Assembly (NCBI GenBank): GCA_029261595.1
Contig: JAJDAZ010000044.1
Coordinates: 31,377-95,376 of the forward strand
From: Nitrospinaceae bacterium
GTDB taxonomy: Bacteria > Nitrospinota > Nitrospinia > Nitrospinales > VA-1
DNA: 64,000 bases
Direction of reading: 5' to 3'
The position numbers and the translations under genes were made by a program. How positions within the stretch are numbered: the stretch's first letter is position 1; every line of letters begins with the position of its first letter. This document shows positions 1 to 64,000 of this stretch, piece by piece. A model generated the notes under the pieces. The model saw only the letters and a program-made list of their open reading frames with translations, was not told the origin of the DNA and did not search any database.

Positions 1-859
<859 letters not shown>

Positions 860-1143
860 TTAAATAGTTTGGATAAAAAGTGGTTTGAATGAGTCAACAA
901 TCATGAACGCATTAATGGCGATAAATCCTATGAAATCAATTAGTTGCTTTGATTTTCCAGGAGCGGATGGCTGAAAACCCACTTCAAAGTAGATAGTTTA
1001 AGGGTTTTTGGTGTTTTCGTCCACAATATTGATAAAAGGATAGGAACTTAATTTGACCTCAAATTAATCCAATTTATAAAGAAAGTAAAGGTAAAGTTTA
1101 TTTTTTATTGATAATATCACTAATGGATCCATTGTTTTTGGGT

Positions 1144-1158
1144 AAGAAACGGTTTCTT
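1144..1158. promoter_or_regulatory. 15-bp palindrome AAGAAAC-G-GTTTCTT, possible enhancer-binding-protein site upstream of the sigma-54 promoter
   Basis: Perfect 7-bp inverted arms read directly. It lies ~200 bp upstream of the -24/-12 element, a typical UAS distance. Only one copy seen. Confidence 0.2.
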
Positions 1159-1357
1159 GACGCTCAATATTAATTAATTATCGAAAATTTAATAGTTTCT
1201 GGAAAAAATTTCTTCTCCATCCCGGTGAAAGGGTAAAATTTTCCAGCAATTTACACTGTGGAAAGGACTGGACGTGGGAACGGTTTCGCATCCTTCAGAA
1301 AATCATTATATAACAGAAGGATATAATTTTTAAAAATTAGCGGATTTTCTGGGGGTT

Positions 1358-1373
1358 TGGCGCACAAATTGCT
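1358..1373 (+). promoter_or_regulatory. sigma-54 (-24/-12) type promoter for flgB-fliE
   Basis: TGGCGC-ACAAA-TTGCT matches the consensus TGGCAC-N5-TTGCW, with GG and GC 12 nt apart. It sits 38 nt upstream of the flgB ATG, and a GAGAGG RBS at 1401-1406 lies in between. Confidence 0.55.
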
Positions 1374-1411
1374 TTTTAGTTTATTAGTTCACGATTTACT
1401 GAGAGGTTTCC

Positions 1412-1837
1412 ATGCTTATCGACAAGCTATTATTTTCCGATCCGGTTCCCATGATGATGAAGAAGAGCCTGGATTTTAATTCCACCCGCCATCTCCTGAT
1501 TTCCAATAATATCTCGCAAATGGATACCCCGGGTTACAAGGCGAATGATGTGGATTTCAAAAGCCAGCTCCGGGACGCCGTCGGGTCCGGGTCGTATCTC
1601 AATTTGAAGGCCACACATAAAAATCATTTTGGACCTGGGATGATGTCGCTCAAGAGCCTCTCTCCGCTTCCACATGAAGAAAACCTTCTGGCCAAGTCCA
1701 ATGGCAACAATGTGAATATTGATTATGAAATGGCCAAGCTGGCTCAAAATCAAATCGATTTTAATGCCGTGACTCAGATGATGATGAAGCGTGGGTCAAC
1801 GGTGAAATCCGCCGTGACGGAACTGCCACAACAATAA
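1412..1837 (+). CDS. flgB: flagellar basal-body rod protein FlgB
   Basis: N-terminal LISNNISQMDTPGYKANDVDF matches the rod-protein motif (NIAN-DTPGY-A-D-DF). C-terminal NGNNVNIDYEMAKLAQNQIDF matches the FlgB C-terminal helix. 141 aa is a typical size. Confidence 0.85.
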   Translation: MLIDKLLFSDPVPMMMKKSLDFNSTRHLLISNNISQMDTPGYKANDVDFKSQLRDAVGSGSYLNLKATHKNHFGPGMMSLKSLSPLPHEENLLAKSNGNNVNIDYEMAKLAQNQIDFNAVTQMMMKRGSTVKSAVTELPQQ

Positions 1838-1949
1838 TCCGCCAAAAATCAGCTAATTAAAACGGGTGAAAATTCCGTAAAAGTAATAGATTGACAAAGA
1901 CAAAATTTCAGATTAACTTGGCAGTAACGCATTTTTCAGGTAGGAAGAG

Positions 1950-2264
1950 ATGAAAGACATCACCATACAAAGCAATCTTAAAGCTCTGCAGGGAGCCATC
2001 CCAGCGGGAAAGATTGAGTTGCGGGAAGATTCCGGAGCAGATGGAGCCTCCTTTGCCGATACCCTTTCATCATCTCTGAACAAGGTGAACGACCTGCAAA
2101 AGGAAGCGGACGCGGCCATCCAGGATTTTGTTTCCGGTGAGACACGAAACATCACCGAGACCATGATTGCCGTCAACAAGGCCGACTTGGCTTTCCGGTT
2201 GACCATGCAAGTGCGAAACAAAATTGTCGAAGCTTATCAGGAAGTATTGCGTACCCAGATTTAA
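1950..2264 (+). CDS. fliE: flagellar hook-basal body complex protein FliE
   Basis: 104 aa. The C-terminus MQVRNKIVEAYQEVLRTQI is nearly identical to the FliE signature (QVRNKLVAAYQEVMSMQV). Confidence 0.85.
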   Translation: MKDITIQSNLKALQGAIPAGKIELREDSGADGASFADTLSSSLNKVNDLQKEADAAIQDFVSGETRNITETMIAVNKADLAFRLTMQVRNKIVEAYQEVLRTQI

Positions 2265-2290
2265 TTAGAATTTTTTTCATAAGACCCCCA

Positions 2291-2327
2291 AGCCTCTGGA
2301 GATTCTTCTCCCGGGGGCTTTTTTTTT
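2291..2327 (+). terminator. rho-independent terminator after fliE
   Basis: AGCCTCTGGAGA-TTCT-TCTCCCGGGGGCT hairpin (~12 bp with one bulge and two G-U pairs) followed by a T8 run. Confidence 0.7.
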
Positions 2328-2500
2328 GCGTCGTGACCTTTTGGAGGTGAAAACTCCCTGGAGCAAGGCAAAGAGGAAAGTTATGCGGGGAACAGGGTGT
2401 TTAGGTATCTCCTGTCCGAACCCATGATAAACCAGTTGTGTCAGACAGAATTATTGCATAGACTCTTTAAATATTTCATTTTATTGGGAAAGAGGGGATT

Positions 2501-3121
2501 TTGAAGCTCGACCGGGGATATCTGATTGTGTTTGAGGGAATAGACGGGACCGGAAAAAGCACCCACTGCCGTCTATTGGGTGAGTATCTGGAATCCAGGG
2601 GAATCCCGGTTCGGAGATTGTTTGAGCCCACTAAGGGAAAGTGGGGAATGAAAATCCGAAAACTCCTGACAGAGGGCAGGGGAGACATCCGCCCGGAGGA
2701 GGAGTTGTCCTGGTTCATGAAGGACCGTCAAGAGGATGTTGAAAAAAATATCCAACCGGGGTTGTCTCAAAATGAAATTGTGGTCCTGGATCGATATTAT
2801 TATTCCACTGCGGCTTATCAGGGGGCGCTGGGGTTGGATCCGCAATGGATCTGCCGGGAAAATGAGGCGTTCGCTCCAAAACCCGATCTGGTGTTCCTGT
2901 TCACCGCCTCCCCGGAAAAGTGTCTGGAGAGGATTCAAAAATCGCGGGAGGCCCAAAGCGCTTTCGAAAGACTTGATTATTTGCAAAAAGTACAAAGTAT
3001 CTTTGATTCCTTTGACGATCCGGTCATCCAGCGCATCGATACGGAGCCTCCTCAGGATGAAGTCCATGAAAAATTACGCCAAAGAGTGGATACGGTGATA
3101 TTTGGCCGGGGGGATGGATGA
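2501..3121 (+). CDS. tmk: thymidylate (dTMP) kinase
   Basis: The P-loop region FEGIDGTGKST and DRYYYSTAAYQG are typical of Tmk. TTG start preceded by AGAGGGG. Confidence 0.9.
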   Translation: MKLDRGYLIVFEGIDGTGKSTHCRLLGEYLESRGIPVRRLFEPTKGKWGMKIRKLLTEGRGDIRPEEELSWFMKDRQEDVEKNIQPGLSQNEIVVLDRYYYSTAAYQGALGLDPQWICRENEAFAPKPDLVFLFTASPEKCLERIQKSREAQSAFERLDYLQKVQSIFDSFDDPVIQRIDTEPPQDEVHEKLRQRVDTVIFGRGDG

Positions 3122-3672
3122 AGCGATTTGTCCTGGCAATAACGGGGGCGAGCGGGGTGTGCTATGCCCAGCGGTTGTTCGATTGCTTGAAACCGAATGC
3201 GGAACTGCATGTCATCGTGTCCGAGCGGGGAACGGAGTTGTTGAATCTGGAGCTGGGATTGAAAGTTTCTTATTTCTCTGGCGACCATGTCACTGTTCAC
3301 AAAAACTCCCGTATCAATACCTCGATCGCCAGCGGTTCGTTTTCTGTGGATGCGATGATCATAGTGCCTGCCAGTATGGGCACCATTGGCAGAATTGCCT
3401 CCGGCATTTCGGAAACCCTGATCGAACGGGTGGCGGATGTTACCTTAAAAGAAAAAAGAAAGTTGATCCTGGTTCCGAGGGAAACTCCCCTCAGCACCAT
3501 TCACCTGAAAAATCTCCTGACCCTCGATCAGGCGGGTTCCCTGGTCATGCCTGCGTCGCCAGGGTTTTATCAGGGGCAGGAATCGATGGATGACCTGGTA
3601 GATTTCATGGTCGCCAGGATCATGGATCAAATCGGGATGGCCCAGAACCTGATGCCTCCCTACAAATCCTGA
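3118..3672 (+). CDS. ubiX: flavin prenyltransferase UbiX (UbiX/Pad1 family)
   Basis: MKRFVLAITGASGVCYAQRL..., IIVPASMGTIGRIASG and LILVPRETPLS motifs. ATGA overlap with tmk. Confidence 0.85.
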   Translation: MKRFVLAITGASGVCYAQRLFDCLKPNAELHVIVSERGTELLNLELGLKVSYFSGDHVTVHKNSRINTSIASGSFSVDAMIIVPASMGTIGRIASGISETLIERVADVTLKEKRKLILVPRETPLSTIHLKNLLTLDQAGSLVMPASPGFYQGQESMDDLVDFMVARIMDQIGMAQNLMPPYKS

Positions 3673-3696
3673 ATTTCCAAGAGCGAAATTTTTAAA

Positions 3697-4896
3697 ATGA
3701 TTTATCTTGATAATGCCGCGACCACTCCCATGGATATTCAGGTGATAGAAGTCATCGAGGAGTCCATGCGGCGGGATGTTGCCAATTCAGGCGCGGTTTA
3801 TAGAATCGGCCTCGATGCTAAAAAGCGCATCGAAAAATCCGGAGAAGAAATCGCCGAGGCTTTAAACGTGCCTTCCACTCACCGCATGATATTCACCAGC
3901 GGCGGCAGTGAATCGAATAATCTGTTCATCAAAGGGATTTGTTTTCCCGATAAAAAAACAGCTCACCTGGGCCTGGAACATCCCAGCGTCACCACCACGT
4001 TGAAATATTTTTCCCAGTTTGGCAACGAGCCATTGAGTCTGTTGGAATTTCAGAAAGAGGGAGGGCTCGATTTGTCCGGGGCGGTTCCGGTGCTCAAAAA
4101 TAACCGGGTCCGCCTGCTTTGCCTGTCTCATGTTAATAATGAATTGGGCACGGTCAATGAAGCGGCAAGTGTGATGACAACGGTTAAAAATGGTTCCCCG
4201 CAAACCAGAATTTTTCTGGATGGAGTTCAGGCGGTGGGAAAACTGAAGATTCCCCAGAATATGTGGTCCGGTCTGGCCGGTTATTCTTTATCGGGCCATA
4301 AAATCAATGGACCCAAGGGAATCGGTTTATTGATCTACGATTCTCGTCTGGCTTTGACCCCACAGATTCACGGCGGTAAACAACAATTTGGCGTCCGGTC
4401 CGGCACATTGCCGGCCCCCTTGATTCTTGGGTTGGCAAAATCCATTCAACTCGCCGTGGAACGGACGGATGAAACGCAAACCCATCTAAAAAAACTGTTC
4501 CATCATCTTGTTGATGGATTGCAATCCCTTTCCACCCGGTTGCCCGCGTTTCGTCTCAAATTCAACTCGCTGACGGTGGACGATGTGAGCAGGCAATCGC
4601 CTGCGATTGTTAATTTCAGTTTTCCTCCCGTTGAAGGGGAAGTGCTGTTGCATCATCTGGAAGAGCAGAATATTTTTGTCGGCCTTGGAAGCGCCTGTAG
4701 CGCCCACTCCAAGGAGCCCTCCAAAATACTCACCGGCATCGGGCGGACGGTGGAAGAGGCCCGTTGCAGTTTGAGAATTTCTTTTGGCCGCCAGAATACA
4801 ATCGAAGAGGTCGATCAATTTTTGAATGAATTCACCAAAGCCTACGAGGCCTTATATCCCACCTTTCAAAACAAGGCGCGTCAAACCGATGTCTGA
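3697..4896 (+). CDS. class V aminotransferase / cysteine desulfurase (NifS/IscS-like)
   Basis: MIYLDNAATTP start, FTSGGSESNN, SLSGHKINGPKGIG (PLP-lysine region) and GSACS active-site Cys loop. It overlaps thiI by 8 nt. Confidence 0.85.
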   Translation: MIYLDNAATTPMDIQVIEVIEESMRRDVANSGAVYRIGLDAKKRIEKSGEEIAEALNVPSTHRMIFTSGGSESNNLFIKGICFPDKKTAHLGLEHPSVTTTLKYFSQFGNEPLSLLEFQKEGGLDLSGAVPVLKNNRVRLLCLSHVNNELGTVNEAASVMTTVKNGSPQTRIFLDGVQAVGKLKIPQNMWSGLAGYSLSGHKINGPKGIGLLIYDSRLALTPQIHGGKQQFGVRSGTLPAPLILGLAKSIQLAVERTDETQTHLKKLFHHLVDGLQSLSTRLPAFRLKFNSLTVDDVSRQSPAIVNFSFPPVEGEVLLHHLEEQNIFVGLGSACSAHSKEPSKILTGIGRTVEEARCSLRISFGRQNTIEEVDQFLNEFTKAYEALYPTFQNKARQTDV

Positions 4897-6085
4897 TTCA
4901 AGAACCCTCCTGATCCGCTACGATGAGATAGGCCTGAAGGGACGCAACAGAAAATACTTTGAAAATTGTCTCTTAAATAATATCAAGCGTGCTTTGAGCG
5001 GGTTGGATGGCTTGCGCTTTCGAGTTCCTCGCGGCAGGATCATGATCGACATGGCTTCCCCGCTTGCGGACGAATGCTCCAGACGGTTGGGTTTTGTTCC
5101 CGGTATCGCATCCTTCAGCGTGGGTTATCCAGTGAATCCCGATTTTGAGGAAATGGCGGCATTGGGAATCGAACTGATCGAACCGCACTTGAAGTCCGGG
5201 CTGGAGCTAAAATTTTGTGTTCGCACCCAAAGAACGGATAAAACATTTCACAAAACATCCACCGAAATAAATTTTGAGGTTGGGTCTAGAATCATGTCCG
5301 CCTTTTCAGAAAAGGGTTTGGTCGTCAATATCAAACAAGCGGAAATTGCAATCGAAATAGAAGTTGGACGCGGGGAGATTATCCTGTTCGATCACCGCAT
5401 CCCGGGGATACGAGGCTTGCCGGTGGGGTGTTCCGGCAATGTTTTGAGTCTGCTTTCAGGTGGCATTGACAGTCCGGTGTCCTCGTATTTTATGATGCGG
5501 CGCGGATGCAGGGTGCACTTTATTTTTTTCGACAACCAGCCATTTTTGGGCAGGGGAGGGCTGGACAAAGTTCTCCGGCTAGCAAAAATTCTGAATCGCT
5601 ATCAGACATGGGGCAGGGTTTATGTGGTTCCGTTTCAGGATATACAGGTGGCCATCCGCGACCATTGCTCGCCGGAAAATCGGGTGGTCCTGTATCGCAG
5701 GTTGATGTACCGGATCAGTCAGAGAGTGGCCGAGAAGATAAAGTGCCAGGGATTGGTGACCGGAGAATCTCTGGGTCAGGTGGCTTCCCAGACCCTGGAA
5801 AATCTGGCGGCGGTTTCCTGTGTGGTTCCGATGAGTGTTTTTCGTCCCCTGATTGGAATGGACAAGCAGGAGATCATTGCCCAGTCGCGAAAAATTCAGA
5901 CGTATGAAACCAGCATCGAACCTTCCCCGGATTGTTGCTCGGTCTTTATGCCCTCCCGGCCTGCGACCAAAAGCCGAAAAGACCGATTGGAAAGGGATGA
6001 AGCCAAGTTTCCCTGGCAGGAACTGATGCAGGAAGCGATGGATAAAACGGAGGTGATCGACCTGGACTCTCAGGAAGGCATCTAA
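4889..6085 (+). CDS. thiI: tRNA 4-thiouridine synthase ThiI
   Basis: The internal ATG at 4889 gives MSDSRTLLIRYDEIGLKGRNRKYFE, the canonical ThiI N-terminus. PP-loop SLLSGGIDSPVS is present. The track start at 4826 would overlap the desulfurase by 71 nt. Confidence 0.9.
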   Translation: MSDSRTLLIRYDEIGLKGRNRKYFENCLLNNIKRALSGLDGLRFRVPRGRIMIDMASPLADECSRRLGFVPGIASFSVGYPVNPDFEEMAALGIELIEPHLKSGLELKFCVRTQRTDKTFHKTSTEINFEVGSRIMSAFSEKGLVVNIKQAEIAIEIEVGRGEIILFDHRIPGIRGLPVGCSGNVLSLLSGGIDSPVSSYFMMRRGCRVHFIFFDNQPFLGRGGLDKVLRLAKILNRYQTWGRVYVVPFQDIQVAIRDHCSPENRVVLYRRLMYRISQRVAEKIKCQGLVTGESLGQVASQTLENLAAVSCVVPMSVFRPLIGMDKQEIIAQSRKIQTYETSIEPSPDCCSVFMPSRPATKSRKDRLERDEAKFPWQELMQEAMDKTEVIDLDSQEGI

Positions 6086-6567
6086 AGCCGGACCACTTTT
6101 TTGTCCTCCGGTAATTCGGACAAAAGTTGCCGAATGGTTTTCTTTGCCATCGGATGGATAAGGTTGGGCGCCAACTGCGCCAGAGGCGCCAGTACAAAAC
6201 CCCGTTGTGTCATTTCAGGATGAGGAATTTTCAGGCGGTCACTTTTGATCACGCTGTCCTCATAGAGCAAAATATCCAGATCAATAATACGAGGGCCCCA
6301 TTTTTCAGCGCGAATTCTGCCCATCGAACTTTCAATGGACAACAGCGCATCGAGCAACGCTAGAGGTTCCAAGTCGGTTGCTATCTGGATTGCGACATTG
6401 AGGAACCAGTCCTGGTCCCGGGAGCCAACGGGCTCGGTTTTATAAAACGAAGATCGGGCCGTGACTTCTATTTTTGGATGCGCCCCCAGCAGGACGATGG
6501 AGCGCTCGCAATTTTCCCTCGGAGAACCCAGATTGGAACCGATTCCTATATATGCCGTATTGGACAT
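6082..6567 (-). CDS. folK: 2-amino-4-hydroxy-6-hydroxymethyldihydropteridine pyrophosphokinase
   Basis: AYIGIGSNLGSP, FYKTEPVG, RIIDLDILLY and IPHPEM motifs. Confidence 0.9.
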   Translation of the reverse strand: MSNTAYIGIGSNLGSPRENCERSIVLLGAHPKIEVTARSSFYKTEPVGSRDQDWFLNVAIQIATDLEPLALLDALLSIESSMGRIRAEKWGPRIIDLDILLYEDSVIKSDRLKIPHPEMTQRGFVLAPLAQLAPNLIHPMAKKTIRQLLSELPEDKKVVRL

Positions 6568-6596
6568 GATAGGGGTCTTTTAAAATCTCGGAAAAA

Positions 6597-7838
6597 TTAA
6601 AATACAAACTTTGCGAAAGAAAGCCTGTTTTTTATTTCTGTCATGATTCGGGTTTCGTCGGAGGAGTCCCTGGCCGCAAAGGTTGCCGAAAAACGAACGT
6701 AGTTTCCCACGTTGTCCCAGGGCACGGTGGAAATCAGCATTTCTTTAATCATGAACTGGGAAAAATCCTCGGCGGTTTTGAAATCTTCGCCGCCTTCGAT
6801 TCCCTTGGGAGCTTTGACATAAAGAAAGAACGAACCGCCCGGAAGTTTTGCGTTGAACCCGACTGAATTGAGAGTGTCCACCATGAGGGTCAATCGTCGG
6901 CGATATTTTTCCAGAATTTCACGGGTGATTTCCGGGTGGTCGAGGGCATAAATCCCCGCTTTCTGAATCGCGGCAAACTGGCCCGAATCGACATTGTCCT
7001 TCACGTGGGCGAATCCTTTGACCACCAGGTCGTTGCCGACAATAAAAGCGATCCTCCAGCCGGTCATGTTGTAGGCTTTTGAAAGGGAATGAAATTCGAC
7101 GCCGACATCCATGGCTCCCGGAACGGAAAGAAAGCTCAGCAGTTCCCCACTGTAATTGAGGGCCGCGTAGGCCGCGTCCTGGATGACAATGATTTTATTC
7201 TTTTTGGCGAATTCCACGACCTCTTCAAAAAATTCCCGGGTGGCATTTGCGCCGGTTGGGTTGTTCGGATAGTTCAGATAAAGTATTTTTGTGCGCGCAA
7301 TGATTTTAGGGTCAATGGCTTTAAGGTCGGGCAGGAAATCATTTTCCTCTTTTAACTCCAGGTTGACCACTTCCCCGCCCAAAAAACTCGCGTGGGTTCC
7401 CATCACCGGGTAACCGGGCACCGTCATCAAAATTATATCACCGGGGTCAATATAAATGGCGGGAAACATAGCCAAACCGGGCTTGGAGCCAATGGTGTGA
7501 TTGACGTGTTTGTCCGCGTTGAGTTCTTTGACGCCAAACACATTTTCCATGTACCGGACAGCCGCTTCCTTGAATTCCTGAATCCCGTTGTCCGTATACC
7601 CCCGGTTCTCCGGTTTTTCCGCTTCCTGTTGCAGGACCTGGATGACGCCCGGAAAGGCCATTTCGTCCGGCTCCCCGACGCCCATGTCGAACAATTCCTT
7701 GCCGGGATTGGCCTCAAGCGCGGCCCGTTTGGCGCGTTTTATTTTTTCAAATTTGTAAATGGTGGTGTCTTTGCCAAATTGGTCCCCTCCCAGGCGTTTT
7801 GCGAAAAGGGATTGTATATAGCTTTCAGTATCGGACAT
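6597..7838 (-). CDS. class I/II aminotransferase, LL-diaminopimelate aminotransferase-like
   Basis: YKFEKIKRAKR...DMGVGEPD N-terminus, NYPNNPTG and the SLSKAYNMTGWRIAF PLP-lysine motif. The subfamily assignment (DapL-type) rests on my memory of the family pattern only. Confidence 0.6.
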   Translation of the reverse strand: MSDTESYIQSLFAKRLGGDQFGKDTTIYKFEKIKRAKRAALEANPGKELFDMGVGEPDEMAFPGVIQVLQQEAEKPENRGYTDNGIQEFKEAAVRYMENVFGVKELNADKHVNHTIGSKPGLAMFPAIYIDPGDIILMTVPGYPVMGTHASFLGGEVVNLELKEENDFLPDLKAIDPKIIARTKILYLNYPNNPTGANATREFFEEVVEFAKKNKIIVIQDAAYAALNYSGELLSFLSVPGAMDVGVEFHSLSKAYNMTGWRIAFIVGNDLVVKGFAHVKDNVDSGQFAAIQKAGIYALDHPEITREILEKYRRRLTLMVDTLNSVGFNAKLPGGSFFLYVKAPKGIEGGEDFKTAEDFSQFMIKEMLISTVPWDNVGNYVRFSATFAARDSSDETRIMTEIKNRLSFAKFVF

Positions 7839-7964
7839 TGTATTTTCTTCTCCGGAAACAGAAAAATTCTGGGTGATTTGATTTTAAGCAGATAATTGAA
7901 TGGATAAACTTAACGAATAATCAGGTAGGTGTCAAGGACGGGCCTTATTACGGGGCAAATCCGG

Positions 7965-8384
7965 TCATTCCTCCGTCTTTTCAGGCTCTTCTTCCATGAC
8001 GGTTTCCTCTTCCTCAATGTCTTCGTCTTCGCCGATTCCGGCCGCTTTTTGCGAGTATCGGAGATACTTGGTGATTTCCTTTATTTCCTCATCTGAAACC
8101 TTGTTGCGCTGGGAAGGCATTTTATCGCCACCATTGATGATAATCTCGAAAATTTCATCGTCGGAAAAGTTGGACTGGATATATTCCGCATCGATGAGCC
8201 TGGGCGCCTTAGTGTGCTTGCCCATCGCATCCGGCCCGTGACAGTTGGAACAGATTTTGTGAAAAATTTTCTGGCCCGCTTGAAATTCCGCCGGAACTAT
8301 CTTGGTGGGCTGAGGAGCGCAGGAGGCTACGAAAAGAATAAGAATCAAACCGCTCCAACTTCGAAATTGCATTACCGACTCCAT
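7965..8384 (-). CDS. lipoprotein class I c-type cytochrome with poly-acidic C-terminal tail
   Basis: Signal peptide with lipobox LFVASC, haem motif CSNCHG, distal Met in GGDKMPSQ. The tail is GEDEDIEEEETVMEEEPEKTEE. The ATG directly abuts the TAA of the upstream gene. Confidence 0.8.
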   Translation of the reverse strand: MESVMQFRSWSGLILILFVASCAPQPTKIVPAEFQAGQKIFHKICSNCHGPDAMGKHTKAPRLIDAEYIQSNFSDDEIFEIIINGGDKMPSQRNKVSDEEIKEITKYLRYSQKAAGIGEDEDIEEEETVMEEEPEKTEE

Positions 8385-9119
8385 TTATTTGCGTTTAACC
8401 ATGTCTGTGATTCCGTCATAATTCCGGTCGAGTTCCACCCGAAGCAATTCTCCCGGAGAATTGAAATATTCCCAGCGATCCACTTTACCATCGAAGTTGG
8501 TGTCATACTCTATTTTTTCCGGTTTGGTGGATTGGGAAAAATATTGCCACTGATCCTGCTGGCCGTCTCCATTGGAATCGAATGCGGCGGATTGAAGAAT
8601 CTTATCGCCTTTAAAATATTCCCAGCGGTCGATTTTTCCATCGTGGCTGGTGTCATATTCCACCCGGACCAGTTTTGACTCTTCATCAAAAAATTGAAAA
8701 ATATTCAGCCTTTCGTCCAGGTTATCATCGACTTCAATGCGGGTCAGTTTTCCATTGGCATCGTAAAACTCTTTCCAATCGATCTTTCCATTGAACTTGG
8801 AATCCTTCTCAACCCGTTCCAGGACGAATGATTTGTTATAAAATTGGAACTGGTCCAAAGTTCCGTCAAAGTTTCTGTCAAGTTTGACCAGAACGGGTTT
8901 CTTATTGCCGTCATAAATATCGACCTGGTCCAGTTTTCCGTCGCCATTGGTATCGTATTCAATTTTGACGATCTTTCCATCCTCCGACTTTTCGTGCCAT
9001 TGATCCATTTTTCCATTGAAATCACTGTCGACCTGGATTATTTCACCCTGGGCGTTGATGGCCCACAGTCCCATTATCATGCACAAAAATATGATCGCGC
9101 CTTTTAATTTAGGTTTCAC
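8385..9119 (-). CDS. secreted protein made of ~9 tandem ~24-aa D-x-N-x-DG-x-x-D Ca-loop-like repeats; function unknown
   Basis: Signal peptide MKPKLKGAIIFLCMIMGLWAINAQG. Repeats include YDTNGDGKLDQVDIY, LDRNFDGTLDQFQFY, YDTSHDGKIDRWEYF, FDSNGDGQQDQWQYF, YDTNFDGKVDRWEYF and LDRNYDGITD. Confidence 0.7.
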   Translation of the reverse strand: MKPKLKGAIIFLCMIMGLWAINAQGEIIQVDSDFNGKMDQWHEKSEDGKIVKIEYDTNGDGKLDQVDIYDGNKKPVLVKLDRNFDGTLDQFQFYNKSFVLERVEKDSKFNGKIDWKEFYDANGKLTRIEVDDNLDERLNIFQFFDEESKLVRVEYDTSHDGKIDRWEYFKGDKILQSAAFDSNGDGQQDQWQYFSQSTKPEKIEYDTNFDGKVDRWEYFNSPGELLRVELDRNYDGITDMVKRK

Positions 9120-9121
9120 GG

Positions 9122-10606
9122 TTACTCCAGAATAAAAGAAATTGGCAATTTGAACCTGATTGTTTTCATTTTGAGAGGCTCTGGAATTGGCGGGTAGGGG
9201 CTTGCTGATATTACTGCATCGAGAGCCGCTTTATCTAATAGTTTATAACGGGAGGGGTTGTTTATGGAAACCGCTATGAGATTTCCGTTATTTCCCAAAG
9301 TGAAGACGACCACCGGCTCACCCTCCAATCCCCGCCTGCGTGCTGTTCTCGGGTAATATTTCGTCTGGGCGATTTTACTTCGAACCTGGGTCAAAAATGT
9401 CTTTTTGATTTTCCCCATCTGCTCCGGAGAAATATCGTTGGTTCCCCCCGTAGAGTTGTTTTTCTTCGATAGAGAGGCGACATTGGTTTTGCCACTTCCA
9501 TCAACAGCCTCCTCAATGAATCCGTAGGGAATGGAAACCATTTGCGCCATGCTGGCAGTTCCGAAAGGAGCGGGTGAATAATCTTCTGCGGCTGCAAGAG
9601 CCGGATTTCCGGTGGTTGATATATCAGAATCCAATCCCTGCGGAGATCGCTTTTGAACTCCCCCCGACGGTCCGGAAACTGTTGTCAATGCAAGCCGTAC
9701 AGCGCTTGCGGGTGCGATGGACGCGCCCTGGTTGAGCGTTTTAAAATGTTGCGCCTGAATGACCGTATGGGCATGGGATATTCTGCCCCCGGCGGCGGAA
9801 TGGACTTTGGATGCCGCCGTGCGGGTAAATAAAATTTCCTCTGGCCTGTCGTCGGAAAATATTTTTGCCGAGGCAAAGGCGGCTTTTTTGAATTCACCTC
9901 GTGCATCTTGAAAAGTAACGGCAGGTGCTTTGGAAAATTCCATCAATGCCACTTCCTGGACATGCCTTCTTTGGGCGGTGGGTTGTGGCGATGCTATATC
10001 TGATGTCGGCATTGCCTGCCGGGTCGCAATCTTAGAGTTGGCCCGTTTCCTGTTTAAAAAAGATTTCTGTGGCTGGCGGGGCCGGATTCCGCTGGATGAA
10101 GCCATGATCGTTGTGTTTGGTTGCAGCGGGCGCGGCGTTGCCGGACGCACCGAAGGAGTTTTCATTTCTGCAGATTTTCGAACCCTCGCGGCTGAATCTT
10201 TGATTGTTGAATTCGGTTGCATCGCCTTCATTGGTTGAAAGGATTGTTGTGGAATCTGGATCGGTTCGGGAATGTTTCTTACAGCGGGAGAGGGCCTGAC
10301 CGCCTTGACGCTTTTCACCTCAGGAGTTTTTTCTCTCATTTCAAGGGAGAAGGGTTGCGGCTGCTTCGCGGGTTTTGAAACTTCCCTATTAATTTTTTGT
10401 TCCGGTTCAGGAAGCTTTTTCTGAACCCGCTTTTCGGGTTTTTCCACCACCGCTTTAATTTTGAAAATTCTTTCCTTGACGGGGTCGGGACCTGTTCCCC
10501 ATGAGGGAAATATTAAAATACCGGTCAAATGCACCACCATTGAAAAAGCGATAGTGTATTTTAAGATATTATTCTTGATATGTCTGAAAAACAATTTGGA
10601 ATTCAT
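9122..10606 (-). CDS. TonB-family energy transducer, unusually long (494 aa)
   Basis: N-terminal TM anchor (YTIAFSMVVHLTGILIF), Pro/Lys/Glu-rich spacer, and C-terminal YPRTARRRGLEGEPVVVFTL...AVISASPYPPIP...IRFKLPISF, which matches the TonB C-terminal domain. Confidence 0.75.
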   Translation of the reverse strand: MNSKLFFRHIKNNILKYTIAFSMVVHLTGILIFPSWGTGPDPVKERIFKIKAVVEKPEKRVQKKLPEPEQKINREVSKPAKQPQPFSLEMREKTPEVKSVKAVRPSPAVRNIPEPIQIPQQSFQPMKAMQPNSTIKDSAARVRKSAEMKTPSVRPATPRPLQPNTTIMASSSGIRPRQPQKSFLNRKRANSKIATRQAMPTSDIASPQPTAQRRHVQEVALMEFSKAPAVTFQDARGEFKKAAFASAKIFSDDRPEEILFTRTAASKVHSAAGGRISHAHTVIQAQHFKTLNQGASIAPASAVRLALTTVSGPSGGVQKRSPQGLDSDISTTGNPALAAAEDYSPAPFGTASMAQMVSIPYGFIEEAVDGSGKTNVASLSKKNNSTGGTNDISPEQMGKIKKTFLTQVRSKIAQTKYYPRTARRRGLEGEPVVVFTLGNNGNLIAVSINNPSRYKLLDKAALDAVISASPYPPIPEPLKMKTIRFKLPISFILE

Positions 10607-10649
10607 ATCAATAAAATAAAATTAGAATCCTGGATTCAAATGGAAGACA

Positions 10650-12161
10650 TCACCAGTTGCCATTGATAATCTCCTTTACCTTTTTCATGTCCACAGAGTC
10701 GGTCAGCAGTTTCGCCAACCGGTTTAAATTCTGGTCGCGAAACTCCCCGTAATGGAATGCGGCCTCTGGAACCGCGAGACCTCTTCGGGTCCGAATGTGG
10801 TTGAGAAGCGCGTTTCTCAATTCTTCATTGTCGAGAAACCCGTGCAGATAAGTGCCCGCAAGCGTCCCCTCCCGGTTTGTCAGACCGAGGTGAAGGGGAT
10901 GATCCGTATGGACCGCTCCAAATAACGGGACATATTCTGTCTTGAAATCCGTTTTTCCCATGTGGATTTCATAGCCCACGACAGGCAGTCCGGCCTGCAA
11001 CAATGGGCTGGATAACGTGGTTTGCCGGACCTGACGGGTCTTTTTCTCCGTCATCAGGGTGGTCTCAAAATCCAGCAGATTAAGCCCCGGCACTTCGTTT
11101 TTCCGGCTTTCCACATGGTCGGGGTCTTTTACTGTTTTTCCGAGAATTTGAAACCCCGCGCAGATCCCTAAAATAAAAGTGCCGGAGTGGAAGCGGTCCA
11201 CAATGGCGTCTGCCAGATTTTGGTCCTGAATGAACTGCAAATCGTCGAGGGTGTTTTTGCTTCCCGGTAAAATGATAAGGTCCGGATTTCCCAGTTGACC
11301 CGGATCGGATACATATCTCAAAGTCACCGAAGGGTCCGCCGCCAATGGCGATACATCGGTGAAGTTGGAGATTCTGGGATACCAGATAACTGCGGCATCC
11401 AGATGGCCCATTCCATTGTGCCGGGTAGGGCAGGCCTGGGCGGGAATCGCGTCTTCTTCATCGACGAACAGGTCGCGGCAGAAGGGAATGACACCGAGGA
11501 CCGGCTTATGAACCAGGTCTTCAAACTGGCGCAACCCCGGCGTCAACAGGTCCAGGTCGCCACGAAACTTGTTGACGATGAATCCCGCCACGCGGTCCTT
11601 TTCCTCTGGCTCCAAAAGATCGTAGGTTCCTTTCATCCAGGCAAACACGCCGCCCCGGTCGATGTCTCCCACAATAATGACAGGAGCTTTGGCCATTTTG
11701 GCCATTGGCATGTTGACCAGATCCCATTGCTTCAGGTTGATCTCGGCGGGACTGCCCGCGCCTTCTAAAACGATCAACTCGTATTCCCGGCTCAGATGAC
11801 CGAAGGCTTTTTGCACTGCTGTTTCATGTTTATTGTGGTTGGCGTAATAACTTTTGGCGTTGCGGTTTTCCGTTACTTTTCCCATGACGATGACCTGAGA
11901 CATATTGTCGCCGCTGGGTTTTAACAGGATCGGGTTCATATTGACGTGCGGTTTGATGCCGCAGGCTTCGGCCTGATAGGCCTGCGCCCGGCCCAGTTCG
12001 CCACCGTCTTCGGTGACAAAGGAATTGAGCGACATGTTCTGCGCCTTGAAGGGAGCGACCTTCAAGCCCTCAAGAAAAAACTGCCGACAGAACGCCGCCG
12101 TGATGATGCTTTTGCCGACACCGGACCCGGTGCCCTGAATCATCAATGTTTTTGCATTCAT
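10650..12161 (-). CDS. cobQ: cobyric acid synthase
   Basis: LMIQGTGSGVGKS, VAPFKAQNMSLNSFVT, GRAQAYQAEA, NPILLKPSGD and a C-terminal GATase region (GICAGFQILG). Confidence 0.92.
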   Translation of the reverse strand: MNAKTLMIQGTGSGVGKSIITAAFCRQFFLEGLKVAPFKAQNMSLNSFVTEDGGELGRAQAYQAEACGIKPHVNMNPILLKPSGDNMSQVIVMGKVTENRNAKSYYANHNKHETAVQKAFGHLSREYELIVLEGAGSPAEINLKQWDLVNMPMAKMAKAPVIIVGDIDRGGVFAWMKGTYDLLEPEEKDRVAGFIVNKFRGDLDLLTPGLRQFEDLVHKPVLGVIPFCRDLFVDEEDAIPAQACPTRHNGMGHLDAAVIWYPRISNFTDVSPLAADPSVTLRYVSDPGQLGNPDLIILPGSKNTLDDLQFIQDQNLADAIVDRFHSGTFILGICAGFQILGKTVKDPDHVESRKNEVPGLNLLDFETTLMTEKKTRQVRQTTLSSPLLQAGLPVVGYEIHMGKTDFKTEYVPLFGAVHTDHPLHLGLTNREGTLAGTYLHGFLDNEELRNALLNHIRTRRGLAVPEAAFHYGEFRDQNLNRLAKLLTDSVDMKKVKEIINGNW

Positions 12162-12164
12162 GGG

Positions 12165-13193
12165 TTATCCCTGCCGCTTTCGTCTGAGCAGCCAAACAAA
12201 AAATGGACCGCCGATCATGGCCGTGATGACCCCGACCGGTATTTCCGTGGGCGCGATCACGGTGCGCGCCACGGTGTCGCAGATGATTAAAAAACTCGCG
12301 CCGAACAGCATGGACGCGGGAATCAGAATTCTCTGGTCCGGGCCGATGAGCAAACGGACGATGTGCGGAACCACCAGCCCGACAAACCCAATGGGACCGC
12401 TGACCGCCACCACCGAGCCGGTGACGAGAGAGGCGCTGATCAGGCCGACTTTCTGGATTTTGGGCACGTCCACTCCGCGGCTCATCGCGGACTGCGAACT
12501 GGAGCTGATCAAGTTCAAATCCCTGGCGATGACCATCAGTATGACGCTTCCTATGATCACCGGCAAGCTGACCGAAAATACGGTCTGGTAATCGGTGATG
12601 TCCAGTCCGCCCATCAGCCATCTGACGATGCGAAAGGATTGGGTCACGTCTGAGAGGTAATGGATGAACATGACCAGCGCCGCGAAAAAGAAATTGACCG
12701 TGACCCCGGCCAATAGAACGATGGACGTGGGCATTTCTCCCTGCCGTGTTTTCACCAGACTGAACACCAACGTGACTGCCAGAATAGCTCCTAAAAATGC
12801 CGCGAAAGAAATGCTGGAAAACCCTAATACGGTGAAGGACAAGCCCAGACTGATGGCCAGGACCGCGCCAAATGCCGCGCCGCTTGCAACTCCCAATGTT
12901 ATCGGGGCGGCGAGATCGTTGCGTAAAATGGCCTGAAACACCGCGCCGGCCACAGACAGGGACGCGCCCGTTATGGCCGCAAGCAGGATTCTCGGCAACC
13001 GCGCCAGAAACAAAATGTGCGCGTCCACGTTATCAGCGAAATTGATTTCACTGGATAATGCCTTTGTGAGACTGATCCTGGTCGCGCCGATCAAAGGAGC
13101 GATGGCCAGCGTCGCCAGAAAAAATATCGTGAACCATGCCAGCGTCGAAAAATACCGTTTGCGATTCATCATGGGCAGGCTCAACGTATGCAT
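12165..13193 (-). CDS. corrinoid/iron-siderophore ABC transporter permease (FecCD/BtuC family)
   Basis: 342 aa with multiple hydrophobic spans. FecCD-type motifs LPRILLAAITGASLSVAGAVFQ and GPIGFVGLVVPHIVRLL. Confidence 0.85.
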   Translation of the reverse strand: MHTLSLPMMNRKRYFSTLAWFTIFFLATLAIAPLIGATRISLTKALSSEINFADNVDAHILFLARLPRILLAAITGASLSVAGAVFQAILRNDLAAPITLGVASGAAFGAVLAISLGLSFTVLGFSSISFAAFLGAILAVTLVFSLVKTRQGEMPTSIVLLAGVTVNFFFAALVMFIHYLSDVTQSFRIVRWLMGGLDITDYQTVFSVSLPVIIGSVILMVIARDLNLISSSSQSAMSRGVDVPKIQKVGLISASLVTGSVVAVSGPIGFVGLVVPHIVRLLIGPDQRILIPASMLFGASFLIICDTVARTVIAPTEIPVGVITAMIGGPFFVWLLRRKRQG

Positions 13194-13975
13194 GACGCCT
13201 CCGGCGAAATCATGATGCTTCCGTCATCCGGGTCGCGAATCACTTTCAACTGCACCCCATAAACGCTTTCAAGGATATCTTTTTGCAGAACCTCCTCAGG
13301 CGTTCCGTCCTTGACGATGTTTCCGTTGTCGATGAGAATCAAACGACGGCAATATTTGGAGGCGAGATGCAGGTCGTGCATGGCCAGTAACAACGTCATG
13401 CCGTCATTGCGATTGAGCCGGTGCAAAATATTTATGATTTCCAACTGATACTTGATGTCCAGCGCAGTGGTGGGCTCGTCCAGCAGCATCACCTCAGGTT
13501 CCTGGGTGATGGCGCAGGCCACCATCACACGTTGTTTTTCGCCGCCGCTGATATCGCTGAATTGCCGTTCGGATAAATGCGTGGTTTCCGTGGTTCGCAT
13601 CGCCTGGTCCGCGATATCAAAATCCTTTTGGCCTTCAAACGTCATGGGCGAGAGATAGGGGTGGCGGCCCATCAGGACGATTTCCGCGACCCGGAAGGAA
13701 AATGCCATCGCATGCTCCTGGGGGAGCCAGGCGATCGATTGCGCCAGAATCTTTCTTTTATAATCATTCAGCCCTTTATCCCTGAACATAACGCTGCCAG
13801 AGTCCGGTTTTAGAATGCCCCCAAGCAGTTTCAATAAAGTGGACTTGCCCGATCCATTGGGACCCAGGACGCCGATGAATTCTCCCGTTTCGACCTCAAG
13901 GGAAACGGCTTTTACGACCGGGTCCCGGTGGTAGGCGAACGATACGTCTTGTAATTGCAGGATAGGGTTTGTCAT
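13181..13975 (-). CDS. ABC transporter ATP-binding protein (BtuD/FecE-like)
   Basis: The internal ATG at 13975 (MTNPILQLQDVSFAY) forms an ATGA overlap with the binding-protein gene. Walker A GPNGSGKST, signature ISGGEKQRV, Walker B MLLDEPT. The track's N-terminal His/Arg-rich extension is probably not translated. Confidence 0.85.
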   Translation of the reverse strand: MTNPILQLQDVSFAYHRDPVVKAVSLEVETGEFIGVLGPNGSGKSTLLKLLGGILKPDSGSVMFRDKGLNDYKRKILAQSIAWLPQEHAMAFSFRVAEIVLMGRHPYLSPMTFEGQKDFDIADQAMRTTETTHLSERQFSDISGGEKQRVMVACAITQEPEVMLLDEPTTALDIKYQLEIINILHRLNRNDGMTLLLAMHDLHLASKYCRRLILIDNGNIVKDGTPEEVLQKDILESVYGVQLKVIRDPDDGSIMISPEASCIR

Positions 13976-14967
13976 TGTGCCACTTTTTCGGCCACGGGGA
14001 CGTTGCCGGATGCTATTTCCGGATGAATGGCTTTCACGAAATGCTCGATGATGTTGACCAGCCTGGGTCCTGGAATGAGAATGTAATCCGCGCCAATGAT
14101 GTGAATGTCCTGATTTTTTACCGCGCGAATGGTGGAAAATTTCTGCCACCCCTGCCGCCTTTTCTTCGAAGATTCCTCGGTGAGTATATCCTTCCTGCCG
14201 ATTTCGATGATGATCTGGGGAGATTCATGAATGATGAACTCCTTGGAAACCTTCGGATATTGCGCCTGGGATTCTCCCAGAATATTATTTCCCCCCGCCA
14301 GCGCCAGCATTTCCCCCAGAAATGTTTTTGGGCCGACCCCGTACAATTCGCGCATGGAGTCGTTGCTGATTCCCAATATCAGCAGGACGGATTTTTGCGA
14401 AATACCGGCCAGCCGTTTGCGGTGATGGTCAATCGTTTCTCTCATGGACCGGATCAACCGGTCGGCCCCCTCTTCATGATGGGTGGCTATGCCGATTTCT
14501 TTGATCGTGCTGAAAATCTGATCGAGAGACAGCATGGCGATCGGCAGGTTGCGGATCCCCAGTTTATCGACAAACCCCTGGACCTTGCTTTTGTTGGGCT
14601 GATGGATGATGAGGTCAGGCTTTAAGGTGATGATCGTTTCATAGCTGGGGTTCAACAGGCCACCCACCTTCGAAAGGGTTTTGGCTTTTTCAGGATAATT
14701 GCAAAAATCGGTAACGCCGACGACCCGGTCACCTGCACCAATGGCGAATAATATTTCGGTGACTCCTGGCGACAGGGAAATGATCCTTTGTGAGGATGAA
14801 TCGTTTGCAGGGCCAGCCCACGCCTGTTGGGAGATTGCCGGTAGAAGAGTCAGGAAAAAAATGAACAGGGATTGCAAATATACACGGCGAAAGCCTTCAG
14901 AGCGAACCTTCTGCGGTAGAAACCGGGAGGTTTCATTTTGAAAGGTAAATAGATTTGAGTTGTTCAC
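13972..14967 (-). CDS. periplasmic corrinoid/siderophore-binding protein (BtuF-like, class III PBP)
   Basis: RIISLSPGVTEILFAIGAGDRVVGVTDFCNYP is typical of Peripla_BP_2. The track's TTG start (15000) lies inside the U-tract of the leader terminator. An in-frame GTG at 14967 follows GAGG-N6. The start is still uncertain. Confidence 0.75.
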   Translation of the reverse strand: MNNSNLFTFQNETSRFLPQKVRSEGFRRVYLQSLFIFFLTLLPAISQQAWAGPANDSSSQRIISLSPGVTEILFAIGAGDRVVGVTDFCNYPEKAKTLSKVGGLLNPSYETIITLKPDLIIHQPNKSKVQGFVDKLGIRNLPIAMLSLDQIFSTIKEIGIATHHEEGADRLIRSMRETIDHHRKRLAGISQKSVLLILGISNDSMRELYGVGPKTFLGEMLALAGGNNILGESQAQYPKVSKEFIIHESPQIIIEIGRKDILTEESSKKRRQGWQKFSTIRAVKNQDIHIIGADYILIPGPRLVNIIEHFVKAIHPEIASGNVPVAEKVAQ

Positions 14968-14998
14968 CGGAAAACCTCGTTCCAGTGAGAAGGGGGGC

Positions 14999-15024
14999 AA
15001 AAAAAACCATTCCGTGAGGAATGG
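14999..15024 (-). terminator. riboswitch-associated intrinsic terminator
   Basis: On the minus strand, CCATTCC-TCAC-GGAATGG is followed by T8 and sits downstream of the cobalamin aptamer. Confidence 0.6.
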
Positions 15025-15077
15025 GATAAAGATATTTACCTTTTACCCCTCAATCCACGAAGAGTTTAAAAAGGCCA

Positions 15078-15220
15078 TTCGAAAAGGTGTTCTGGCTTCC
15101 GGATCGATCTACACCCTGTCCCTTCCCACTTGAAAAACAAGCAGTGGTTATGACAGGGGTCGTCCCCGGTTACAGCGGCGGGTCCGCAACGGTCTTGCAC
15201 CGTTTTCCCTCACATCGAAC
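15078..15220 (-). promoter_or_regulatory. cobalamin (B12) riboswitch aptamer, leader of the btuF operon
   Basis: The minus strand reads GAGGGAAAACGGTGCAAGACCGTTGCGGACCCGCCGCTGTAACCGGGGACGA...AACCACTGC...GTGGGAAGGGACAGG...CCGGAAGCCAGAACACC. This contains the conserved GGTG-AA-CC core, GCCGCTGTAACC and a B12-box-like CCACTG. Confidence 0.88.
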
Positions 15221-15487
15221 GTCCTAAAGATTTCAATTGATCTTAGCAGAAACCGGAGCCCTGTCAATTGATTACTTTGGCTTTAGGAATGGGGAGTTCG
15301 CGGGGGAAATGGCGAGAGTGGAATTCTGGGAAATCAACTGCCTGATGCAGGGAAATCCACAAAATGATCCCCCAAAAATAACAGTCCTGAATATATTTTT
15401 ATTCCAAAACCGTTTTATAATGCGAACGGTTGGATCTGGCCTCAACATTCCAACTATGGACTAAATTTCCTTTTCCGGAGTTATGAA

Positions 15488-17062
15488 ATGGACGCAATCC
15501 AAAATGCCCCAGAAGCGGTGCTGACCGGAACCTATCACTGGGGGTTGGTGATTCTCTCCTACATTGTGGCTGTTTTTGCTTCGTTAACAGCTACTTATCT
15601 GGTGGGATGTATAAAAGGATGTAACCAGTGCAATAAAAAATATTGGATCCTCAGCCTGGCTTTCACCATGGGTGGGGGAATTTGGTCGATGCATTTCATC
15701 GGCATGTTGGCCTTTAAGCTTCCTCTTCCTGTCAGCTATGACCTGCCGATAACGGTCTTATCCTTATTCATTTCCATCATCGGCGCAGGCTGTGCCATTT
15801 TCGCCATTCACGGAAAAGAGTTCAATAAAGAAAGGATTTATTTTGGTTCTCTGGTTTTAGGAATTGGAATTTCTTCAATGCATTACACAGGCATGCAGGC
15901 AATGATTGTTCCTGCAACAATGTATTTTAAATTTGGATGGGTGGGATTATCGATCATCATTGCTATGACTGCCTCATGGGCCGCTTTAGCCGTGATCACT
16001 CGTTTTGGAAACCAACCAGAGACAAAGGGTTTCCCGCTTAAATTTGCCGGTTCGTCGTTATTGGGTCTGGGCATAACCGGGATGCACTACACGGGCATGA
16101 CGGCCATTCATTTTGTCCCTAATCCAATTTTGGATTCACCATTGTCAATACAAGTGAATCAGGGGTTTCTCGCGGTGAGCGTGTCGATAATTACCCTTGC
16201 CATTTTGGGAATAGGGATTTCAGCGGCCATTGCACAGGCAAAAATAAGAACCCTGGAGAGTATGAATTCTGTGCTGGAACAAAAAGTTTCTGATCGAACC
16301 AGGGAATTGAATGAAAAAAACAGGGAGTTGGATCAGGCTCTTTCCCAGGCCATTGAGTACGCCTCGCTGGTGCAAAAAGGGTTTTTGCCGGTTGAAGCGC
16401 CTAAATTTTCCGGTTTTGCCTTGTCAGCCAAGACCACGCCTGCCCGGATGGTAGGCGGCGACTTTTATGATTTTATTCCTTTAGGTAATAATCGTTTGGG
16501 AATTCTTCTGGGAGATGTTTCAGGTAAGGGAGTCAAAGCCGCTTTATATATGGCAAAACTTGTCAGTGAGTTTCGTTACCTTTCACAAAATTGTCATGAA
16601 CCAGATATGATTATGAATGAAATGAACCAACGTCTTTACGAGAGGTCTGAAAACGGAACTTTTGCTACAGCTATATTCGGCCTGCTGGATATGAAAAAAA
16701 ATACCCTGTGCATCAGCAATGCGGGCCACCCTGGATTGCTGGTTAAAGAAGAGGATAATATTATTTATGAAAAAGCCAAGGCTCACGGCCCTCCCTTGGG
16801 AATCCTTCCCGATTTCAAGTTTTCCAAGGAAGAAATTCCGCTGAAATCCGGGCAATTGATTTTTGCTTACACGGATGGAGTGACGGAGCCGCAAAATTCC
16901 CGCAAAGATCAATTTGGCAAAAAGGGACTCCAGCATTTTCTATCCCAAAGCGAAGACGAACCGGGCAAGCTGATCAACCAGCTGGAGCGAACCATCAATG
17001 AATTTGTCAGCACGATTGAATCGCATGATGATTTGACCTGCCTGGCCCTGAAGGTTTCCTGA
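15488..17062 (+). CDS. MHYT-domain membrane sensor fused to a SpoIIE/PP2C-type serine phosphatase
   Basis: Seven hydrophobic spans carry three MHYT-type motifs (SMHFIGMLAF, SMHYTGMQAM, GMHYTGMTAI). A coiled-coil linker follows, then SpoIIE-like ARMVGGDFYDF...LLGDVSGKGVKAALYMA...YTDGVTE. Confidence 0.85.
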   Translation: MDAIQNAPEAVLTGTYHWGLVILSYIVAVFASLTATYLVGCIKGCNQCNKKYWILSLAFTMGGGIWSMHFIGMLAFKLPLPVSYDLPITVLSLFISIIGAGCAIFAIHGKEFNKERIYFGSLVLGIGISSMHYTGMQAMIVPATMYFKFGWVGLSIIIAMTASWAALAVITRFGNQPETKGFPLKFAGSSLLGLGITGMHYTGMTAIHFVPNPILDSPLSIQVNQGFLAVSVSIITLAILGIGISAAIAQAKIRTLESMNSVLEQKVSDRTRELNEKNRELDQALSQAIEYASLVQKGFLPVEAPKFSGFALSAKTTPARMVGGDFYDFIPLGNNRLGILLGDVSGKGVKAALYMAKLVSEFRYLSQNCHEPDMIMNEMNQRLYERSENGTFATAIFGLLDMKKNTLCISNAGHPGLLVKEEDNIIYEKAKAHGPPLGILPDFKFSKEEIPLKSGQLIFAYTDGVTEPQNSRKDQFGKKGLQHFLSQSEDEPGKLINQLERTINEFVSTIESHDDLTCLALKVS

Positions 17063-17310
17063 GGCGCCGTTTTCAAACGGAAGGTTGAAAAAACTTTCTG
17101 TTTTCGTGCCAGAAATTTTCTTCCCAAAGGTCCGGTTAAATGGTGGTTCTGCCGCCTGTCCGTTCGCGTTTCCCAGCCACTATGTTCTGTTTCAGGCGAG
17201 ATGCCCTGGGTGAGTTTGGCGATAAGCCATTTTTGCAAGGAGGAATTCGGCTTTTTAATTGACAAAATTCAATTTTCTGATATTTGTAAGTCCACACATT
17301 AATATTTGAT

Positions 17311-17455
17311 TTGCTTGGAAAAGGGAAGACGGTGCGAATCCGTCGCGGGCCCGCCGCTGTAACCGGGAACGAAACCCTCTGATGCCACTGTTCGAGATGG
17401 AACGGGAAGGCGGGGGAGTAGGTTGTTCCGGAAGCCAGAAGACCTTACCAGGCAA
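17311..17455 (+). promoter_or_regulatory. cobalamin riboswitch aptamer, leader of cobS operon
   Basis: P1 pairs TTGCTTGG with CCAGGCAA. Core GGGAAGACGGTGCGAATCCGTCGCGGGCCCGCCGCTGTAACCGGGAACGA, B12 box GCCACTG, then GGGAAGGCGG and CCGGAAGCCAGAAGACC. Confidence 0.9.
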
Positions 17456-17726
17456 ATAATTTTCAAACTCTTCGTGGAATGAGAGGTTGAGGGTATTTTT
17501 ATATCCCTTTCCTTTTTAGGCTGGGGATTTTTTTATGCCCAACTTCTCACCGGAAGCAAGGTTTTCTGGTGAAAGATTTGTTATTCATATCATCCCCGGT
17601 GATTAATCGCCCCTGCAATGGCCGGGATATTTCTTCATCTCCCTTTATTGATAAAATTTTTTCTCCCCGGCTTGCCTTCCATCCGAAAACTTTCTCCTGT
17701 TCATTGGTGACTCCCAGGGAGAATAA

Positions 17727-18482
17727 ATGAACTCGTTCCTATCGGCACTATCATTTTTAACCATTTTGCCTAGGTCAAAAAACCGGGGCTTCGATGGCCG
17801 AATGGTCGTGTATTTTCCTCTGGTGGGGCTTCTCATTGGCGGGTTGCTGGTGGGAGTGGATCATATTGGATCTCTGATTTTCCCGGACTTTCTGCGGTGC
17901 GCCGTGGATGTTTTATTTCTTGCGGTGGTGACTGGGGCGCTTCATCTCGATGGGTTGGCGGACAGCGCCGACGGTTTGTTTTCCCACCGACCGCGCAACC
18001 GGGTGCTTGAAATTATGAAGGACCCGCGCGTCGGGGTGATGGGGGTGCTGGCGGTACTTTTTTGTGTTTTGCTCAAAGTCGGGGGAATTCATGGAATGGG
18101 GGAAACCAACCTCTGGCTGTGGCTCCTGCTTGCGCCGACACTGGCAAGGGCCTCCCAGGTCATCGGACTGGTTTTCATGGAGGATGTCAGAGAAGGCGAG
18201 GGCATTGGTTCGGCGCTGTACCAGAAAGGAAACTACCGAACTCTGGCGGGATGTCTGGTTCCCCTGGTTATTCCTTTTCTATTTCATTTTCGAACGGGAA
18301 TCTTGATGCTCATTGTTTTCGCTTCTTCCACGGCGGTTTTACTGATTTATTTTCAATACAGGATTGGCGGCATGACCGGCGATACGTTCGGGGCTTTGAC
18401 GGAAATTGTCGAGACTGTTTTATTGACCACGGGTGCGGTGGAGAGTCAGATGTTTCAATCCATCGAAAACACATCATTTTGA
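17727..18482 (+). CDS. cobS: adenosylcobinamide-GDP ribazoletransferase (cobalamin synthase)
   Basis: MNSFLSALSFLTILP start, HLDGLADSADGLFS motif, polytopic membrane protein of ~250 aa. Confidence 0.9.
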   Translation: MNSFLSALSFLTILPRSKNRGFDGRMVVYFPLVGLLIGGLLVGVDHIGSLIFPDFLRCAVDVLFLAVVTGALHLDGLADSADGLFSHRPRNRVLEIMKDPRVGVMGVLAVLFCVLLKVGGIHGMGETNLWLWLLLAPTLARASQVIGLVFMEDVREGEGIGSALYQKGNYRTLAGCLVPLVIPFLFHFRTGILMLIVFASSTAVLLIYFQYRIGGMTGDTFGALTEIVETVLLTTGAVESQMFQSIENTSF

Positions 18483-18495
18483 GGCGGATCTTAAG

Positions 18496-19725
18496 ATGAA
18501 TAAAACAATATTGGTTACCGGGGGATGTCGAAGCGGCAAAAGCAAGTACGCCTTGAAGCTGGCCAACAGCCGACCCGGAAAAAAGTTTTTCCTGGCAACG
18601 GCTCAGCCGCTTGATGAGGAGATGGCGGAGCGAATTCAAAAGCATCGCCAGGAACGCGGGAAGGAATGGGTCACTTTTGAGGAGCCCATCAATCTGGCAG
18701 ATGTTTTCAAAAAGTTAGATGATGATCCGCAATCGGTTTTGATTCTGGATTGTCTGACACTTTGGATCAGCAACCTTCTGATGGAATCCACTCCGAAAGA
18801 AAAATTGCTGGGGTATGTCAATGAATGGCTCGATTGTTGTTCCCGCTTTAAGGGAACATTGATCTGCATCACTAACGAGGTCGGGGCGGGGATTGTCCCG
18901 GAAAATCCACTGGGCAGAGAGTTTCGTGATCTTGCGGGTGAAATCAATCAACAGGTGGCGGATCGATTCGATGAAGTCATTCTCACGGTGTCCGGAGTGC
19001 CTGTAACCATCAAAACCAGCGCAAAAAGTGAGGATGTGGCCGGACAAAACGATCGCATAAACCATGAATTTTCACCCGCCAAAAAAGCAGGGCTCTATGA
19101 AGCGATCTATGGCCGGCGGGATGTGCGTCAGTTCAATCCGAACCCCGTTCCTTTCGAGGCATTGGAAAAAATTCTGAATGCCGCTCACCACGCGGGATCG
19201 GTGGGGTTCATGCAACCCTGGAATTTTATTGTCATTGACGACCCTGAGGTTAAGGAAAGGGTGGTCCAAAATTTTTCCGAAGCCAACGAAGAAGCGTCCC
19301 GGCACTATTCCGGTGACCGGAAAGACCTTTACTCCTCTCTAAAGCTGGAAGGTATTCGAGAGGCGCCGATCAATATTTGCATCACCTGCGATCGCGAAAG
19401 ATCGGGTCCCCATGTATTGGGAAGAAACAGCGTGCCGGATACGGACATCTTCAGCACCTGCTGTGCGGTGCAAAATCTTTGGCTGGCGGCAAGGGCCGAG
19501 GGTCTGGGGGTGGGCTGGGTGAGTATTTTATCCATGGAAAAGTTGAAGGAGGTATTGGCCATTCCGGAGGAAATCGTTCCTGTGGCTTATCTTTGCGTGG
19601 GCTACACGGACCATTTTTTAAAGCAACCGTTGCTGGAAAAGGTTGGATGGGCCGATCGACTGCCCATGAACAAGCTCATTTATCACAATCAATGGAACGA
19701 AAATTCCAAAGGGTTTCTGCAATAG
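18496..19725 (+). CDS. cobU/bluB: fusion protein: adenosylcobinamide kinase/guanylyltransferase (CobU/CobP) + 5,6-dimethylbenzimidazole synthase (BluB)
   Basis: The ATG at 18496 gives MNKTILVTGGCRSGKSKYA (CobU P-loop), then ERIQKHRQERG and LDCLTLWISN. After a ~25-aa linker comes YGRRDVRQF...HHAGSVGFMQPWNF...SLKLEGIREAP...LWLAARAEGLGVGWVSIL, the BluB hallmarks. Confidence 0.85.
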   Translation: MNKTILVTGGCRSGKSKYALKLANSRPGKKFFLATAQPLDEEMAERIQKHRQERGKEWVTFEEPINLADVFKKLDDDPQSVLILDCLTLWISNLLMESTPKEKLLGYVNEWLDCCSRFKGTLICITNEVGAGIVPENPLGREFRDLAGEINQQVADRFDEVILTVSGVPVTIKTSAKSEDVAGQNDRINHEFSPAKKAGLYEAIYGRRDVRQFNPNPVPFEALEKILNAAHHAGSVGFMQPWNFIVIDDPEVKERVVQNFSEANEEASRHYSGDRKDLYSSLKLEGIREAPINICITCDRERSGPHVLGRNSVPDTDIFSTCCAVQNLWLAARAEGLGVGWVSILSMEKLKEVLAIPEEIVPVAYLCVGYTDHFLKQPLLEKVGWADRLPMNKLIYHNQWNENSKGFLQ

Positions 19726-19732
19726 CACTTTT

Positions 19733-20911
19733 ATGAATCTTCCTCACGAGACAAGAAACCAAAGAATGGCAATGTCATCTTCCCTGGTGATCCCATTGCC
19801 CGAAGAAAATTTTTTCTCGGGGCATGGCGGCCAGGCGCATTTGATTCAAAAAGAATTTTTTAAGGCCAGGAACTGGATCGACTTCAGCGCCAGCATCAAC
19901 CCGCTGGGGCCTTCCAAAAATATTCAGCAGGTGCTTGAGGCGCCCCTGTCTGCGATTTCAAGATATCCCGACTCTCAATCCTCGGAATTGGTACAGGGCC
20001 TTGGTGATTATCTGGGGGTCGATAGCAGTCGCATTGTCGTCACCAATGGAGCGACGGAGTTGATTTACCTGTTGCCTCATTTGTTAAAATGTGGGCAGGG
20101 GGTATTGGCTCTGGTTCCAATTTTTTCAGAATACTTGAAAGCGTTCAAGCTTTCGAATATTCCAGTCAGAACCCTTTCTTACGAAATCGACAGGGAATTT
20201 GAACCGCCGATGAATCAATTGACCGATTTTTTAAAACAGAACCCCGGAATCGGAGCGGTGGTGATAGGCCATCCCAACTCTCCTAATGGGCGCTTGTGGA
20301 ACGAGGAAGAATTAATAGTTCTTGCGAATTATTGTGAGGGCCGGGAAATACTTTTGATGGTGGATGAAACCTTCATCGACTTTTGTCCTCCAGGGACTTC
20401 CGCTATGGAAAAATTCAGAGGTTTTTCCAACCTGATTTCCATTCGTTCCATGACCAAGTTTTTCGCCCTTCCGGGCTTGCGTCTGGGCTACGGAGTGATG
20501 GATTCCAAATGGGTTCAGAAAATCAGACAATTCCAACCGCCCTGGTCGGTCAATGGCCTGGCTCAGGCAATTGGCTTGTCTTCACTGAAAGACCCGGGCT
20601 TCATCAGGGATAGCCGGTCATTCGTGCGAAAACAAAGGGAGTTTTTAATTGAGCGTTTATTGGAGATGCCCTGGCTCAAGGCTTATTCATCGGAAACCAA
20701 CTTTATTCTGTTTCGGTTGATGGGAATGGGGAAAACTTTTCCGAAGCGTTTCTACTACCAGTTGCTTAAAGACGGGGTTCTTTTGCGCAATTGCGGAAAC
20801 TTTGAAGGCCTTGACGAGACTTACTTTCGCATCGGTGTTCAGAATAGTTTTGAAAATGAATCGCTGCTTTTAAGAATGAAAAATATTTTTTCTACCCAGA
20901 AAATGGATTAG
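19733..20911 (+). CDS. cobD: L-threonine-O-3-phosphate decarboxylase (histidinol-phosphate aminotransferase-like)
   Basis: N-terminal HGG, IDFSASINPLGPS and the SMTKFFALPGLRLGY PLP-lysine motif. It sits between cobU and cbiB. Confidence 0.75.
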   Translation: MNLPHETRNQRMAMSSSLVIPLPEENFFSGHGGQAHLIQKEFFKARNWIDFSASINPLGPSKNIQQVLEAPLSAISRYPDSQSSELVQGLGDYLGVDSSRIVVTNGATELIYLLPHLLKCGQGVLALVPIFSEYLKAFKLSNIPVRTLSYEIDREFEPPMNQLTDFLKQNPGIGAVVIGHPNSPNGRLWNEEELIVLANYCEGREILLMVDETFIDFCPPGTSAMEKFRGFSNLISIRSMTKFFALPGLRLGYGVMDSKWVQKIRQFQPPWSVNGLAQAIGLSSLKDPGFIRDSRSFVRKQREFLIERLLEMPWLKAYSSETNFILFRLMGMGKTFPKRFYYQLLKDGVLLRNCGNFEGLDETYFRIGVQNSFENESLLLRMKNIFSTQKMD

Positions 20912-20913
20912 GG

Positions 20914-21867
20914 ATGGATTTGGCGGGCATGATCTTGATTGCGTTTGTTCTGGATTTAATTCTGGGCGATCCGAAAGGCATGCCGCATCCGGTACGGGTG
21001 ATGGGGATGGCGGCGGCGTCCCTTGAAAAAATCACTCGAAAGGCAATCGGCGATCAAAAGCGGGCGGGTGTCGTAACTTGTTCGATTATGGTCATGGCAA
21101 CTTTTGCGCTGGCCTGGGGTTTACTAGAGTTGCTTAGAAACTGGAATGAACCCGTATCAGCCCTTATGCAAATTTTGTTGTTGTACACCACATTCGCGAC
21201 ACGGTCCTTATACGATGAAAGCCAACCGGTTTTGATCACCTTGCGGAAAGGCGATGAAGATAAGGCCCGGAGCCATTTACAGAATATTGTGGGACGCGAT
21301 ACCCAGGATTTGAATGGAAAGGAAATCACCCGTGCGACGGTGGAGACCATTTCCGAAAACACGGTGGACGGCGTGGTCGCACCCTTGTTTTATGCCTGCA
21401 TAGGGGGGGCTCCTTTGGCCCTGACCTACAAATGCATCAATACGTTGGATTCTATGTTCGGTTATAAAAATGAAACTTACATCCAATTCGGTTGGGCATC
21501 AGCTAAGTTGGATGATGCAGTCAACTGGTTGCCCGCAAGGCTGGCAGGACCGCTGATGGTGGTTTCGGCAACTTTGCTGGGGATGGACGGCAAAAGGGCG
21601 TGGAAAACAATGCTTCGGGATGGACAAAACCATTTGAGCCCGAATGCCGGAATACCTGAAGCGGTGGTCGCAGGATCTTTAGGCGTTAAACTGGGTGGAT
21701 CGCAACATTATCAGGGTCACAGGGTTGAAAAACCCACCCAGGGAGAAGCGTTCCGGGGTATCGAGCCTGACGATATTTATAAGTCTCATCAAATATTATT
21801 TGTGACAGCTTTTTTAGCCTTGGTTTTATTTTTGTTAATTCGTGTAGGAGTTGGGTTTCAGGGATGA
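20914..21867 (+). CDS. cbiB: adenosylcobinamide-phosphate synthase
   Basis: LDLILGDPKGMPHPVRVMG N-terminus and VDGVVAPLFY motif. Membrane protein of ~317 aa. Confidence 0.9.
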   Translation: MDLAGMILIAFVLDLILGDPKGMPHPVRVMGMAAASLEKITRKAIGDQKRAGVVTCSIMVMATFALAWGLLELLRNWNEPVSALMQILLLYTTFATRSLYDESQPVLITLRKGDEDKARSHLQNIVGRDTQDLNGKEITRATVETISENTVDGVVAPLFYACIGGAPLALTYKCINTLDSMFGYKNETYIQFGWASAKLDDAVNWLPARLAGPLMVVSATLLGMDGKRAWKTMLRDGQNHLSPNAGIPEAVVAGSLGVKLGGSQHYQGHRVEKPTQGEAFRGIEPDDIYKSHQILFVTAFLALVLFLLIRVGVGFQG

Positions 21868-21942
21868 TTAAAAGGAGGTGCGTTTGGATTGTAACTAAAT
21901 TAGATTGCTAGTTTTATTTAAAAAATATTAATAGTTCGAATG

Positions 21943-22083
21943 CTTTCCAGTCGGGGAAGCCCGGTTAAATTCCGGCACTGTCCCGCAACTGTAATGGGTG
22001 TGAGAACCGCAGAAAGCCACTGTCATTGATGATGGGAAGGCGCGGTTGCTGTAGGCCCTGAGTCAGGATATCTGGCTGGAAGG
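21943..22083 (+). promoter_or_regulatory. cobalamin riboswitch aptamer, leader of btuB operon
   Basis: P1 pairs CTTTCCAG with CTGGAAGG. Core GGGGAAGCCCGGTTAAATTCCGGCACTGTCCCGCAACTGTAATGGG, B12 box AGCCACTG, then GGGAAGGCGCGG. The btuB RBS and ATG lie 20-35 nt downstream. Confidence 0.9.
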
Positions 22084-22118
22084 TATATTTAAAAATCCTT
22101 CGAGAGAAAGGAAGTTTT

Positions 22119-23975
22119 ATGCAACGCGCGTTAATTTTTGCTTCATCATTTATTTTTTTTATAGTTGTTTTTTCAGAGGCCGTATTCCTTCATGCGGCGG
22201 ACGATACAATTGATTTAAAAACCTTGTCGGTGATCACCACCAGAACATCAAGTTCCCTGGAGGACATCCCCACCGCCACGACCGTTATCACTGAGAAGAA
22301 AATTAAAAAGAAACAATTCACTCAGGTGTTGAACCTCTTGAGAGAGGAAGTGGGCATGGAGGTGACTCAGTCCGGGCCCCTTGGCGCAGTATCAAGCGTT
22401 TTCATACGCGGGGCCGGGTCTTCATCCACCCTGGTTCTGGTCGATGGGGTGCAAGTCAATTCGAACACATTAGGGGCCTTCAATTTCGCAAATCTTAACG
22501 TCGAAAATATTGAAAAAATCGAAGTCCTGCGCGGCCCGCAAAGCACCCTTTGGGGCTCGGATGCGGTGGGAGGCGTGATCAATATCATCACCAAACGGGG
22601 CAAGGGAGAGCCCACACATTCCTTTTCCTTTGAAGGGGGCAGTTTCGAAACGTTTAAAGAAACATTGAGCAGTTCCGGCGATTTGGGCTTCCTGGATTAT
22701 TCCGTTTCAGCTTCACGCACCGACAGCGAAGGTTTTTCTTCCGCCAATGAAAATCGCGGCAACACAGAGAACGATGGTTATGAAAACACCTCGGTATCCA
22801 CTCGGGTGGGCCGAAACTTTTTGGATGATGGCCGGGTGGATTTTATCGGGCGATTTACGAGATCGATTAATGAATTCGATGCATTCGGTTTCGTGGATGG
22901 AAAAGGTTTTAGCAAAAACGATGCTTATTACGTCGCCGTCCCGGTTGAAAAGGCCATATTGGATCAATGGGACCTTAAAATAAACCCGACCCTGGCTTAT
23001 GAGTTTTTCAAAACGTTGGACCCTGGAGGATTCACTAAAAAATCCCACATTCTCAATCGCACTTACGGTGTAGACGTGCAAAATACTGTGGAAATCAATA
23101 AATACTTTTCTACCACGTTTGGATTTGAATATGAGGAGCGAAACGGGGTCAATGAAGAAAGCAGTTTGCGGGACACGATTAAAAACAAGGGATTTTATCT
23201 GCAAACTCAGTTTCACTGTGGGAACAGTTTCGTTTTGACCGCCGGGTTTCGACACGATATGAATTCGGTATTCGAAGACCCGACCACTCGCAAGTTTGAA
23301 GCCGCTTATCGATTTCATCAAACAGGTACGCGAATACGGGCGGCCCATGCCACGGGGTTTCGCGCCCCAACCCTGAACGAATTATTTTTCCCCAATTTTG
23401 GAACCCCTTCATTGCAACCGGAAAAAAGTAATAGCTGGGAAGTCGGCCTGGATCAAAATCTGGTTGGAGGTAAAGTGATCTTCGCCGTTACTTATTTTGA
23501 AGTGGATTTTGAAAACCTCATTGAAACGGTCGATTTAGGAGGATTTGTTTTCAGGGCGCAAAATGTTTCAGAGGCCTCAACGAAGGGCGTGGAAACAACG
23601 ATCAGCATCGACCTGCCGCAAAACGTCAGGGTTTCAACAAACTATACCTGGTTAAACGCTAGGAATGATGCGGGTGAACCTCTTCAACGCCGAGCGGAGC
23701 ACAATTTTAATGTCAATCTGAACCATACCTGGAGGGATAAACTTAATTCTCTCGTTGGGCTTCGGGTGCGTAGCCGCATTCGTTCCAACAGCACCGGGAC
23801 GCAAGTCACCGGCGCCTTCACCACCGTTCGCGCGGCGGTCAGTTATCAAGTCAATAAAAACCTGAAAATATCCGCTAGAGGTGAAAACCTGTTTAATGAA
23901 AACTACGAGGAAGTTTTCGGGTTTGGCCAAGCGGGAGTTTCCGGTTATGGTGGATTTACCTGGACGTTTAATTAG
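22119..23975 (+). CDS. btuB: TonB-dependent outer-membrane corrinoid receptor
   Basis: Signal peptide, TonB-box-like DTIDLKTLSVITT, plug motifs IEVLRGPQSTLWGSDAVGGVINIITKRG, and a long beta-barrel region. A B12 riboswitch lies immediately upstream. Confidence 0.85.
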   Translation: MQRALIFASSFIFFIVVFSEAVFLHAADDTIDLKTLSVITTRTSSSLEDIPTATTVITEKKIKKKQFTQVLNLLREEVGMEVTQSGPLGAVSSVFIRGAGSSSTLVLVDGVQVNSNTLGAFNFANLNVENIEKIEVLRGPQSTLWGSDAVGGVINIITKRGKGEPTHSFSFEGGSFETFKETLSSSGDLGFLDYSVSASRTDSEGFSSANENRGNTENDGYENTSVSTRVGRNFLDDGRVDFIGRFTRSINEFDAFGFVDGKGFSKNDAYYVAVPVEKAILDQWDLKINPTLAYEFFKTLDPGGFTKKSHILNRTYGVDVQNTVEINKYFSTTFGFEYEERNGVNEESSLRDTIKNKGFYLQTQFHCGNSFVLTAGFRHDMNSVFEDPTTRKFEAAYRFHQTGTRIRAAHATGFRAPTLNELFFPNFGTPSLQPEKSNSWEVGLDQNLVGGKVIFAVTYFEVDFENLIETVDLGGFVFRAQNVSEASTKGVETTISIDLPQNVRVSTNYTWLNARNDAGEPLQRRAEHNFNVNLNHTWRDKLNSLVGLRVRSRIRSNSTGTQVTGAFTTVRAAVSYQVNKNLKISARGENLFNENYEEVFGFGQAGVSGYGGFTWTFN

Positions 23976-24301
23976 TTGATTTAAATTTATTCAAAAACGC
24001 TATCTTCAAATTTGCACTTTAAGGGAACTGAGCTATTTGGTTCTCTTGCTGTTTCTGAGTTCGACTGGGCATTTATTATTTCCACGGGGAGCTACCACCT
24101 GCTTTCCGGAAGATATGATGAGATTCCGATACTGGATCAAGTGGTCAATTCCATGAAATATTATCCCCGCTATATCGGCGGAGCATTTTTCTATATAGGA
24201 ATTTTTGGAGTCAGTGTCAAAGTGAAAAGTTTGATTGAGGTTTTTGTCAACCGCCAGTTTTATTCAAGAGCCAATTGATAGGGTTTAATATTTTCAGTGA
24301 G

Positions 24302-25714
24302 ATGATGATGGACGGGATACAGACATGCAAGGGTTTAGTAATTTCGGGGACTCATACCTCGGTGGGGAAATCGTCCATCACCATGGGGCTGATGCGTTGT
24401 TTGAGAAATCGAGGACACTCGGTGAAACCGTTTAAAGCCGGTCCGGATTATATCGACCCCAGTCACCATCGCGCCGCATCCGGTAAACCCAGTTATAATC
24501 TGGACTCCTGGATGTGCACACAGGAGTACATCAAAAACCTTTTTTTCGATACGGTTTGTGAGGGCGACATCTGCGTTGTAGAGGGGGTCATGGGGCTTTT
24601 TGACGGAGCACATTCGACAAAGGCGACGGGGTCGACGGCGGAAATTGCGCATCTTCTTGGGATGCCGGTTCTACTGGTGATCGACGGGTCGATGATGGCT
24701 CGCTCTGTAGCGGCTCTGGTGCAGGGGTTCACTCGGTTTGATGAACGTTTGAATGTGATCGGTGTGGTTGCCAATCGCGTGAATTCACCCGGTCATGGAA
24801 AAATTTTGCGGGAGGCGATAGAGCATTACACATCGGCGAAGTTCTTGGGATACCTCCCGCGCCAAGAGGAATTGACGGTGCCGGACCGCCATCTGGGCCT
24901 GGCCATGTCCCATGAACAGGAACCGCAGATTTATGATAAATGGGCTTCTCATATTGAACAACACCTGGATGTGGCGGGTCTGTTAAAGTCACTTCCGCTA
25001 ATTAAAATAAATGAACCTTTATCGGCACCTTCCAGTTCTCGACGGTGGAAAAAAAGCATCGAGCCAAAACCATTTTCTGTCGCCATTGCCAGGGATGAAG
25101 CCTTTCAGTTTTTATATCAGGATACGTTGGATTTGATCCATCATCATGGCGGGACCATCCAGTATTTTTCCCCATTACGGGACTCTGACTTACCCGATAA
25201 TATTGACTGGATTTACATTCCGGGAGGTTACCCTGAGTTGCATGCAAAACAACTGAGCGAGAATGAGCGCATTCTTCAGGCGGTTAATTCATTTGCCGAA
25301 TCAGGCAAACTGATTGTGGGCGAGTGCGGCGGGTTGATGTATCTGGGGAATTCCTTGAGCGATAAAGAGGGAAACTCATATGGTATGGCGGGTGTGTTTG
25401 ATTTTGCCACAACGATGCAGGGTAAGCGGTTGACTTTGGGATACCGGGAATTGACTTTCCCGCAACCTGACAATGATAGCCCGCCTCTTGGTTTGCGAGG
25501 CCATGAGTTTCACTATTCAAAATTTGAGTATAATAATGAAGTACCCCTGATGGCCCACCGCATGGATGGAAAGGATTTGGACCGGCCCGATGGTTACCGT
25601 GAAAAAAATTCGTTTGCATTTTATTCCCATATTTATTGGGGGAGCTCCAGCGAATGGTGGGATTATCTACTCAATAAATTCATTTTGAACACCACCGTGC
25701 CCCGAGGCAACTAA
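24302..25714 (+). CDS. cbiA: cobyrinic acid a,c-diamide synthase
   Basis: GTHTSVGKSSITMGL, FKAGPDYIDPSHH, and C-terminal GATase ECGGLMYLG. The ATG triplet run at 24302-24310 is preferred over the track's TTG at 24275. Confidence 0.9.
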   Translation: MMMDGIQTCKGLVISGTHTSVGKSSITMGLMRCLRNRGHSVKPFKAGPDYIDPSHHRAASGKPSYNLDSWMCTQEYIKNLFFDTVCEGDICVVEGVMGLFDGAHSTKATGSTAEIAHLLGMPVLLVIDGSMMARSVAALVQGFTRFDERLNVIGVVANRVNSPGHGKILREAIEHYTSAKFLGYLPRQEELTVPDRHLGLAMSHEQEPQIYDKWASHIEQHLDVAGLLKSLPLIKINEPLSAPSSSRRWKKSIEPKPFSVAIARDEAFQFLYQDTLDLIHHHGGTIQYFSPLRDSDLPDNIDWIYIPGGYPELHAKQLSENERILQAVNSFAESGKLIVGECGGLMYLGNSLSDKEGNSYGMAGVFDFATTMQGKRLTLGYRELTFPQPDNDSPPLGLRGHEFHYSKFEYNNEVPLMAHRMDGKDLDRPDGYREKNSFAFYSHIYWGSSSEWWDYLLNKFILNTTVPRGN

Positions 25715-25715
25715 T

Positions 25716-26270
25716 ATGAAAAAAAGGCCAGGATCAGACCCCAAAAAAAGAAAAGGTCTCATCATAGTTCATACCGGTGAGGGTAAGGGCAAGTCCACCG
25801 CCGCCTACGGTCTGGCGATTCGAGCCGCCGGGAATAAAATGAAAGTTTTTATTCTCCAGTTCATGAAGGGTCAATGGAAAACCGGAGAAAGAAAGTCCGT
25901 CGCGAATTTATCACCCTGGATAGAAGTGGTTGCTCTTGGCGATGGGTTCACCTGGGACACCAATAACCCCGAGCAGGACCGCCTCACTGCGGCAAAGGCC
26001 TGGAATACCGTCAAACCAAAAATATTGGGCGGCGAATATCAAATGATTATTCTTGATGAAATCAATTACATCCTTGACTATGGATTCCTTGATGAAAAAG
26101 AAGTTCTGGAAACTCTTTGCAATAAACCTTCCTCAGTGCATGTGGTCTGTACCGGTAGAAATGCCTCCAAGGATCTCATCGAGTTGGCCGATTTGGTCAC
26201 GGAAATGAAGTGCCTGAAACATCCATTTAAAGAGCAGGGAATTCCGGCTCAAAAGGGAATCGAATTTTAG
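25716..26270 (+). CDS. cobO: cob(I)yrinic acid a,c-diamide adenosyltransferase
   Basis: GLIIVHTGEGKGKSTAAYGLAIRAAG, FILQFMKG and ILDEINY motifs of the CobA/CobO/BtuR family. Confidence 0.9.
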   Translation: MKKRPGSDPKKRKGLIIVHTGEGKGKSTAAYGLAIRAAGNKMKVFILQFMKGQWKTGERKSVANLSPWIEVVALGDGFTWDTNNPEQDRLTAAKAWNTVKPKILGGEYQMIILDEINYILDYGFLDEKEVLETLCNKPSSVHVVCTGRNASKDLIELADLVTEMKCLKHPFKEQGIPAQKGIEF

Positions 26271-27340
26271 TGCCGCCTATGTCCCAAAAGCTTAAAACCG
26301 CACTGGATGCCATTGTTCCGGTTTCCCCTGATAATTTAAAGCGCGCCGCAATGCATATGGACTCCCTGACCAAACCGCAGGGCAGCCTGGGACGGTTGGA
26401 GGACTGGGCCATCCGGTATGTTGCGATTAGAGGAACTCCCTTATCAAAAGTCGAGAAAAAATGTGTTTACTTATTCTCCGGCGATCACGGAGTGGTGGCG
26501 GAAAATGTCAGTGCCTACCCGCAGGCAGTCACCGCTCAAATGGTGAAAAATTTTTTAAACGGTGGTGCGGCCATTAATGTATTGGCAAAGCACATGAACA
26601 CCGAAGTCGTGGTCGTTGACATGGGAGTAAATCATGAGTTTAAGAATATATCCGGTCTGATTCACAAAAAAATCGCCATGGGGACCGGCAATATGCGTCG
26701 AAGCCCTGCCATGACACGGGATCAAGCGGAAAAGGCCATTGAGGTCGGGCTGGATCTTGCTTATGCAGCCAAAAAACAAAATGTCGATATCCTGGGAACG
26801 GGCGATATGGGCATTGGCAACACTTCACCCAGTTCGGCAATCATATCCGTTTTAAGCGGCAAACCGCCAGAAGAAACCACTGGTCTTGGGACGGGAATTG
26901 ACCATGATTCCTGGAAGCATAAGGTTTCCGTCATTGACGAAGCTATAAAATTTAACCGGCCCGATCCAGGGGACCCCGTGGATGTTCTGTCCAAAGTGGG
27001 AGGTTTTGAAATTGCAGGAATCGTTGGACTCATCCTGGGCGCGGCGTCACAAAAAATTCCCGTCGTGATCGACGGAGTGATATCGATTGCGGCGGCGGTC
27101 ATTGCTTCCCAATTAAATAAAGGTGCCAGGGATTATTTTTTCACGTCCCATAAATCCTCCGAACCTGGGTGTGAAATAGGTTTTCAGTTACTCGAACAGG
27201 AACCTTTGCTGGATCTCAATATGCGCCTGGGCGAGGGGACCGGGGCGGTTATCGCCATGGATCTGTTGGAGGCGGGAACGAAAATATATTTGGAAATGGC
27301 CACTTTTGAAAACGCGGGTGTGTCAAAAAATAAAAATTGA
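26270..27340 (+). CDS. cobT: nicotinate-nucleotide--dimethylbenzimidazole phosphoribosyltransferase
   Basis: SLTKPQGSLGRLEDWAI, GDMGIGNTSPSSAI and MRLGEGTGA motifs. The start is either GTG 26270 (1-nt overlap with cobO) or ATG 26279. Confidence 0.9.
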   Translation: MPPMSQKLKTALDAIVPVSPDNLKRAAMHMDSLTKPQGSLGRLEDWAIRYVAIRGTPLSKVEKKCVYLFSGDHGVVAENVSAYPQAVTAQMVKNFLNGGAAINVLAKHMNTEVVVVDMGVNHEFKNISGLIHKKIAMGTGNMRRSPAMTRDQAEKAIEVGLDLAYAAKKQNVDILGTGDMGIGNTSPSSAIISVLSGKPPEETTGLGTGIDHDSWKHKVSVIDEAIKFNRPDPGDPVDVLSKVGGFEIAGIVGLILGAASQKIPVVIDGVISIAAAVIASQLNKGARDYFFTSHKSSEPGCEIGFQLLEQEPLLDLNMRLGEGTGAVIAMDLLEAGTKIYLEMATFENAGVSKNKN

Positions 27341-27403
27341 TATCCCATTCTAATAAGTAACGCTATTTCCCAACTCCCTAACACCCTAATACGCTTTAAT
27401 CAA

Positions 27404-28066
27404 TCAGGCTGGGTTAAAAAAGTCTGTCAGTTCCTGCAGGTTTTCCGGACTGATCTCATGCCCCTGCCGGGTTTCTCTGGCCGTCAGTTGATGGCCCTTG
27501 GCTTTCATTTCATCCAGGGCATGATCCGCTAAAAAGGAAGGAACGATGTCATCATTGGCCCCATAGATGCCAAGGATATTAACTGAGGAAGTTTGTGAGT
27601 CGGATGACTCTGGAAGCTCCGGCAGAAAACCGCAGATGGATGCGACTTTGTGCAGGGGAGGGGACCCGTGAAAAAGGGTATGGACTAAAGATGCAGCTCC
27701 TCCCTGGGAAAAGCCCCACAAACAGATTTGAAGGGTGGCTTTAGGAAATTTTTCGGAGTAATGCCGGTGGGCGCTATCGACTATATTCGATGAGTAGGTT
27801 AGAAACTCTTGAACCGACTCCTTTTGCCTCGGCCCATCTTTCCACCAACTCCACAACCCCTTGCCCGCATCGACCGGACCTTCGGGGTAGGCCATCACGG
27901 AATTTTTCAGTTGCAGTTTGTTGCCATAAACAAGCATATTCTCCGGCGTTGAATCGGCGCCGTGCAAACCAATGACCAGGTTGACGGGTTGATCTTCCTG
28001 TATTTGCGTTTCGCCGAGGATAATTTTTTTCCCCTGCCATTCTGTGTTGCTGTAATTAACGGTCAT
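27404..28066 (-). CDS. alpha/beta hydrolase, phospholipase/carboxylesterase-like
   Basis: Nucleophile elbow GFSQGG plus downstream GANDDIVP and GHEI, consistent with a Ser-Asp-His triad. 4-nt overlap with cca. Confidence 0.65.
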   Translation of the reverse strand: MTVNYSNTEWQGKKIILGETQIQEDQPVNLVIGLHGADSTPENMLVYGNKLQLKNSVMAYPEGPVDAGKGLWSWWKDGPRQKESVQEFLTYSSNIVDSAHRHYSEKFPKATLQICLWGFSQGGAASLVHTLFHGSPPLHKVASICGFLPELPESSDSQTSSVNILGIYGANDDIVPSFLADHALDEMKAKGHQLTARETRQGHEISPENLQELTDFFNPA

Positions 28067-29460
28067 GTCTCTTGTTCTGTGTTATGGGTTGCAATGATTT
28101 TTTGAGCAATCGCAGTTGCTTGTTTTTGGGTTTTAATAGTACCAAGAACACGCTCTTCTTCAACTTTATCTAATATCGGCTGGAATAAAGGCGATGGACT
28201 GATTTTGAATTGCCGGATAAGGTCGTCTCCGGTAATAAGGGGTTTGTGTTCCATGGCCGGTAAATAGCGTTGGAAATAAAACTCAACCAACGGGTACACG
28301 GCTTGAAAAAATGACTCTTTTTCCCGTGTTTTTTCTGATGATGCCGATTGTACCGCGCAGGCGAGAAATATTCCAGCCGTCAATTCTTCGCCATATTTTT
28401 TGGAGAAGTGGTACATCATCGAATCACTGCACGTTGTTTGGGCAAATTCAGGATATGAACCCCTCACTTCCTGCTGGCAATGAATAACTTTGAAAATAAA
28501 TCGGATGTCCGCATTGCTGGCGGTCAGTCTTTTTAGTAACCGAACGGTGGTGGAATTTTCATCGATTTTAATTTTTGAATCGCAGGCCTTCCGTGAAAAA
28601 GGCGGAGCGAAACCATGCAAAAGCGTCGAAAACCTCAGCAAGGCCCTTTTTCTGCCAGTCAGAAACCCGGCATGGTCTGGTAAAGGGATCATTGTTTTTG
28701 GAATGGATAAAAGATCCTCGAGTTTCTTGAATGTTTGCAGACCGGTTTCCCAAACGCTGGCATGGACTCCTGATGATTGCCTGAGTTCCATCGTTTCGGG
28801 AATCACATATTGCTGAAAGCCCGTTCGGGCCATCTGTTGTAAAAGTTCAAAGACTCCTTCACCACTTAGAAACAGGACCCACTCATAATAGACACGTTCC
28901 AATGCGGTTTGTTCCAGTTTGGATTTGTCGATTTCAATCTGGTGAATCGTTTCCGGAGAGATATTAAAACCGAGTGTACTTGCGAACCGAAAAGCTCTTA
29001 GCATGCGCAAAGGGTCGTTTGTGAAAGTGGAGCCCGGAACCACGCGGATGATTTTATTTTTTAGATCATCCAATCCCCTATTGGGGTCGATGAGGTTTTT
29101 TTTGCCTTGCAGAAAATCCCTGGGCCGCATGGCCATCGCATTGATTGAAAAATCCCTTTGTCTCAGGTCGTCTTCTATAAATTGACCCTGCATGTCGGTG
29201 AAATCGAAATGTAACTGTTTTTGTACGACCACTCGCAGGGTTTCCCGATCAGGGGTATTATCCAAAGGGATGCAGGGTGATTGTGTTTCGGAAGCAAATC
29301 GTTTTGCCAGGGTTTGTACATTTTTTGCTGTGAAGTCGAAATCAGAACACACCTTTCCCAAAAAGTGATCCCGTACGGTTCCGCCGACAAGGTATAAATC
29401 AAGCCTTAAGCTGGAGGCGGTTTCAATCAAGCGCTCCAAATATTTATTGACAGGTATCAT
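28063..29460 (-). CDS. cca: CCA-adding enzyme / poly(A) polymerase-family tRNA nucleotidyltransferase
   Basis: YLVGGTVRDHFLG, DFDFT, RDFSINAMA and DPLRMLRAFRFAS motifs of class II NTases. Confidence 0.8.
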   Translation of the reverse strand: MIPVNKYLERLIETASSLRLDLYLVGGTVRDHFLGKVCSDFDFTAKNVQTLAKRFASETQSPCIPLDNTPDRETLRVVVQKQLHFDFTDMQGQFIEDDLRQRDFSINAMAMRPRDFLQGKKNLIDPNRGLDDLKNKIIRVVPGSTFTNDPLRMLRAFRFASTLGFNISPETIHQIEIDKSKLEQTALERVYYEWVLFLSGEGVFELLQQMARTGFQQYVIPETMELRQSSGVHASVWETGLQTFKKLEDLLSIPKTMIPLPDHAGFLTGRKRALLRFSTLLHGFAPPFSRKACDSKIKIDENSTTVRLLKRLTASNADIRFIFKVIHCQQEVRGSYPEFAQTTCSDSMMYHFSKKYGEELTAGIFLACAVQSASSEKTREKESFFQAVYPLVEFYFQRYLPAMEHKPLITGDDLIRQFKISPSPLFQPILDKVEEERVLGTIKTQKQATAIAQKIIATHNTEQET

Positions 29461-29477
29461 GGCAATCGGAAATCGCG

Positions 29478-30635
29478 TTATTTCTTTTCGGGAAGAAGAG
29501 CCAAAAACTTTTCGATAACGTTCGGAAGATCAAATTTTTGAATCGCACCTTTTGCATTTTCTACCAATGAATCAGTGGGAGGGTCTTGCTCGAGAACCGA
29601 CAAAATTCTTTTTGTAAGAGTTGCTTCATCACCCAGAGGAACAAGGTATCCCGATTGTCCGTGTTCAATGATTTCTTTTGGGCCCCATGGACAATCGGTG
29701 GAAATCACAGGAGTCCCGCAACTCATGGCTTCCAAAATCACATTTCCAAAACCTTCCGACCGGGAGGTTAAAACAAAAACCTTAGCCTTTGAAACATACC
29801 GGTATGGGTTATTTTCAAAACCAAGAAAACAAACTGAATCGTTCAGTTCGAGCTTAGCGACCATTGTTTCAAGTTTTATTTTTAAAGGTCCATCACCCAC
29901 AATTAAAAGTCGGGCTGTTTTTTTAAGCAGTACTTTTTGAAAAGCCCTAACCAGGGTTTCATGATCCTTCTGTTCTACCAGCCGGGCGACATTGATTATA
30001 ATGGGTATTGTGGATGCGAACCAGGGGTGATCCACCTCCTGTAATGAAAGGGTTTCTACCTCATTTAAATTGCAGGGGTTGTATAGAGTCGTCACCTTGT
30101 CCGGTGGTAAGGCTATGTTCTCCAGGAGATATTTTCTTAACCCCTCTGAAACCGCGATTATCCTATCCGCTGTTGGGTACAGCTTTCTGGCTAGGAAACC
30201 GGGAGGGGTTGGAAAAACTCCTTCCTGTCTGATAATGCAAAAGGGACGCTTTTGTGCCGGAATGAGCTTTAAGGCAATCAGGGTTTGAATATTGGCTAGT
30301 TGCAGGGAGGAAACAAGAATATCTGGAGCAAATTTTTGTATCGCTTCAGCGAGTTTAGAGTAATAACGGAAAAGGAAAAGAAGTTTTCCAGGGCCTCTTT
30401 TTTTGGTGAATCGATTAATTATTTCTGTGGATATTACTGGGTTCAACCGATAATTATTCGTTTCCTCTGAAAGGAATATTTTACATGAATGGCCCAATCG
30501 GGAGAGTTCGTTGACAAAAGTGGCACAGGTTTTCTCAGCCCCGCCATAATCAAGGTTTGGAATGATAAAGGCAAACCGGTATTTTTTTGAATTATTCATA
30601 TTGCAGGGGAATGGATAATGAAATACCTGGGCCAA
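29478..30635 (-). CDS. glycosyltransferase family 4 (GT-B)
   Basis: The C-terminal SRSEGFGNVILEAMSCGTPVISTD region is typical of Glycos_transf_1. Confidence 0.8.
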   Translation of the reverse strand: MAQVFHYPFPCNMNNSKKYRFAFIIPNLDYGGAEKTCATFVNELSRLGHSCKIFLSEETNNYRLNPVISTEIINRFTKKRGPGKLLFLFRYYSKLAEAIQKFAPDILVSSLQLANIQTLIALKLIPAQKRPFCIIRQEGVFPTPPGFLARKLYPTADRIIAVSEGLRKYLLENIALPPDKVTTLYNPCNLNEVETLSLQEVDHPWFASTIPIIINVARLVEQKDHETLVRAFQKVLLKKTARLLIVGDGPLKIKLETMVAKLELNDSVCFLGFENNPYRYVSKAKVFVLTSRSEGFGNVILEAMSCGTPVISTDCPWGPKEIIEHGQSGYLVPLGDEATLTKRILSVLEQDPPTDSLVENAKGAIQKFDLPNVIEKFLALLPEKK

Positions 30636-30643
30636 TAATTGTG

Positions 30644-31738
30644 TCAGGCAATTTTTTGATACGATGTTTTAACGGACAATACTTCAGATGTTGTTGTTCC
30701 GGGAGGAACCAAGGGCGTATTGCGGTATTTCCAGGCGCCCAGCCAATTCCCGAATAACACGTTTGTGTGTTTCAAAATTAAATAAAGAGAATATAAAAGG
30801 ACTCCTCCGGGTTTTCCAAATGATTGTGTAACGTCGTCCAAAATGATTCGAGTCGCGGGATAAACGAATAAATATCTATATAATGCGAACAATGAAATTA
30901 ATACAATCACCGTCAATACAGGATTCGCGATCGAAAAAATTAAAGCGAACGGTAATATTATAAGGAAGACCGTTTCCAGTTTTCTGGCGAATGGTCGCCA
31001 GCCACGTTCGGGGGTAAGGAGTTTTCTGGTGAGGCCCCATAATGTGGCGCTCTTCCACTCGGTAATTATCCAGTCCCATAAATTGTCCGGACGCTCATGG
31101 TAAACCACCGCTTCGGGCGCCGGTTGATAAATAAATTTGTCTTTGATTTTATATTGCAGCGATACTTCATCTCCCCTGGAAGAAAAGTTTTCAATGAATC
31201 CCCCAACGGTCAGGAAAACATTTTTTCGTATGGCCATATTGCAACCGATAAAATGATTTAAATAAATATCAGGACCGAAATATTGTTTGTGGCGAATGAT
31301 CTGGGCCAATCGGGCGATGGATGAATCGTTATTCAAAAGTTCAATTTTTCCGCCGGAATAATCGGCGTTGCCGTTTTTGAAGGGCTCATTATAGCCTGAC
31401 AACCAGTCAGGATGCGCAATCGCGTCTCCGTCGATATAAACCAGAATGTCTCCCCTGGAATAACTTATTCCGGTGTTTCGAGCGATGGCAAGACCTCCGT
31501 GTCTAATTTTAATGTATTGAATAGGGATTGATGAATCCTGCTGTCCGGTCAAACAGTCGGTTGCGATTTCTTCCGTTTTGTCAGTGGATTCATCATCAAC
31601 CACGATTATTTCATATTGGCTTTTAGGAAAATTCTGGTTGATGAGACTCTCCAAACATGACCGCAAGAGTTTTTCTTCATTGTACGCGCATACAATGACT
31701 GAAAAAAAAGGCGGGTGATTGTCAGTCTGATTTGTCAT
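30644..31738 (-). CDS. glycosyltransferase family 2 with C-terminal transmembrane region
   Basis: The ATG at 31738 (ATGA overlap with the upstream gene) gives MTNQTDNHPPFFSVIVCAYNEE. VDDESTD and YIDGDA (DxD) motifs. The C-terminal ~110 aa contain several hydrophobic helices. Confidence 0.8.
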   Translation of the reverse strand: MTNQTDNHPPFFSVIVCAYNEEKLLRSCLESLINQNFPKSQYEIIVVDDESTDKTEEIATDCLTGQQDSSIPIQYIKIRHGGLAIARNTGISYSRGDILVYIDGDAIAHPDWLSGYNEPFKNGNADYSGGKIELLNNDSSIARLAQIIRHKQYFGPDIYLNHFIGCNMAIRKNVFLTVGGFIENFSSRGDEVSLQYKIKDKFIYQPAPEAVVYHERPDNLWDWIITEWKSATLWGLTRKLLTPERGWRPFARKLETVFLIILPFALIFSIANPVLTVIVLISLFALYRYLFVYPATRIILDDVTQSFGKPGGVLLYSLYLILKHTNVLFGNWLGAWKYRNTPLVPPGTTTSEVLSVKTSYQKIA

Positions 31739-32976
31739 GCCAAAACTAAATCTCTTAAAATTGAAAAGGTTTTGGTGAGGGGTATGGAGTCGATGATTCT
31801 GGGCTGAATCCGGTTTCCATAGATGATACAAATCCCCTGGCTTTCAGGTAATTGAGGATCGTATCCGTGCATTCCTTTGTCCTGATGAGTTTTATGAAAG
31901 AAGTCCGGATGCACCAGAACTCCTGGATTGGTCCACCAGATCAGGTCGCCATATTTTGTGTCAGGCCAGGGAATATTATTTTCTGCGGTTAACGTGTCAT
32001 CAAAAAATTCCCCCTGATTTTTGAATGCGCTCGAGGATTGGATTGCCTCTGGAAACACTCTTTTGGCCTTGTCGGATAAAAACCAGACCCGCATCAGAGT
32101 GGAATCCAAAAAATAAATGAAATCCTTTTTTAATTTTAAGCCGAGGGATTTAGCTAAGGCTGAAAGATGATTTCCGGCATCGAAAGATTGTGTTACAGGA
32201 ATCATCCCATGATCTCCAAGGAAAACAAAATTGGAATCCGGAATCAATTGTTGAAATTTTTCCGTAAAACTTTTTAAGTCACCGTCCATTTGATTCAGGG
32301 CTCGATTCAACTCATCCGATTCAGGGCCGAATTTGTGGCCATAATGATCGGGCGCCGAGATATAAATCAGGGTAAGGTCATGAGCCCGTTCTTTTGCTTC
32401 GTCCAGAACCATTTGTAAACGATCTTCATCCGATCCATTTGCCGGCAGATTCAGGGCAGTGAAAGAGTCGTAAAAGTAGCTTCCGCCTGCCTTCTCGATG
32501 AGTGACAAAATGGATGGCGTCGGAAAAGCGTTTTCGTTGCGATGGTCTGTCTGGTCTTCCGTCAACGACCAGTAGGACAGGAGAGAAACCGGAATTTCGT
32601 AGGGGCTCATTCCTGAAGACCTTCGCTTTAAATACCGCTTCATTCGGTATTTGTAAAAATGGTAAAGCCTTTGGGAAAAATCCTGACCCAAAAGACGGAA
32701 AACATTTAGAATTAAAAACTCCATCCATTCTAAAACCGGTAAGCCTTTAATATCTTTGAATGGGCTGTTCTCCGGATCGTATCCGATGGCGGTAAAAAAT
32801 CCCGACTGCTTTGGGTGAAGGCCGGTTAAAATTTCTGTTCTCTCACAGTATCCCAGTCCCGGGCGAACGGTTTTATAATATTCGCCTCTTTGGGAACAGG
32901 ATGCCAAAAATGGCGTATGCTTCTCCGTTAAATAGTCGTGCCTGAAGGCATCCATTAATATTAAAACAGTTGGCAT
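31735..32976 (-). CDS. alkaline-phosphatase-superfamily enzyme, type I phosphodiesterase/nucleotide pyrophosphatase (NPP) family
   Basis: VLILMDAFRHDYL, CERTEILTGLHP (nucleophile-Thr region), SAPDHYGHKFGP and FLGDHGM metal-ligand motifs. Confidence 0.75.
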   Translation of the reverse strand: MPTVLILMDAFRHDYLTEKHTPFLASCSQRGEYYKTVRPGLGYCERTEILTGLHPKQSGFFTAIGYDPENSPFKDIKGLPVLEWMEFLILNVFRLLGQDFSQRLYHFYKYRMKRYLKRRSSGMSPYEIPVSLLSYWSLTEDQTDHRNENAFPTPSILSLIEKAGGSYFYDSFTALNLPANGSDEDRLQMVLDEAKERAHDLTLIYISAPDHYGHKFGPESDELNRALNQMDGDLKSFTEKFQQLIPDSNFVFLGDHGMIPVTQSFDAGNHLSALAKSLGLKLKKDFIYFLDSTLMRVWFLSDKAKRVFPEAIQSSSAFKNQGEFFDDTLTAENNIPWPDTKYGDLIWWTNPGVLVHPDFFHKTHQDKGMHGYDPQLPESQGICIIYGNRIQPRIIDSIPLTKTFSILRDLVLA

Positions 32977-34052
32977 TAGACTTCCATCCGCATTTTGGCC
33001 ACGGCAACCCTTGCCTGATTCCAGGTCAAGTCCCGGGGCACGGTGGAACGCACCTGGCGCATGAGCTTTATTCCACGATTGAGGAGAGGGGCATTGATTT
33101 CCCCGGATTCATAGGCCGTTGCAATATAAACCTGGGCTATTTGAACCGCAATTCGGTTCTCGTTAGATAAATTCAGATTTCGCAGGAAAGTTTTTATTCG
33201 TCCTACGAGCAATTTTGGATGGTATTTTAAATGGTTCTCGAGATCACGGGCGCAGGTTATCGGGGTTCCGTATAGTTTGGATAACAAGGAAAACATTTCC
33301 AGGAAAAAGCGGGTTTGGACTTTATTGTAAAGTTCTTTAAGTTCTTGGTTATTCATCACAGGAGCTTTGGGCTGTAATTTTTCCTTTAATGCCCAATCAT
33401 TCAATTGGATCATTGAATCGTTTTTGGGGAACAGGGTTGTAAGACGTGTTTGCCTTTCCCGGTAACTTGGATGATAGGATTTTTTTTGAAGCAGAAGAAC
33501 ATCCACAATAGCCAGAATTGCTTTTGCCATTTGGTTTCTGAAAAACCGGGATTCATCATCCGCAAGACTTTGCTCAAGCCCCCTGTCGTTCAGGCAACCT
33601 AAAAGCGTCCAGATCCGGGTGAAAAATAATTCCTCACCTTCTTTTAACGGGAGGTTAGACGGGTCCATCGATGGGATTGAATCCAGAATATTTTTATCGC
33701 CGTCAATGACCTTGCTGGCGTACTTTAAATCATAATTAAAAATGGTCGGCGTCAGTACGCGCAGTTGCTCCGGTGTTTTTTGCGTCAGGTTAATCCAACG
33801 GATACCGATTTGCTCTGCAAGTTGATCGCCCAGCGATTTTAGAATTTCCGGGGGTTGGGGCTGGGAGGTGACCAGCACGATGTCATAATCGTTGTACGGG
33901 TGCAATCTACCATCCGGGCCTTCGTACCAGCTCCCTTCGTCCCGTCCGTACCCACCGTACAAAATTGTTGATATATATTTTTTGGTATCCAGGCTGGTTT
34001 TGATAAGTTCAATATCTTCATTATACCTGGAGGCTATGATAGAAATATTCAT
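32976..34052 (-). CDS. unknown protein; weak Pol-beta-type nucleotidyltransferase signature plus helical C-terminal domain
   Basis: ILYGGYGRDEG...NDYDIVLV resembles the hG[GS]...DxD NTase core, but with a long insert. The rest gives no recognisable motif. The CDS is real by operon context (1-nt and 4-nt overlaps). Confidence 0.35.
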   Translation of the reverse strand: MNISIIASRYNEDIELIKTSLDTKKYISTILYGGYGRDEGSWYEGPDGRLHPYNDYDIVLVTSQPQPPEILKSLGDQLAEQIGIRWINLTQKTPEQLRVLTPTIFNYDLKYASKVIDGDKNILDSIPSMDPSNLPLKEGEELFFTRIWTLLGCLNDRGLEQSLADDESRFFRNQMAKAILAIVDVLLLQKKSYHPSYRERQTRLTTLFPKNDSMIQLNDWALKEKLQPKAPVMNNQELKELYNKVQTRFFLEMFSLLSKLYGTPITCARDLENHLKYHPKLLVGRIKTFLRNLNLSNENRIAVQIAQVYIATAYESGEINAPLLNRGIKLMRQVRSTVPRDLTWNQARVAVAKMRMEV

Positions 34053-35203
34053 GAGCTTTGAATCATTTTTTGATAGGCCTGTTCGACCTGTTCCATATTA
34101 TCTCTGAAGTTACCTTTTGCTTTTGCTATTTCAAGATTTCTCTCAATGGCCTTTTTTCGGAATTGGTCGTCATCAAGCGCTTCAAGAATTAAGGGAGCCA
34201 GGAATTCCGGATTTATTTCCTTTAATAGATAGCCGTTGAATCCATTTAAAACCCATTCGATATTGGTTGAAATGTCGCTCACAATAGGAAACGACCCCGA
34301 AGCGAAGCCTTCTGCGAGCGTGGCCGGGGACCCTCCGTCCCAGGAGGGAATGGAGATCCAGATATCCGCCAGGTTGAAATAATGAGGCATCGAGGTATGG
34401 CTTTCGTCCGGGGTTTCATTTCTTCCAACAAACCGGACGTGATCTTCGATGTTGAGGTCTTTGGCAAGTTGTTTGAATTCAGGCTCCAGATTTCCCTGGG
34501 TGATAAAATATTTAAAAATAAAAACCACATTTTTTGTTTTCTCAATGACCCTGGGGATGGATTTCAGGATCGTATCAATATTGTATTTTGACCCGAATTG
34601 CCGGGGGCTGAGAATGACCCGGCAATGATCCCCAATGTCCAATTTCTCTCTCAGGTCTGCCACGTCCAGTCCGGGTTTGAACTGATTCAGATCCGCTCCC
34701 CAGTGAATATTGAAGGAATGCTTGAGCGGTCCCGAAAACTTAAATGTTTCTCCGATCATGATATTGGATTGAGCGATCACCCCGTCCAGCCTGCTTAAAG
34801 CGGATGTTACCTGATTGCGCGCCTGGGTGGATTGAAAAGGTTGTTTCAAAACGTCCGCTCCCCAGGGAGTGAACACCAGGGGATGGAAACCCGAGAAGCA
34901 AGCGGCTTTTCCAAATTCAGTCAGGCTGTGTACATGGACAATATCTGGATTCTCGCTTTGAATTATTTTTTTTATCACCCGTTGGCGGCCCCAGTCGCCC
35001 AGGCGTTTGATCATGGGTCTTCCGCTATCGATTGATATTATTTTTATTCCATTCAATTCGTTTCCCAGTTTGACTTTGTAGGACTGCAAAGGGGCATGGA
35101 TCACACTCACGCTGTGGCCCTTGTCAAAGAAATATTTTCCGTATCTTTGCAGGAGCGTGTTTTCCGTGTCGCCGATGAATAGAATTTTCATGTTTGCGGT
35201 CAT
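34049..35203 (-). CDS. glycosyltransferase family 4 (GT-B)
   Basis: MKILFIGD N-terminus and C-terminal GGSPATLAEGFASGSFPIVSD region. 4-nt overlaps on both sides. Confidence 0.75.
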   Translation of the reverse strand: MTANMKILFIGDTENTLLQRYGKYFFDKGHSVSVIHAPLQSYKVKLGNELNGIKIISIDSGRPMIKRLGDWGRQRVIKKIIQSENPDIVHVHSLTEFGKAACFSGFHPLVFTPWGADVLKQPFQSTQARNQVTSALSRLDGVIAQSNIMIGETFKFSGPLKHSFNIHWGADLNQFKPGLDVADLREKLDIGDHCRVILSPRQFGSKYNIDTILKSIPRVIEKTKNVVFIFKYFITQGNLEPEFKQLAKDLNIEDHVRFVGRNETPDESHTSMPHYFNLADIWISIPSWDGGSPATLAEGFASGSFPIVSDISTNIEWVLNGFNGYLLKEINPEFLAPLILEALDDDQFRKKAIERNLEIAKAKGNFRDNMEQVEQAYQKMIQSS

Positions 35204-36057
35204 TTTGTCATTACAAAAAACAGATCCAGAGAACTTTCGATATTATTTTCTGTAAGAAAGTAATCGGATTCTGAAAAAGAATTCCATCCTCTCCGATCCG
35301 GCTCCGGGCACGTCGCCTGCCGTGAAGCAGGAGTCTTGGAAGAAGTATTTTGTGGCGCCGGTTGGCCCTGGGCGCGGCTGTTCAAAAATGAGTTGATCAA
35401 TGATGCCCGGATTTGTTTGAGAAACCTGGGGACGTTTCTGTATTTACGGAGTCTTGTGATTTCCACATCCATGATTTGCTGGCTTGCTGAAACACCGTAT
35501 GCATTCACTGCATTGAAAAAGGGCCGGGTGGCCTTAAGTAATTCTTTGGGGCTGTATTCCTTCAGATGGAACTCATTCATCGGCTTTTGGAATTTATAGC
35601 ACCTCAACAAACGGTTTGGAGTCGTTATCAATGCCCTGGCATCCTTTTTTAGAAGACGATTGATTTCCGCCAGATAACCTTTAACGTTATGAACGTGTTC
35701 GATCACCTGAAAAGACAGGATGAGATCGAAAGTATTGTCCTTAAAGGGAAGAGGTTTTTCCGGGTCCACCAAATCAAAGCTGACCGCTTCATCACCGAAC
35801 GTTGCATTGGCGTGGGCAATGGCTTCCGGAGAATTGTCCAACCCCTGATAGGATTGAAAATGCCCGGTCATTATTTTCGATCCATAACCCGTCCCCGATC
35901 CAAAATCGAGAACCTTGCTGTCCGGAGTTGAGTGATTTTGGGCCAAACGGTAAGCCGCCTGGTGGCGTAAAAACATTAGATATTCATGCAGGGTCGGCCA
36001 TTGGTCGATGGGCCTGTCTGCGATCCTTTCATGGGTGAAGCCGGCGGCGTGCGTCAT
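35200..36057 (-). CDS. class I SAM-dependent methyltransferase
   Basis: The ATG at 36057 (ATGA overlap with the flippase gene). Motif I VLDFGSGTGYGS, and post-I/II motifs (LDNSPEAI, FDLILSFQVIEH). Confidence 0.8.
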   Translation of the reverse strand: MTHAAGFTHERIADRPIDQWPTLHEYLMFLRHQAAYRLAQNHSTPDSKVLDFGSGTGYGSKIMTGHFQSYQGLDNSPEAIAHANATFGDEAVSFDLVDPEKPLPFKDNTFDLILSFQVIEHVHNVKGYLAEINRLLKKDARALITTPNRLLRCYKFQKPMNEFHLKEYSPKELLKATRPFFNAVNAYGVSASQQIMDVEITRLRKYRNVPRFLKQIRASLINSFLNSRAQGQPAPQNTSSKTPASRQATCPEPDRRGWNSFSESDYFLTENNIESSLDLFFVMTK

Positions 36058-37478
36058 ATCCCTTCCCTTGAAAGTACATTTTTTAAAAAGGCGGTTTTGA
36101 AATAATCGGACATATGCAGAAAAGTGATCAATGAGCACCCGGCAAACAGGGCAATAAAAAGAATCGATGTCGAAACCGCCTGGACATTTTTCAGGAAATA
36201 AAGAGTGTAAATTAAAATTGAATAATGAAGCGCCGGTTTCAATAAATGTTTGAAGCTTAAACTCATGACATACTTATTCACCAGAATCCCCATGATGGTG
36301 ATGCCAATAATGTGCGCCAGTAAAATCCCTGTGGCCGCCCCGATGATTCCATGATAAAGGGTGCCAACGTATACGAGAAGAGATACGGAGCACGCACCAT
36401 ATATGGTCATGTAGAATTGTATTTTTGTTTTTCCCTTATAAAGAATAATCGGGTCCCAATAGGCGGTAACGGCTTTAAGCGTCGTTAACACCATCAGAAT
36501 TTGAAACGGTGTGGTGGCGGGAATCCATTTGGCTCCAAAAAGGAAGGTTATGATTTCCTCCCCCATCATGAGAATGAATGTGGTGGGAATCATATAAAAG
36601 ACCGCCGTGATTTTGGTCAGCTTCTCGAAACCATATTTAATATCTTCCGAATTTCCAATTTTTGTGAAAGCCGGATAGACCACAGAGAAAATGGCCGACC
36701 TTAACTTCAGAAAAAAATGGGTGGTTTGAAAAGCGAACCAGTAATACCCCAATTGTTGTGGGCCCAATAGATCTCCGACAATGTAATAATCCACATTCCA
36801 GTATAGGAAAATCAGAAAACTGCTGCCCAGGAGAGGCATTCCATAACCTGCCACATCGCGGATGATTTTTGGATCCCAGCAAAAATGCGGACGGTAAGGG
36901 CTGATCGCCCAGATAATGATAATTTCAGAAACAGAAAATATTAAGTGCGACGCGATCAGACTCCACACCCCATAGCCCATATAGGCCAGAGTGATGGCGC
37001 AAACACCGCTGATGACCTGCGCGCATAGGGACGGGAAACGGGCTTTCCAAAAGGACAGTTCTTTTTCGAACAGACATTTGGGTCGGGACAACGGGCCATA
37101 GAAAAGTGCGAATATCAGGAATTGCACCAGAGTGGTGATTTCCGGTTTTCCGAGAAAATTTAACAGGTAGGGGGCAACCCATAATATTAATACGATGAAA
37201 ATGCCGGAAAGAGTCAGTTCCAGAGTGAATATATTATTTAGTTTCGATTGAAGGTCGTCCTTTTCTTTAATTAAAAATTTTTCTCCATGCAGACTCGTGA
37301 GGGTCGCAAAAAACATCACCACAATGTTGGCAAACGCGAATGCTCCAAAATTTTCGGGTTCCAGCAATCTTGCCAAAACCATTTGGATGGCCAGGGCGAT
37401 TACATATTGAACTCCCGTAGTACCGAGTACGATCGCCAGTCCGCGTGTGGATTTGTTGATTACTTTTTGTCTATCCAT
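36054..37478 (-). CDS. Wzx-like polysaccharide/oligosaccharide flippase (MOP superfamily)
   Basis: 474 aa with ~12-14 hydrophobic spans. The N-terminal pattern GTTGVQYVIALAIQMVLARLLEPENFG is typical of Polysacc_synt proteins. Confidence 0.75.
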   Translation of the reverse strand: MDRQKVINKSTRGLAIVLGTTGVQYVIALAIQMVLARLLEPENFGAFAFANIVVMFFATLTSLHGEKFLIKEKDDLQSKLNNIFTLELTLSGIFIVLILWVAPYLLNFLGKPEITTLVQFLIFALFYGPLSRPKCLFEKELSFWKARFPSLCAQVISGVCAITLAYMGYGVWSLIASHLIFSVSEIIIIWAISPYRPHFCWDPKIIRDVAGYGMPLLGSSFLIFLYWNVDYYIVGDLLGPQQLGYYWFAFQTTHFFLKLRSAIFSVVYPAFTKIGNSEDIKYGFEKLTKITAVFYMIPTTFILMMGEEIITFLFGAKWIPATTPFQILMVLTTLKAVTAYWDPIILYKGKTKIQFYMTIYGACSVSLLVYVGTLYHGIIGAATGILLAHIIGITIMGILVNKYVMSLSFKHLLKPALHYSILIYTLYFLKNVQAVSTSILFIALFAGCSLITFLHMSDYFKTAFLKNVLSREGI

Positions 37479-37484
37479 TATTTT

Positions 37485-38603
37485 TTAATGAGGAGTTTCT
37501 TGTAAACATTCTTGAGGTTCCGTATTTGATAATTCGGCCTCGATGATTTCAGTCAGTTTTTTCTCTCTGGCTTCCAGGGGATATTTGTCCATGATTCTCG
37601 CTCTTGCCTTGTGACCCTCCATTTTCATGGCTTTCCGTAAACCCGCTTTGATTTCATCCATATTCATGGAGTCAACGACCACACCGGTGTCGCCAATAAT
37701 TTCTGGGATGGAACTGATATTGAGCCCTACCGGAACGCATTCGCAAAGCATGGCTTCCGAAAGAACGTTGGGCATTCCCTCGGCGCGTGACAGGCACATG
37801 ATGACTTTTGCCTTTTGATAATGTGCGGGAAGAGCATGGTTGGGTACGTAGGGGAGGATGGCCAGGTTGTCTGGAAGGTTCACCCATTGTCCGACCCGTT
37901 CCGGGTCGGCCCCCACCAGCGTGAACTTGTATTCCGGAACGTTGGCCGCCAGTTGAATAAAAGTATCGGCGCCTTTAATTTTAAAGGTTTGAAAATTCAT
38001 TATGCTCCCCACCAAAATAACTTCTTCCGCTCTTGTTGTCTGACCATTGACCTTGAAGTGGGAGGCCCGGTACCCATTTGGAATCACTACAATTTTTTTT
38101 GAATCTATTTCCGGATACAGGGTCTTGATTCCCTGCTTTTTGATTTTTAATCCCAAAACCTTTCCCCGATCCCGAACCAGGGATTCACTGACCGGAAATA
38201 ATCGGTTGGCAGTCTGAAGCGTGAAACGGGTAAAAAACCGTGAGCGTTTGTTTCCGTAAGTTCCATAATTCAATTCAGGAATCCATGTGGCATCGAAGCC
38301 TCCCACAATCACAAACAACTTTTTTCCGAACAGGCGTGCGAAAATGGAAAAGAAAAACCCATAAACATCCGCGAATCTCAAAACCAGCCCATCGCATTGA
38401 CGAATATTTTTTAACAGCCAGATAAGGACTTTTGCATAAGTGAGCAGGGCCGTAGGAACGGTGCTGTAGTACTTTAGATAGAAGGATTTCAAGTCAAAGT
38501 GCTTTTTCAAAATTTCTTCGTCTTGCCTGACGAAGGGCAAGGTTTCGTGACTCAGGAATAAAAGGCGCCTGTTTTTTTGAGGTCGTCCGGGTATGTTGGC
38601 CAT
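37485..38603 (-). CDS. glycosyltransferase family 4 (GT-B)
   Basis: SRAEGMPNVLSEAMLCECVPVG region. The ATG at 38603 (MANIPGRPQKNRRLLFLSHE) is preferred over the longer track ORF. Confidence 0.75.
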   Translation of the reverse strand: MANIPGRPQKNRRLLFLSHETLPFVRQDEEILKKHFDLKSFYLKYYSTVPTALLTYAKVLIWLLKNIRQCDGLVLRFADVYGFFFSIFARLFGKKLFVIVGGFDATWIPELNYGTYGNKRSRFFTRFTLQTANRLFPVSESLVRDRGKVLGLKIKKQGIKTLYPEIDSKKIVVIPNGYRASHFKVNGQTTRAEEVILVGSIMNFQTFKIKGADTFIQLAANVPEYKFTLVGADPERVGQWVNLPDNLAILPYVPNHALPAHYQKAKVIMCLSRAEGMPNVLSEAMLCECVPVGLNISSIPEIIGDTGVVVDSMNMDEIKAGLRKAMKMEGHKARARIMDKYPLEAREKKLTEIIEAELSNTEPQECLQETPH

Positions 38604-38882
38604 CGTGATAGGGACAAAATTACTGGAATGGAATGCTTTTAAAACCCGTTTGGGCCATGAGCCAAATGGAAACGGTTCGGACCTTAAAGAAACCGGAGTT
38701 CTCATTAAGTCAATAAAATCAATACCTTCAGTCTTCTATTATAGGGCCTGGCGAGGGAGAAGTCCATTCCAAGTTGCTTGTCAGGTGCGTTACAGGTGGA
38801 AATTCAAGGTAAAACAGATAGAAAGGGCCGAACCTCCAAAACCGGCTGGCGAGAATATGGAAGGATTAAATTGGGGGGTCAG

Positions 38883-39791
38883 CTAACCATGGGCATTTGA
38901 AAACGCGTCGATGATATTTTGCAGATTGTTTGCCGGCGTGCTGTCTGGTTCTTTGATAAAAAATGGGGTCATTTCATCCACCGAATCCCGGACCCGGTCG
39001 CTTTCAATTAAATACCCCAGATAAACGGGTTCCACGCCAAGATATTTTTTAACCAGTTCAATGAGATTTTCTCCTGCCTTTAAATCCTTTTCATAGCGAA
39101 TCCGGTTGGCAATCAAACAAGGTCTGAAAGAATCTATAATCATATCGACCACCAATACCTGTTTCGGGTCGATGGCCGAAAGTTTTTCTTTGAGGATGTC
39201 TATAGAATGTGTTTCCATATCCGCAAGTGTTGGGTCCGAATGGTCCACCAGCCGTATTAGGTTTTCCTGATTCCTGAACAGAATGCTTATTCTCCGAAAC
39301 AGCGCCGCGCGGATAAAGCTGAAGGTTTTCATGACTGAGGTCAATTCAGGAGTGGTGATTATCATGCCTGAATCGGCCAGATTGAAAAAATCCACCACGG
39401 CATAACTCACACCGGGAGAAAGGTCCAGAAACACGTAGTCCGCATCCAGGTTACGAATGTTATCCCGGACAATGCCTAAAGTTTCGCTGTTTATGTCCGC
39501 GCTTCCAGGGTTATCTCCAGCCGCACAAATCAATTGAAGGTTGTCGATTCCTGTTTCCAGAAGAAGCGAAGGGGAGTGATTGGAGTTTTTTTGAAAAAAA
39601 TTGATGAAACCCAGAGGAGGATTTTTCACACCCAGCAAGGCATGCAGGTTGGAGGACCCGAAGTCAGTGTCCACCAGCACCACCTTCTTTCCACTTAAAG
39701 CAAGACCCACAGCAAGATTGGTACAGATGACACTTTTCCCAATACCGCCTTTGCCTCCGCCCACAGCAATGATGTGTTCCGGTGAAACCAT
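38883..39791 (-). CDS. ParA/MinD/FlhG-family P-loop ATPase
   Basis: Deviant Walker A GGGKGGIGKS with signature Lys, VVLVDTDFGSSN (A'/switch) and Walker B YVFLDLSPG. No obvious MinD-type C-terminal amphipathic helix. Confidence 0.85.
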   Translation of the reverse strand: MVSPEHIIAVGGGKGGIGKSVICTNLAVGLALSGKKVVLVDTDFGSSNLHALLGVKNPPLGFINFFQKNSNHSPSLLLETGIDNLQLICAAGDNPGSADINSETLGIVRDNIRNLDADYVFLDLSPGVSYAVVDFFNLADSGMIITTPELTSVMKTFSFIRAALFRRISILFRNQENLIRLVDHSDPTLADMETHSIDILKEKLSAIDPKQVLVVDMIIDSFRPCLIANRIRYEKDLKAGENLIELVKKYLGVEPVYLGYLIESDRVRDSVDEMTPFFIKEPDSTPANNLQNIIDAFSNAHG

Positions 39792-39856
39792 TCCTTTTAT
39801 TCCCGCGATCGATACGAAATATGGAGCTAGGCCGCTATTCTATCAGGGAAGAGCAA

Positions 39857-41095
39857 TTATTCCGGCTTTTTCTGATCTTTCAGGAAAATGAAAGATTCGA
39901 GTGATTCCTGATATTCTTTATCCGCGGAGATGCTTTTTGGGGGGGAGGTGGTTTCTGTTGTATTGAGAGTGGTGCTGAAAGAGGTGTTTTGTTCCTGCGA
40001 GGCTTCCGTGGTTTCCGGTTCGTGGATTTTCGCATCGAATCGGTCTTCCAGGTTTTTCTGGAATGATTTTAAATGAGTTATAACATCGGAATTTTCGAGT
40101 GAGGCCTCTTTTGTGCCAACGGGAAAGTCCTGGGACACTGGGGCCTGCGAGGGTGGAGAGGGGTCTATATTATTTTCAGGTTTTTCCGGGACCGATTTTT
40201 TTTTTTGCGTTTCAAATACCAGAGGCTCGGGCTCAGCGTTGATTTCTACAGAAGCGGTCTCCTGGTTTACATCGTCAGTCGGATATTTCTGCCTCAGTTT
40301 TTTGATGGCCATTTTCATCTTGGCTTTCAGGTCATCGGCTTCCTGATCAACGGGGTCGGGAGAATCGGCTTCAGCAGAATCGACTTCGGCTTCGTCAAAG
40401 CTGTGTTTGGATAGTGCGACCAGTTCCCGGTCCTCATCGCTGATTTGCAGATCTTCAAAATATTGATCCACATATTCAGCTTCCGCACTGCTGGAACTTG
40501 CGGGCTGGCTGGTTTCAATATCGCTTTCATCCTCCCAGGGAGATAACTCAGGATCTTCATCATCCTCTTCAAGTTGCAGGTCCAATGTGTTTGTTGAAAG
40601 AAACTCGTCGGTCGATTCCTGGTCCAGAGTGATCTGCTTTGTAAAGGAAGATGCTTCCGAATCCCCGGAACCGGACTCGTCTGCAACGTTAAAATCGGGA
40701 TAGTCGTTTTTATGATTCAATTCAAGAACCGTCTGATTGTAGCCTGGTTCGGAGGCCTCATTCGTGGGAGTTTGATTTGCGGGGCTCTTGAATTTTTCCT
40801 GTAAGTCGATCAAGGGTTTTTCAAATTCAAATTCCTTCATCTCATCCATCAACAGGTCAAGCCGTTCGCTCGCTTCCGTATTTGATTTTTTTGCCCGAAC
40901 CAGGGTGTAGGGCAATCCAATCAGCGCCAGCACAGTGAGGATTGAAGCCAGGGGATTTTCCAGAACTTTATCCCAGAAAGGTTTCAGAACATTTAAAAAT
41001 TGAAAATTTTCCGGGTCCAGCAATAACTCCAAACGGAGAAGGAAGGATTCCCAGATTTCGCGAATGTTAAAGTTTTCGAAAAAGACTTCCATCAT
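39857..41095 (-). CDS. single-pass membrane protein with ~340-aa highly acidic, low-complexity (predicted disordered) cytoplasmic tail; unknown function
   Basis: One TM helix (PLASILTVLALIGLPYTLV) followed by RAKKS (positive-inside). The remainder is D/E/S/T/P/Q-rich with no recognisable domain. Confidence 0.6.
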   Translation of the reverse strand: MMEVFFENFNIREIWESFLLRLELLLDPENFQFLNVLKPFWDKVLENPLASILTVLALIGLPYTLVRAKKSNTEASERLDLLMDEMKEFEFEKPLIDLQEKFKSPANQTPTNEASEPGYNQTVLELNHKNDYPDFNVADESGSGDSEASSFTKQITLDQESTDEFLSTNTLDLQLEEDDEDPELSPWEDESDIETSQPASSSSAEAEYVDQYFEDLQISDEDRELVALSKHSFDEAEVDSAEADSPDPVDQEADDLKAKMKMAIKKLRQKYPTDDVNQETASVEINAEPEPLVFETQKKKSVPEKPENNIDPSPPSQAPVSQDFPVGTKEASLENSDVITHLKSFQKNLEDRFDAKIHEPETTEASQEQNTSFSTTLNTTETTSPPKSISADKEYQESLESFIFLKDQKKPE

Positions 41096-41437
41096 GAGTT
41101 GGAAAAATATTCTGGGAAAAAAGCCCGATCGGGAAACAATTCCCCGATTAAGTCCTTAGAAAACAAAAATATTAAGAAACCTAAAAAAGTTATGTTACAA
41201 CCAACGGGCCTCAACCGGAGTTGAAAGCATAAAGCCCGATTTGCCAGCATATTATCTTACCACAGTCATTGAAAAAGTAGAATCCCATAAACGGGCTGTC
41301 ATTGATTTAAATGTTTGAATTTTTTCCGGACGGCTCCTAATCGGGACGGGTTAAAGTTCCAGGATGAAAATTTCGTAACGTTAAAAATGATATAATCCGT
41401 TGCCAAAAATTATTGATGGAACCCTTCAGGTCGGTTT

Positions 41438-42175
41438 ATGGAAAAAATTTCGGTTACGGTGATCACTCTCAACGAGGAAAAGAACATTGAGAGATGCCTG
41501 GAAAGCCTGCAATGGGCAGACGAAATCGTTGTTCTGGACAGCTTCAGCTCCGACCGGACGGTGGAAATCTGCCGCCAGTATACCGAAAAAGTTTTCCAGG
41601 AAAAATGGCAGGGTTTTGGCAAACAGAAAAATCTTTGCGCCTCAATGGCCAGCCAGAAGTGGGTCTTGAACATCGATGCCGATGAAGTGGTCAGTCCGGA
41701 GTGCGCCAGAGCCATCCGGGAGGAGTTGAAAAACGGGCCGGGGCATCCGTTGTACCGGTTTCCCCGCAAGAATTTTTTCAATAATCGCTGGGTGCGTTAT
41801 GGAGGATGGTATCCCGACAGGATTTCAAGATTTTATGATAAAACCAAAGTCTCTTTCAAGGAATCCAGGGTGCACGAAAAACTTGCCCCGGAGGAAGATT
41901 GCGGCTTCATAGGTGAGCCTTTGCTCCATTATACCTATGACGGGCTGGCGGATTACATGGACCGGCTGAATCGGTATTCCACACTTTTTGCCGAAGAGAA
42001 GGCCCAGTCAGGGTGGACCGCCGGCTGGACTCATCTTTATCTTCGGCCTCCGCTGACGTTTTTCAAGAACTTCGTGGTGCGTCAGGGGTTCCGGGAAGGG
42101 TTTCTGGGGATGTTTCTGGCCTTGTCGTCCGCGTTTTATACCTACCTGAAATACGCCAAAACCCGAAAAATTTGA
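41438..42175 (+). CDS. glycosyltransferase family 2 (small LPS-core/WaaE-like type)
   Basis: ISVTVITLNEEKNIERCLESL..ADEIVVLDSFSSDRT and NIDADE (DxD) motifs. 245 aa. Confidence 0.8.
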   Translation: MEKISVTVITLNEEKNIERCLESLQWADEIVVLDSFSSDRTVEICRQYTEKVFQEKWQGFGKQKNLCASMASQKWVLNIDADEVVSPECARAIREELKNGPGHPLYRFPRKNFFNNRWVRYGGWYPDRISRFYDKTKVSFKESRVHEKLAPEEDCGFIGEPLLHYTYDGLADYMDRLNRYSTLFAEEKAQSGWTAGWTHLYLRPPLTFFKNFVVRQGFREGFLGMFLALSSAFYTYLKYAKTRKI

Positions 42176-42364
42176 TTTCGGGGTCTATTGAGCCTCTTTA
42201 AAGGTTATGAAATCGAAATAATTTACGGTAAAATAACGACCTGAGGAATGCGGTTTTTGCGAGAAAATGCCTTTCTATTTATTGTTTTTGACCCCTCCAG
42301 GGACAATTTCAGCACCCCGGCCTCAATCAAACCATAAACCCTGACCGGATTTTCCGAGGTTATT

Positions 42365-43021
42365 TTGGACAAGACCCAATTATTGATACTGATGACACCC
42401 GTCGTATTGTTTTCTCTGACGGTGCACGAATATTCCCACGGGAAGGTGGCTCTTCTGCTGGGCGACGACACCGCTAAACGCCTGGGCAGGTTGACCTTCA
42501 ATCCTCTGAAACATCTGGACATGATGGGGGTTTTGTTCTTTTATTTTGTGGGCTTCGGGTGGGCCAAGCCGGTTCCCGTGGATTGGCGGAATTTTCAAAA
42601 CCCCCGCCGCGACATGATGTACGTGGCCCTTGCCGGGCCGTTATCCAACGTGGCCCTGGCGGTGGTGTGCAGTTTTTTTATCCGCATCATTTCACCCCAG
42701 GACAGTTATATTGCCTTTATATTGCTCAGTTTCGGGGTTTTTATCAACGTGGCCCTGGCGATTTTCAACATGCTTCCGGTGGCGCCGCTGGATGGCGGAA
42801 GCGTGATTAAAGGGCTGGTCTCTCACGAAATGGCCGAGACCCTGTCCCGATACGATAAGTTTGGCGCTGTCCTCATTCTGGGGATTTTCCTGATGGATCA
42901 CTTTGCGCACACAGGAATTCTCGGAAAGATCCTGGGGTTGCCGATCAACTATACGGTCCTGTTTTTGACCCAGGAATCGTTTCCCTATCTGCAACAGGTT
43001 TTAATGGCGAGTTTTGGCTGA
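42365..43021 (+). CDS. site-2 protease family (peptidase M50) membrane metalloprotease
   Basis: HEYSHG (HExxH), GRLTFNPLKHLD and NMLPVAPLDGG motifs. TTG start after GAGG-N6. Confidence 0.8.
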   Translation: MDKTQLLILMTPVVLFSLTVHEYSHGKVALLLGDDTAKRLGRLTFNPLKHLDMMGVLFFYFVGFGWAKPVPVDWRNFQNPRRDMMYVALAGPLSNVALAVVCSFFIRIISPQDSYIAFILLSFGVFINVALAIFNMLPVAPLDGGSVIKGLVSHEMAETLSRYDKFGAVLILGIFLMDHFAHTGILGKILGLPINYTVLFLTQESFPYLQQVLMASFG

Positions 43022-43042
43022 AACCCATTTTATAGAAATGCA

Positions 43043-44029
43043 ATGAAGCGAAAAAGAATCTTAAGTGGAATGCAGCCGTCCGGCAAACTGCATCTGGGAA
43101 ATTATCACGGAGCCCTCAAAAACTGGCTGGCCCTGCAGGAGGACTACGACTGTTTTTATTTCATTGCCGACTGGCACTCCCTGACCACACTTTATGAGAA
43201 ACCCCATCTCATCAAACAGTTTTCGTTTGAAGTGGCGGTGGACTGGCTGAGCTCCGGCCTGGACCCGGAGAAATGCACCCTGTTCGTGCAGTCGGATATT
43301 CCCGCACATGCGGAATTACATCTGCTGTTGTCGATGATCGTTCCGGTTCCCTGGTTGGAAAGAAATCCCACCTATAAGGAAAAGCAAATAGAGGTCAAGA
43401 GCGTGGACATGAGTTCCTACGGGTTTCTGGGTTATCCCGTGTTGCAGACATCTGACGTGGTTCTCTATAAGGCCGATTATGTCCCTGTAGGAATCGACCA
43501 GGTGCCGCATCTGGAAATTTCCCGCGAAATCGTGCGCCGGTTTCATAACCTGTATAAGAAAAAGGTATTTGTGGAACCTGCCGCTAAGATTTCGGAAATT
43601 CCCAAGCTCAACGGTATCGACGGGCGCAAGATGAGCAAGAGTTATAATAACGCCATTTACCTGTCCGACACGGAAAAGGAAATCAGGAAAAAAGTTCAGA
43701 GTATGTTGACCGACCCGGCACGGGCAAGGAGGGAAGACCCCGGCGACCCGGAGGTGTGCAATTTATTTCCTTTTCATAAACTGTATTCATCCAAAGAAAT
43801 GCAGGAGGAAATCATTCCCGCCTGCCGGAGCGCAAAAATCGGTTGCGGGGATTGTAAATTGAAACTGGTCGATTCCATGCTGGAAAGCATGCGCCCGATG
43901 ATGGAAAAGCGGCAGGTGATCGCCGCCAAGCCAAAAGAAGTCAAAGAAATTTTACACGCCGGTACGGAAAAAGCCGGGAAGGTTGCTAGCGCCACACTTG
44001 CAGAAGTGAAAGCGTGTATGAAAATCTAA
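43043..44029 (+). CDS. trpS: tryptophan--tRNA ligase
   Basis: SGMQPSGKLHLGNYHG (HIGH-type), the KMSKS motif and ~328 aa. Confidence 0.95.
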   Translation: MKRKRILSGMQPSGKLHLGNYHGALKNWLALQEDYDCFYFIADWHSLTTLYEKPHLIKQFSFEVAVDWLSSGLDPEKCTLFVQSDIPAHAELHLLLSMIVPVPWLERNPTYKEKQIEVKSVDMSSYGFLGYPVLQTSDVVLYKADYVPVGIDQVPHLEISREIVRRFHNLYKKKVFVEPAAKISEIPKLNGIDGRKMSKSYNNAIYLSDTEKEIRKKVQSMLTDPARARREDPGDPEVCNLFPFHKLYSSKEMQEEIIPACRSAKIGCGDCKLKLVDSMLESMRPMMEKRQVIAAKPKEVKEILHAGTEKAGKVASATLAEVKACMKI

Positions 44030-44157
44030 GTCAAAACCGTCATTGCAAGGAACGTAAGCTTAGGATTATTTCAACAGCCGCGCCGCTTTTAGCGACTCGC
44101 GATGACGAAATATACGATTCGTATTTTTTTTAATATCAAACGGTACAAAGAACTCAT

Positions 44158-46956
44158 ATGGACTATAAAGAAACGCTGAACCTCCCGCAAACGGATTTCC
44201 CCATGAAGGCCAACCTCATCAAGCGGGAGCCGGAAATCCTGGCCCGTTGGGAAAATGAAGATCTCTATGGAGCGATTCGCAAACAATCCAGGGGAAAACC
44301 CAAATATGTATTTCATGATGGTCCGCCCTATGCCAATGGGAATATCCATATGGGGCACGCCCTCAACAAAGTTCTGAAAGACTTCATCGTTAAAATCATG
44401 ACCATGAAAGGTTTTGACGCCACGTTCGTTCCGGGGTGGGATTGCCATGGATTGCCCATCGAACATCAGGTGACTAAAAAGCTCAAAGAAAAAAAGCTGA
44501 CCCCCGGAAAAACGGAAGTTAGAAAATTATGTCGGGAATATGCCGATGGGTTTGTGGGCATTCAACGAGATGAGTTCATTCGTTTGGGAGTGTTTGCCGA
44601 TTGGATGAAGCCTTACCTGACGATGGATTTTTCTTATGAAGCGACCATCGTGCGCGAATTCGGAAAGTTTGTGACGAGCGGGCAGGTTTACCGTGGGCTA
44701 AAACCGGTGCACTGGTGCACCTCCTGCCAAACCGCACTTGCGGAAGCGGAAGTGGAGCACGCGGATCACACATCTCCATCAATTTATGTAAAATTTGCTG
44801 TGAAGTCCGATCTTCCTTCGCCATTTGCTTCCCTGGATAAAGACAAAACCTTTTTTGTCATCTGGACGACGACTCCGTGGACGCTTCCTGCCAACCTGGC
44901 GGTCTGTCTGCATCCCGATTTCCAATATGCGGCAGTAGAAATGAATGGAGAGATTTATATCGTTGCTGAAGACCGTTTGCCGATGTTGGTGGAAGAATGG
45001 GGTATTGAGGATTATAAAATCCTGGGCAAGTGTGCGGGTAAAGAACTGGAGCATGCCGTGTGTCGGCATCCGTTCATTGATAGGGACTCAAAGATCATCA
45101 TCGGCGAACACGTGACGCTGGAGCAGGGAACCGGCTGTGTCCACACAGCACCCGGTCACGGGCAGGACGACTACGTGGTCGGCAATAAATACGGATTGGA
45201 AACCTATAATCCGGTGAATGACGCGGGAGTATTTGTGCCGGAGGTGGAACATTTTGGCGGGCAGTTTGTTTTCAAGGCCAATCCACTCATTATTGAGAAA
45301 TTGCAGGAAGACGGCAGCTTGCTGGCGGACAAAATGATTCAGCATTCTTATCCGCATTGCTGGCGATGCCACAAGCCCATCATTTTCCGGGCAACGCATC
45401 AATGGTTCATTCCGATGGATCAGAACGACCTCAGAAAAAAAGCCCTGGAGGCGATTGACCGGGTGGAATGGATTCCGTCGTGGGGCAAGGATCGGATTTA
45501 CAATATGGTGGAAAACCGCCCCGACTGGTGCGTGTCCCGGCAGAGAGCCTGGGGCGTTCCTATCACCATTTTTTCCTGTGTGGACTGCAAGGAAATCCTG
45601 CGGTCGGAGGAAGTGTTCCATCACATTGTCGAGCTGGTAGAAAAAAACGGAGCCGATTTCTGGTTTGAGAAAGCGGCTGAGGAACTATTACCTTCCGGCG
45701 TCAAATGCGTCTGCGGCAGTGTAAAATTTGCCAAGGAAAACGATATCCTCGATGTGTGGTTCGACTCCGGCGTCAGCCACGCCGCGGTGGTGGAAAATAA
45801 TCCCGAATTGCAATGGCCGGCGGACCTTTATCTGGAAGGCACCGACCAGCACCGGGGTTGGTTTCACAGTTCCCTGCTGGAATCCATCGGCACCCGTGGC
45901 AAGGAACCCTACAAAACTGTGTTGACGCACGGTTATGTGGTCGATGGCAAGGGCAAAAAAATGTCGAAGTCGGAAGGCAATGTCATTCCACCGCAGAAGA
46001 TCATCGATCAGTATGGCGCAGAAGTTCTCAGGCTCTGGGTGGCGTCGGAGAATTACCGGGAAGACATCCGCCTGTCCCAGGAGATTCTCAAGCGGTTAAC
46101 GGAGGCTTACCGGAAAATTCGCAACACCTTTCGCTACTTTCTCGGCAATCTGCATGACTTCAATCCTGAAACGGATCAGACGCCCATTGGCGAATTATTG
46201 GAGATCGACCGCTACATTCTGCACCGGCACAAATTGCTGGTGGATAAAATTTTAACGGCGTATGAAAATTATGAGTTTCACGTGTTTTACCAATCCTTCT
46301 ATAAGTTTTGCGTGGTCGATCTCAGTAATTTCTATCTGGATATCCTGAAGGACCGGCTGTACACGTATCCTAAGGCATCTAAAGAGCGCAGATCCGGGCA
46401 AACGGCTTTGTATATTATGTTGCGCGACCTGTCCAGGCTGATGGCCCCGGTTCTGAGTTTCACCGCTGAGGAGGTTTGGTCGCATATGCCGGAAACGTCC
46501 GGGACAAAAAGCGTTCACCAGAGTTTATTCCCCGATGTCTCGGAATACCAATTTGACGATGATATGATCGCAAAATGGGAGATACTGGTGGTGTTGAAAG
46601 GGGAGGTGAGCAAGGCGCTGGAAATTTGCCGACAGGAAAAGGTGATCGGCCATTCCCTGGACGCCGTGGTGCAGCTCGTTTTGCCGGAAAATATTCGCTC
46701 GGTATTGAAAAACGAAATCGAAGACGAGTTGAAATTTATTTTCATTGTTTCGGGGGTCGAGCTTGTGGACGGTCTGGAAAACGAAACCGGTGTGTATAAA
46801 AGTGAAGTGTTGGAGGGGCTACAAGTGCTTCCGAAACGGATGGGGGGACAAAAATGCGAGCGTTGCTGGAATTACTTTCTGGAACCTGCAAAAGCCACGG
46901 AGCATGCTAACATTTGCCAGCGTTGTGTTAAAAACCTGCAAGCGGCGGTGGCCTAG
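44158..46956 (+). CDS. ileS: isoleucine--tRNA ligase
   Basis: PPYANGNIHMGHALNK (HIGH), KMSKSEGN, the editing-domain region, and a C-terminal Zn finger CERCWNY...CQRC. Confidence 0.97.
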   Translation: MDYKETLNLPQTDFPMKANLIKREPEILARWENEDLYGAIRKQSRGKPKYVFHDGPPYANGNIHMGHALNKVLKDFIVKIMTMKGFDATFVPGWDCHGLPIEHQVTKKLKEKKLTPGKTEVRKLCREYADGFVGIQRDEFIRLGVFADWMKPYLTMDFSYEATIVREFGKFVTSGQVYRGLKPVHWCTSCQTALAEAEVEHADHTSPSIYVKFAVKSDLPSPFASLDKDKTFFVIWTTTPWTLPANLAVCLHPDFQYAAVEMNGEIYIVAEDRLPMLVEEWGIEDYKILGKCAGKELEHAVCRHPFIDRDSKIIIGEHVTLEQGTGCVHTAPGHGQDDYVVGNKYGLETYNPVNDAGVFVPEVEHFGGQFVFKANPLIIEKLQEDGSLLADKMIQHSYPHCWRCHKPIIFRATHQWFIPMDQNDLRKKALEAIDRVEWIPSWGKDRIYNMVENRPDWCVSRQRAWGVPITIFSCVDCKEILRSEEVFHHIVELVEKNGADFWFEKAAEELLPSGVKCVCGSVKFAKENDILDVWFDSGVSHAAVVENNPELQWPADLYLEGTDQHRGWFHSSLLESIGTRGKEPYKTVLTHGYVVDGKGKKMSKSEGNVIPPQKIIDQYGAEVLRLWVASENYREDIRLSQEILKRLTEAYRKIRNTFRYFLGNLHDFNPETDQTPIGELLEIDRYILHRHKLLVDKILTAYENYEFHVFYQSFYKFCVVDLSNFYLDILKDRLYTYPKASKERRSGQTALYIMLRDLSRLMAPVLSFTAEEVWSHMPETSGTKSVHQSLFPDVSEYQFDDDMIAKWEILVVLKGEVSKALEICRQEKVIGHSLDAVVQLVLPENIRSVLKNEIEDELKFIFIVSGVELVDGLENETGVYKSEVLEGLQVLPKRMGGQKCERCWNYFLEPAKATEHANICQRCVKNLQAAVA

Positions 46957-47469
46957 ATGCCTTTAAAGAATAAATACCTGACGCTGTTTCTGGTTTCCAA
47001 CACTTTGATCATTATTGATCAATACACCAAGTTTCTGGTCAACACGCATATTCCGATTTATAATTCCATAAACGTGATTGAGAATTTTTTTCATCTGACT
47101 CATGTCCGAAATCCAGGAGTGGCGTTTGGGTTGTTTGCCGATCAGGATTCCGAGTACAAAGCACTGGTCTTTATTTTAATTTCCTCTGTGGCCATCATTG
47201 CGATTCTGGTGATTTATCATCAAACTCCAGATGATAAAATAATGGTTCGGTCTGGTCTCATCATGATATTCAGCGGTGCGATCGGTAACCTCATCGACCG
47301 GATCGCTTATAAAGAAGTGGTCGATTTTGTGGATATTTTTTTCGGAAACTACCACTGGCCCGCCTTTAACTTTGCCGATGCTTGTATTACCATAGGAGTG
47401 GGATTTATGATTCTGGACCTTTTCCAGGGTCATTCCGAACATCAGGACCCTCCAATTACTCGCGGTTGA
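46957..47469 (+). CDS. lspA: lipoprotein signal peptidase (signal peptidase II)
   Basis: RNPGVAFG, GNLIDR and FNFADACITIG motifs. The ATG directly follows the ileS stop, the classical ileS-lspA arrangement. Confidence 0.9.
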   Translation: MPLKNKYLTLFLVSNTLIIIDQYTKFLVNTHIPIYNSINVIENFFHLTHVRNPGVAFGLFADQDSEYKALVFILISSVAIIAILVIYHQTPDDKIMVRSGLIMIFSGAIGNLIDRIAYKEVVDFVDIFFGNYHWPAFNFADACITIGVGFMILDLFQGHSEHQDPPITRG

Positions 47470-47524
47470 TTGTGACCCCTGGCGGTCTTGGAAAACGATT
47501 GCAAACTTTACTTTTCCGGCGATT

Positions 47525-48307
47525 ATGCACCCCATCCTTTTAGAATTTGGTTTCATCAAAATTTTCACCTACGGCCTTTTGGTGGCGTCGGGTTTTTTTA
47601 CCGCAATTCTCCTGGCCTCCCATCAGGGAAAAAAGGAAGGTCTGGACCCGCAGAAAATAATCGACCTCTGCTTTTACCTGCTGGTTGCATCGTTGCTTGG
47701 GGCCCGATTGATGTATGTCGTTGTGGAGTATAAATATTTTATCGCCCACCCTCTGGAAATGTTTAAATTCTGGAAGGGCGGTCTGGTTTATTACGGCGGT
47801 TTGATTCTCGGCATGATCGTGGCGGTGCTGTATATGAAAAGGAAGGCGCTGCCCGTCTGGAAGGTCGCGGACATTCTGGCTCCTTCGATAGCCATCGGTC
47901 AGGCCATTGGCCGGTGGGGTTGTTTTTTTGCCGGTTGTTGTTACGGGGTGAAAACCGATGTCCCCTGGGCCATTGTGTTCACCGACCCCAATTCTCTGGC
48001 GCCTTTGGGGATTCCTTTGCACCCCACGCAGATTTATCTTTCGATCAACGCGCTGGTTATTTTTTCCATCCTGATCTGGCTGAGGAAACGCAAATCGTTT
48101 GACGGTCAAATCATCTGGGCTTATGGTGTCCTGTATTCGATTGGCCGGTTCGTCATCGAATATTTGCGCGGAGACGACCGAGGTTATGCGGTCGAGAGTT
48201 TGTTTTCAACCTCCCAATTCATCGGCATCATCTTTTTCGGGATTTCCGTATTCATGTTTATCAGCATGGGCAAAAACCGAACCGGGTCCTCCCTTTCTCC
48301 AAAATGA
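47525..48307 (+). CDS. lgt: phosphatidylglycerol--prolipoprotein diacylglyceryl transferase
   Basis: FKFWKGGLVYYGG, GRWGCFFAGCCYG and HPTQIY motifs. Confidence 0.9.
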   Translation: MHPILLEFGFIKIFTYGLLVASGFFTAILLASHQGKKEGLDPQKIIDLCFYLLVASLLGARLMYVVVEYKYFIAHPLEMFKFWKGGLVYYGGLILGMIVAVLYMKRKALPVWKVADILAPSIAIGQAIGRWGCFFAGCCYGVKTDVPWAIVFTDPNSLAPLGIPLHPTQIYLSINALVIFSILIWLRKRKSFDGQIIWAYGVLYSIGRFVIEYLRGDDRGYAVESLFSTSQFIGIIFFGISVFMFISMGKNRTGSSLSPK

Positions 48308-48705
48308 GCGAAGGCGAGAGTACCTTCCGGCCTTTATTCACGGTGATGATCCGACGTGGGGATAAAGTGGTCAAGGGGATTCCCACCAAAATGCTCGTCC
48401 CGTATATTGAAGGCAAGAAATTGTTACGGACGGATTCGATATCCGGGGATGGTGTCAAATGGACCCGGTTGGATCTGCATTTCCAGCTTGCCCGGTATTT
48501 TAAAGATGAAACCTCTCCAGAAGTTCTTCCAGATGCTCCATCCCCCTTCCCCCAGGACGATGATGACACGGAGCTTTCGGTGGATTCCCTCAACTCGGTT
48601 CAATCTTCGGAAGACGAGGAACCCGCCGCCCCACCTCCTCAATACTCAAAATTTGAAAATCAATTGAACCAGATGGCGGAAATGCTGAAGGATTTGAACA
48701 AATAA
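48304..48705 (+). CDS. hypothetical protein (possible GYF_2-like N-terminal fold, acidic disordered C-terminus)
   Basis: ATGA overlap with the lgt stop suggests translational coupling. No diagnostic motif recognised. Confidence 0.5.
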   Translation: MSEGESTFRPLFTVMIRRGDKVVKGIPTKMLVPYIEGKKLLRTDSISGDGVKWTRLDLHFQLARYFKDETSPEVLPDAPSPFPQDDDDTELSVDSLNSVQSSEDEEPAAPPPQYSKFENQLNQMAEMLKDLNK

Positions 48706-48727
48706 CTGTTCCTGATTTTTGGGACTG

Positions 48728-49048
48728 CTAGAAGGGATGTCCGTCTGTTGATTTGAAGGCGATGACATGGTGTTCGCCGAAGTCCAGAGGTTTCACCGTT
48801 TTTGGGTAAAGATATTCGACGAAACGTTTTGAGGCGGGGGAACTCTGATGGACGGCCAAAGCGGCCTCATCTTTAAAAATTATGGTGTGATGAAAACTCA
48901 TGGGGTCCAGAATGTCCTGCTTGGCCAGGTAAAATAATATGCCGGGTTCGTTATCTTTTACGTAATCCACCAGATCGTTGATGACTTTCTTGCACTCTTT
49001 GCTGAATTCGGGGCGCACCTGATACCGCGCTGTTATGCAAATGGGCAT
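48728..49048 (-). CDS. antibiotic-biosynthesis-monooxygenase (ABM) domain protein
   Basis: ~100-aa ferredoxin-like pattern (ITARYQVRPE...FKDEAALAVHQSSPASKRF). Low specificity. Confidence 0.55.
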   Translation of the reverse strand: MPICITARYQVRPEFSKECKKVINDLVDYVKDNEPGILFYLAKQDILDPMSFHHTIIFKDEAALAVHQSSPASKRFVEYLYPKTVKPLDFGEHHVIAFKSTDGHPF

Positions 49049-49231
49049 GAAGTCAATCTCCTGGAATGGAAGAAAGCCAAGAGCGGGCTTGAGGAATGGG
49101 TCTGCCAGGGGGTAGTAATCGAGCTGATTTTACCCTGACTTATTGGGGTGATTCGCGAACGCAGAAAAATCATTTGGTCCGGGAGTGGCGATTCATCCCT
49201 CCGCAACTTAAACAACTAATAGTTGCTTTAA

Positions 49232-49432
49232 TTATTTAGCCACCACGTTTTCAGCTTGTGGACCTTTGGGCCCTGCGGTGACTTCAAACTCAACCGCCTG
49301 TCCTTCGGCCAGGGTTTTGAATCCCTCTCCTTGAATAGCCGAAAAATGTACGAATACATCCTGTCCATCTTCTGACTCAATGAACCCATACCCTTTTTGA
49401 TCGCTGAACCATTTAACTTTTCCACTAGCCAT
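49232..49432 (-). CDS. cspA: cold-shock protein (CspA family)
   Basis: [18 protein letters not shown] (RNP1) and DVFVHFSAI (RNP2). 66 aa. Confidence 0.95.
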
Positions 49433-49466
49433 GAGTCTATTCCTTAAATGATGTATAAACCGTAAT

Positions 49467-49496
49467 CTGATAGCACAGGTTTTGGAGCTCTGTCAA
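49467..49496 (-). promoter_or_regulatory. possible sigma-70 promoter of cspA
   Basis: The minus strand reads TTGACA (49496-49491), an 18-nt spacer, then TATCAG (49472-49467), ~35 nt upstream of the ATG. Confidence 0.3.
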
Positions 49497-49573
49497 GTTT
49501 ATTAATCTGAGGTTTCAATCGCCGGAGCGCACGGGCAAAAAGGTTATAATCAATCGTAAAAATTTACCAGGAA

Positions 49574-50140
49574 ATGCCAATGGAAAATTTGTCCGGGAAA
49601 AATATTCTGATCGTCATTCCTCGAAATCAATTTGACGAAGATGAATTATTTGGAACGCGTGGGCCGCTGGAATCGGCTGGCGCCAGAGTCGTTGTTCTTT
49701 CCCCCAGCGGGCAGGAAGCGGTTGGGATGAATAAGACGCGGTTCCAGCCGCATGGAATGCTCATCGACTGGAACAAGCAGGAAGGGGTGTTCGGTAAATA
49801 CCATGCGGTTTTGCTGGTCGGTGGAAAGGGGGCGCCCAAATCACTCTGGCAGGATTCCATCCTGCCGCAAATTTTAACCGATCATTATCGTGCCGGGAAG
49901 GTTGTCGGCGCGATCGGACTTTCGGTGGTGGTGCTTGCCATGACTTCTTTTTTAATTCAGAAAGCGGCCTCCGGTCCGCATGACGAGAGGGTTTTGCAGG
50001 CACTGGAGGAAGGTTCCTCTTATCATTCAAGTGAACCCATGACTTGCGAAGATAATATTATCACCGCCAGTGGAGGAGAAGCGGCCAATGAGTTTGCTCA
50101 GGCGGTGAAGGCGGTTTTGACGGACGAGACCGCATCCTGA
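49574..50140 (+). CDS. DJ-1/PfpI-fold protein lacking the nucleophile cysteine
   Basis: The fold pattern matches (ILIVIPRNQFDEDEL..., HAVLLVGG). However, the nucleophile-elbow position reads GAIGLS where the family has AIC. Confidence 0.55.
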   Translation: MPMENLSGKNILIVIPRNQFDEDELFGTRGPLESAGARVVVLSPSGQEAVGMNKTRFQPHGMLIDWNKQEGVFGKYHAVLLVGGKGAPKSLWQDSILPQILTDHYRAGKVVGAIGLSVVVLAMTSFLIQKAASGPHDERVLQALEEGSSYHSSEPMTCEDNIITASGGEAANEFAQAVKAVLTDETAS

Positions 50141-50190
50141 GGTTTACAGGTGTAAAAAATCTGGATTTTTTGAGGTTTTTCCAGGAAAGT

Positions 50191-50928
50191 TCAGGTGGGT
50201 TCGAAATCGATCATTTCATAGATCTGGAAAACCTTTTTTGAGTAACGCCTGGGCTGATATCCACTCTTTAGATATTTTGCTAATTTTGTGGGCCCATGAT
50301 TATAAGCTTCCAGCGCTAAATTTAAATCTCCGAAACGGTTATGCAATTTGTTCAGGTAAAAAGTGCCGAGAGCGATATTGATTTTAGGGTTGTATAGAGT
50401 CGGCTTACCTTTCCATTCCATTTTCTTTTCCGTCGCCAGCGCCACCCCGGTTCGAGGAACAATCTGCATGAGACCAATCGCCCCTTTATGGGACCGGGCT
50501 TTTCTGTCGAATGAGCTTTCAGTGATGATTAACGCCGTCAGGAACATGGGGTCGTAATCATAGTTTTTACTTTCGGCCAGAATACTTTTTGATATTTCCT
50601 GAATGTGTTCCGGGCTCATCCTGGCCCGGTAGTCTGTGATGACCTGGCGGATTTTCTCCTGGACTTGTTTTTCGTAGTTTTGCTGAAACTTCAGCGCGAC
50701 TTCTCTTTCCCTGATGATTCTTTGGCGTTCCGCCTCTTGAGCCGCAAGAAATTCCTGTCTGGCTGTTTCCTCTTTATGGATAAACACGGTTTCTTCAAAC
50801 TTCACCGCCGCCAGATGATACGGAGAAAGCCCCATCATGAACCGGGGAGATTCACCCACAGAAAAACCGGAAAATATCAAGGTGATAAAAACCGGGAAAA
50901 TAAATTTTACCTGCTTCGACTTGAACAT
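50191..50928 (-). CDS. soluble lytic transglycosylase (SLT domain) protein
   Basis: ITESSFDRKARSHKGAIGLMQI catalytic-Glu motif and AYNHGP. The ATG at 50928 gives signal peptide MFKSKQVKFIFPVFITLIFSG; the track start is an upstream GTG. Confidence 0.8.
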   Translation of the reverse strand: MFKSKQVKFIFPVFITLIFSGFSVGESPRFMMGLSPYHLAAVKFEETVFIHKEETARQEFLAAQEAERQRIIREREVALKFQQNYEKQVQEKIRQVITDYRARMSPEHIQEISKSILAESKNYDYDPMFLTALIITESSFDRKARSHKGAIGLMQIVPRTGVALATEKKMEWKGKPTLYNPKINIALGTFYLNKLHNRFGDLNLALEAYNHGPTKLAKYLKSGYQPRRYSKKVFQIYEMIDFEPT

Positions 50929-51348
50929 GCTGAGTCCGATGCCTTTTGTTCTGGATGTCTGATGTTGACCGGTCCATGTTGACCCGGTTGATTCCACAAA
51001 TCCTCAAAGGGGAATCCGAGGATCGGATCAGAGTGCCGAAATTTCATCAACAAAGCGTCAAGCCTTTGTTACGGTTTGGTCACGATTGGCAGAATTAAAA
51101 ACAGGGGAGGGCCACAAAAACGTCATCAAGAATATATTGCGTTCTGGGCTAATAACTGCGAGGGAGGGGGGAATTCCTTTGCGGCAGGTTGGGTTCAGGG
51201 TGTTACAAAATTGTGACATGACCTCCATTCATTTGTAATTCGGCAATCCTATACTAGGCAGACTAATCAGACAGCGGCACAGGCATCCCCTTTTGCAAGT
51301 GTCATGAACAGGAAAACTAAGATCTCCTTTTTATGAAAGGCCGATACC

Positions 51349-51918
51349 ATGACCCTGATGAAAAAAAGCCAGAAAAGGATTGAATTTACGCATTCCAAAA
51401 TCATTTGTCATTCTGCTCCGCCGAAAAACTTCAGTTACAAAGATCTACAGGGAGAGAATTATATCGGCGCAAAATTGTATGAAAGCAATTTCAAGGGAGC
51501 CAATTTGAGTCAAGCAAGTCTGGTTTGCTCTGACTTAAGAAAATCCAACCTGAGATGGGCAAAGCTCAATAAAGCCAAATTGACCGGCGCCAACTTAGTC
51601 GATGCCGATCTCCGTGGGGCTCAACTCAATGGAGCGGAATTGATAAGCGCTAATCTGGTCCGGGCCGACATGAGGAATGCCTTTCTCATCGGAGCCAATT
51701 TGCGGATGGCCAAACTCACTCTGGCCGACTTGCAGGATGCCAATATGTGGGGCGCGGACCTGACAGGAGCCAATTTATGGGGCGCGAATCTCCAGGATGT
51801 GATGGGCTTGACTTGCGAGCAGTTGTCCTACACAATGATCGACCGGCAAACCAGGTTTCCCGATTACATAAATATCAATTGGCTTTCCAAGGAAAGATTT
51901 GAAATCACCAAGGGATAA
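51349..51918 (+). CDS. pentapeptide-repeat protein
   Basis: ~25 consecutive A(D/N)LxX pentads (ANLSQASLVCSDLRKSNLRWAKLNKAKLTGANLVDADLRGAQLNGAELISANL...). Confidence 0.85.
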   Translation: MTLMKKSQKRIEFTHSKIICHSAPPKNFSYKDLQGENYIGAKLYESNFKGANLSQASLVCSDLRKSNLRWAKLNKAKLTGANLVDADLRGAQLNGAELISANLVRADMRNAFLIGANLRMAKLTLADLQDANMWGADLTGANLWGANLQDVMGLTCEQLSYTMIDRQTRFPDYININWLSKERFEITKG

Positions 51919-52171
51919 ATTTTCAAGGCAACCCAGCTCATTCCCCTTTCCATAATGGGCGTCGCCTTACCGGGGGCACGATTCCATTGAGCGTTTGCCG
52001 AAAAAAAATTGACGTTTGGAAGTTTTAGCCATTGGCGGAAACTCAAGGCTTTTCCCGATCCCTCTGCCTGTAGAAAAATCCATCAATTGACAATTGCACT
52101 CCCCTGAAATACGCTAAAACAATGGGCCGAATGGGGTATCCCCATCCTGGTCTCCTGAACCCGGAGAGCGT

Positions 52172-52645
52172 ATGGGAAGAACCATGAGCAAAATGCAATT
52201 TCTTTGGAAACCGCTGTTGCGGGGTTTCTGTGTGGCCCTGCTGATTGTTTGCTCCGGATGCGGGTTCACCTCCCAACCTCCAAAAGATTGGAAACAGCGC
52301 AATATTGTCTATAAGAGCCTGGCCTCGGATACGGGAGTTGCCGGGTATTACGTTTCTTTCACCGAAAAGAAATTTTTAACTTTTGGACAATTCATAGCGG
52401 CGGTGGATGGCGACAGCCAATGGCGTGAAGGGGAAACAGATGTATGGATCATAACACTGCAAAAGTTCGACACATCCCTGGCGGATAACGGACCCGTTGA
52501 CATGTATTTCAGGAAAGAAGAAAGTCCATCCGGGAATGTCAATGTTCTGCTTTTTAAGGTGGTCACCAAAGATTACGAAATTCCCTGGGTTCTGCTGGAT
52601 CAAATTGTGATGAAAGCCGGCGAAAAAACCGTGAGTGAACTTTAA
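52172..52645 (+). CDS. hypothetical exported protein / possible lipoprotein
   Basis: The hydrophobic N-terminus ends in LLIVCSGC (non-canonical lipobox). No recognisable domain. Confidence 0.45.
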   Translation: MGRTMSKMQFLWKPLLRGFCVALLIVCSGCGFTSQPPKDWKQRNIVYKSLASDTGVAGYYVSFTEKKFLTFGQFIAAVDGDSQWREGETDVWIITLQKFDTSLADNGPVDMYFRKEESPSGNVNVLLFKVVTKDYEIPWVLLDQIVMKAGEKTVSEL

Positions 52646-52798
52646 ACTCCTGAAACAGACGTTCTCGGTCCCTCGTTCCAGAGTCCTTCCTGATCAGCCT
52701 CCATTATCAAAAGCGCCTGTTCATCTAATGCGGGATCGGTGAGACAGAAGAAAGAGTTGTGCGGCAACGGTCTTGATAAAACCGATGGATTTTACTCT

Positions 52799-53086
52799 TT
52801 AAAAGTTTTTCCAGCCTTTCAAACGCATGCAACTGTTAAATTCCATGATGATGAAGGGCCGGTTGTCGGTCTTCGGAATCTCTAACGGCGTCCTGGTGAA
52901 TTTCCCCGCCTGAGTCTGATGGGGAAACTTTTTTCTTGCCTGCAACCGGCAACGTTCCTCATCCATGTCATATTGGGCCTGATCGTATTTGCTCCCATCG
53001 ATTCGCTCGGGCAAACCCGACGCACACCCTGCAAGAAACAGGGTCAAGGTGACTCCCGCCAGAATTCTCCATTGTGTTGCTTTCAT
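52799..53086 (-). CDS. small hypothetical lipoprotein
   Basis: The internal ATG at 53086 gives MKATQWRILAGVTLTLFLAGC with a canonical L-A-G-C lipobox. Confidence 0.5.
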   Translation of the reverse strand: MKATQWRILAGVTLTLFLAGCASGLPERIDGSKYDQAQYDMDEERCRLQARKKFPHQTQAGKFTRTPLEIPKTDNRPFIIMEFNSCMRLKGWKNF

Positions 53087-53206
53087 ACAAGAAATTATAG
53101 CATCAAAAGAAAATCCGGAGTCCATTTCCGTCCTTGCGGAGCGATTAAATCATTGTTAGTCTCAATAAAAAAGCCATTCCAAATAAATTAGCGAGGGGGG
53201 GGGGAC

Positions 53207-55003
53207 ATGAAGAACTCAAGGCTGCCGAATTCGACGGGTTTTAGAATTTTGGTGTCATCCATGATGGTGCTGTTTTTTATCCAAATTGGAATTTTGACTT
53301 CATTTGCCGATGGTCTTGTCAAAAGAGCCCAGGAAATTATGGTGGAAAAGGGAATTGATCCGGGCCCCATTGATGGCATCTGGGGTCCCCTCACCCAGGG
53401 TGGGGTGATTGCGTTCCAAAAGAAGGAAGGACTGACCGTCAGCGGACGCCTGGACGACGCCACCAAAAAGCGCATGTTCTCTCCTCCAGAGGCGCCCTCA
53501 ACAGCTGAGAAAGTGGCTAAGGAATCTGCCCCACCGGAAAAGGTCCCGGCCAAAACCCCCGATCCGGTCGAAACGGTCCCGGTTGAAAAACCTGAAGAAA
53601 AGCCGGTAGCAAAAGAAATGGTAAAAGCCCCCGAACCTGTGGTTCCTCCTGTAAAGGCGCCTGAGATGGCTCCCGCGCCTGAGGCTAAAAAGGAAGTGTT
53701 AAGCAGTGCAGTGAAATCCTCCGGCCCCTGCCCCCAATCCAGGAAGACCAAATCGGCTCCCTCCAGCATTGCCAAAATAGACAAGACCGGCAACGCGAAT
53801 CTGGAAAACGGGAAAAAACTTTACACAAAAATGGCAAAACCCCTGGCCTGCAAACAATGTCATGGCGACAAGGGCAATGGACAGGGGAAACTGGGCGCAG
53901 TCCTGAAACCTCAGCCCAGAAATTTTACCTGCAAGGACACCATGAAAAAAGTCTCGGTCGGTCAGATGTTCTGGATCATCAAAAATGGATCTGCGGGATC
54001 AGGCATGGTGGCGCACAAGAAAACTCTCAAGGACAATGAGATCTGGGACTTGGTGAAATATATCCAGTCCACTTTTATGGGCGGAACGGCCTCGGCTGAA
54101 GCGTCTCCTGCCCCCACCAAAAGTGCGGCGGTCTTGGCTCCGATTCCCGATAAACCAGAACCCGCTAAAACGGTCGCGCCCGCAATGAAAAAGGAAGTTG
54201 CGGAAATATCCTCTGCACCGGCGAGAGCACAGGCGGGTGTCGGCAAACTTCCCAAGGGTGTTGCCGGAAAAGGCAAGTACGAAGAAGCCTCAGTGAGTGG
54301 CGGGGGATTGATCAGCGGTGTGATTCACTTCAGCGGGAAGGTTCCGGATCCGATTATGGAGGATTTGAATAAAGGAAAGAATGTGGAGTTTTGCGCGACC
54401 CATCCCGATACCCAGGCAGGCAATATCCGACCACGCGTTAAGGTGAGTGTTGCGGGCGGTAAGTTGAAAGACACCGTTGTGTTCATTCAAAATATTGAAA
54501 AAGGAAAAGCCTGGCCAACAGAGATCACTAATTTTGATTTTCAAACCTGTGATGTGTTCCCCAAGGTTTCGGTGGTCCGCAAAACCCCCAAGGGCGTGAA
54601 AAAGGGTTTGCTCTCCATCACCAACCAGGACGCGGAAATCCTGCACAATCCGCATGGGTATTCAGTGGCGGGCGCCAACCGGAAGACTCTGTTCAACAAA
54701 CCCCTGCCTTCAAAGGGGGATGTCGCGGACGTCACTAAAACGTTTAAACGGTTCAAGGTGAAAAAGGACAAGCATTTTTTCCTGCAATGCGATCAGCATA
54801 ATTTTATGGAAGCCGATGGCAGGGTGGTATGGAATCCTTATTATGCCATCAGCGGGGCGGACGGTACTTTTAAAATCGATCAAATTCCTGCCGGAAAATA
54901 CTGGGTGACCGCCTGGCATCCGTATGTGGGAGAGGTCAGCAAGGAAGTAACGGTGTCAGGAGGCTCTGATGCAAAAACGGACTTTGCTTTGATGGTAAAA
55001 TAG
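53207..55003 (+). CDS. tri-domain exported protein: peptidoglycan-binding domain + mono-haem cytochrome c + cupredoxin-like/CarboxypepD_reg-like C-terminal module
   Basis: Signal/anchor, then PG_binding_1-like GIDPGPIDGIWGPLTQGGVIAFQKKEGLTVSGRLD. A P/A/E/K linker follows, then CKQCHG with a downstream Met (SGMVAH). A second linker precedes the C-terminal HNPHG...LQCDQHNFM (C-x2-H-x2-M, amicyanin-like loop) and DGTFKIDQIPAGKYWVTAWHP. Confidence 0.7.
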   Translation: MKNSRLPNSTGFRILVSSMMVLFFIQIGILTSFADGLVKRAQEIMVEKGIDPGPIDGIWGPLTQGGVIAFQKKEGLTVSGRLDDATKKRMFSPPEAPSTAEKVAKESAPPEKVPAKTPDPVETVPVEKPEEKPVAKEMVKAPEPVVPPVKAPEMAPAPEAKKEVLSSAVKSSGPCPQSRKTKSAPSSIAKIDKTGNANLENGKKLYTKMAKPLACKQCHGDKGNGQGKLGAVLKPQPRNFTCKDTMKKVSVGQMFWIIKNGSAGSGMVAHKKTLKDNEIWDLVKYIQSTFMGGTASAEASPAPTKSAAVLAPIPDKPEPAKTVAPAMKKEVAEISSAPARAQAGVGKLPKGVAGKGKYEEASVSGGGLISGVIHFSGKVPDPIMEDLNKGKNVEFCATHPDTQAGNIRPRVKVSVAGGKLKDTVVFIQNIEKGKAWPTEITNFDFQTCDVFPKVSVVRKTPKGVKKGLLSITNQDAEILHNPHGYSVAGANRKTLFNKPLPSKGDVADVTKTFKRFKVKKDKHFFLQCDQHNFMEADGRVVWNPYYAISGADGTFKIDQIPAGKYWVTAWHPYVGEVSKEVTVSGGSDAKTDFALMVK

Positions 55004-55330
55004 GAACCATTGAAAAGCGCCGTGTTGTGATGAGCCTTCCCTTTGGGCAACAAAGGGAAGGCTTTTGCAATGAAGGGCAATGACCGATGGATTCGGTTTT
55101 TCTGAACCCTCCGATTAACCCACACCCACCTTGTTGATGTTCCGCCACCCCCTGGTTTAAAGCATATTTTGTTGGAAGTCGGTTTGTTCAGTCCGCACGA
55201 TTTTCAATGTGATTTAACTGTGACAATTCCTTGACAGTTTCTTAACACCCTCCCGATATCTTCAATTCACGGATAAAAAGGTTTAAATCGAGATGGTTGC
55301 CTACTACTTTCTATCAAGTGATTCAGAAAA

Positions 55331-56020
55331 ATGGATATTTTGAGAAAACTTGAAAAGACGCTGGAAGAAAGCGATCTTGAAAAGAGGATGACCGATGCGA
55401 ATTCGGTGAGTCTCATCAAGGATATGGGATTCATCGATGGACCTGGCCGGGTCGCCCCGGCCCTGATCAACAAACCGGTGGGATTCAGTCCGCAGAAATT
55501 CCTGCTGATCGTTGCCTGCATTTCTATTGGTGCGGTTCTTTCCTTCATGTTCTTGAACAAATCCAAAGCCGTCCATGAAGAGTTGAGGAAAATCATCGCC
55601 ACGGAAGATTTTGTGGAAATGTTGGTCGAAAGTGGTAACCTCGCGCAACTGAGTAGTTTCGATGGAGAAGATGGTCCCCCCGGAGAGAAGGGTGAACCCG
55701 GTCCTCCAGGCCCACCTGGACCACCAGGGCCTATGGGCGGAGTGAATCAGGGCGCATTCAAAGGTGTTTCGGGATGGGAACTTCTGGAAAGTGAAAGTTT
55801 TATGGTAGAGGCCGGAAATAGAATGACGGTCTCTAAGAGTTGCTCATCTGGAAAAATACTGCTTGGCGGGGGATATAATGTCGCAGAATGTACTCATTGT
55901 TCTGGAGTCACCAGCTATCCTTCCAGTAAAACCTCCTGGGAAGCGACATTGGACAATAAAATGAGCGATCAGTCCGCTAATTTAAAAGTCTACGTAATTT
56001 GCGCCGAGCCCACCCTCTAG
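55331..56020 (+). CDS. single-pass membrane protein with short collagen-like (G-X-Y)9 segment and Cys-containing C-terminal globular domain
   Basis: TM helix FLLIVACISIGAVLSFMFL. Nine consecutive G-X-Y triplets, GEDGPPGEKGEPGPPGPPGPPGPMGGV. The C-terminal ~90 aa have 4 Cys (SKSCSSGKILLGGGY...CTHC...VICAEP). Confidence 0.65.
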   Translation: MDILRKLEKTLEESDLEKRMTDANSVSLIKDMGFIDGPGRVAPALINKPVGFSPQKFLLIVACISIGAVLSFMFLNKSKAVHEELRKIIATEDFVEMLVESGNLAQLSSFDGEDGPPGEKGEPGPPGPPGPPGPMGGVNQGAFKGVSGWELLESESFMVEAGNRMTVSKSCSSGKILLGGGYNVAECTHCSGVTSYPSSKTSWEATLDNKMSDQSANLKVYVICAEPTL

Positions 56021-56050
56021 CAAAAAATATTTCCTCATCCTAATCCGCAT

Positions 56051-56093
56051 AAAAAAAGGAGTTAACCGAATTCGGCTAACTCCTTCTTTTATT
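56051..56093. terminator. bidirectional rho-independent terminator
   Basis: 13-bp stem AAGGAGTTAACCG/CGGCTAACTCCTT (one mismatch), loop AATT, flanked by A7 upstream and a T-rich tail downstream. It can terminate both the + strand gene and the - strand tRNA. Confidence 0.8.
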
Positions 56094-56170
<77 letters not shown>

Positions 56171-56410
56171 GTATAAATTTTCTAAAAAAACAATTAGTTA
56201 TGGAAACTTCACCAAGGGTATAACGATACGCTGACATTTGTCAAGTGGCTCTGTCCTGCAATGCATTTATACCAGAAAAGGCCAGCGTTTGGACGTTTTT
56301 CTCGAAGCTTAAGAGGGGAAAACGAAAGTAACACCAACTGGATATTTTTAGAATAAAAAAGCGGCTTCTATGGACGATTGATTTTCCATACAAGCCGCTG
56401 TTATATCGAA

Positions 56411-56737
56411 TTAAAGATTTGCGTTTTTGCGATCCGGATTTCTGAACAGTGAAGTTTCATTGGTCAACTCCTCCAGGCCTGGAAAGGCGTCCTCCGGATG
56501 AAGCTTCTTGGCCTTTTCCAATAATTCCTCTTCAGATTCCTTATTATCCTCGTCAGGGATACAGCAATCTACCGGGCAAACTTCCTGGCAGGCTTCTTCA
56601 CCGTGAAAGCCAACACACTCGGTACAGAGGTCAGCGTCGATTTCGTAGAAATCCTCTCCTTCGCTGATGGCTTCATTAGGACATTCCGGTTCACATACGC
56701 CACAGTTGATACATTCATCAGTGATTAGTGTTGACAT
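56411..56737 (-). CDS. 2x[4Fe-4S] ferredoxin (YfhL-like) with acidic C-terminal extension
   Basis: CINCGVCEPECP and C-x2-C...CQEVCPVDCC cluster motifs. Confidence 0.9.
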   Translation of the reverse strand: MSTLITDECINCGVCEPECPNEAISEGEDFYEIDADLCTECVGFHGEEACQEVCPVDCCIPDEDNKESEEELLEKAKKLHPEDAFPGLEELTNETSLFRNPDRKNANL

Positions 56738-57088
56738 GTTCCTTTTCCTTTATCTCTAAAATTATTTTTTCAGAAAATGGTACAAAACCTTACTAAAAGC
56801 TTATCAGGATGTAAACGTTTTTTTAACCAAAAACTGGAGATAACCTGAATCCACCGTGTAAATGAGAGGTAACTCCGGCCGCCAATAACTAAGCGGTGTA
56901 AACCTATATAGAGACAAATAAATAACAAGTCAAGAAATTTTTGAATTATCCTGCCCGGCACTGGCAAATCTTTATTCCCGGAATAAAAAATTGGGGGTTT
57001 TAGTCTTGTTTACAATGAGATCGATGAATGGGGAGAGTTGAAGATTTGTTGCAACCGGATGGGTTTAATTTGTTATTATTATCCCAGA

Positions 57089-59227
57089 ATGAATACCAAA
57101 CGGATTTTGATATTTTTGCCTCTTGGGTTGGTGGTTTTCCTGGCGCAGTCGTTTTTCTGGGTTCCCACCTATGACAAGCAGGCGGTGGGCAACCCCAACC
57201 GGCTGGTCAAATACATTCATGGCTCTGCGGCGGATGCGGAAATCCTGAACCCCATTCTGAGCGCGGATACCACCAGTAGCTCCATCAACGGGCTGGTTTT
57301 CGACGGTTTGATCGATCTGGACGATAAACTGGAGTACCGTCCCCGTCTGGCTTCTTCGTGGGTGCAATATGAAGAGGCTTTTCTGGTGGTTCCCGCTGAT
57401 GGCCTTGTAAAGGATATCCCGTCAGGCTCCCATGATTTCGCAAAATGGATTCTGACCGCTTTGAAATCCAATACTGCCTGGTACAAAAACCTCAAGTCGG
57501 TCGAGGTGGTCGCCGGGAAAGAAAAAAAGGGGCAAGCGACTGTCCCGGTTTTGGATGGGCCAGGAAAACCGGTCGTGGAAAATGGCCGGCCCAAAACCCG
57601 CAAGGTGGATTACCGATTGCAACAGCCGGATCGAATCAAATTCACCCTGCACAAAATCGACCAGGACTTTTTTGCCCCTGTAAAAAAATTGCTGGGCGAG
57701 GGAGTGTTTCAATCATTTCCGTATATGCAATTCATACATGCGAAGGATTCCTCGGAGCAGAAAAATCTGGCGGTGCATTATCAGGAAATTTTACCCCTGA
57801 CCGAGCATAATCCCATCATCGTATTTAACCTTAGAAAAAGCGTTCGTTTTCATGACGGGCATGAATTCGATTCTGGCGACGTGTTGTTCACTTATCAGGC
57901 GATCATGAACCCGAAGAACGCCTCTCCCCGTACATCCGATTACGAGCCCATCAAATCCGTTGAGCCACTAGGGTCGCATGAGATAAAAATTGTTTACAAA
58001 CGGTTGTTTTCACCAGCGATCAATTCGTGGTTCATGGGAATTCTGCCCGAGCACTTGTTAAATGATGTGGCCTTGAAAAAAGAAGCCGATGAAAAAGGCG
58101 CGGACACAGAAGCCTTTAGCATCCGGGACAGCAAGCACAATCGGCATCCGGTGGGAACAGGGCCTTTTGTGTTCAAGGAATGGCAGTCCGATGAATTGAT
58201 CCGTCTGGTTGGCAATAAAGACTATTGGGAATTTCCCCCGGAATATGAGGAGTATGTGATGCGCATCGTGCCCGACGCATTGACTCAGGAAATGGAGTTT
58301 TACGCGGGAGCCGTGGACAACTATTCCGTTCAGCCGCATCAGGTGGCAAGGTTCAAAAAGGATGAAAAATACCAGAACTTTTCCAGCGTCGGATACTTTT
58401 ATTCCTACATCGGCTATAACCAGAGAAACCCGTTGTTCAAATCCGCCGAAGTGCGCCGTGCTTTGGGAATGGCGATCGATACGGAGAAGATCATCAAGTA
58501 TATTTTATACGGGGAAGGGGAGCGGGTCACCGGGCCATATCCAAAAATCACCGACTGGTACGACCCCTCAATACAACCCTTACCCTATGACCCGGCAGGG
58601 GCTTTAAAGATACTGAATGGCCTTGGCTGGCAGAAAAACGACGATGGGTATTTAGAAAAGGACGGCAAGGTGTTTGAGTTCAACCTCATCACCAACGCCG
58701 GCAACCCCATCCGCAAAAATATTCTGACTATTGCGCAGAACAGCTGGGAAAAGCTCGGCATCAAATGCCAGACCCAGATTTTCGAATGGGCAGTGTTCCT
58801 CAAGGATTTCGTCAACGCCCTGAAATACGATGCGCTGGTGCTGGGGTGGAGCATGGGCATCGACCCGGACCTTTATCAGATCTGGCATTCGAGCCAGACC
58901 AATCCCAAACAACTCAATTTCGTGGGTTATGAGAATCCGGATGTGGATCGCTTGATCGTCCGGATTCGGCGGGAATATGACAAAAAGAAGCAGGTGAAAA
59001 TGGCGCATGAACTGCACCGACAGATCGCTAAAGACCAGCCGTACACCTTTCTATATGTTCAAAAAGCCACTCAATTATTGGATAAGAAAATCGTCATCGT
59101 TGATCGTAAGCCCGACGGATCGGAAAAGTTTTCCAAAATTTATCCCACCAAAGACGGAAGCATCCGATTCTATTTCAACAAATGGAAGAAAATTGGGCAG
59201 GTGCCTCAGTTTTCAGCGGGAGGTTGA
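57089..59227 (+). CDS. ABC transporter substrate-binding protein, family 5 (peptide/nickel/opine type)
   Basis: The ATG at 57089 gives signal peptide MNTKRILIFLPLGLVVFLAQ. Long SBP_bac_5-type body (FHDGHEFDSGDVLFTYQ, VGTGPFVFKEW, GWSMGIDPDLYQIWHS). No permease or ATPase genes are adjacent. Confidence 0.85.
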   Translation: MNTKRILIFLPLGLVVFLAQSFFWVPTYDKQAVGNPNRLVKYIHGSAADAEILNPILSADTTSSSINGLVFDGLIDLDDKLEYRPRLASSWVQYEEAFLVVPADGLVKDIPSGSHDFAKWILTALKSNTAWYKNLKSVEVVAGKEKKGQATVPVLDGPGKPVVENGRPKTRKVDYRLQQPDRIKFTLHKIDQDFFAPVKKLLGEGVFQSFPYMQFIHAKDSSEQKNLAVHYQEILPLTEHNPIIVFNLRKSVRFHDGHEFDSGDVLFTYQAIMNPKNASPRTSDYEPIKSVEPLGSHEIKIVYKRLFSPAINSWFMGILPEHLLNDVALKKEADEKGADTEAFSIRDSKHNRHPVGTGPFVFKEWQSDELIRLVGNKDYWEFPPEYEEYVMRIVPDALTQEMEFYAGAVDNYSVQPHQVARFKKDEKYQNFSSVGYFYSYIGYNQRNPLFKSAEVRRALGMAIDTEKIIKYILYGEGERVTGPYPKITDWYDPSIQPLPYDPAGALKILNGLGWQKNDDGYLEKDGKVFEFNLITNAGNPIRKNILTIAQNSWEKLGIKCQTQIFEWAVFLKDFVNALKYDALVLGWSMGIDPDLYQIWHSSQTNPKQLNFVGYENPDVDRLIVRIRREYDKKKQVKMAHELHRQIAKDQPYTFLYVQKATQLLDKKIVIVDRKPDGSEKFSKIYPTKDGSIRFYFNKWKKIGQVPQFSAGG

Positions 59228-59321
59228 CTCCTGCTCGGAGGGCGACCTTTACGAATCCAGCCTTCGTCTATCCCGGATAACGAAAAGCCTGTCTACATAA
59301 TCTATTAAATAACAAAAACAA

Positions 59322-59762
59322 ATGGACTACTTTGCTGAACTGGGCTATTTCGGCCTTTTTGTTGCGGCTTTTTTAGCCGCGACCGTTTTACCTTTAAGCT
59401 CTGAAGTGGTTTTAAGCATTTTATTAGTAAACGGTTTATCGCCAATTGCATTAGTTACTGTCGCTACAATTGGAAATGTGTTGGGATCTCTTACGAATTA
59501 TGCCCTGGGGTATTGGGCCAGCCTGGGCGTCATTAAAAAATGGCTGAAAATTTCCGAGGAGGAGTTTGTTCGGACGGAGCGGCGCTTCGCAAAATATGGA
59601 CTGTTCTCACTATGTTTTGCCTGGGTGCCTATCATTGGCGATCCAATAACCGTGGTGGCTGGCATATTGCGCATTCGTCTATTGTGGTTTGTGCTATTGG
59701 TCACCGCAGGCAAACTGATACGCTATATCGTCGTCAGTTATTTAATAATGCAAGTGAACTGA
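59322..59762 (+). CDS. YqaA/DedA-type (SNARE-associated) small membrane protein
   Basis: 146 aa with 4 hydrophobic segments. The pattern LPLSSEVVL...GNVLGSLTNYALGY...GDPITVVAG is typical of the YqaA family. Confidence 0.7.
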   Translation: MDYFAELGYFGLFVAAFLAATVLPLSSEVVLSILLVNGLSPIALVTVATIGNVLGSLTNYALGYWASLGVIKKWLKISEEEFVRTERRFAKYGLFSLCFAWVPIIGDPITVVAGILRIRLLWFVLLVTAGKLIRYIVVSYLIMQVN

Positions 59763-59812
59763 TCTGACAACATTGCCTCACCAGTAGTTCAAGGCACCCC
59801 TCTTGAGGATGG

Positions 59813-60124
59813 CTAACACATTTCCTTCACTTCTGCGACTTCTATGGTACCCATCACAAGGAACGGGCATGCCTCAGCCATTGCAAGAGCCGCATCCATG
59901 TTGTCGGCTTTCACGATACAAAACCCTAACAAAGGATTCGACCCTCCATCGTCTGATACCCCATCGGAACTGACGGTCTTGGAATTTCCCAGTGGAGTGT
60001 CGGGGGTGTCCACGGCATCGCCCAAGCCGCTGACCCAGGCTTGATACTTCTCCATATGTTTGGCTCCCTCCTCAGGGCTCTCAGGCATTTTACCAGCGTG
60101 ATAGGCCAGGATAAATTTAGGCAT
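59813..60124 (-). CDS. YCII-related/DGPF-like small protein
   Basis: MPKFILAYHAGKMPESPEEG...GFCIVKADNMDAALAMAEACPF resembles YCII-like domain proteins. Weak call. Confidence 0.5.
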   Translation of the reverse strand: MPKFILAYHAGKMPESPEEGAKHMEKYQAWVSGLGDAVDTPDTPLGNSKTVSSDGVSDDGGSNPLLGFCIVKADNMDAALAMAEACPFLVMGTIEVAEVKEMC

Positions 60125-60242
60125 AAGCTTACTCCTCTTTTTCAGTTTATGTTTGCAGGACGTTTAGTTTTCCCAAGTGACGATTGTCCAATATTCCAGC
60201 CTGGATAACAATTTCAAAAATGACCGTCTTGATGCAAAGGTC

Positions 60243-60288
60243 TCCTACAAAATCCGTCTCCGCAAATAAATCTCCACCGTGTTGCGGG
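60243..60288. repeat. 46-bp direct repeat, copy 1 (non-coding relic of the FG-GAP gene 3' end, downstream of nhaA)
   Basis: TCCTACAAAATCCGTCTCCGCAAATAAATCTCCACCGTGTTGCGGG is identical to 61623-61668. With 2 mismatches the similarity spans 60241-60293 versus 61621-61673. Confidence 0.95.
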
Positions 60289-60291
60289 TGT

Positions 60292-61494
60292 TTAGTCGTT
60301 TTGGGCAGATTTCGGCAAGCTAACGTGAAGCAGGACATAACCGACTAAGGCAGACAGGATGGAACCTATCAGAATGCCTAAACGATCCCCGCTAAAGTAG
60401 TCGCCACCGCCATGCTCGAAAGCCAGACCTGCGATAAAAAGGCTCATGGTGAAACCGATCCCGCAGGCAAAGGCCACTCCGAGTAGTTGCATCCAGTTCA
60501 TGTTGTTCGGAAGCTGAACAAATCGAAGACCGACCGCGAGCCCGACAAATACGAGAATTCCCAGTGGTTTCCCCATGAATAAACCCAAAACAACGCCCAC
60601 GGTCACAGGGTGAGTGAGGCTTTCAATGGACACACCGGATAATGAGAGTCCTGCATTGGCAAACGCAAAAAACGGGAGAATCGCGAACGCGACGGGGCCG
60701 TGCAGATTGTGTTCAAGTTCGCGTAGCGGAGATGTTCCCTTCTCATCACGCATCGGGATGCAAAATGCGATGAGGACACCCGCTAACGTCGCATGAACAC
60801 CTGATTTCAAGACAGCGATCCATAGCACAACTCCTAAAAGAATGAAACTCGAGGTGCGTGTCACGCCAGTTTTGTTCATAATGATTGCAATAATGAGGGC
60901 TGAAATACCAATGAATAGTGCACTAAGAGAGAGGTCACCGGAATAGAAAAGAGCGATGATAATAATGGCAGCCAGGTCATCGAATATAGCCAATGTGAGC
61001 AGGAATACTTTCAGGGCGGTCGGCACACGACTACCGAATACGCTTAGCAATGCCAACGCGAAAGCGATGTCGGTCGCCACAGGAATCGCCCAGCCATCCA
61101 GAGCAATGGGATCACTCCAATTCATCCAGGAATAGATCGCGGCGGGAATAACCATACCCCCAAGGGCACCCATGCCGGGCAGGACGATTTGGGAAAAAGA
61201 GGACAACTCTCCTTCCATGATTTCTCGTTTCACCTCAAGGCCAATCAAAAAGAAGAACACGGCCATCAGACCATCATTAACCCAGAGTAGCAACGGCTTG
61301 TTGATTGACAAAGCGCCCACCTGGACCGCCACGGTTGTATCAAGCAAGGCGTCGTAGAGGTACGCTAATGGAGAGTTGGCAACCACCATTGCAATAAGAG
61401 TAGCGGCTAACAAAAGGATGCCGCTGGCCGACTCCAGTTTTGTGAAGGAGAGAAAGGCAGTCAAAATGGGTGGTGATTCGCTTTGTTCATCCAT
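60292..61494 (-). CDS. nhaA: Na+/H+ antiporter NhaA
   Basis: WVNDGLMAVFFFLIGLEVKRE, GWAIPVATDIAFAL and FDDLAAIIIIALFYS are near-identical to E. coli NhaA motifs. The ATG at 61494 (MDEQSES...) is preferred over the track's upstream TTG. Confidence 0.95.
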   Translation of the reverse strand: MDEQSESPPILTAFLSFTKLESASGILLLAATLIAMVVANSPLAYLYDALLDTTVAVQVGALSINKPLLLWVNDGLMAVFFFLIGLEVKREIMEGELSSFSQIVLPGMGALGGMVIPAAIYSWMNWSDPIALDGWAIPVATDIAFALALLSVFGSRVPTALKVFLLTLAIFDDLAAIIIIALFYSGDLSLSALFIGISALIIAIIMNKTGVTRTSSFILLGVVLWIAVLKSGVHATLAGVLIAFCIPMRDEKGTSPLRELEHNLHGPVAFAILPFFAFANAGLSLSGVSIESLTHPVTVGVVLGLFMGKPLGILVFVGLAVGLRFVQLPNNMNWMQLLGVAFACGIGFTMSLFIAGLAFEHGGGDYFSGDRLGILIGSILSALVGYVLLHVSLPKSAQND

Positions 61495-61622
61495 AAGAGC
61501 AAAAATAGAACGTTCGTTAAAGTCAATAATTGAATGACCGCATTTGGTCGATAGCGGTTTTCCGGGACGCAAGAACGTCTGACATCGTGGTCAGATCATG
61601 TTCCGACTAATACATATCCTTA

Positions 61623-61668
61623 TCCTACAAAATCCGTCTCCGCAAATAAATCTCCACCGTGTTGCGGG
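61623..61668. repeat. 46-bp direct repeat, copy 2 (encodes the last 13 codons + stop of the FG-GAP gene)
   Basis: The reverse complement translates to RNTVEIYLRRRIL*, the C-terminus of ORF 61625-62782. Confidence 0.95.
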
Positions 61669-62782
61669 CGTTACTGGAAACGGCGATGTCCATCATGCCG
61701 TCGGCGTTATAGTCCCCGCTGGTGATGGCTAGCGGCGTGCCTCCGGCGATGACGTAATCACGGGTCGGGAAATGGAACCCTCCGTTGGGTCGGCGGATGA
61801 TCAATGAAAAATTGCTGGAACGGGAGTTGGCCACCGCCACGTCTACGCGATCGTCGTCGTTGAAATGTTCCGCGACCAGTGCGATCGGTCCGCCGCCGCC
61901 GGAAAAAGTGATTTCCTTTTGAAAGGTTCCATCGCCGTTGGAAGGGAACAGGTGCATGTTGTCGCCTTGCCCCGTCGTGCAGACCAGATCCATCTTGCCG
62001 TCGTTATTCATGTCCTTTTTGATGAGCGCCAGCGGAACGAAACCTTTGGCTATAGATAGGGGTTTTTGAAACGTCCCGTCACCGTTGCCCCAAAATATTC
62101 TGATAGAGCTTGCGTTCGAACTGCTGGCGGCCAGGGCGATGTCTGGCGCGCCGTCGCCGTTGAAATCGTGGGACACGCCGGAGAACGACCGGGAGCCTGT
62201 GAGGTAGGTTTCGCCTTTCTTGAAAAAGCCGTTGCCGTTGCCGAGGTAGAGTTCCATTTTGTCGAAAGTCAGGGTGACGGCGATGTCTATTTTACCGTCC
62301 TGATTATAATCGTCCGCGATCACTGCAAGGGGAACCCGGCCCGTCGGGTGCTTTTGCGGCGACCGGAAGGCATTTTTTCCCTTTCCCAGAAGTGTGACAA
62401 AGGCGTTTGTTCCCCTGGAATTGACCACGAGGTCGGGGATCGTGTCGTTATTCAAATCCGCAACGGTTAGGAAAGTGGGTTCCATGGGAACAGCGATATT
62501 CAGCGGTGATTGAAATGTTCCATCGCCTTTACCGTAGAGGATGGTCAGAGTGCTGTTTTTGGCGTTGGCCGAGATAATATCCGCCTCTCCGTCCAGGTTC
62601 AAATCCGCTGTCAAGAGATAGGCTGGCCCCTGTCCCAAAGGCATGACATGGTATTTATAAAACAGGTCCGGGGGCGGGGAGGGCAGTTTGAAAAAGTCGC
62701 ACCCGGCGGGAAAAATGCAGGCCATCAGCAATAGCCAGTTGAGGCGTTGGCAGTAGCTCTTTTCGTTTTGCTTAAGGTTCAC
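61625..62782 (-). CDS. FG-GAP/VCBS-repeat beta-propeller lipoprotein
   Basis: Lipobox FPAGC. Seven repeats with Ca-loop motifs (DLNLDGEADII, DLNNDTIPDLV, DYNQDGKIDIA, DFNGDGAPDIA, DMNNDGKMDLV, FNDDDRVDVA, DYNADGMMDIA) and GxGDGTF segments. Confidence 0.8.
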   Translation of the reverse strand: MNLKQNEKSYCQRLNWLLLMACIFPAGCDFFKLPSPPPDLFYKYHVMPLGQGPAYLLTADLNLDGEADIISANAKNSTLTILYGKGDGTFQSPLNIAVPMEPTFLTVADLNNDTIPDLVVNSRGTNAFVTLLGKGKNAFRSPQKHPTGRVPLAVIADDYNQDGKIDIAVTLTFDKMELYLGNGNGFFKKGETYLTGSRSFSGVSHDFNGDGAPDIALAASSSNASSIRIFWGNGDGTFQKPLSIAKGFVPLALIKKDMNNDGKMDLVCTTGQGDNMHLFPSNGDGTFQKEITFSGGGGPIALVAEHFNDDDRVDVAVANSRSSNFSLIIRRPNGGFHFPTRDYVIAGGTPLAITSGDYNADGMMDIAVSSNARNTVEIYLRRRIL

Positions 62783-62991
62783 TTTGGTTCTAACCCTTTG
62801 TTTTAGTGGCTTGAGGGGTTAGCCCGCCTTGAGGCAATAGCGCGTTAACACTGGGTCCAGCGTCTCGCTGGTTAATTCCCTTGATTTTACAGGGTTCCTG
62901 TGTAAAAATCGCTGAAAATTAATGTTATCAACCGTCCTCGCTCTAACTCGATGAAGTTAGGGCTGACCCAAACCCATGAGGAGGTAAAGAA

Positions 62992-63423
62992 TTGCGTTCC
63001 TACCAGAGTGTCCTGATCCTGAAGCCCGATTTAGATGAAGCACAAGTCGGCGAATCCTTAGAAAAAATTACTGAACTAGTCAAAAACCATGGCGGAGACA
63101 TCCTTAAAGTCGATAAATGGGGCAAAAAACGCCTGGCTTATAAAGTAAAGAAAAACAGGTTTGGATATTACCTGAATATCTACCACACCTGTGAAAATGA
63201 AAGTGTCCCGGCATTGGAAGCCAAATACAAGCTCTATGACGCGATCATTAAATTCATGGTCCTGCGTTTGGATGATAAAGAGTTGGAACGCGCTATGGGA
63301 AATGGTGAGGAAACTGAGGAAGGTGCGGTCACTGACGATGCGGAGGTCAAAAAGGATGAAAGCGAGAAAACTGAAGCGAAAGAACCGGAAACTGTCCCCG
63401 CTATAGACGAAAGAGGGATCTGA
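62992..63423 (+). CDS. rpsF: 30S ribosomal protein S6 (with acidic C-terminal tail)
   Basis: MRSYQSVLILKPDLDE...KWGKKRLAYKVKKNRFGYY. TTG start 8 nt after GAGGAGG. Confidence 0.95.
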   Translation: MRSYQSVLILKPDLDEAQVGESLEKITELVKNHGGDILKVDKWGKKRLAYKVKKNRFGYYLNIYHTCENESVPALEAKYKLYDAIIKFMVLRLDDKELERAMGNGEETEEGAVTDDAEVKKDESEKTEAKEPETVPAIDERGI

Positions 63424-63467
63424 ATAGTTGATGAAGACCAGCCAATCCAACAAGAACGGGGTGCTTA

Positions 63468-63875
63468 ATGGCGTCATTCAATAAAGTTTTACTCATGGGC
63501 AATCTGACCCGTGACCCGGAACTGCGTTACACGTCCAGCGGAGCGGCGGTCGCTAGTTTTGGTCTAGCGGTCAACCGGAAATATAAAGCAGGCGATGAAT
63601 GGAAAGACGAAGTCTGTTATGTGGATATAACGGTTTGGGCCAAACAGGCCGAAAATTGCGCGGAATATCTGCACAAGGGAAGTCCCGTTTTTCTGGAAGG
63701 TCGTTTGAACTTTCAATCCTGGGAAACCGATACCGGGCAGAAACGCAACAAGCTGGAAGTCGTGGCCAATAATATCCAATTCCTGGGTCGTCCCGGCGAA
63801 AGCAAGGGTGCCTCATCAGGAGGAATGGGAATGGATGGACCTCCTCCCGGTGAAAAGGATGATATTCCTTTTTAA
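63468..63875 (+). CDS. ssb: single-stranded DNA-binding protein
   Basis: MASFNKVLLMGNLTRDPELRYTSSGAAVASFGLAVNR OB-fold start, a Gly-rich linker and the acidic tip DDIPF. Confidence 0.95.
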   Translation: MASFNKVLLMGNLTRDPELRYTSSGAAVASFGLAVNRKYKAGDEWKDEVCYVDITVWAKQAENCAEYLHKGSPVFLEGRLNFQSWETDTGQKRNKLEVVANNIQFLGRPGESKGASSGGMGMDGPPPGEKDDIPF

Positions 63876-63917
63876 ATTTTTCAAATATTATCAATAACAA
63901 TAAAGAGTGAATAACTA

Positions 63918-64000
63918 ATGGGAACAGCAAGCACACGAAAACGATCGTTTTTTTCTCAAAAGATTTGTCGGTTTTGCGCGGACAAGGCGGACCACATCGA
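63918..64000 (+). CDS. rpsR: 30S ribosomal protein S18, N-terminal fragment (runs off window)
   Basis: The ATG at 63918 gives MGTASTRKRSFFSQKICRFCADKADHI, the S18 N-terminal pattern. Canonical rpsF-ssb-rpsR order. Confidence 0.85.
   Translation, partial: MGTASTRKRSFFSQKICRFCADKADHI

What the first reader, a model, noticed from the sequence alone, without database searches (positions are those of the whole stretch)
38883..41095. ParA/MinD-like ATPase paired with a membrane-anchored, ~340-aa acidic disordered protein at the head of the glycan operon
Seen: gene 39857-41095 encodes a protein with one TM helix followed by RAKKS. The positive-inside rule places the tail in the cytoplasm. The long tail is rich in D/E/S/T/P/Q with no recognisable domain. 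65 nt downstream on the same strand lies a 302-aa ATPase with a complete deviant Walker A (GGGKGGIGKS), A' (VVLVDTD) and Walker B (YVFLDLSPG), but no MinD-like C-terminal membrane-targeting helix and no BY-kinase Tyr cluster. A 178-nt gap separates it from the first glycosyltransferase.

Established: ParA/MinD ATPases act with dedicated partner proteins, often small or disordered, to position cellular cargo (division sites, flagella, chemoreceptor arrays, carboxysomes, cellulose synthase via BcsQ).

Inference: the acidic membrane protein could be the adaptor or cargo tether of this ATPase, possibly localising the adjacent glycan-assembly machinery. This pairing is not one I recognise.
Basis: partly seen in the sequence, partly recalled or inferred. 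Interest (0 to 1): 0.6.

Follow-up and report, generated by a model that had tools for sequence, protein, structure and literature searches.

The report
Membrane-tethered partner of an orphan MinD-like ATPase
Nitrite-oxidising Nitrospinota almost always encode a MinD/FlhG-like ATPase directly after a membrane-anchored, mostly disordered protein that ends in an invariant short peptide. This is probably a new membrane-tethered ATPase–partner module, and it is kept whether or not sugar-chain genes lie next to it.

Summary
Both genes exist as described, on the minus strand: X (39857-41095, 412 aa, one TM helix, pI 4.2, no family hit) and a 302-aa deviant-Walker-A ATPase (38883-39791). The organism is a Nitrospinota bacterium.

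In 65 non-redundant Nitrospinota loci, 61 of 63 upstream same-strand ORFs end in L-[ED]-S-F-[ILV]-F-x3-Q-[KR]-K. 54 of 57 full-length ones have an N-terminal TM helix with N-out/C-in charge flanks. Length (170-971 aa) and even acidity vary, so the anchor and the C-terminal peptide are the constrained parts.

The ATPase has a FleN/FlhG/MinD-like fold but fails the MinD, FlhG, BcsQ and BY-kinase tests. It belongs to a broad uncharacterised subfamily.

The glycan link is weak. The cca gene follows the ATPase directly in 44 of 59 loci, including all close relatives examined (L005 has other non-glycan genes). About 12 lineages carry variable glycan genes in that slot.

My best reading is that X tethers and probably regulates the ATPase at the inner membrane through its C-terminal peptide; the cargo is unknown. 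The closest described analogue is FlgV next to FlhG. No interaction was tested.

The parts
39857..41095 (-). Gene X: a 412-aa bitopic membrane protein (N-out/C-in) with a long acidic, mostly disordered cytoplasmic tail. It is a Nitrospinota-specific family with no annotation.
   Evidence: ORF. No Pfam, NCBIfam or PADLOC hit. Homologues found only in Nitrospinota and all unnamed. AlphaFold2 predicts it mostly disordered.
40898..40954 (-). Transmembrane helix, residues 48-66 (PLASILTVLALIGLPYTLV). N47, P48 and P62 are invariant.
   Evidence: Hydropathy maximum 1.93 at residue 48. Invariant columns. TM helix present in 54 of 57 full-length homologues.
40796..40897 (-). Juxtamembrane basic cluster (RAKKS) followed by a conserved helix (RLDxLMDEMKEFE...PLIDL), residues 67-100.
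   Evidence: Nearly invariant columns R78, L79, L82, E85, M86, F89, E90, K93, P94. 3-6 K/R after the TM helix in all clades.
40286..40342 (-). Conserved helical island, residues 252-270 (DDL-x-x-M-x-x-A-I-x-K-L). Homologues carry 1-3 copies, consensus LQxEMExTIxxL.
   Evidence: pLDDT 73-89. A motif copy is found in 37 of the 63 X proteins scanned.
40025..40087 (-). Conserved helical island, residues 337-357 (VITHLKSFQKNLEDRF).
   Evidence: pLDDT 65-85. Nearly invariant I339, T340, H341, L342, S344, F345, E350.
39860..39913 (-). Extreme C-terminal peptide YQESLESFIFLKDQKKPE. The family motif is L-[ED]-S-F-[ILV]-F-x3-Q-[KRN]-K. It is the proposed docking or regulatory peptide for the ATPase.
   Evidence: Present in 61 of 63 upstream ORFs. 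Per-position counts: L60/61, S59/61, F56/61, F58/61, Q59/61. Predicted helix 391-408. Low helical hydrophobic moment, so it is not MTS-like.
39792..39856 (.). 65-nt intergenic spacer between X and the ATPase gene.
   Evidence: The equivalent gap is -4 to 110 nt in the homologous loci that carry the motif.
38883..39791 (-). 302-aa ParA/MinD-superfamily ATPase with a FleN/FlhG/MinD-like fold. It is an orphan subfamily member lacking both an N-terminal enhancer helix and a C-terminal membrane-targeting helix.
   Evidence: Pfam ParA/CbiA/AAA_31. AlphaFold2 pTM 0.81. Foldseek best hits FleN and FlhG. 55-85% identical across Nitrospinaceae.
39732..39761 (-). Deviant Walker A, GGGKGGIGKS (signature Lys14, catalytic Lys19).
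   Evidence: Invariant in 33 homologues.
39663..39683 (-). Walker A' (switch I), VVLVDTD.
   Evidence: D41 and D43 are invariant.
39411..39437 (-). Walker B, YVFLDLSPG.
   Evidence: D123 is invariant.
39501..39521 (-). Family-specific invariant loop AGDNPGS (residues 91-97), unstructured in the model. Candidate partner surface (inference only).
   Evidence: Invariant A91, G92, D93, P95, G96, S97. pLDDT below 50 for residues 91-98.
38738..38766 (-). Sigma-70-like promoter match (TGGACT-17-TATAAT, 10 of 12) in the 177-nt gap before the first glycosyltransferase. Weak hint that the glycan genes are transcribed separately.
   Evidence: The number of matches in the region is not above the shuffled expectation.
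29478..38705 (-). Context, not part of the module: an 8-gene variable glycan cluster (GT4, Wzx-type flippase, methyltransferase, GT4, unknown, phosphodiesterase, GT2, GT4). It occupies the slot between the ATPase and cca.
   Evidence: Pfam and NCBIfam hits. Absent in 44 of 59 homologous loci. GC 0.441 against 0.481 elsewhere.
41438..42175 (+). Context: divergently transcribed 245-aa GT2 glycosyltransferase, conserved next to X in most Nitrospinota.
   Evidence: Missing in clade L053-L061, where X is retained, and in L071, where X is also missing.

Best explanation
X and the ATPase form a self-contained two-gene module specific to Nitrospinota.

X is an N-out/C-in single-pass inner-membrane protein. 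Its cytoplasmic part is a long, variable, low-complexity spacer carrying a few short conserved helices. It ends in an almost invariant hydrophobic-plus-basic peptide (L-E-S-F-I-F-x-K-x-Q-K-K).

The ATPase is a dimerising deviant-Walker-A enzyme of the MinD/FlhG structural type. It has neither its own membrane-targeting helix nor the FlhF-activating helix of FlhG.

Proposed mechanism (inferred, not shown): the ATP-bound ATPase dimer is captured at the cytoplasmic face of the inner membrane by the C-terminal peptide of X, so the membrane-targeting sequence is supplied in trans. The basic end of the peptide modulates ATP hydrolysis, as partner peptides do in other ParA/MinD systems. The conserved TM and juxtamembrane segment of X connects the module to a still unknown membrane-embedded client.

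The neighbouring glycan genes occupy a hypervariable slot and are not required for the module.
For: Shown:
- X is present upstream of the ATPase in 61 of 63 loci, with its C-terminal motif conserved. Over the same range the rest of X diverges so far that tblastn detects it in only about 14 loci.
- A TM helix is present in 54 of 57 full-length X proteins, with consistent positive-inside flanks.
- Gaps between the two genes are -4 to 110 nt, including overlapping or abutting genes in L059 and L060.
- The adjacency survives rearrangement of either flank.
- X-seeded look-ups return the same pair.
- All catalytic motifs of the ATPase are invariant.
- The ATPase has a FleN/FlhG/MinD fold.
- It has no helix after the core and no DQAxxLR motif.

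Supporting analogies:
- ParA/MinD partners act through short charged terminal peptides (PMC10241942).
- FlgV, encoded next to FlhG, has the same design: TM anchor, variable polar disordered tail, and a conserved hydrophobic and basic C-terminal peptide (PMC10802407).
- Relatives of this ATPase in other phyla carry fused acidic tails, or are followed by a protein with a long disordered linker.
Against: - No interaction was tested.
- The whole region (ileS-trpS-M50-GT2 / X-ATPase-cca-hydrolase) is syntenic across the phylum, so adjacency alone is weaker evidence than the numbers suggest.
- One cultured strain (Nitrospina sp. 32_T5, L071) keeps an apparently intact ATPase with no X at the locus.
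- L065 has an acidic upstream protein with no TM helix and no motif.
- The docking peptide is C-terminal, whereas described partners use N-terminal peptides.
- The cargo is unknown.
Confidence: 0.5

Rival explanations
1. Glycan-machinery positioning. The pair localises or regulates the polysaccharide assembly proteins encoded next to it, in the way BcsR-BcsQ acts for cellulose synthase or CapA-CapB for capsule.
For: In this window the pair sits directly upstream of eight glycan genes on the same strand. About 12 other lineages carry different glycan-type genes (AsnB-like, sugar oxidoreductase, GT4, Wzx) in the same slot. GT4a identity tracks ATPase identity (75/66, 60/64 and 45/51%), which suggests an old association. 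A GT2 gene is conserved on the other side of X.
Against: 44 of 59 loci have cca directly after the ATPase and no glycan genes, including close relatives L086-L088. The pair is equally conserved in those genomes. Gene content of the slot is unrelated between lineages, and it is on the opposite strand in L006. A promoter-like site lies in the gap. The BcsQ and BY-kinase model scores are far below cut-off.
Confidence: 0.15
2. Flagellar or polar-landmark module. The ATPase is an FlhG-type regulator and X is a HubP/FimV- or FlgV-like membrane landmark, together controlling flagellar or polar organisation.
For: The best structural matches are FleN and FlhG. JGI labels the ATPase homologues 'FlhG' and one X homologue 'FimV'. 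Nitrospinota core genomes encode flagellar genes (PMC5029188). FlgV shares X's design and sits next to flhG.
Against: No DQAxxLR enhancer helix and no C-terminal MTS (features defined in PMC12826062). No flagellar gene is found in any of about 65 loci. FlgV family members, including those of Nitrospinota, are reported to lie without exception in flagellar superoperons with flhF-flhG, so a canonical FlhG probably exists elsewhere. X has one TM helix and no intramembrane Arg, no LysM domain and no FimV C-terminal domain.
Confidence: 0.15
3. Neighbours by inherited synteny only. X and the ATPase have unrelated functions. For example, X could be a membrane scaffold or a substrate of the nearby M50 protease, and the ATPase could act alone.
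For: The whole block, from ileS to the hydrolase gene, is syntenic across the phylum although its genes are functionally unrelated. L071 keeps the ATPase without X, with only conservative changes at near-invariant sites.
Against: X-ATPase adjacency persists at both synteny breakpoints. The genes are co-oriented with very short or negative spacing. The strongest constraint in X is a cytoplasmic terminal peptide, which is typical of a docking motif. L065, at 39% ATPase identity and with different flanks, still has an acidic disordered protein upstream.
Confidence: 0.17
4. A split BY-kinase-like co-polymerase: a membrane adaptor plus a cytoplasmic P-loop kinase, as in CapA/CapB.
For: Weak hits to TIGR01007 and TIGR03018 and to CapA-CapB chains. 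The membrane protein is upstream, and its cytoplasmic C-terminus could activate the P-loop protein. The pair lies next to glycan genes in this window.
Against: TIGR01007 scores 47.3 against a cut-off of 108.05. The Walker A carries the MinD/ParA signature lysine (KGG). There is no C-terminal tyrosine cluster in the window protein or its 325-aa orthologues. X has no Wzz domain and only one TM helix. The glycan genes are absent in most genomes.
Confidence: 0.03

Closest known systems
FlhG with FlgV (flagellar superoperon; PMC10802407)
   Same: A MinD-type ATPase is encoded next to a small membrane-anchored protein. That protein's cytoplasmic part is a disordered, highly polar tail of variable length ending in a short conserved peptide with several hydrophobic residues and a basic residue. 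The ATPase here is structurally closest to FleN/FlhG.
   Different: X has one TM helix (FlgV has two, with a conserved intramembrane Arg). X's tail is much longer: X is 170-971 aa, whereas B. burgdorferi flgV is a 480-nt ORF of about 160 aa. X lies upstream, not downstream, of the ATPase. The pair is never in a flagellar operon. The ATPase lacks the DQAxxLR helix and the MTS. No FlgV sequence was available for direct comparison.
HubP/FimV polar landmark with ParA1, ParC and FlhG (Vibrio; own knowledge, and PMC12826062 for its HubP role)
   Same: A membrane-anchored protein with a very acidic, repeat-containing cytoplasmic region that recruits ParA/MinD-type ATPases. One X homologue is even labelled FimV by JGI.
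   Different: No periplasmic LysM domain and no FimV C-terminal domain (no Pfam or NCBIfam hit). X is encoded in an apparent operon with one dedicated ATPase.
MinD-MinE/MinC and ParA-ParB/McdA-McdB partner logic (PMC10241942)
   Same: A deviant-Walker-A dimerising ATPase works with a dedicated partner encoded alongside. The partner acts through a short charged terminal peptide, and the rest of the partner is diverse or disordered.
   Different: Here the peptide is at the C-terminus and mainly hydrophobic. The partner is itself membrane-anchored. The ATPase has no MTS and no identified DNA-binding tail. No MinC, MinE or ParB is nearby.
BcsR-BcsQ at the head of cellulose synthase operons (own knowledge)
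   Same: A small or unstructured protein is encoded directly upstream of a MinD-like ATPase, followed by polysaccharide synthesis genes.
   Different: The BcsQ model scores 32 against a cut-off of 157.85. There are no bcsA/B genes. X is a large membrane protein. Glycan genes are absent downstream in 44 of 59 genomes.
CapA-CapB / Wzc BY-kinase co-polymerases (own knowledge; PDB 3bfv and 4jmp hit weakly)
   Same: A membrane adaptor whose cytoplasmic C-terminal segment activates a MinD-related P-loop protein encoded next to it, at the start of capsule loci.
   Different: No Wzz domain, no Tyr cluster, a MinD-type signature lysine, and model scores below cut-off.

Membership tests
ParA/MinD (deviant Walker A, SIMIBI) superfamily | Deviant Walker A KGGxGK[ST] with the signature lysine, plus the Walker A' and Walker B aspartates | tested here: met
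   GGGKGGIGKS, VVLVDTD and YVFLDLSPG are present. K14, K19, D41, D43 and D123 are invariant in 33 homologues. Pfam ParA, CbiA and AAA_31 score above their cut-offs.
ParA/MinD (deviant Walker A, SIMIBI) superfamily | MinD/Soj-type alpha/beta fold | tested here: met
   AlphaFold2 pTM 0.81. Foldseek hits FleN, FlhG, MinD and Soj with E-values from 1e-13 to 1e-9 and TMt 0.7-0.8.
MinD (TIGR01968) | Score at or above the curated cut-off of the MinD equivalog model | tested here: not met
   88.3 bits against a cut-off of 212.9. Only residues 6-155 align. E. coli MinD scores 62.8 bits over residues 6-158.
MinD (TIGR01968) | C-terminal amphipathic membrane-targeting helix | tested here: not met
   The protein ends 4 residues after the last core helix, 285-298. 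The 23-aa extension in the 325-aa orthologues is Gly- and charge-containing and is absent here.
MinD (TIGR01968) | minC and/or minE encoded alongside | tested here: not met
   None was found in the window or in about 65 homologous loci.
FlhG/FleN | N-terminal enhancer helix with the DQAxxLR motif (PMC12826062) | tested here: not met
   No motif match in 33 family members. Only 8-21 residues precede the P-loop. In the PDB alignments, query residue 6 matches FlhG residue 31.
FlhG/FleN | C-terminal MTS | tested here: not met
FlhG/FleN | Encoded after flhF in a flagellar operon | tested here: not met
   No flagellar gene in any locus. Whether a canonical flhF-flhG exists elsewhere in these genomes could not be checked directly, but it is implied by PMC10802407.
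BcsQ (TIGR03371) | Model score at or above the cut-off, and a bcs operon context | tested here: not met
   32 bits against 157.85. No bcsA/B genes.
BY-kinase (TIGR01007 / Wzc / CapB) | Model score at or above the cut-off, a C-terminal tyrosine cluster, and a Wzz-domain membrane partner | tested here: not met
   47.3 bits against 108.05. No Tyr in the last 30 residues. X has no Wzz (PF02706) hit.
FlgV (PMC10802407) | Two N-terminal TM helices with a conserved intramembrane Arg in TM2 | tested here: not met
   There is a single hydrophobic window at residues 48-66, with no Arg inside it. In clade L053-L061 the TM helix starts at about residue 6 in L054, L056 and L059, and at residues 18-22 in L053 and L061, with no earlier helix.
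FlgV (PMC10802407) | Variable polar disordered cytoplasmic tail ending in a conserved hydrophobic and basic peptide | tested here: met
FlgV (PMC10802407) | Located in the flagellar superoperon; sequence homology to BB0268 | tested here: not met
   Context is not met. Sequence homology could not be tested because no FlgV sequence was obtainable. X matches no Pfam or NCBIfam model.
HubP/FimV | Periplasmic LysM domain and a C-terminal FimV domain | tested here: not met
   No Pfam or NCBIfam hit for X at E<=0.01 (Pfam) or E<=0.001 (NCBIfam). The N-terminal ectodomain is at most about 47 aa and is absent in one clade.
ParA/MinD partner proteins (general; PMC10241942) | Direct binding to, and stimulation of, the cognate ATPase through a short charged terminal peptide | not testable with these tools
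   A candidate peptide exists at the C-terminus. No co-folding or biochemistry was possible.

The most novel reading that the evidence does not exclude
Nitrospinota carry a previously unrecognised, non-flagellar counterpart of the FlhG-FlgV design. A MinD/FlhG-like ATPase has lost its own membrane-targeting and FlhF-activating helices. It is instead captured, and possibly switched, by the invariant C-terminal peptide of a single-pass membrane protein with a very long, evolvable disordered tether. This would be a 'membrane targeting in trans' positioning system for an unknown inner-membrane client. The client could be envelope-glycan machinery or a polar or division landmark.
Probability: 0.3. 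Interest if true: 0.65.

Novelty: new variant of a known kind. Interest (0 to 1): 0.45.

Why it matters
ParA/MinD ATPases organise chromosomes, division sites, flagella, chemoreceptor arrays and organelles. Many of them remain 'orphans' because their partners are too diverse to recognise (PMC10241942).

This work identifies a candidate partner family for one orphan clade, with a sharply defined and testable docking peptide. The clade belongs to the phylum that performs most nitrite oxidation in the ocean.

If the mechanism holds, it would add two things:
- a variant in which membrane attachment is delegated to the partner;
- together with FlgV, a hint at a recurrent 'TM anchor, disordered tether, terminal peptide' solution for MinD-type ATPases.

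The work also corrects database labels (FlhG, FimV). It shows that the slot between this ATPase gene and cca holds variable glycan genes in about a fifth of Nitrospinota species.

Tried and rejected
- **Profile searches for X outside Nitrospinota.** Only 28-35 hits, all Nitrospinota or unnamed. The word-based candidate filter is swamped by low-complexity sequence, so absence elsewhere is not proven.
- **Hydrophobic-moment test of the C-terminal peptide and of the ATPase C-terminus.** The peptide has a low helical moment, so it does not look like a membrane-targeting helix. The metric did not discriminate for the ATPase tails.
- **PDB search with the C-terminal peptide.** No hit.
- **PADLOC.** Only a weak P-loop match. 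Defence-system readings were dropped.
- **Search for decay of the ATPase in the X-less genome L071.** Seven mostly conservative changes at near-invariant sites, similar to L006. This gives no usable signal for an X-binding surface.
- **Contexts of distant ATPase relatives.** Heterogeneous: GYF_2, TPR, REC and DnaJ fusions, with amidase, helicase and TamB neighbours. No cargo could be inferred.
- **My first reading of the glycan cluster as a recent insertion.** I revised it, which showed glycan genes in the same slot in about 12 lineages and GT4a identity tracking ATPase identity.
- **Literature searches for Min or FlhG in Nitrospinota.** No direct inventory was found. Only indirect statements turned up.
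Full report
**Observation**

The two ORFs are real and lie on the minus strand: X at 39857-41095 (412 aa) and the ATPase at 38883-39791 (302 aa), 65 nt apart. A 177-nt gap separates the ATPase from the first glycosyltransferase.

X has one hydrophobic window (residues 48-66, PLASILTVLALIGLPYTLV) followed by RAKKS. Its tail (residues 73-412) has pI 4.13 and 84 D+E against 30 K+R, and 56% of it is D/E/S/T/P/Q. X matches nothing in Pfam, NCBIfam or PADLOC. AlphaFold2 predicts 224 of 412 residues below pLDDT 50.

The ATPase carries GGGKGGIGKS, VVLVDTD and YVFLDLSPG. It has no C-terminal tyrosines and ends four residues after its last core helix. The description is therefore confirmed.

**Organism and conservation**

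Source names attached to the homologues identify a member of the Nitrospinota (Nitrospinaceae). The ATPase is 55-85% identical in hundreds of Nitrospinaceae contigs.

A scan of one genome per GTDB species returned 80 loci. After removing duplicates, 65 Nitrospinota loci remained.
- 63 of them have a same-strand ORF ending -4 to 110 nt before the ATPase (about 300 nt in L065 and L071, the two without the motif).
- 61 of those 63 end in the motif L-[ED]-S-F-[ILV]-F-x3-Q-[KRN]-K. Position counts are L 60/61, S 59/61, F 56/61, F 58/61 and Q 59/61.
- 54 of 57 full-length ORFs have an N-terminal TM helix.
- Length ranges from 170 to 971 aa, with a median of 466.

Outside the anchor and the terminal peptide, X diverges so fast that tblastn with the window protein finds it in only about 14 loci.

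In every clade the residues before the TM helix lack K/R, and 3-6 K/R follow it. The N-out/C-in topology, and hence a cytoplasmic tail, is a consistent prediction.

In one clade (L053-L061) X is roughly neutral in charge, and the TM helix starts at about residue 6-22. Acidity and the 45-aa N-terminal segment are therefore not essential features.

Other conserved islands are a juxtamembrane helix (67-100), residues 151-166, a helix with consensus LQxEMExTIxxL present in 1-3 copies (252-270 here), and a helix at 337-357.

Two look-ups seeded from X homologues landed on the same X-ATPase arrangement.

There are three exceptions.
- Nitrospina sp. 32_T5 (L071) has lost X and the divergent GT2 gene but keeps the ATPase. 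Its ATPase has only conservative changes at near-invariant sites.
- L065 (39% ATPase identity, different flanks) has an acidic disordered protein upstream, with no TM helix and no motif.
- L058 has a short X of 170 aa.

**What the ATPase is**

Its catalytic residues are invariant. The model (pTM 0.81) is closest to FleN and FlhG, followed by MinD and Soj (TMq about 0.6-0.68, about 20% identity).

It fails each specific family test.
- MinD: 88 bits against a cut-off of 213, aligning over residues 6-155 only.
- BcsQ: 32 against 158.
- BY-kinase: 47 against 108.
- FlhG: no DQAxxLR enhancer helix and no C-terminal membrane-targeting helix. These hallmarks are as defined in PMC12826062.

No min or flagellar gene is found in the window or in any homologous locus.

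A search of 1.84 billion cluster representatives found 457 clusters at E<1e-30. The best 150 listed align over most of the protein's length, mostly at 30-48% identity. The family is therefore a broad, unnamed subfamily distinct from MinD and FlhG, which reach only 55-63 bits over the N-terminal half.

Members of this subfamily are fused to a variety of modules:
- TPR arrays, a receiver domain and DnaJ;
- GYF_2;
- coiled coils, acidic tails and a roadblock-like module.

In Myxococcota the gene is followed, with a 4-nt overlap in L083, by a protein with a DnaJ-like N-terminus, a long Pro/Ala-rich disordered linker and a C-terminal HTH_25 domain.

**The glycan genes**

The conserved arrangement is lgt-lspA-ileS-trpS-M50-GT2 (one strand) / X-ATPase-cca-hydrolase (other strand).

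In 44 of 59 loci with enough downstream sequence, cca follows the ATPase within about 300 nt. This includes close relatives of the window (L086 at 74%, plus L087 and L088). L005 (78%) instead has other non-glycan genes.

About 12 lineages have glycan-type genes in that slot: AsnB-like amidotransferase, fused ADH/GFO oxidoreductase, GT4 and Wzx. Gene content differs between lineages, and in L006 the genes lie on the opposite strand.

GT4a identity to the window tracks ATPase identity (75/66, 60/64 and 45/51%). The slot therefore looks like an old, hypervariable and frequently emptied glycan locus rather than a recent insertion.

The island has lower GC than the rest of the window (0.441 against 0.481). 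A sigma-70-like match lies in the ATPase-GT gap, which is weak evidence for separate transcription.

The pair is thus maintained independently of these genes. A general link to envelope glycans is not excluded.

**Mechanism**

Established knowledge is as follows. [quoted passage not shown] Partner proteins confer cargo specificity and act through a short charged terminal peptide (PMC10241942).

What is shown here is an ATPase of MinD/FlhG type without an MTS. Its constant neighbour is membrane-anchored and cytoplasmically exposed. The neighbour's most constrained element is a terminal peptide of hydrophobic and basic residues.

I infer that X supplies the membrane anchor in trans and docks, and possibly regulates, the ATP-bound dimer through that peptide. 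The variable disordered region would act as a tether. The conserved TM and juxtamembrane part would contact an unknown membrane client. None of these steps was tested.

**Closest known system**

FlgV is encoded directly after flhG in flagellar superoperons. [quoted passage not shown]

X shares this design but differs in several ways:
- it has one TM helix instead of two;
- it has no intramembrane arginine;
- its tail is far longer;
- it lies upstream of its ATPase;
- it is never in a flagellar operon.

The same paper reports FlgV homologues in Nitrospinota, and states that all family members lie in flagellar superoperons persistently associated with flhF and flhG. This implies that a canonical FlhG exists elsewhere and that the ATPase studied here is an additional paralogue. 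I could not verify this directly.

HubP/FimV, BcsR-BcsQ and CapA-CapB are looser analogues. Each fails a defining feature, as listed in the membership tests.

**Verdict**

The adaptor idea is supported by strong comparative evidence but remains unproven. The glycan-localisation idea is at best a minority reading.

This is a new variant of the ParA/MinD-plus-partner theme, with a new partner family and a precisely testable docking peptide. Interest is moderate, because the cargo is unknown and no interaction was tested.

Noticed in passing
window 29478-38705; L003, L006, L007, L008, L047, L050, L053-L061: The slot between the ATPase gene and cca is a hypervariable glycan locus. It is empty in 44 of 59 species and filled with unrelated sets of glycan genes in about 12 lineages. 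Contents include GT4/Wzx/methyltransferase here, and AsnB-like plus fused ADH/GFO oxidoreductase elsewhere. In the window its GC is 0.441 against 0.481 for the rest.
   Followed up: partly
window 38883-38960 (ATPase 3' end); alignment A2 columns 300-334: Most orthologues are 325 aa and carry a conserved 23-aa C-terminal extension (TDLHLVKxDGRIFVSKQVRLxSGW). It is missing in the window protein and in its close 302-aa relatives. Its function is unknown.
   Followed up: partly
L071 (Nitrospina sp. 32_T5) 4978-6969: This cultured strain has the M50 gene directly divergent from the ATPase gene. X and the GT2 gene are both absent, while the ATPase looks intact. This matters when choosing an experimental organism. 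Ca. Nitrohelix vancouverensis (L002) carries a 622-aa X.
   Followed up: partly
window 42365-43021 (+) and X TM helix 40898-40954 (-): A small M50 (site-2-protease family) gene with HExxH and LDG motifs is conserved one or two genes from X, and is directly divergent to X in clade L053-L061. X's TM helix has invariant N47-P48 at its outer edge and P62 (invariant) with G60 (nearly invariant) inside. This is reminiscent of helix-breaking residues in S2P substrates, although X has the opposite orientation to classical substrates. Not tested.
   Followed up: no
window 41128-41148 (-): A 9-bp-stem hairpin followed by a T-run lies about 33 nt upstream of the X start codon on the coding strand, in the 342-nt divergent intergenic region. 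It could be a 5'-UTR structure or an attenuator. Its conservation was not checked.
   Followed up: no
L081 6902-7909; L083 6915-8486: In Myxococcota the related ATPase is followed by another protein, with a 4-nt overlap in L083. That protein has a DnaJ-like N-terminus, a 150-400-aa Pro/Ala-rich disordered linker and a C-terminal HTH_25 (RodZ-type) domain. This is another possible disordered-linker partner for the same ATPase subfamily.
   Followed up: partly
L067, L068, L073, L076, L077, L084; proteins P0151-P0194: The ATPase subfamily occurs fused to several modules. These are an N-terminal GYF_2 domain (KSB1, Cytophagia), C-terminal TPR arrays (700-750 aa), a receiver domain, DnaJ, K/E-rich coiled coils, acidic tails and a roadblock-like domain. 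The GYF_2 forms often follow an Amidase_3 gene.
   Followed up: partly
homologues P0014-P0119 and P0144: JGI labels the ATPase homologues 'flagellar biosynthesis protein FlhG' and one X homologue 'pilus assembly protein FimV'. Neither label survives the defining-feature tests, so they are likely automatic over-annotations.
   Followed up: yes
window 15065-15251 (-), 17264-17463 (+), 21932-22093 (+): Three cobalamin riboswitches (87-109 bits) control a cobalamin salvage and transport region. The region includes a TonB-dependent receptor, FecCD/ABC transporter, CobS, CobU-nitroreductase fusion, CobD, CobQ-like amidotransferases and CobT.
   Followed up: no
window 32976-34052 (-); 55331-56020 (+); L053 9277-10443: These ORFs have no Pfam or NCBIfam match. 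The 358-aa one sits inside the glycan cluster and might be a polymerase or ligase-type membrane protein. Not examined.
   Followed up: no
window 15488-17062 (+); 9122-10606 (-); 53207-55003 (+): Three unusual architectures were seen nearby: an MHYT-sensor/SpoIIE phosphatase fusion; a 494-aa protein with only a C-terminal TonB domain; and a 598-aa protein combining PG_binding_1, cytochrome c and a CarboxypepD_reg domain.
   Followed up: no
window 35200-36138 vs 36054-37478 (-): The listed GTG start of the methyltransferase ORF overlaps the flippase gene by 85 nt. The true start is probably further downstream.
   Followed up: no

Follow-up and report, generated by a model that had tools for sequence, protein, structure and literature searches.

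A repeat-bracketed nhaA insertion in a hypervariable slot of a Nitrospinaceae genome, probably a scar of homology-anchored recombination

In a 64,000-nt window of Nitrospinaceae DNA (the whole stretch that we analysed), the antiporter gene nhaA stands between two copies of the 3' end of a neighbouring FG-GAP gene. We conclude, with a probability of roughly 0.55, that this repeat is a recombination scar left by homology-anchored recombination between two versions of a variable slot, and not an attachment site.

nhaA is an insertion in a hypervariable slot

The FG-GAP, nhaA, and YCII-like genes all lie on the minus strand. The intact FG-GAP/VCBS repeat gene (61625..62782, 385 aa; Pfam FG-GAP_3, E=5e-47) is syntenic with rpsF-ssb in 60+ Nitrospinota genomes and is a conserved core gene at one side of a variable slot, the other side of which is formed by the conserved plus-strand VTT/DedA (59322-59762) and SBP_bac_5 (57038-59227) genes. 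The nhaA gene (60292..61494, 400 aa), whose product matches PF06965 over its full length (E=3.5e-142) and has the DD motif, is accessory cargo of this slot. The YCII-like gene (59813..60124) is a second lineage-specific slot gene and is missing from the slot in all relatives. Exact look-ups of the FG-GAP and YCII proteins of the window returned no match.

We compared the slot across ~70 Nitrospinota genomes, where L-numbers denote the comparison loci or sequences. FG-GAP and SBP_bac_5 are directly convergent, ~15-60 nt apart, in ~20 Nitrospinota species, an arrangement that implies that the two are ancestrally convergent neighbours. By contrast, nhaA occurs within 8 kb of FG-GAP in 0 of 68 species genomes. 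Each genome of the 83-100% FG-GAP clade carries different cargo: nhaA and YCII in the window, a 175-aa gene (u175) plus an ankyrin gene in L002, u175 plus a 276-aa gene in L003, a globin gene in L161, a pyrophosphatase gene in L162, and an aldo-keto-reductase fragment in L163. The FG-GAP/(VTT-)SBP_bac_5 interval is therefore a hypervariable slot in this Nitrospinaceae clade, and because its borders are ancestrally adjacent and nhaA occupies it only in the window, nhaA is an insertion at this position. The proposal of the first-pass annotation that nhaA was added here is borne out by these comparisons and is also backed by the many different contexts in which its closest homologues are found. 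An empty site, with FG-GAP followed directly by YCII, was found in none of the collections searched, and a contig that starts with the FG-GAP tail (L071) proved to be merely a truncated contig from another allele.

A claimed GC contrast between nhaA (43%) and FG-GAP (67%) came from unrepresentative single lines of sequence and did not stand. Gene-wide GC is 50.5% for nhaA, 54.4% for FG-GAP, and 52.2% for YCII, compared to 47.5% for the window, and the GC3 of nhaA (0.55) falls within the host range of 0.47-0.68. Compositional foreignness of nhaA was therefore rejected, both measures being host-like.

A duplicated FG-GAP tail and its flanks

Two copies of TCCTACAAAATCCGTCTCCGCAAATAAATCTCCACCGTGTTGCGGG, and no more, are present in the window (60243-60288 and 61623-61668), at the two places where the first-pass annotation had reported a perfect 46-bp repeat around nhaA. 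The repeat search extended the similarity to 50 nt at 98% identity (one mismatch; 60243-60292 versus 61623-61672, spacing 1380), and with flanks it reaches 52 nt with 2 mismatches, close to the 53 bp with 2 mismatches reported earlier; 1,334 nt lie between the copies. The 46-mer had no match in 100 dinucleotide shuffles with <=3 mismatches allowed, and no such repeat is expected by chance. The coding copy, R (61623..61672, minus strand; perfect over 61623-61668), comprises the last 13-15 FG-GAP codons, the TAG stop, and GA, its 61623-61668 part encoding ...RNTVEIYLRRRIL and the stop, then GA. The other copy, R' (60243..60292, minus strand), whose perfect part (60243-60288) begins 3 nt past the TAA of nhaA, shares the terminal TAGGA of R and is most likely a vestigial FG-GAP tail; that one copy is the FG-GAP 3' end and the other non-coding had been recognized correctly at first pass. 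The bracketing is independent of this assembly, because the same nhaA segment recurs in a k=31 Logan unitig from raw reads (L001, run SRR15505516; 1394 nt = 1334 + 2x30), both ends of which lie 30 nt inside the repeat.

The repeat is host sequence. R is homologous to the FG-GAP 3' ends of L002, L003, L161-L163, and other Nitrospinaceae, and among the fetched loci the 50-mer matches FG-GAP 3' ends only. The repeat is absent from all ~90 nhaA-homologue loci, and a 26-mer from R had no match in IMG/VR. R contains an inverted repeat, CCGCAA/TTGCGG, which folds into a weak hairpin (-4.9 kcal/mol, z = -0.7), and has no terminator-like site or attC-like fold. Rfam gave no match at E<=1 in window positions 59000-64000 and nothing relevant in 12 nhaA loci. 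On these results, R as a terminator or known RNA, such as the nhaA-I/II riboswitches, was rejected.

The ~75 nt of minus-strand intergenic DNA directly downstream of FG-GAP (flank A, 61548..61622) resemble the FG-GAP downstream flanks of L163, L161, and L162, with local alignment scores of 45, 26, and 28, respectively, against null means of ~15 (sd ~2); 0 of 1000 shuffles reached any of these scores. This similarity implies that flank A is native and lies outside the imported nhaA segment. The first-pass annotation had taken the whole 128-nt leader of nhaA for cassette DNA, which does not hold for the ~75 nt at 61548-61622. A hairpin (61537..61558, minus strand; ACCGC...GCGGT) marks the left edge of the nhaA segment, and homology to the nhaA family starts at its 3' arm, CCAAATGCGGTCATTCA (61531-61547), and stops exactly at the 5' edge of R'.

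Flank B (60125..60242, minus strand) fills the 118 nt that separate R' from YCII; it has a promoter-like site at 60217-60190 and no significant similarity to any fetched locus, FG-GAP flanks included. Three candidate relationships were rejected: flank B as an L002/L003-type FG-GAP flank (local alignments p = 0.2-0.5), a tandem duplication of the tail-flank-nhaA unit, to which flank B has no significant similarity, and traces of the nhaA promoter or hairpin within the L161 and L163 native flanks, which fell short of significance after multiple tests. Within flank B, ACTAAACGTCCTGC (60155..60168, minus strand) is a second copy of the motif formed by the nhaA 3' end and left hairpin arm, and together with ACTAAAC at the nhaA stop it makes a 7-nt direct repeat around R' plus 75 nt. 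The 11-mer ACTAAACGTCC is present once in the 64-kb window; in the 163 loci it was confined to the nhaA ends of L072, L073, and L083.

The sister genome L003 is a second, independent example of bracketed cargo. Its u175 gene is flanked by a 107-nt FG-GAP-tail duplication at 92% identity, and the same u175 is present without a duplicate in L002, a donor-type version. The L003 R' is a mosaic, its 5' part matching the L002 allele and its 3' part the L003 R, a pattern that a single crossover predicts. The window and L003 repeats have only the 3' border in common: both pairs run to 2-3 nt past the stop codon (TAGGA), the point at which the slot versions cease to be conserved, and their 5' borders lie at -47 in the window and -103 in L003.

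Homology-anchored recombination and its alternatives

The favored reading supposes two slot versions, A (FG-GAP, native flank A, nhaA) and B (FG-GAP, flank B, YCII). A fragment that started 47 nt ahead of the FG-GAP stop and ran to the nhaA end would first have closed into a circle by an illegitimate join at a short microhomology between the cassette end, ...TAAACGTCCGC, and FG-GAP, ...GTAACGCCCGC. The circle would then have integrated by a single RecA-type crossover in the ~46-50 nt of FG-GAP-tail homology, giving the product FG-GAP(R)-flankA-nhaA-R'-flankB-YCII. One-sided homologous plus illegitimate recombination (HFIR), with the illegitimate junction inside the anchor, would lead to the same product. 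An anchor of 46-50 nt comes close to the minimum for efficient RecA crossover, a point against this route. In E. coli with one-ended homology, single crossovers of recircularised molecules made up 56 of 60 recombinants, with 109-950 bp of the homologous segment duplicated, and HFIR junctions usually have 3-10 bp of microhomology (PMC3240628). HFIR has been proposed for the displaced 3' gene fragments in Vibrio T6SS and Rhs arrays (PMC5361080).

The interval between the core genes is variable, and the duplicate is host sequence that ends where homology between versions ends. Moreover, native flank A is contiguous with R, which fits homology-anchored recombination and is not expected of an att-bounded element. 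At the nhaA/R' junction, the consensus nhaA-family end AACGTCCGC and FG-GAP AACGCCCGC (at -47) match at 8/9 positions, a consensus taken from nhaA relatives of ~87% nucleotide identity in place of the true donor. Over 46 nt, R and R' are 100% identical, whereas clade alleles differ at 3-6/46 positions, which implies that the partners were near-identical strains or that the event took place within one genome. Version B (FG-GAP-flankB-YCII), whose existence we infer, and an R'-less version A were not found among the searched genomes and collections, and the homology-anchored model does not predict the additional ACTAAACGTCCTGC motif, which lies 75 nt past R'.

The relatives of nhaA raise a second explanation. 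The closest have 86-90% protein and ~87% nucleotide identity, and in L075, L077, and L078 an ORF of 100% nucleotide identity is found in different contexts. The identical block of these three loci extends from ~81-109 nt upstream to ~19 nt downstream and ends inside copies of a hairpin, S (consensus ATGTCCGCTTTGGGTCGAAAGCGGACAT, 24-34 nt), that is conserved around nhaA relatives; the flanks beyond are unrelated, and these alignments indicate that nhaA relatives are nomadic. An S-bounded nhaA module could have been captured by a postulated hairpin- or palindrome-specific recombinase, with the FG-GAP tail AACGCCCGCAA...TTGCGGAG serving as an S-like secondary site. This explanation, which we regard as unlikely, would account for the fixed places of S in relatives of at least 86% identity (3 nt after the stop and ~54 nt upstream of the start), for the end of nhaA-family homology exactly where FG-GAP resembles the left arm of S, and for the inverted repeat in R itself, although the hairpin of the latter is weak. 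The S pattern also has 6 exact matches in IMG/VR contigs (48-62% GC) that lack nhaA, where far fewer than one chance match is expected by our estimate. Against capture, conservative site-specific recombination would not duplicate 46 nt, the left junction lies ~75 nt beyond R and not at R, the arms of S lie anywhere from 0 to 11 nt apart, unlike those of known tyrosine-recombinase core sites, other slots of the clade have no S motifs, and no recombinase gene was found beside any nhaA locus or in the window. A stronger form, to which we give rather little credence, holds that nhaA rides on a new single-gene module bounded by the hairpin ATGTCCGCTTTGGGTCGAAAGCGGACAT, which is also found in unrelated environmental and (pro)viral contigs, that a hairpin-recognising enzyme moves this module within the Nitrospinaceae, and that the 46-nt duplication is a by-product of non-canonical (replicative or single-strand) integration at an FG-GAP tail that mimics an arm. 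The nhaA-flanking hairpin was rejected as a genome repeat element, its sole copy in the 64 kb being upstream of nhaA, and matches of S in annotated plasmids and phages were marginal (E~0.3-0.9, no annotation).

Alternatively, R' could be the inserted piece. Here nhaA...GACTAAAC-GTCCTGC...YCII would already have been adjacent, and a 128-nt fragment (an FG-GAP tail plus 75 nt of another flank) would have been copied between them by template switching or end-joining, leaving the 7-nt ACTAAAC duplication. The exact ACTAAACGTCCTGC at 60155-60168 and the restriction of ACTAAACGTCC to nhaA ends point this way, and deletion of the 128 nt plus one ACTAAAC restores a family-typical nhaA 3' flank. The ACTAAACGTCCTGC motif was noticed post hoc, a source for flank B, i.e., another slot version, is still required, the 128-nt piece is without terminal inverted repeats, and these data hold no precedent for such an insertion, whereas L003 shows bracketed cargo. 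Thus, we consider this route distinctly improbable.

The first-pass annotation had read nhaA as an integrated cassette or element, or the remnant of one. On a site-specific version of this model, an element bearing the FG-GAP 3' end as attP would have left attL and attR, its integrase acting in trans or since lost. The architecture fits, with a gene 3' end regenerated and direct repeats of ~46 nt, and nhaA relatives are mobile. We nevertheless judge it very unlikely. The repeat does not travel with the cargo: it is host FG-GAP sequence, found at FG-GAP ends only and never beside nhaA elsewhere, and the 50-mer is at none of the ~90 nhaA-homologue loci, its 26-mer having no match in IMG/VR. Nor is all of the DNA between the copies element DNA, since the 75 nt adjoining R are native flank A. 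The crossover position is not fixed either, since L003 has a 107-nt repeat versus 46-50 nt, with 92% identity, other cargo, a different 5' border, and only the TAGGA 3' border shared, and the compositional argument is invalid. Finally, no integrase or transposase was detected, in agreement with the first-pass annotation, which had seen none: none is among the best 25 of 65 Pfam families matched by 51 window ORFs, none is among ten locus-adjacent ORFs scanned individually or the slot genes, and tblastn with XerD and IntI1 queries had no match in the window or the ~163 fetched loci.

An assembly mis-join, in which the chromosome reads FG-GAP-R-flankB-YCII and R-flankA-nhaA is a free circle, a tandem array, or part of a co-occurring strain, threaded once through a de Bruijn loop at the 46-mer, is highly improbable. 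At both ends, the L001 unitig breaks off 30 nt inside the repeat, which leaves the order unresolvable in that k=31 graph, and related MAGs come from an eight-sample co-assembly with many Nitrospinaceae strains (PMC11995701). Both new junctions (R-flank A and nhaA-FG-GAP tail) are present in raw-read unitigs, which implies that the tail copy after nhaA is real under any topology; moreover, reads of at least 100 nt and k >50 span a 46-nt repeat, and the contig on record is 149 kb.

A transposon or IS was rejected, no transposase having been found among the scanned ORFs and no terminal inverted repeats around the 1,334-nt interval; a variable duplication of 46-107 nt is also outside the known range of target duplications. 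An integron cassette, prompted by GTTAGGC upstream of nhaA in L075, L077, and L078 and by neighbouring toxin-antitoxin genes, was likewise rejected: gyrB follows in L075, the conserved block closes with a 24-nt hairpin ~19 nt past the stop, and there is no IntI match. An attC site (R''-L''...L'-R') spans at least ~55 nt and has an IntI/attI platform in its vicinity. No attC-like fold was present in the nhaA flanks of the window, and the upstream folds of this type in L077 and L078 were weak (z = -2.2 and -1.4, respectively).

Known systems and biological meaning

Homology-anchored recombination at this locus resembles single-crossover (Campbell-type) integration of recircularised DNA and HFIR (PMC3240628; de Vries & Wackernagel 2002 and Prudhomme et al. 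2002, cited in PMC5361080). In common are a one-sided homologous anchor, here the FG-GAP tail, a microhomology junction, no need for a dedicated recombinase, and an anchor segment duplicated on both sides of the inserted DNA. The anchor is only 46-50 nt here (107 nt in L003), the event is deduced from natural genomes, and classical HFIR usually deletes recipient DNA where here there is duplication. In Vibrio T6SS and Rhs-CDI orphan modules, DNA anchored in a conserved upstream gene similarly displaces the old 3' end downstream as a non-functional remnant, and repeated events build arrays (PMC5361080). Those events replace a variable 3' toxin domain and their orphans keep immunity genes, whereas the FG-GAP case shows an identical gene end, a duplication of only 15-35 codons, and cargo that has no relation to the anchor gene.

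The locus is also like tRNA-targeting islands and tycheposons in having hot-spot cargo between a full and a partial copy of a target 3' end of ~40 nt, and in its relevance to niche adaptation (10.1101/2020.12.28.424599). At either end, an integrated element typically has an att copy of ~40 nt, the host supplying one and the element the other; such islands and tycheposons encode island-specific tyrosine recombinases, and their partial copy comes from the element (10.1101/2020.12.28.424599). Here, in contrast, no integrase was found, the repeat is not of constant length, and the two copies enclose native flank. Integron cassettes (attC) and pdif/Xer modules likewise place single genes of identical sequence in different contexts and have imperfect palindromes at their borders. 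This holds for the nhaA relatives in L072-L083 as well; unlike attC or pdif modules, their hairpins are 24-34 nt, without R''/R' boxes, with variable arm spacing and no IntI or Xer gene found nearby, L075 is in an ordinary chromosomal context beside gyrB, and cassettes do not explain the 46-nt duplication.

The probable scar, a vestigial tail of the neighbouring gene, could pass for an att site; of the features described here, the nhaA relatives with their flanking hairpins and changing contexts deserve most attention from specialists. Recombination between R and R' could lose nhaA and flank A precisely, amplify them, or release them as a circle. NhaA is a Na+/H+ antiporter that functions in salt and alkaline-pH tolerance, and the nearest relatives at genome level were recovered from saline seepage biofilms on tunnel concrete (PMC11995701), a habitat that suggests that gain of nhaA may be ecologically meaningful. 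The locus would offer a clean natural case of integrase-poor, streamlined environmental bacteria acquiring adaptive genes singly at a fixed hot spot by host recombination alone.

The repeat pair and its host origin

The FG-GAP gene (61625-62782), nhaA (60292-61494; full-length PF06965 match, E=3.5e-142) and a YCII-like gene (59813-60124) lie on the - strand, and the SBP_bac_5 (57038-59227) and VTT/DedA (59322-59762) genes on the + strand converge on them. We confirmed the 46-bp direct repeats that the first-pass annotation had placed around nhaA. The window contains exactly two copies of the 46-mer, where chance predicts none: R (61623-61668, - strand), which consists of the last 13 FG-GAP codons, the stop and GA, and the non-coding copy R' (60243-60288, - strand), which starts 3 nt past the nhaA stop. 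If one mismatch is allowed, the repeats lengthen to 50 nt, set 1380 nt apart. A k=31 unitig (L001) from run SRR15505516, which probably belongs to project PRJNA755678, is independent of the assembly; it contains the same nhaA segment in 1394 nt (1334 + 2x30) and stops 30 nt inside the repeat at both ends. Thus, both junctions are present in the raw reads, their order not being resolvable from the k=31 graph. The reported GC contrast between nhaA and FG-GAP did not hold up (50.5% and 54.4%, respectively; window, 47.5%), nor is nhaA compositionally foreign, since its GC3 falls inside the host range.

Matches to the 50-mer were limited to the 3' ends of Nitrospinaceae FG-GAP genes. The 50-mer was absent from about 90 loci with nhaA homologues, and the repeat sequence was absent from IMG/VR. 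By sequence comparison, the repeat is identified as host gene sequence and not as an element-borne site.

A hypervariable slot downstream of FG-GAP

FG-GAP homologues place the window genome in the Nitrospinaceae (Nitrospinota). The order ssb<-rpsF<-|FG-GAP->|<-SBP_bac_5|Fer4-> is widespread (68 species-representative genomes); the FG-GAP to SBP_bac_5 gap is only ~15-60 nt in about 20 of the 68, and nhaA lies within 8 kb of FG-GAP in none of them. Within the window's own clade, taken as genomes with FG-GAP 83-100% identical, the cargo of this slot differs in every genome. Slots hold nhaA, YCII and VTT in the window; a 175-aa gene (u175) and an ankyrin gene in L002 and L004; u175, a 276-aa gene and VTT in L003; a globin gene in L161; a pyrophosphatase gene and VTT in L162; and an aldo-keto-reductase fragment with small ORFs in L163. 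Because the cargo differs between clade genomes, this gap is a hypervariable slot in which nhaA is cargo specific to the window's lineage. This supports the earlier proposal that nhaA is an insertion. In several Nitrospinota (L008, L021, L022, L034, L045 and L053), contigs end within ~100-300 nt downstream of FG-GAP; such ends would be expected if this position varies between strains and disrupts assembly in other lineages as well.

Flank A, the ~75 nt after R (61548-61622), aligns to the native sequence that lies downstream of FG-GAP in L163, L161 and L162, scoring 45, 26 and 28, respectively, against a null of about 15 +/- 2 (reached in 0/1000 shuffles). Therefore, the ~130 bp previously read as nhaA leader include ~75 nt next to R that are native FG-GAP flank. 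Homology to the nhaA family runs from CCAAATGCGGTCATTCA (61531-61547) to ...GACTAAAC at the stop codon. Since this homology starts only there and flank A is native, the bracket contains native flank together with an nhaA segment of ~1.25 kb. Compared with the leader conserved among its relatives (...CTTGCTAA...TAATTATCTGCACTATCAGG), that of the window nhaA is shorter by about 12 nt.

Proposed recombination in the FG-GAP tail

When every locus was searched against itself, a second FG-GAP tail turned up in just one further genome, L003, where u175, which is unrelated to nhaA, sits between 107-nt FG-GAP tail copies of 92% identity (1392-1498 and 2218-2324). L003 is a sister Nitrospinaceae MAG. 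The two duplications share a 3' border, TAG + GA(A), at which conservation between slot versions also stops, and have unlike 5' borders (-47 in the window, -103 in L003). In L002, the same u175 follows FG-GAP directly with no duplicate, and this locus looks like a donor-type version. Moreover, the L003 R' is a mosaic: its 5' part has exactly the sequence of the L002 allele and its 3' part resembles the L003 R, as a single crossover inside the duplicated stretch would predict.

The best-supported reading of the window is circularisation followed by a single crossover in the FG-GAP tail, or an equivalent one-sided event. A fragment of FG-GAP(-47..+2), flank A and nhaA would have been circularised by an illegitimate join, and one crossover in the FG-GAP tail would then have integrated the circle into a version of the slot that contained YCII and the segment that now separates R' from YCII (flank B, 60125-60242). 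A one-sided homologous plus illegitimate event would give the same product. The putative recipient would be expected to read CCAGTAACGCCCGCAAC...GTAGGAGACCTTTGCATC. Where nhaA meets R', the continuation typical of the family, AACGTCCGC, and FG-GAP AACGCCCGC are alike at 8/9 positions, plausibly a microhomology. A point that sits less easily with this model is that R and R' match perfectly, which requires nearly identical recombination partners.

Flank B had no match in any comparison and fits this mechanism poorly. In the YCII leader it holds an exact ACTAAACGTCCTGC (60155-60168, - strand), which repeats the nhaA stop region/3' end and the left arm of the hairpin that flanks nhaA in its relatives; among 163 loci, the only other occurrences of an 11-mer of this motif are at nhaA ends, in L072, L073 and L083. 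ACTAAAC at the nhaA stop and its copy in flank B form a 7-nt direct repeat around R' + 75 nt. This second motif copy therefore permits an alternative decomposition, and it is possible that a 128-nt piece, itself flanked by the 7-nt repeat, was inserted between nhaA and YCII. Flank B also contains a promoter-like site upstream of YCII (TTGAAA-16-AATATT with TG extension, 60190-60217, - strand).

Mobility of nhaA and the nature of the repeat pair

Hundreds of nhaA homologues show 77-90% identity, mostly on short contigs, and at least 6 contexts carry the same NhaA protein. Three metagenomic contigs, each from a different sample, share an nhaA ORF with 100% identity across its 1203 nt (L075 1124-2326; L077 566-1768; L078 638-1840). 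The shared stretch begins about 81-109 nt before the ORF and ends about 19 nt past it; the flanks beyond are unrelated, an indication that a ~1.3-kb single-gene block moved very recently. A Nitrospinaceae contig (L074, assigned by FtsZ) carries an 87% identical nhaA elsewhere in the chromosome, so nhaA is nomadic within the Nitrospinaceae rather than foreign to the family.

A conserved hairpin, GTCYGCTTTGGGTCGnnAGCGGAC (ATGTCCGCTTTGGGTCGAAAGCGGACAT), borders nhaA in its closest relatives; around nhaA it takes the form (A)TGTCCGCTTTGGGTCG(nn)AGCGGACA(T). It lies 3 nt past the nhaA stop, and a longer palindrome precedes the start codon by about 54 nt. Sites occur in L072-L083 (e.g. L072 84-117 and 1376-1399; L075 2329-2353), in L164-L169 and at 61531-61558 of the window. 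Six exact matches were found in IMG/VR contigs (48-62% GC), all without nhaA. The hairpin had no match in Rfam, is without annotation, and gave only marginal matches to annotated plasmids and phages. A module boundary, a REP-like element and a terminator are candidates for its nature; a system of hairpin-delimited gene modules seems improbable. L169 has two hairpin copies just past small ORFs. The more distant Nitrospinales genome L006 has a GC-rich hairpin of similar type, GACCGCTTC...GAAGCGGAC, with a T-run after it, ~150 nt past FG-GAP (9254-9295); this looks like an ordinary intrinsic terminator and cautions against over-reading the resemblance to the nhaA-flanking hairpin. An integron reading of the nhaA relatives was considered and rejected.

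Of the cassette-like insertion first proposed, the insertion of nhaA stands and the att-site mechanism does not: the repeat is host FG-GAP sequence, and the native flank inside the bracket contradicts an att-bounded element and fits homology-anchored recombination, so that the pair does not represent an att site. Among the matches listed for the window (best 25 of 65 Pfam families, 51 ORFs) there was no integrase or transposase, and recombinase queries (XerD and IntI1) had no match in it.

Circularisation with a single crossover has a precedent in E. coli, where one-ended homology yields mostly single crossovers of recircularised molecules with 109-950 bp of anchor duplicated; junctions made by homology-facilitated illegitimate recombination (HFIR) usually have 3-10 bp of microhomology (PMC3240628). 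HFIR has also been put forward to explain displaced 3' gene fragments at Vibrio T6SS and Rhs loci (PMC5361080). The outcome modelled for the window is that of most E. coli one-ended-homology recombinants (PMC3240628), and the feature is most likely a further example of a known recombination-scar type at a flexible-genome hot spot.
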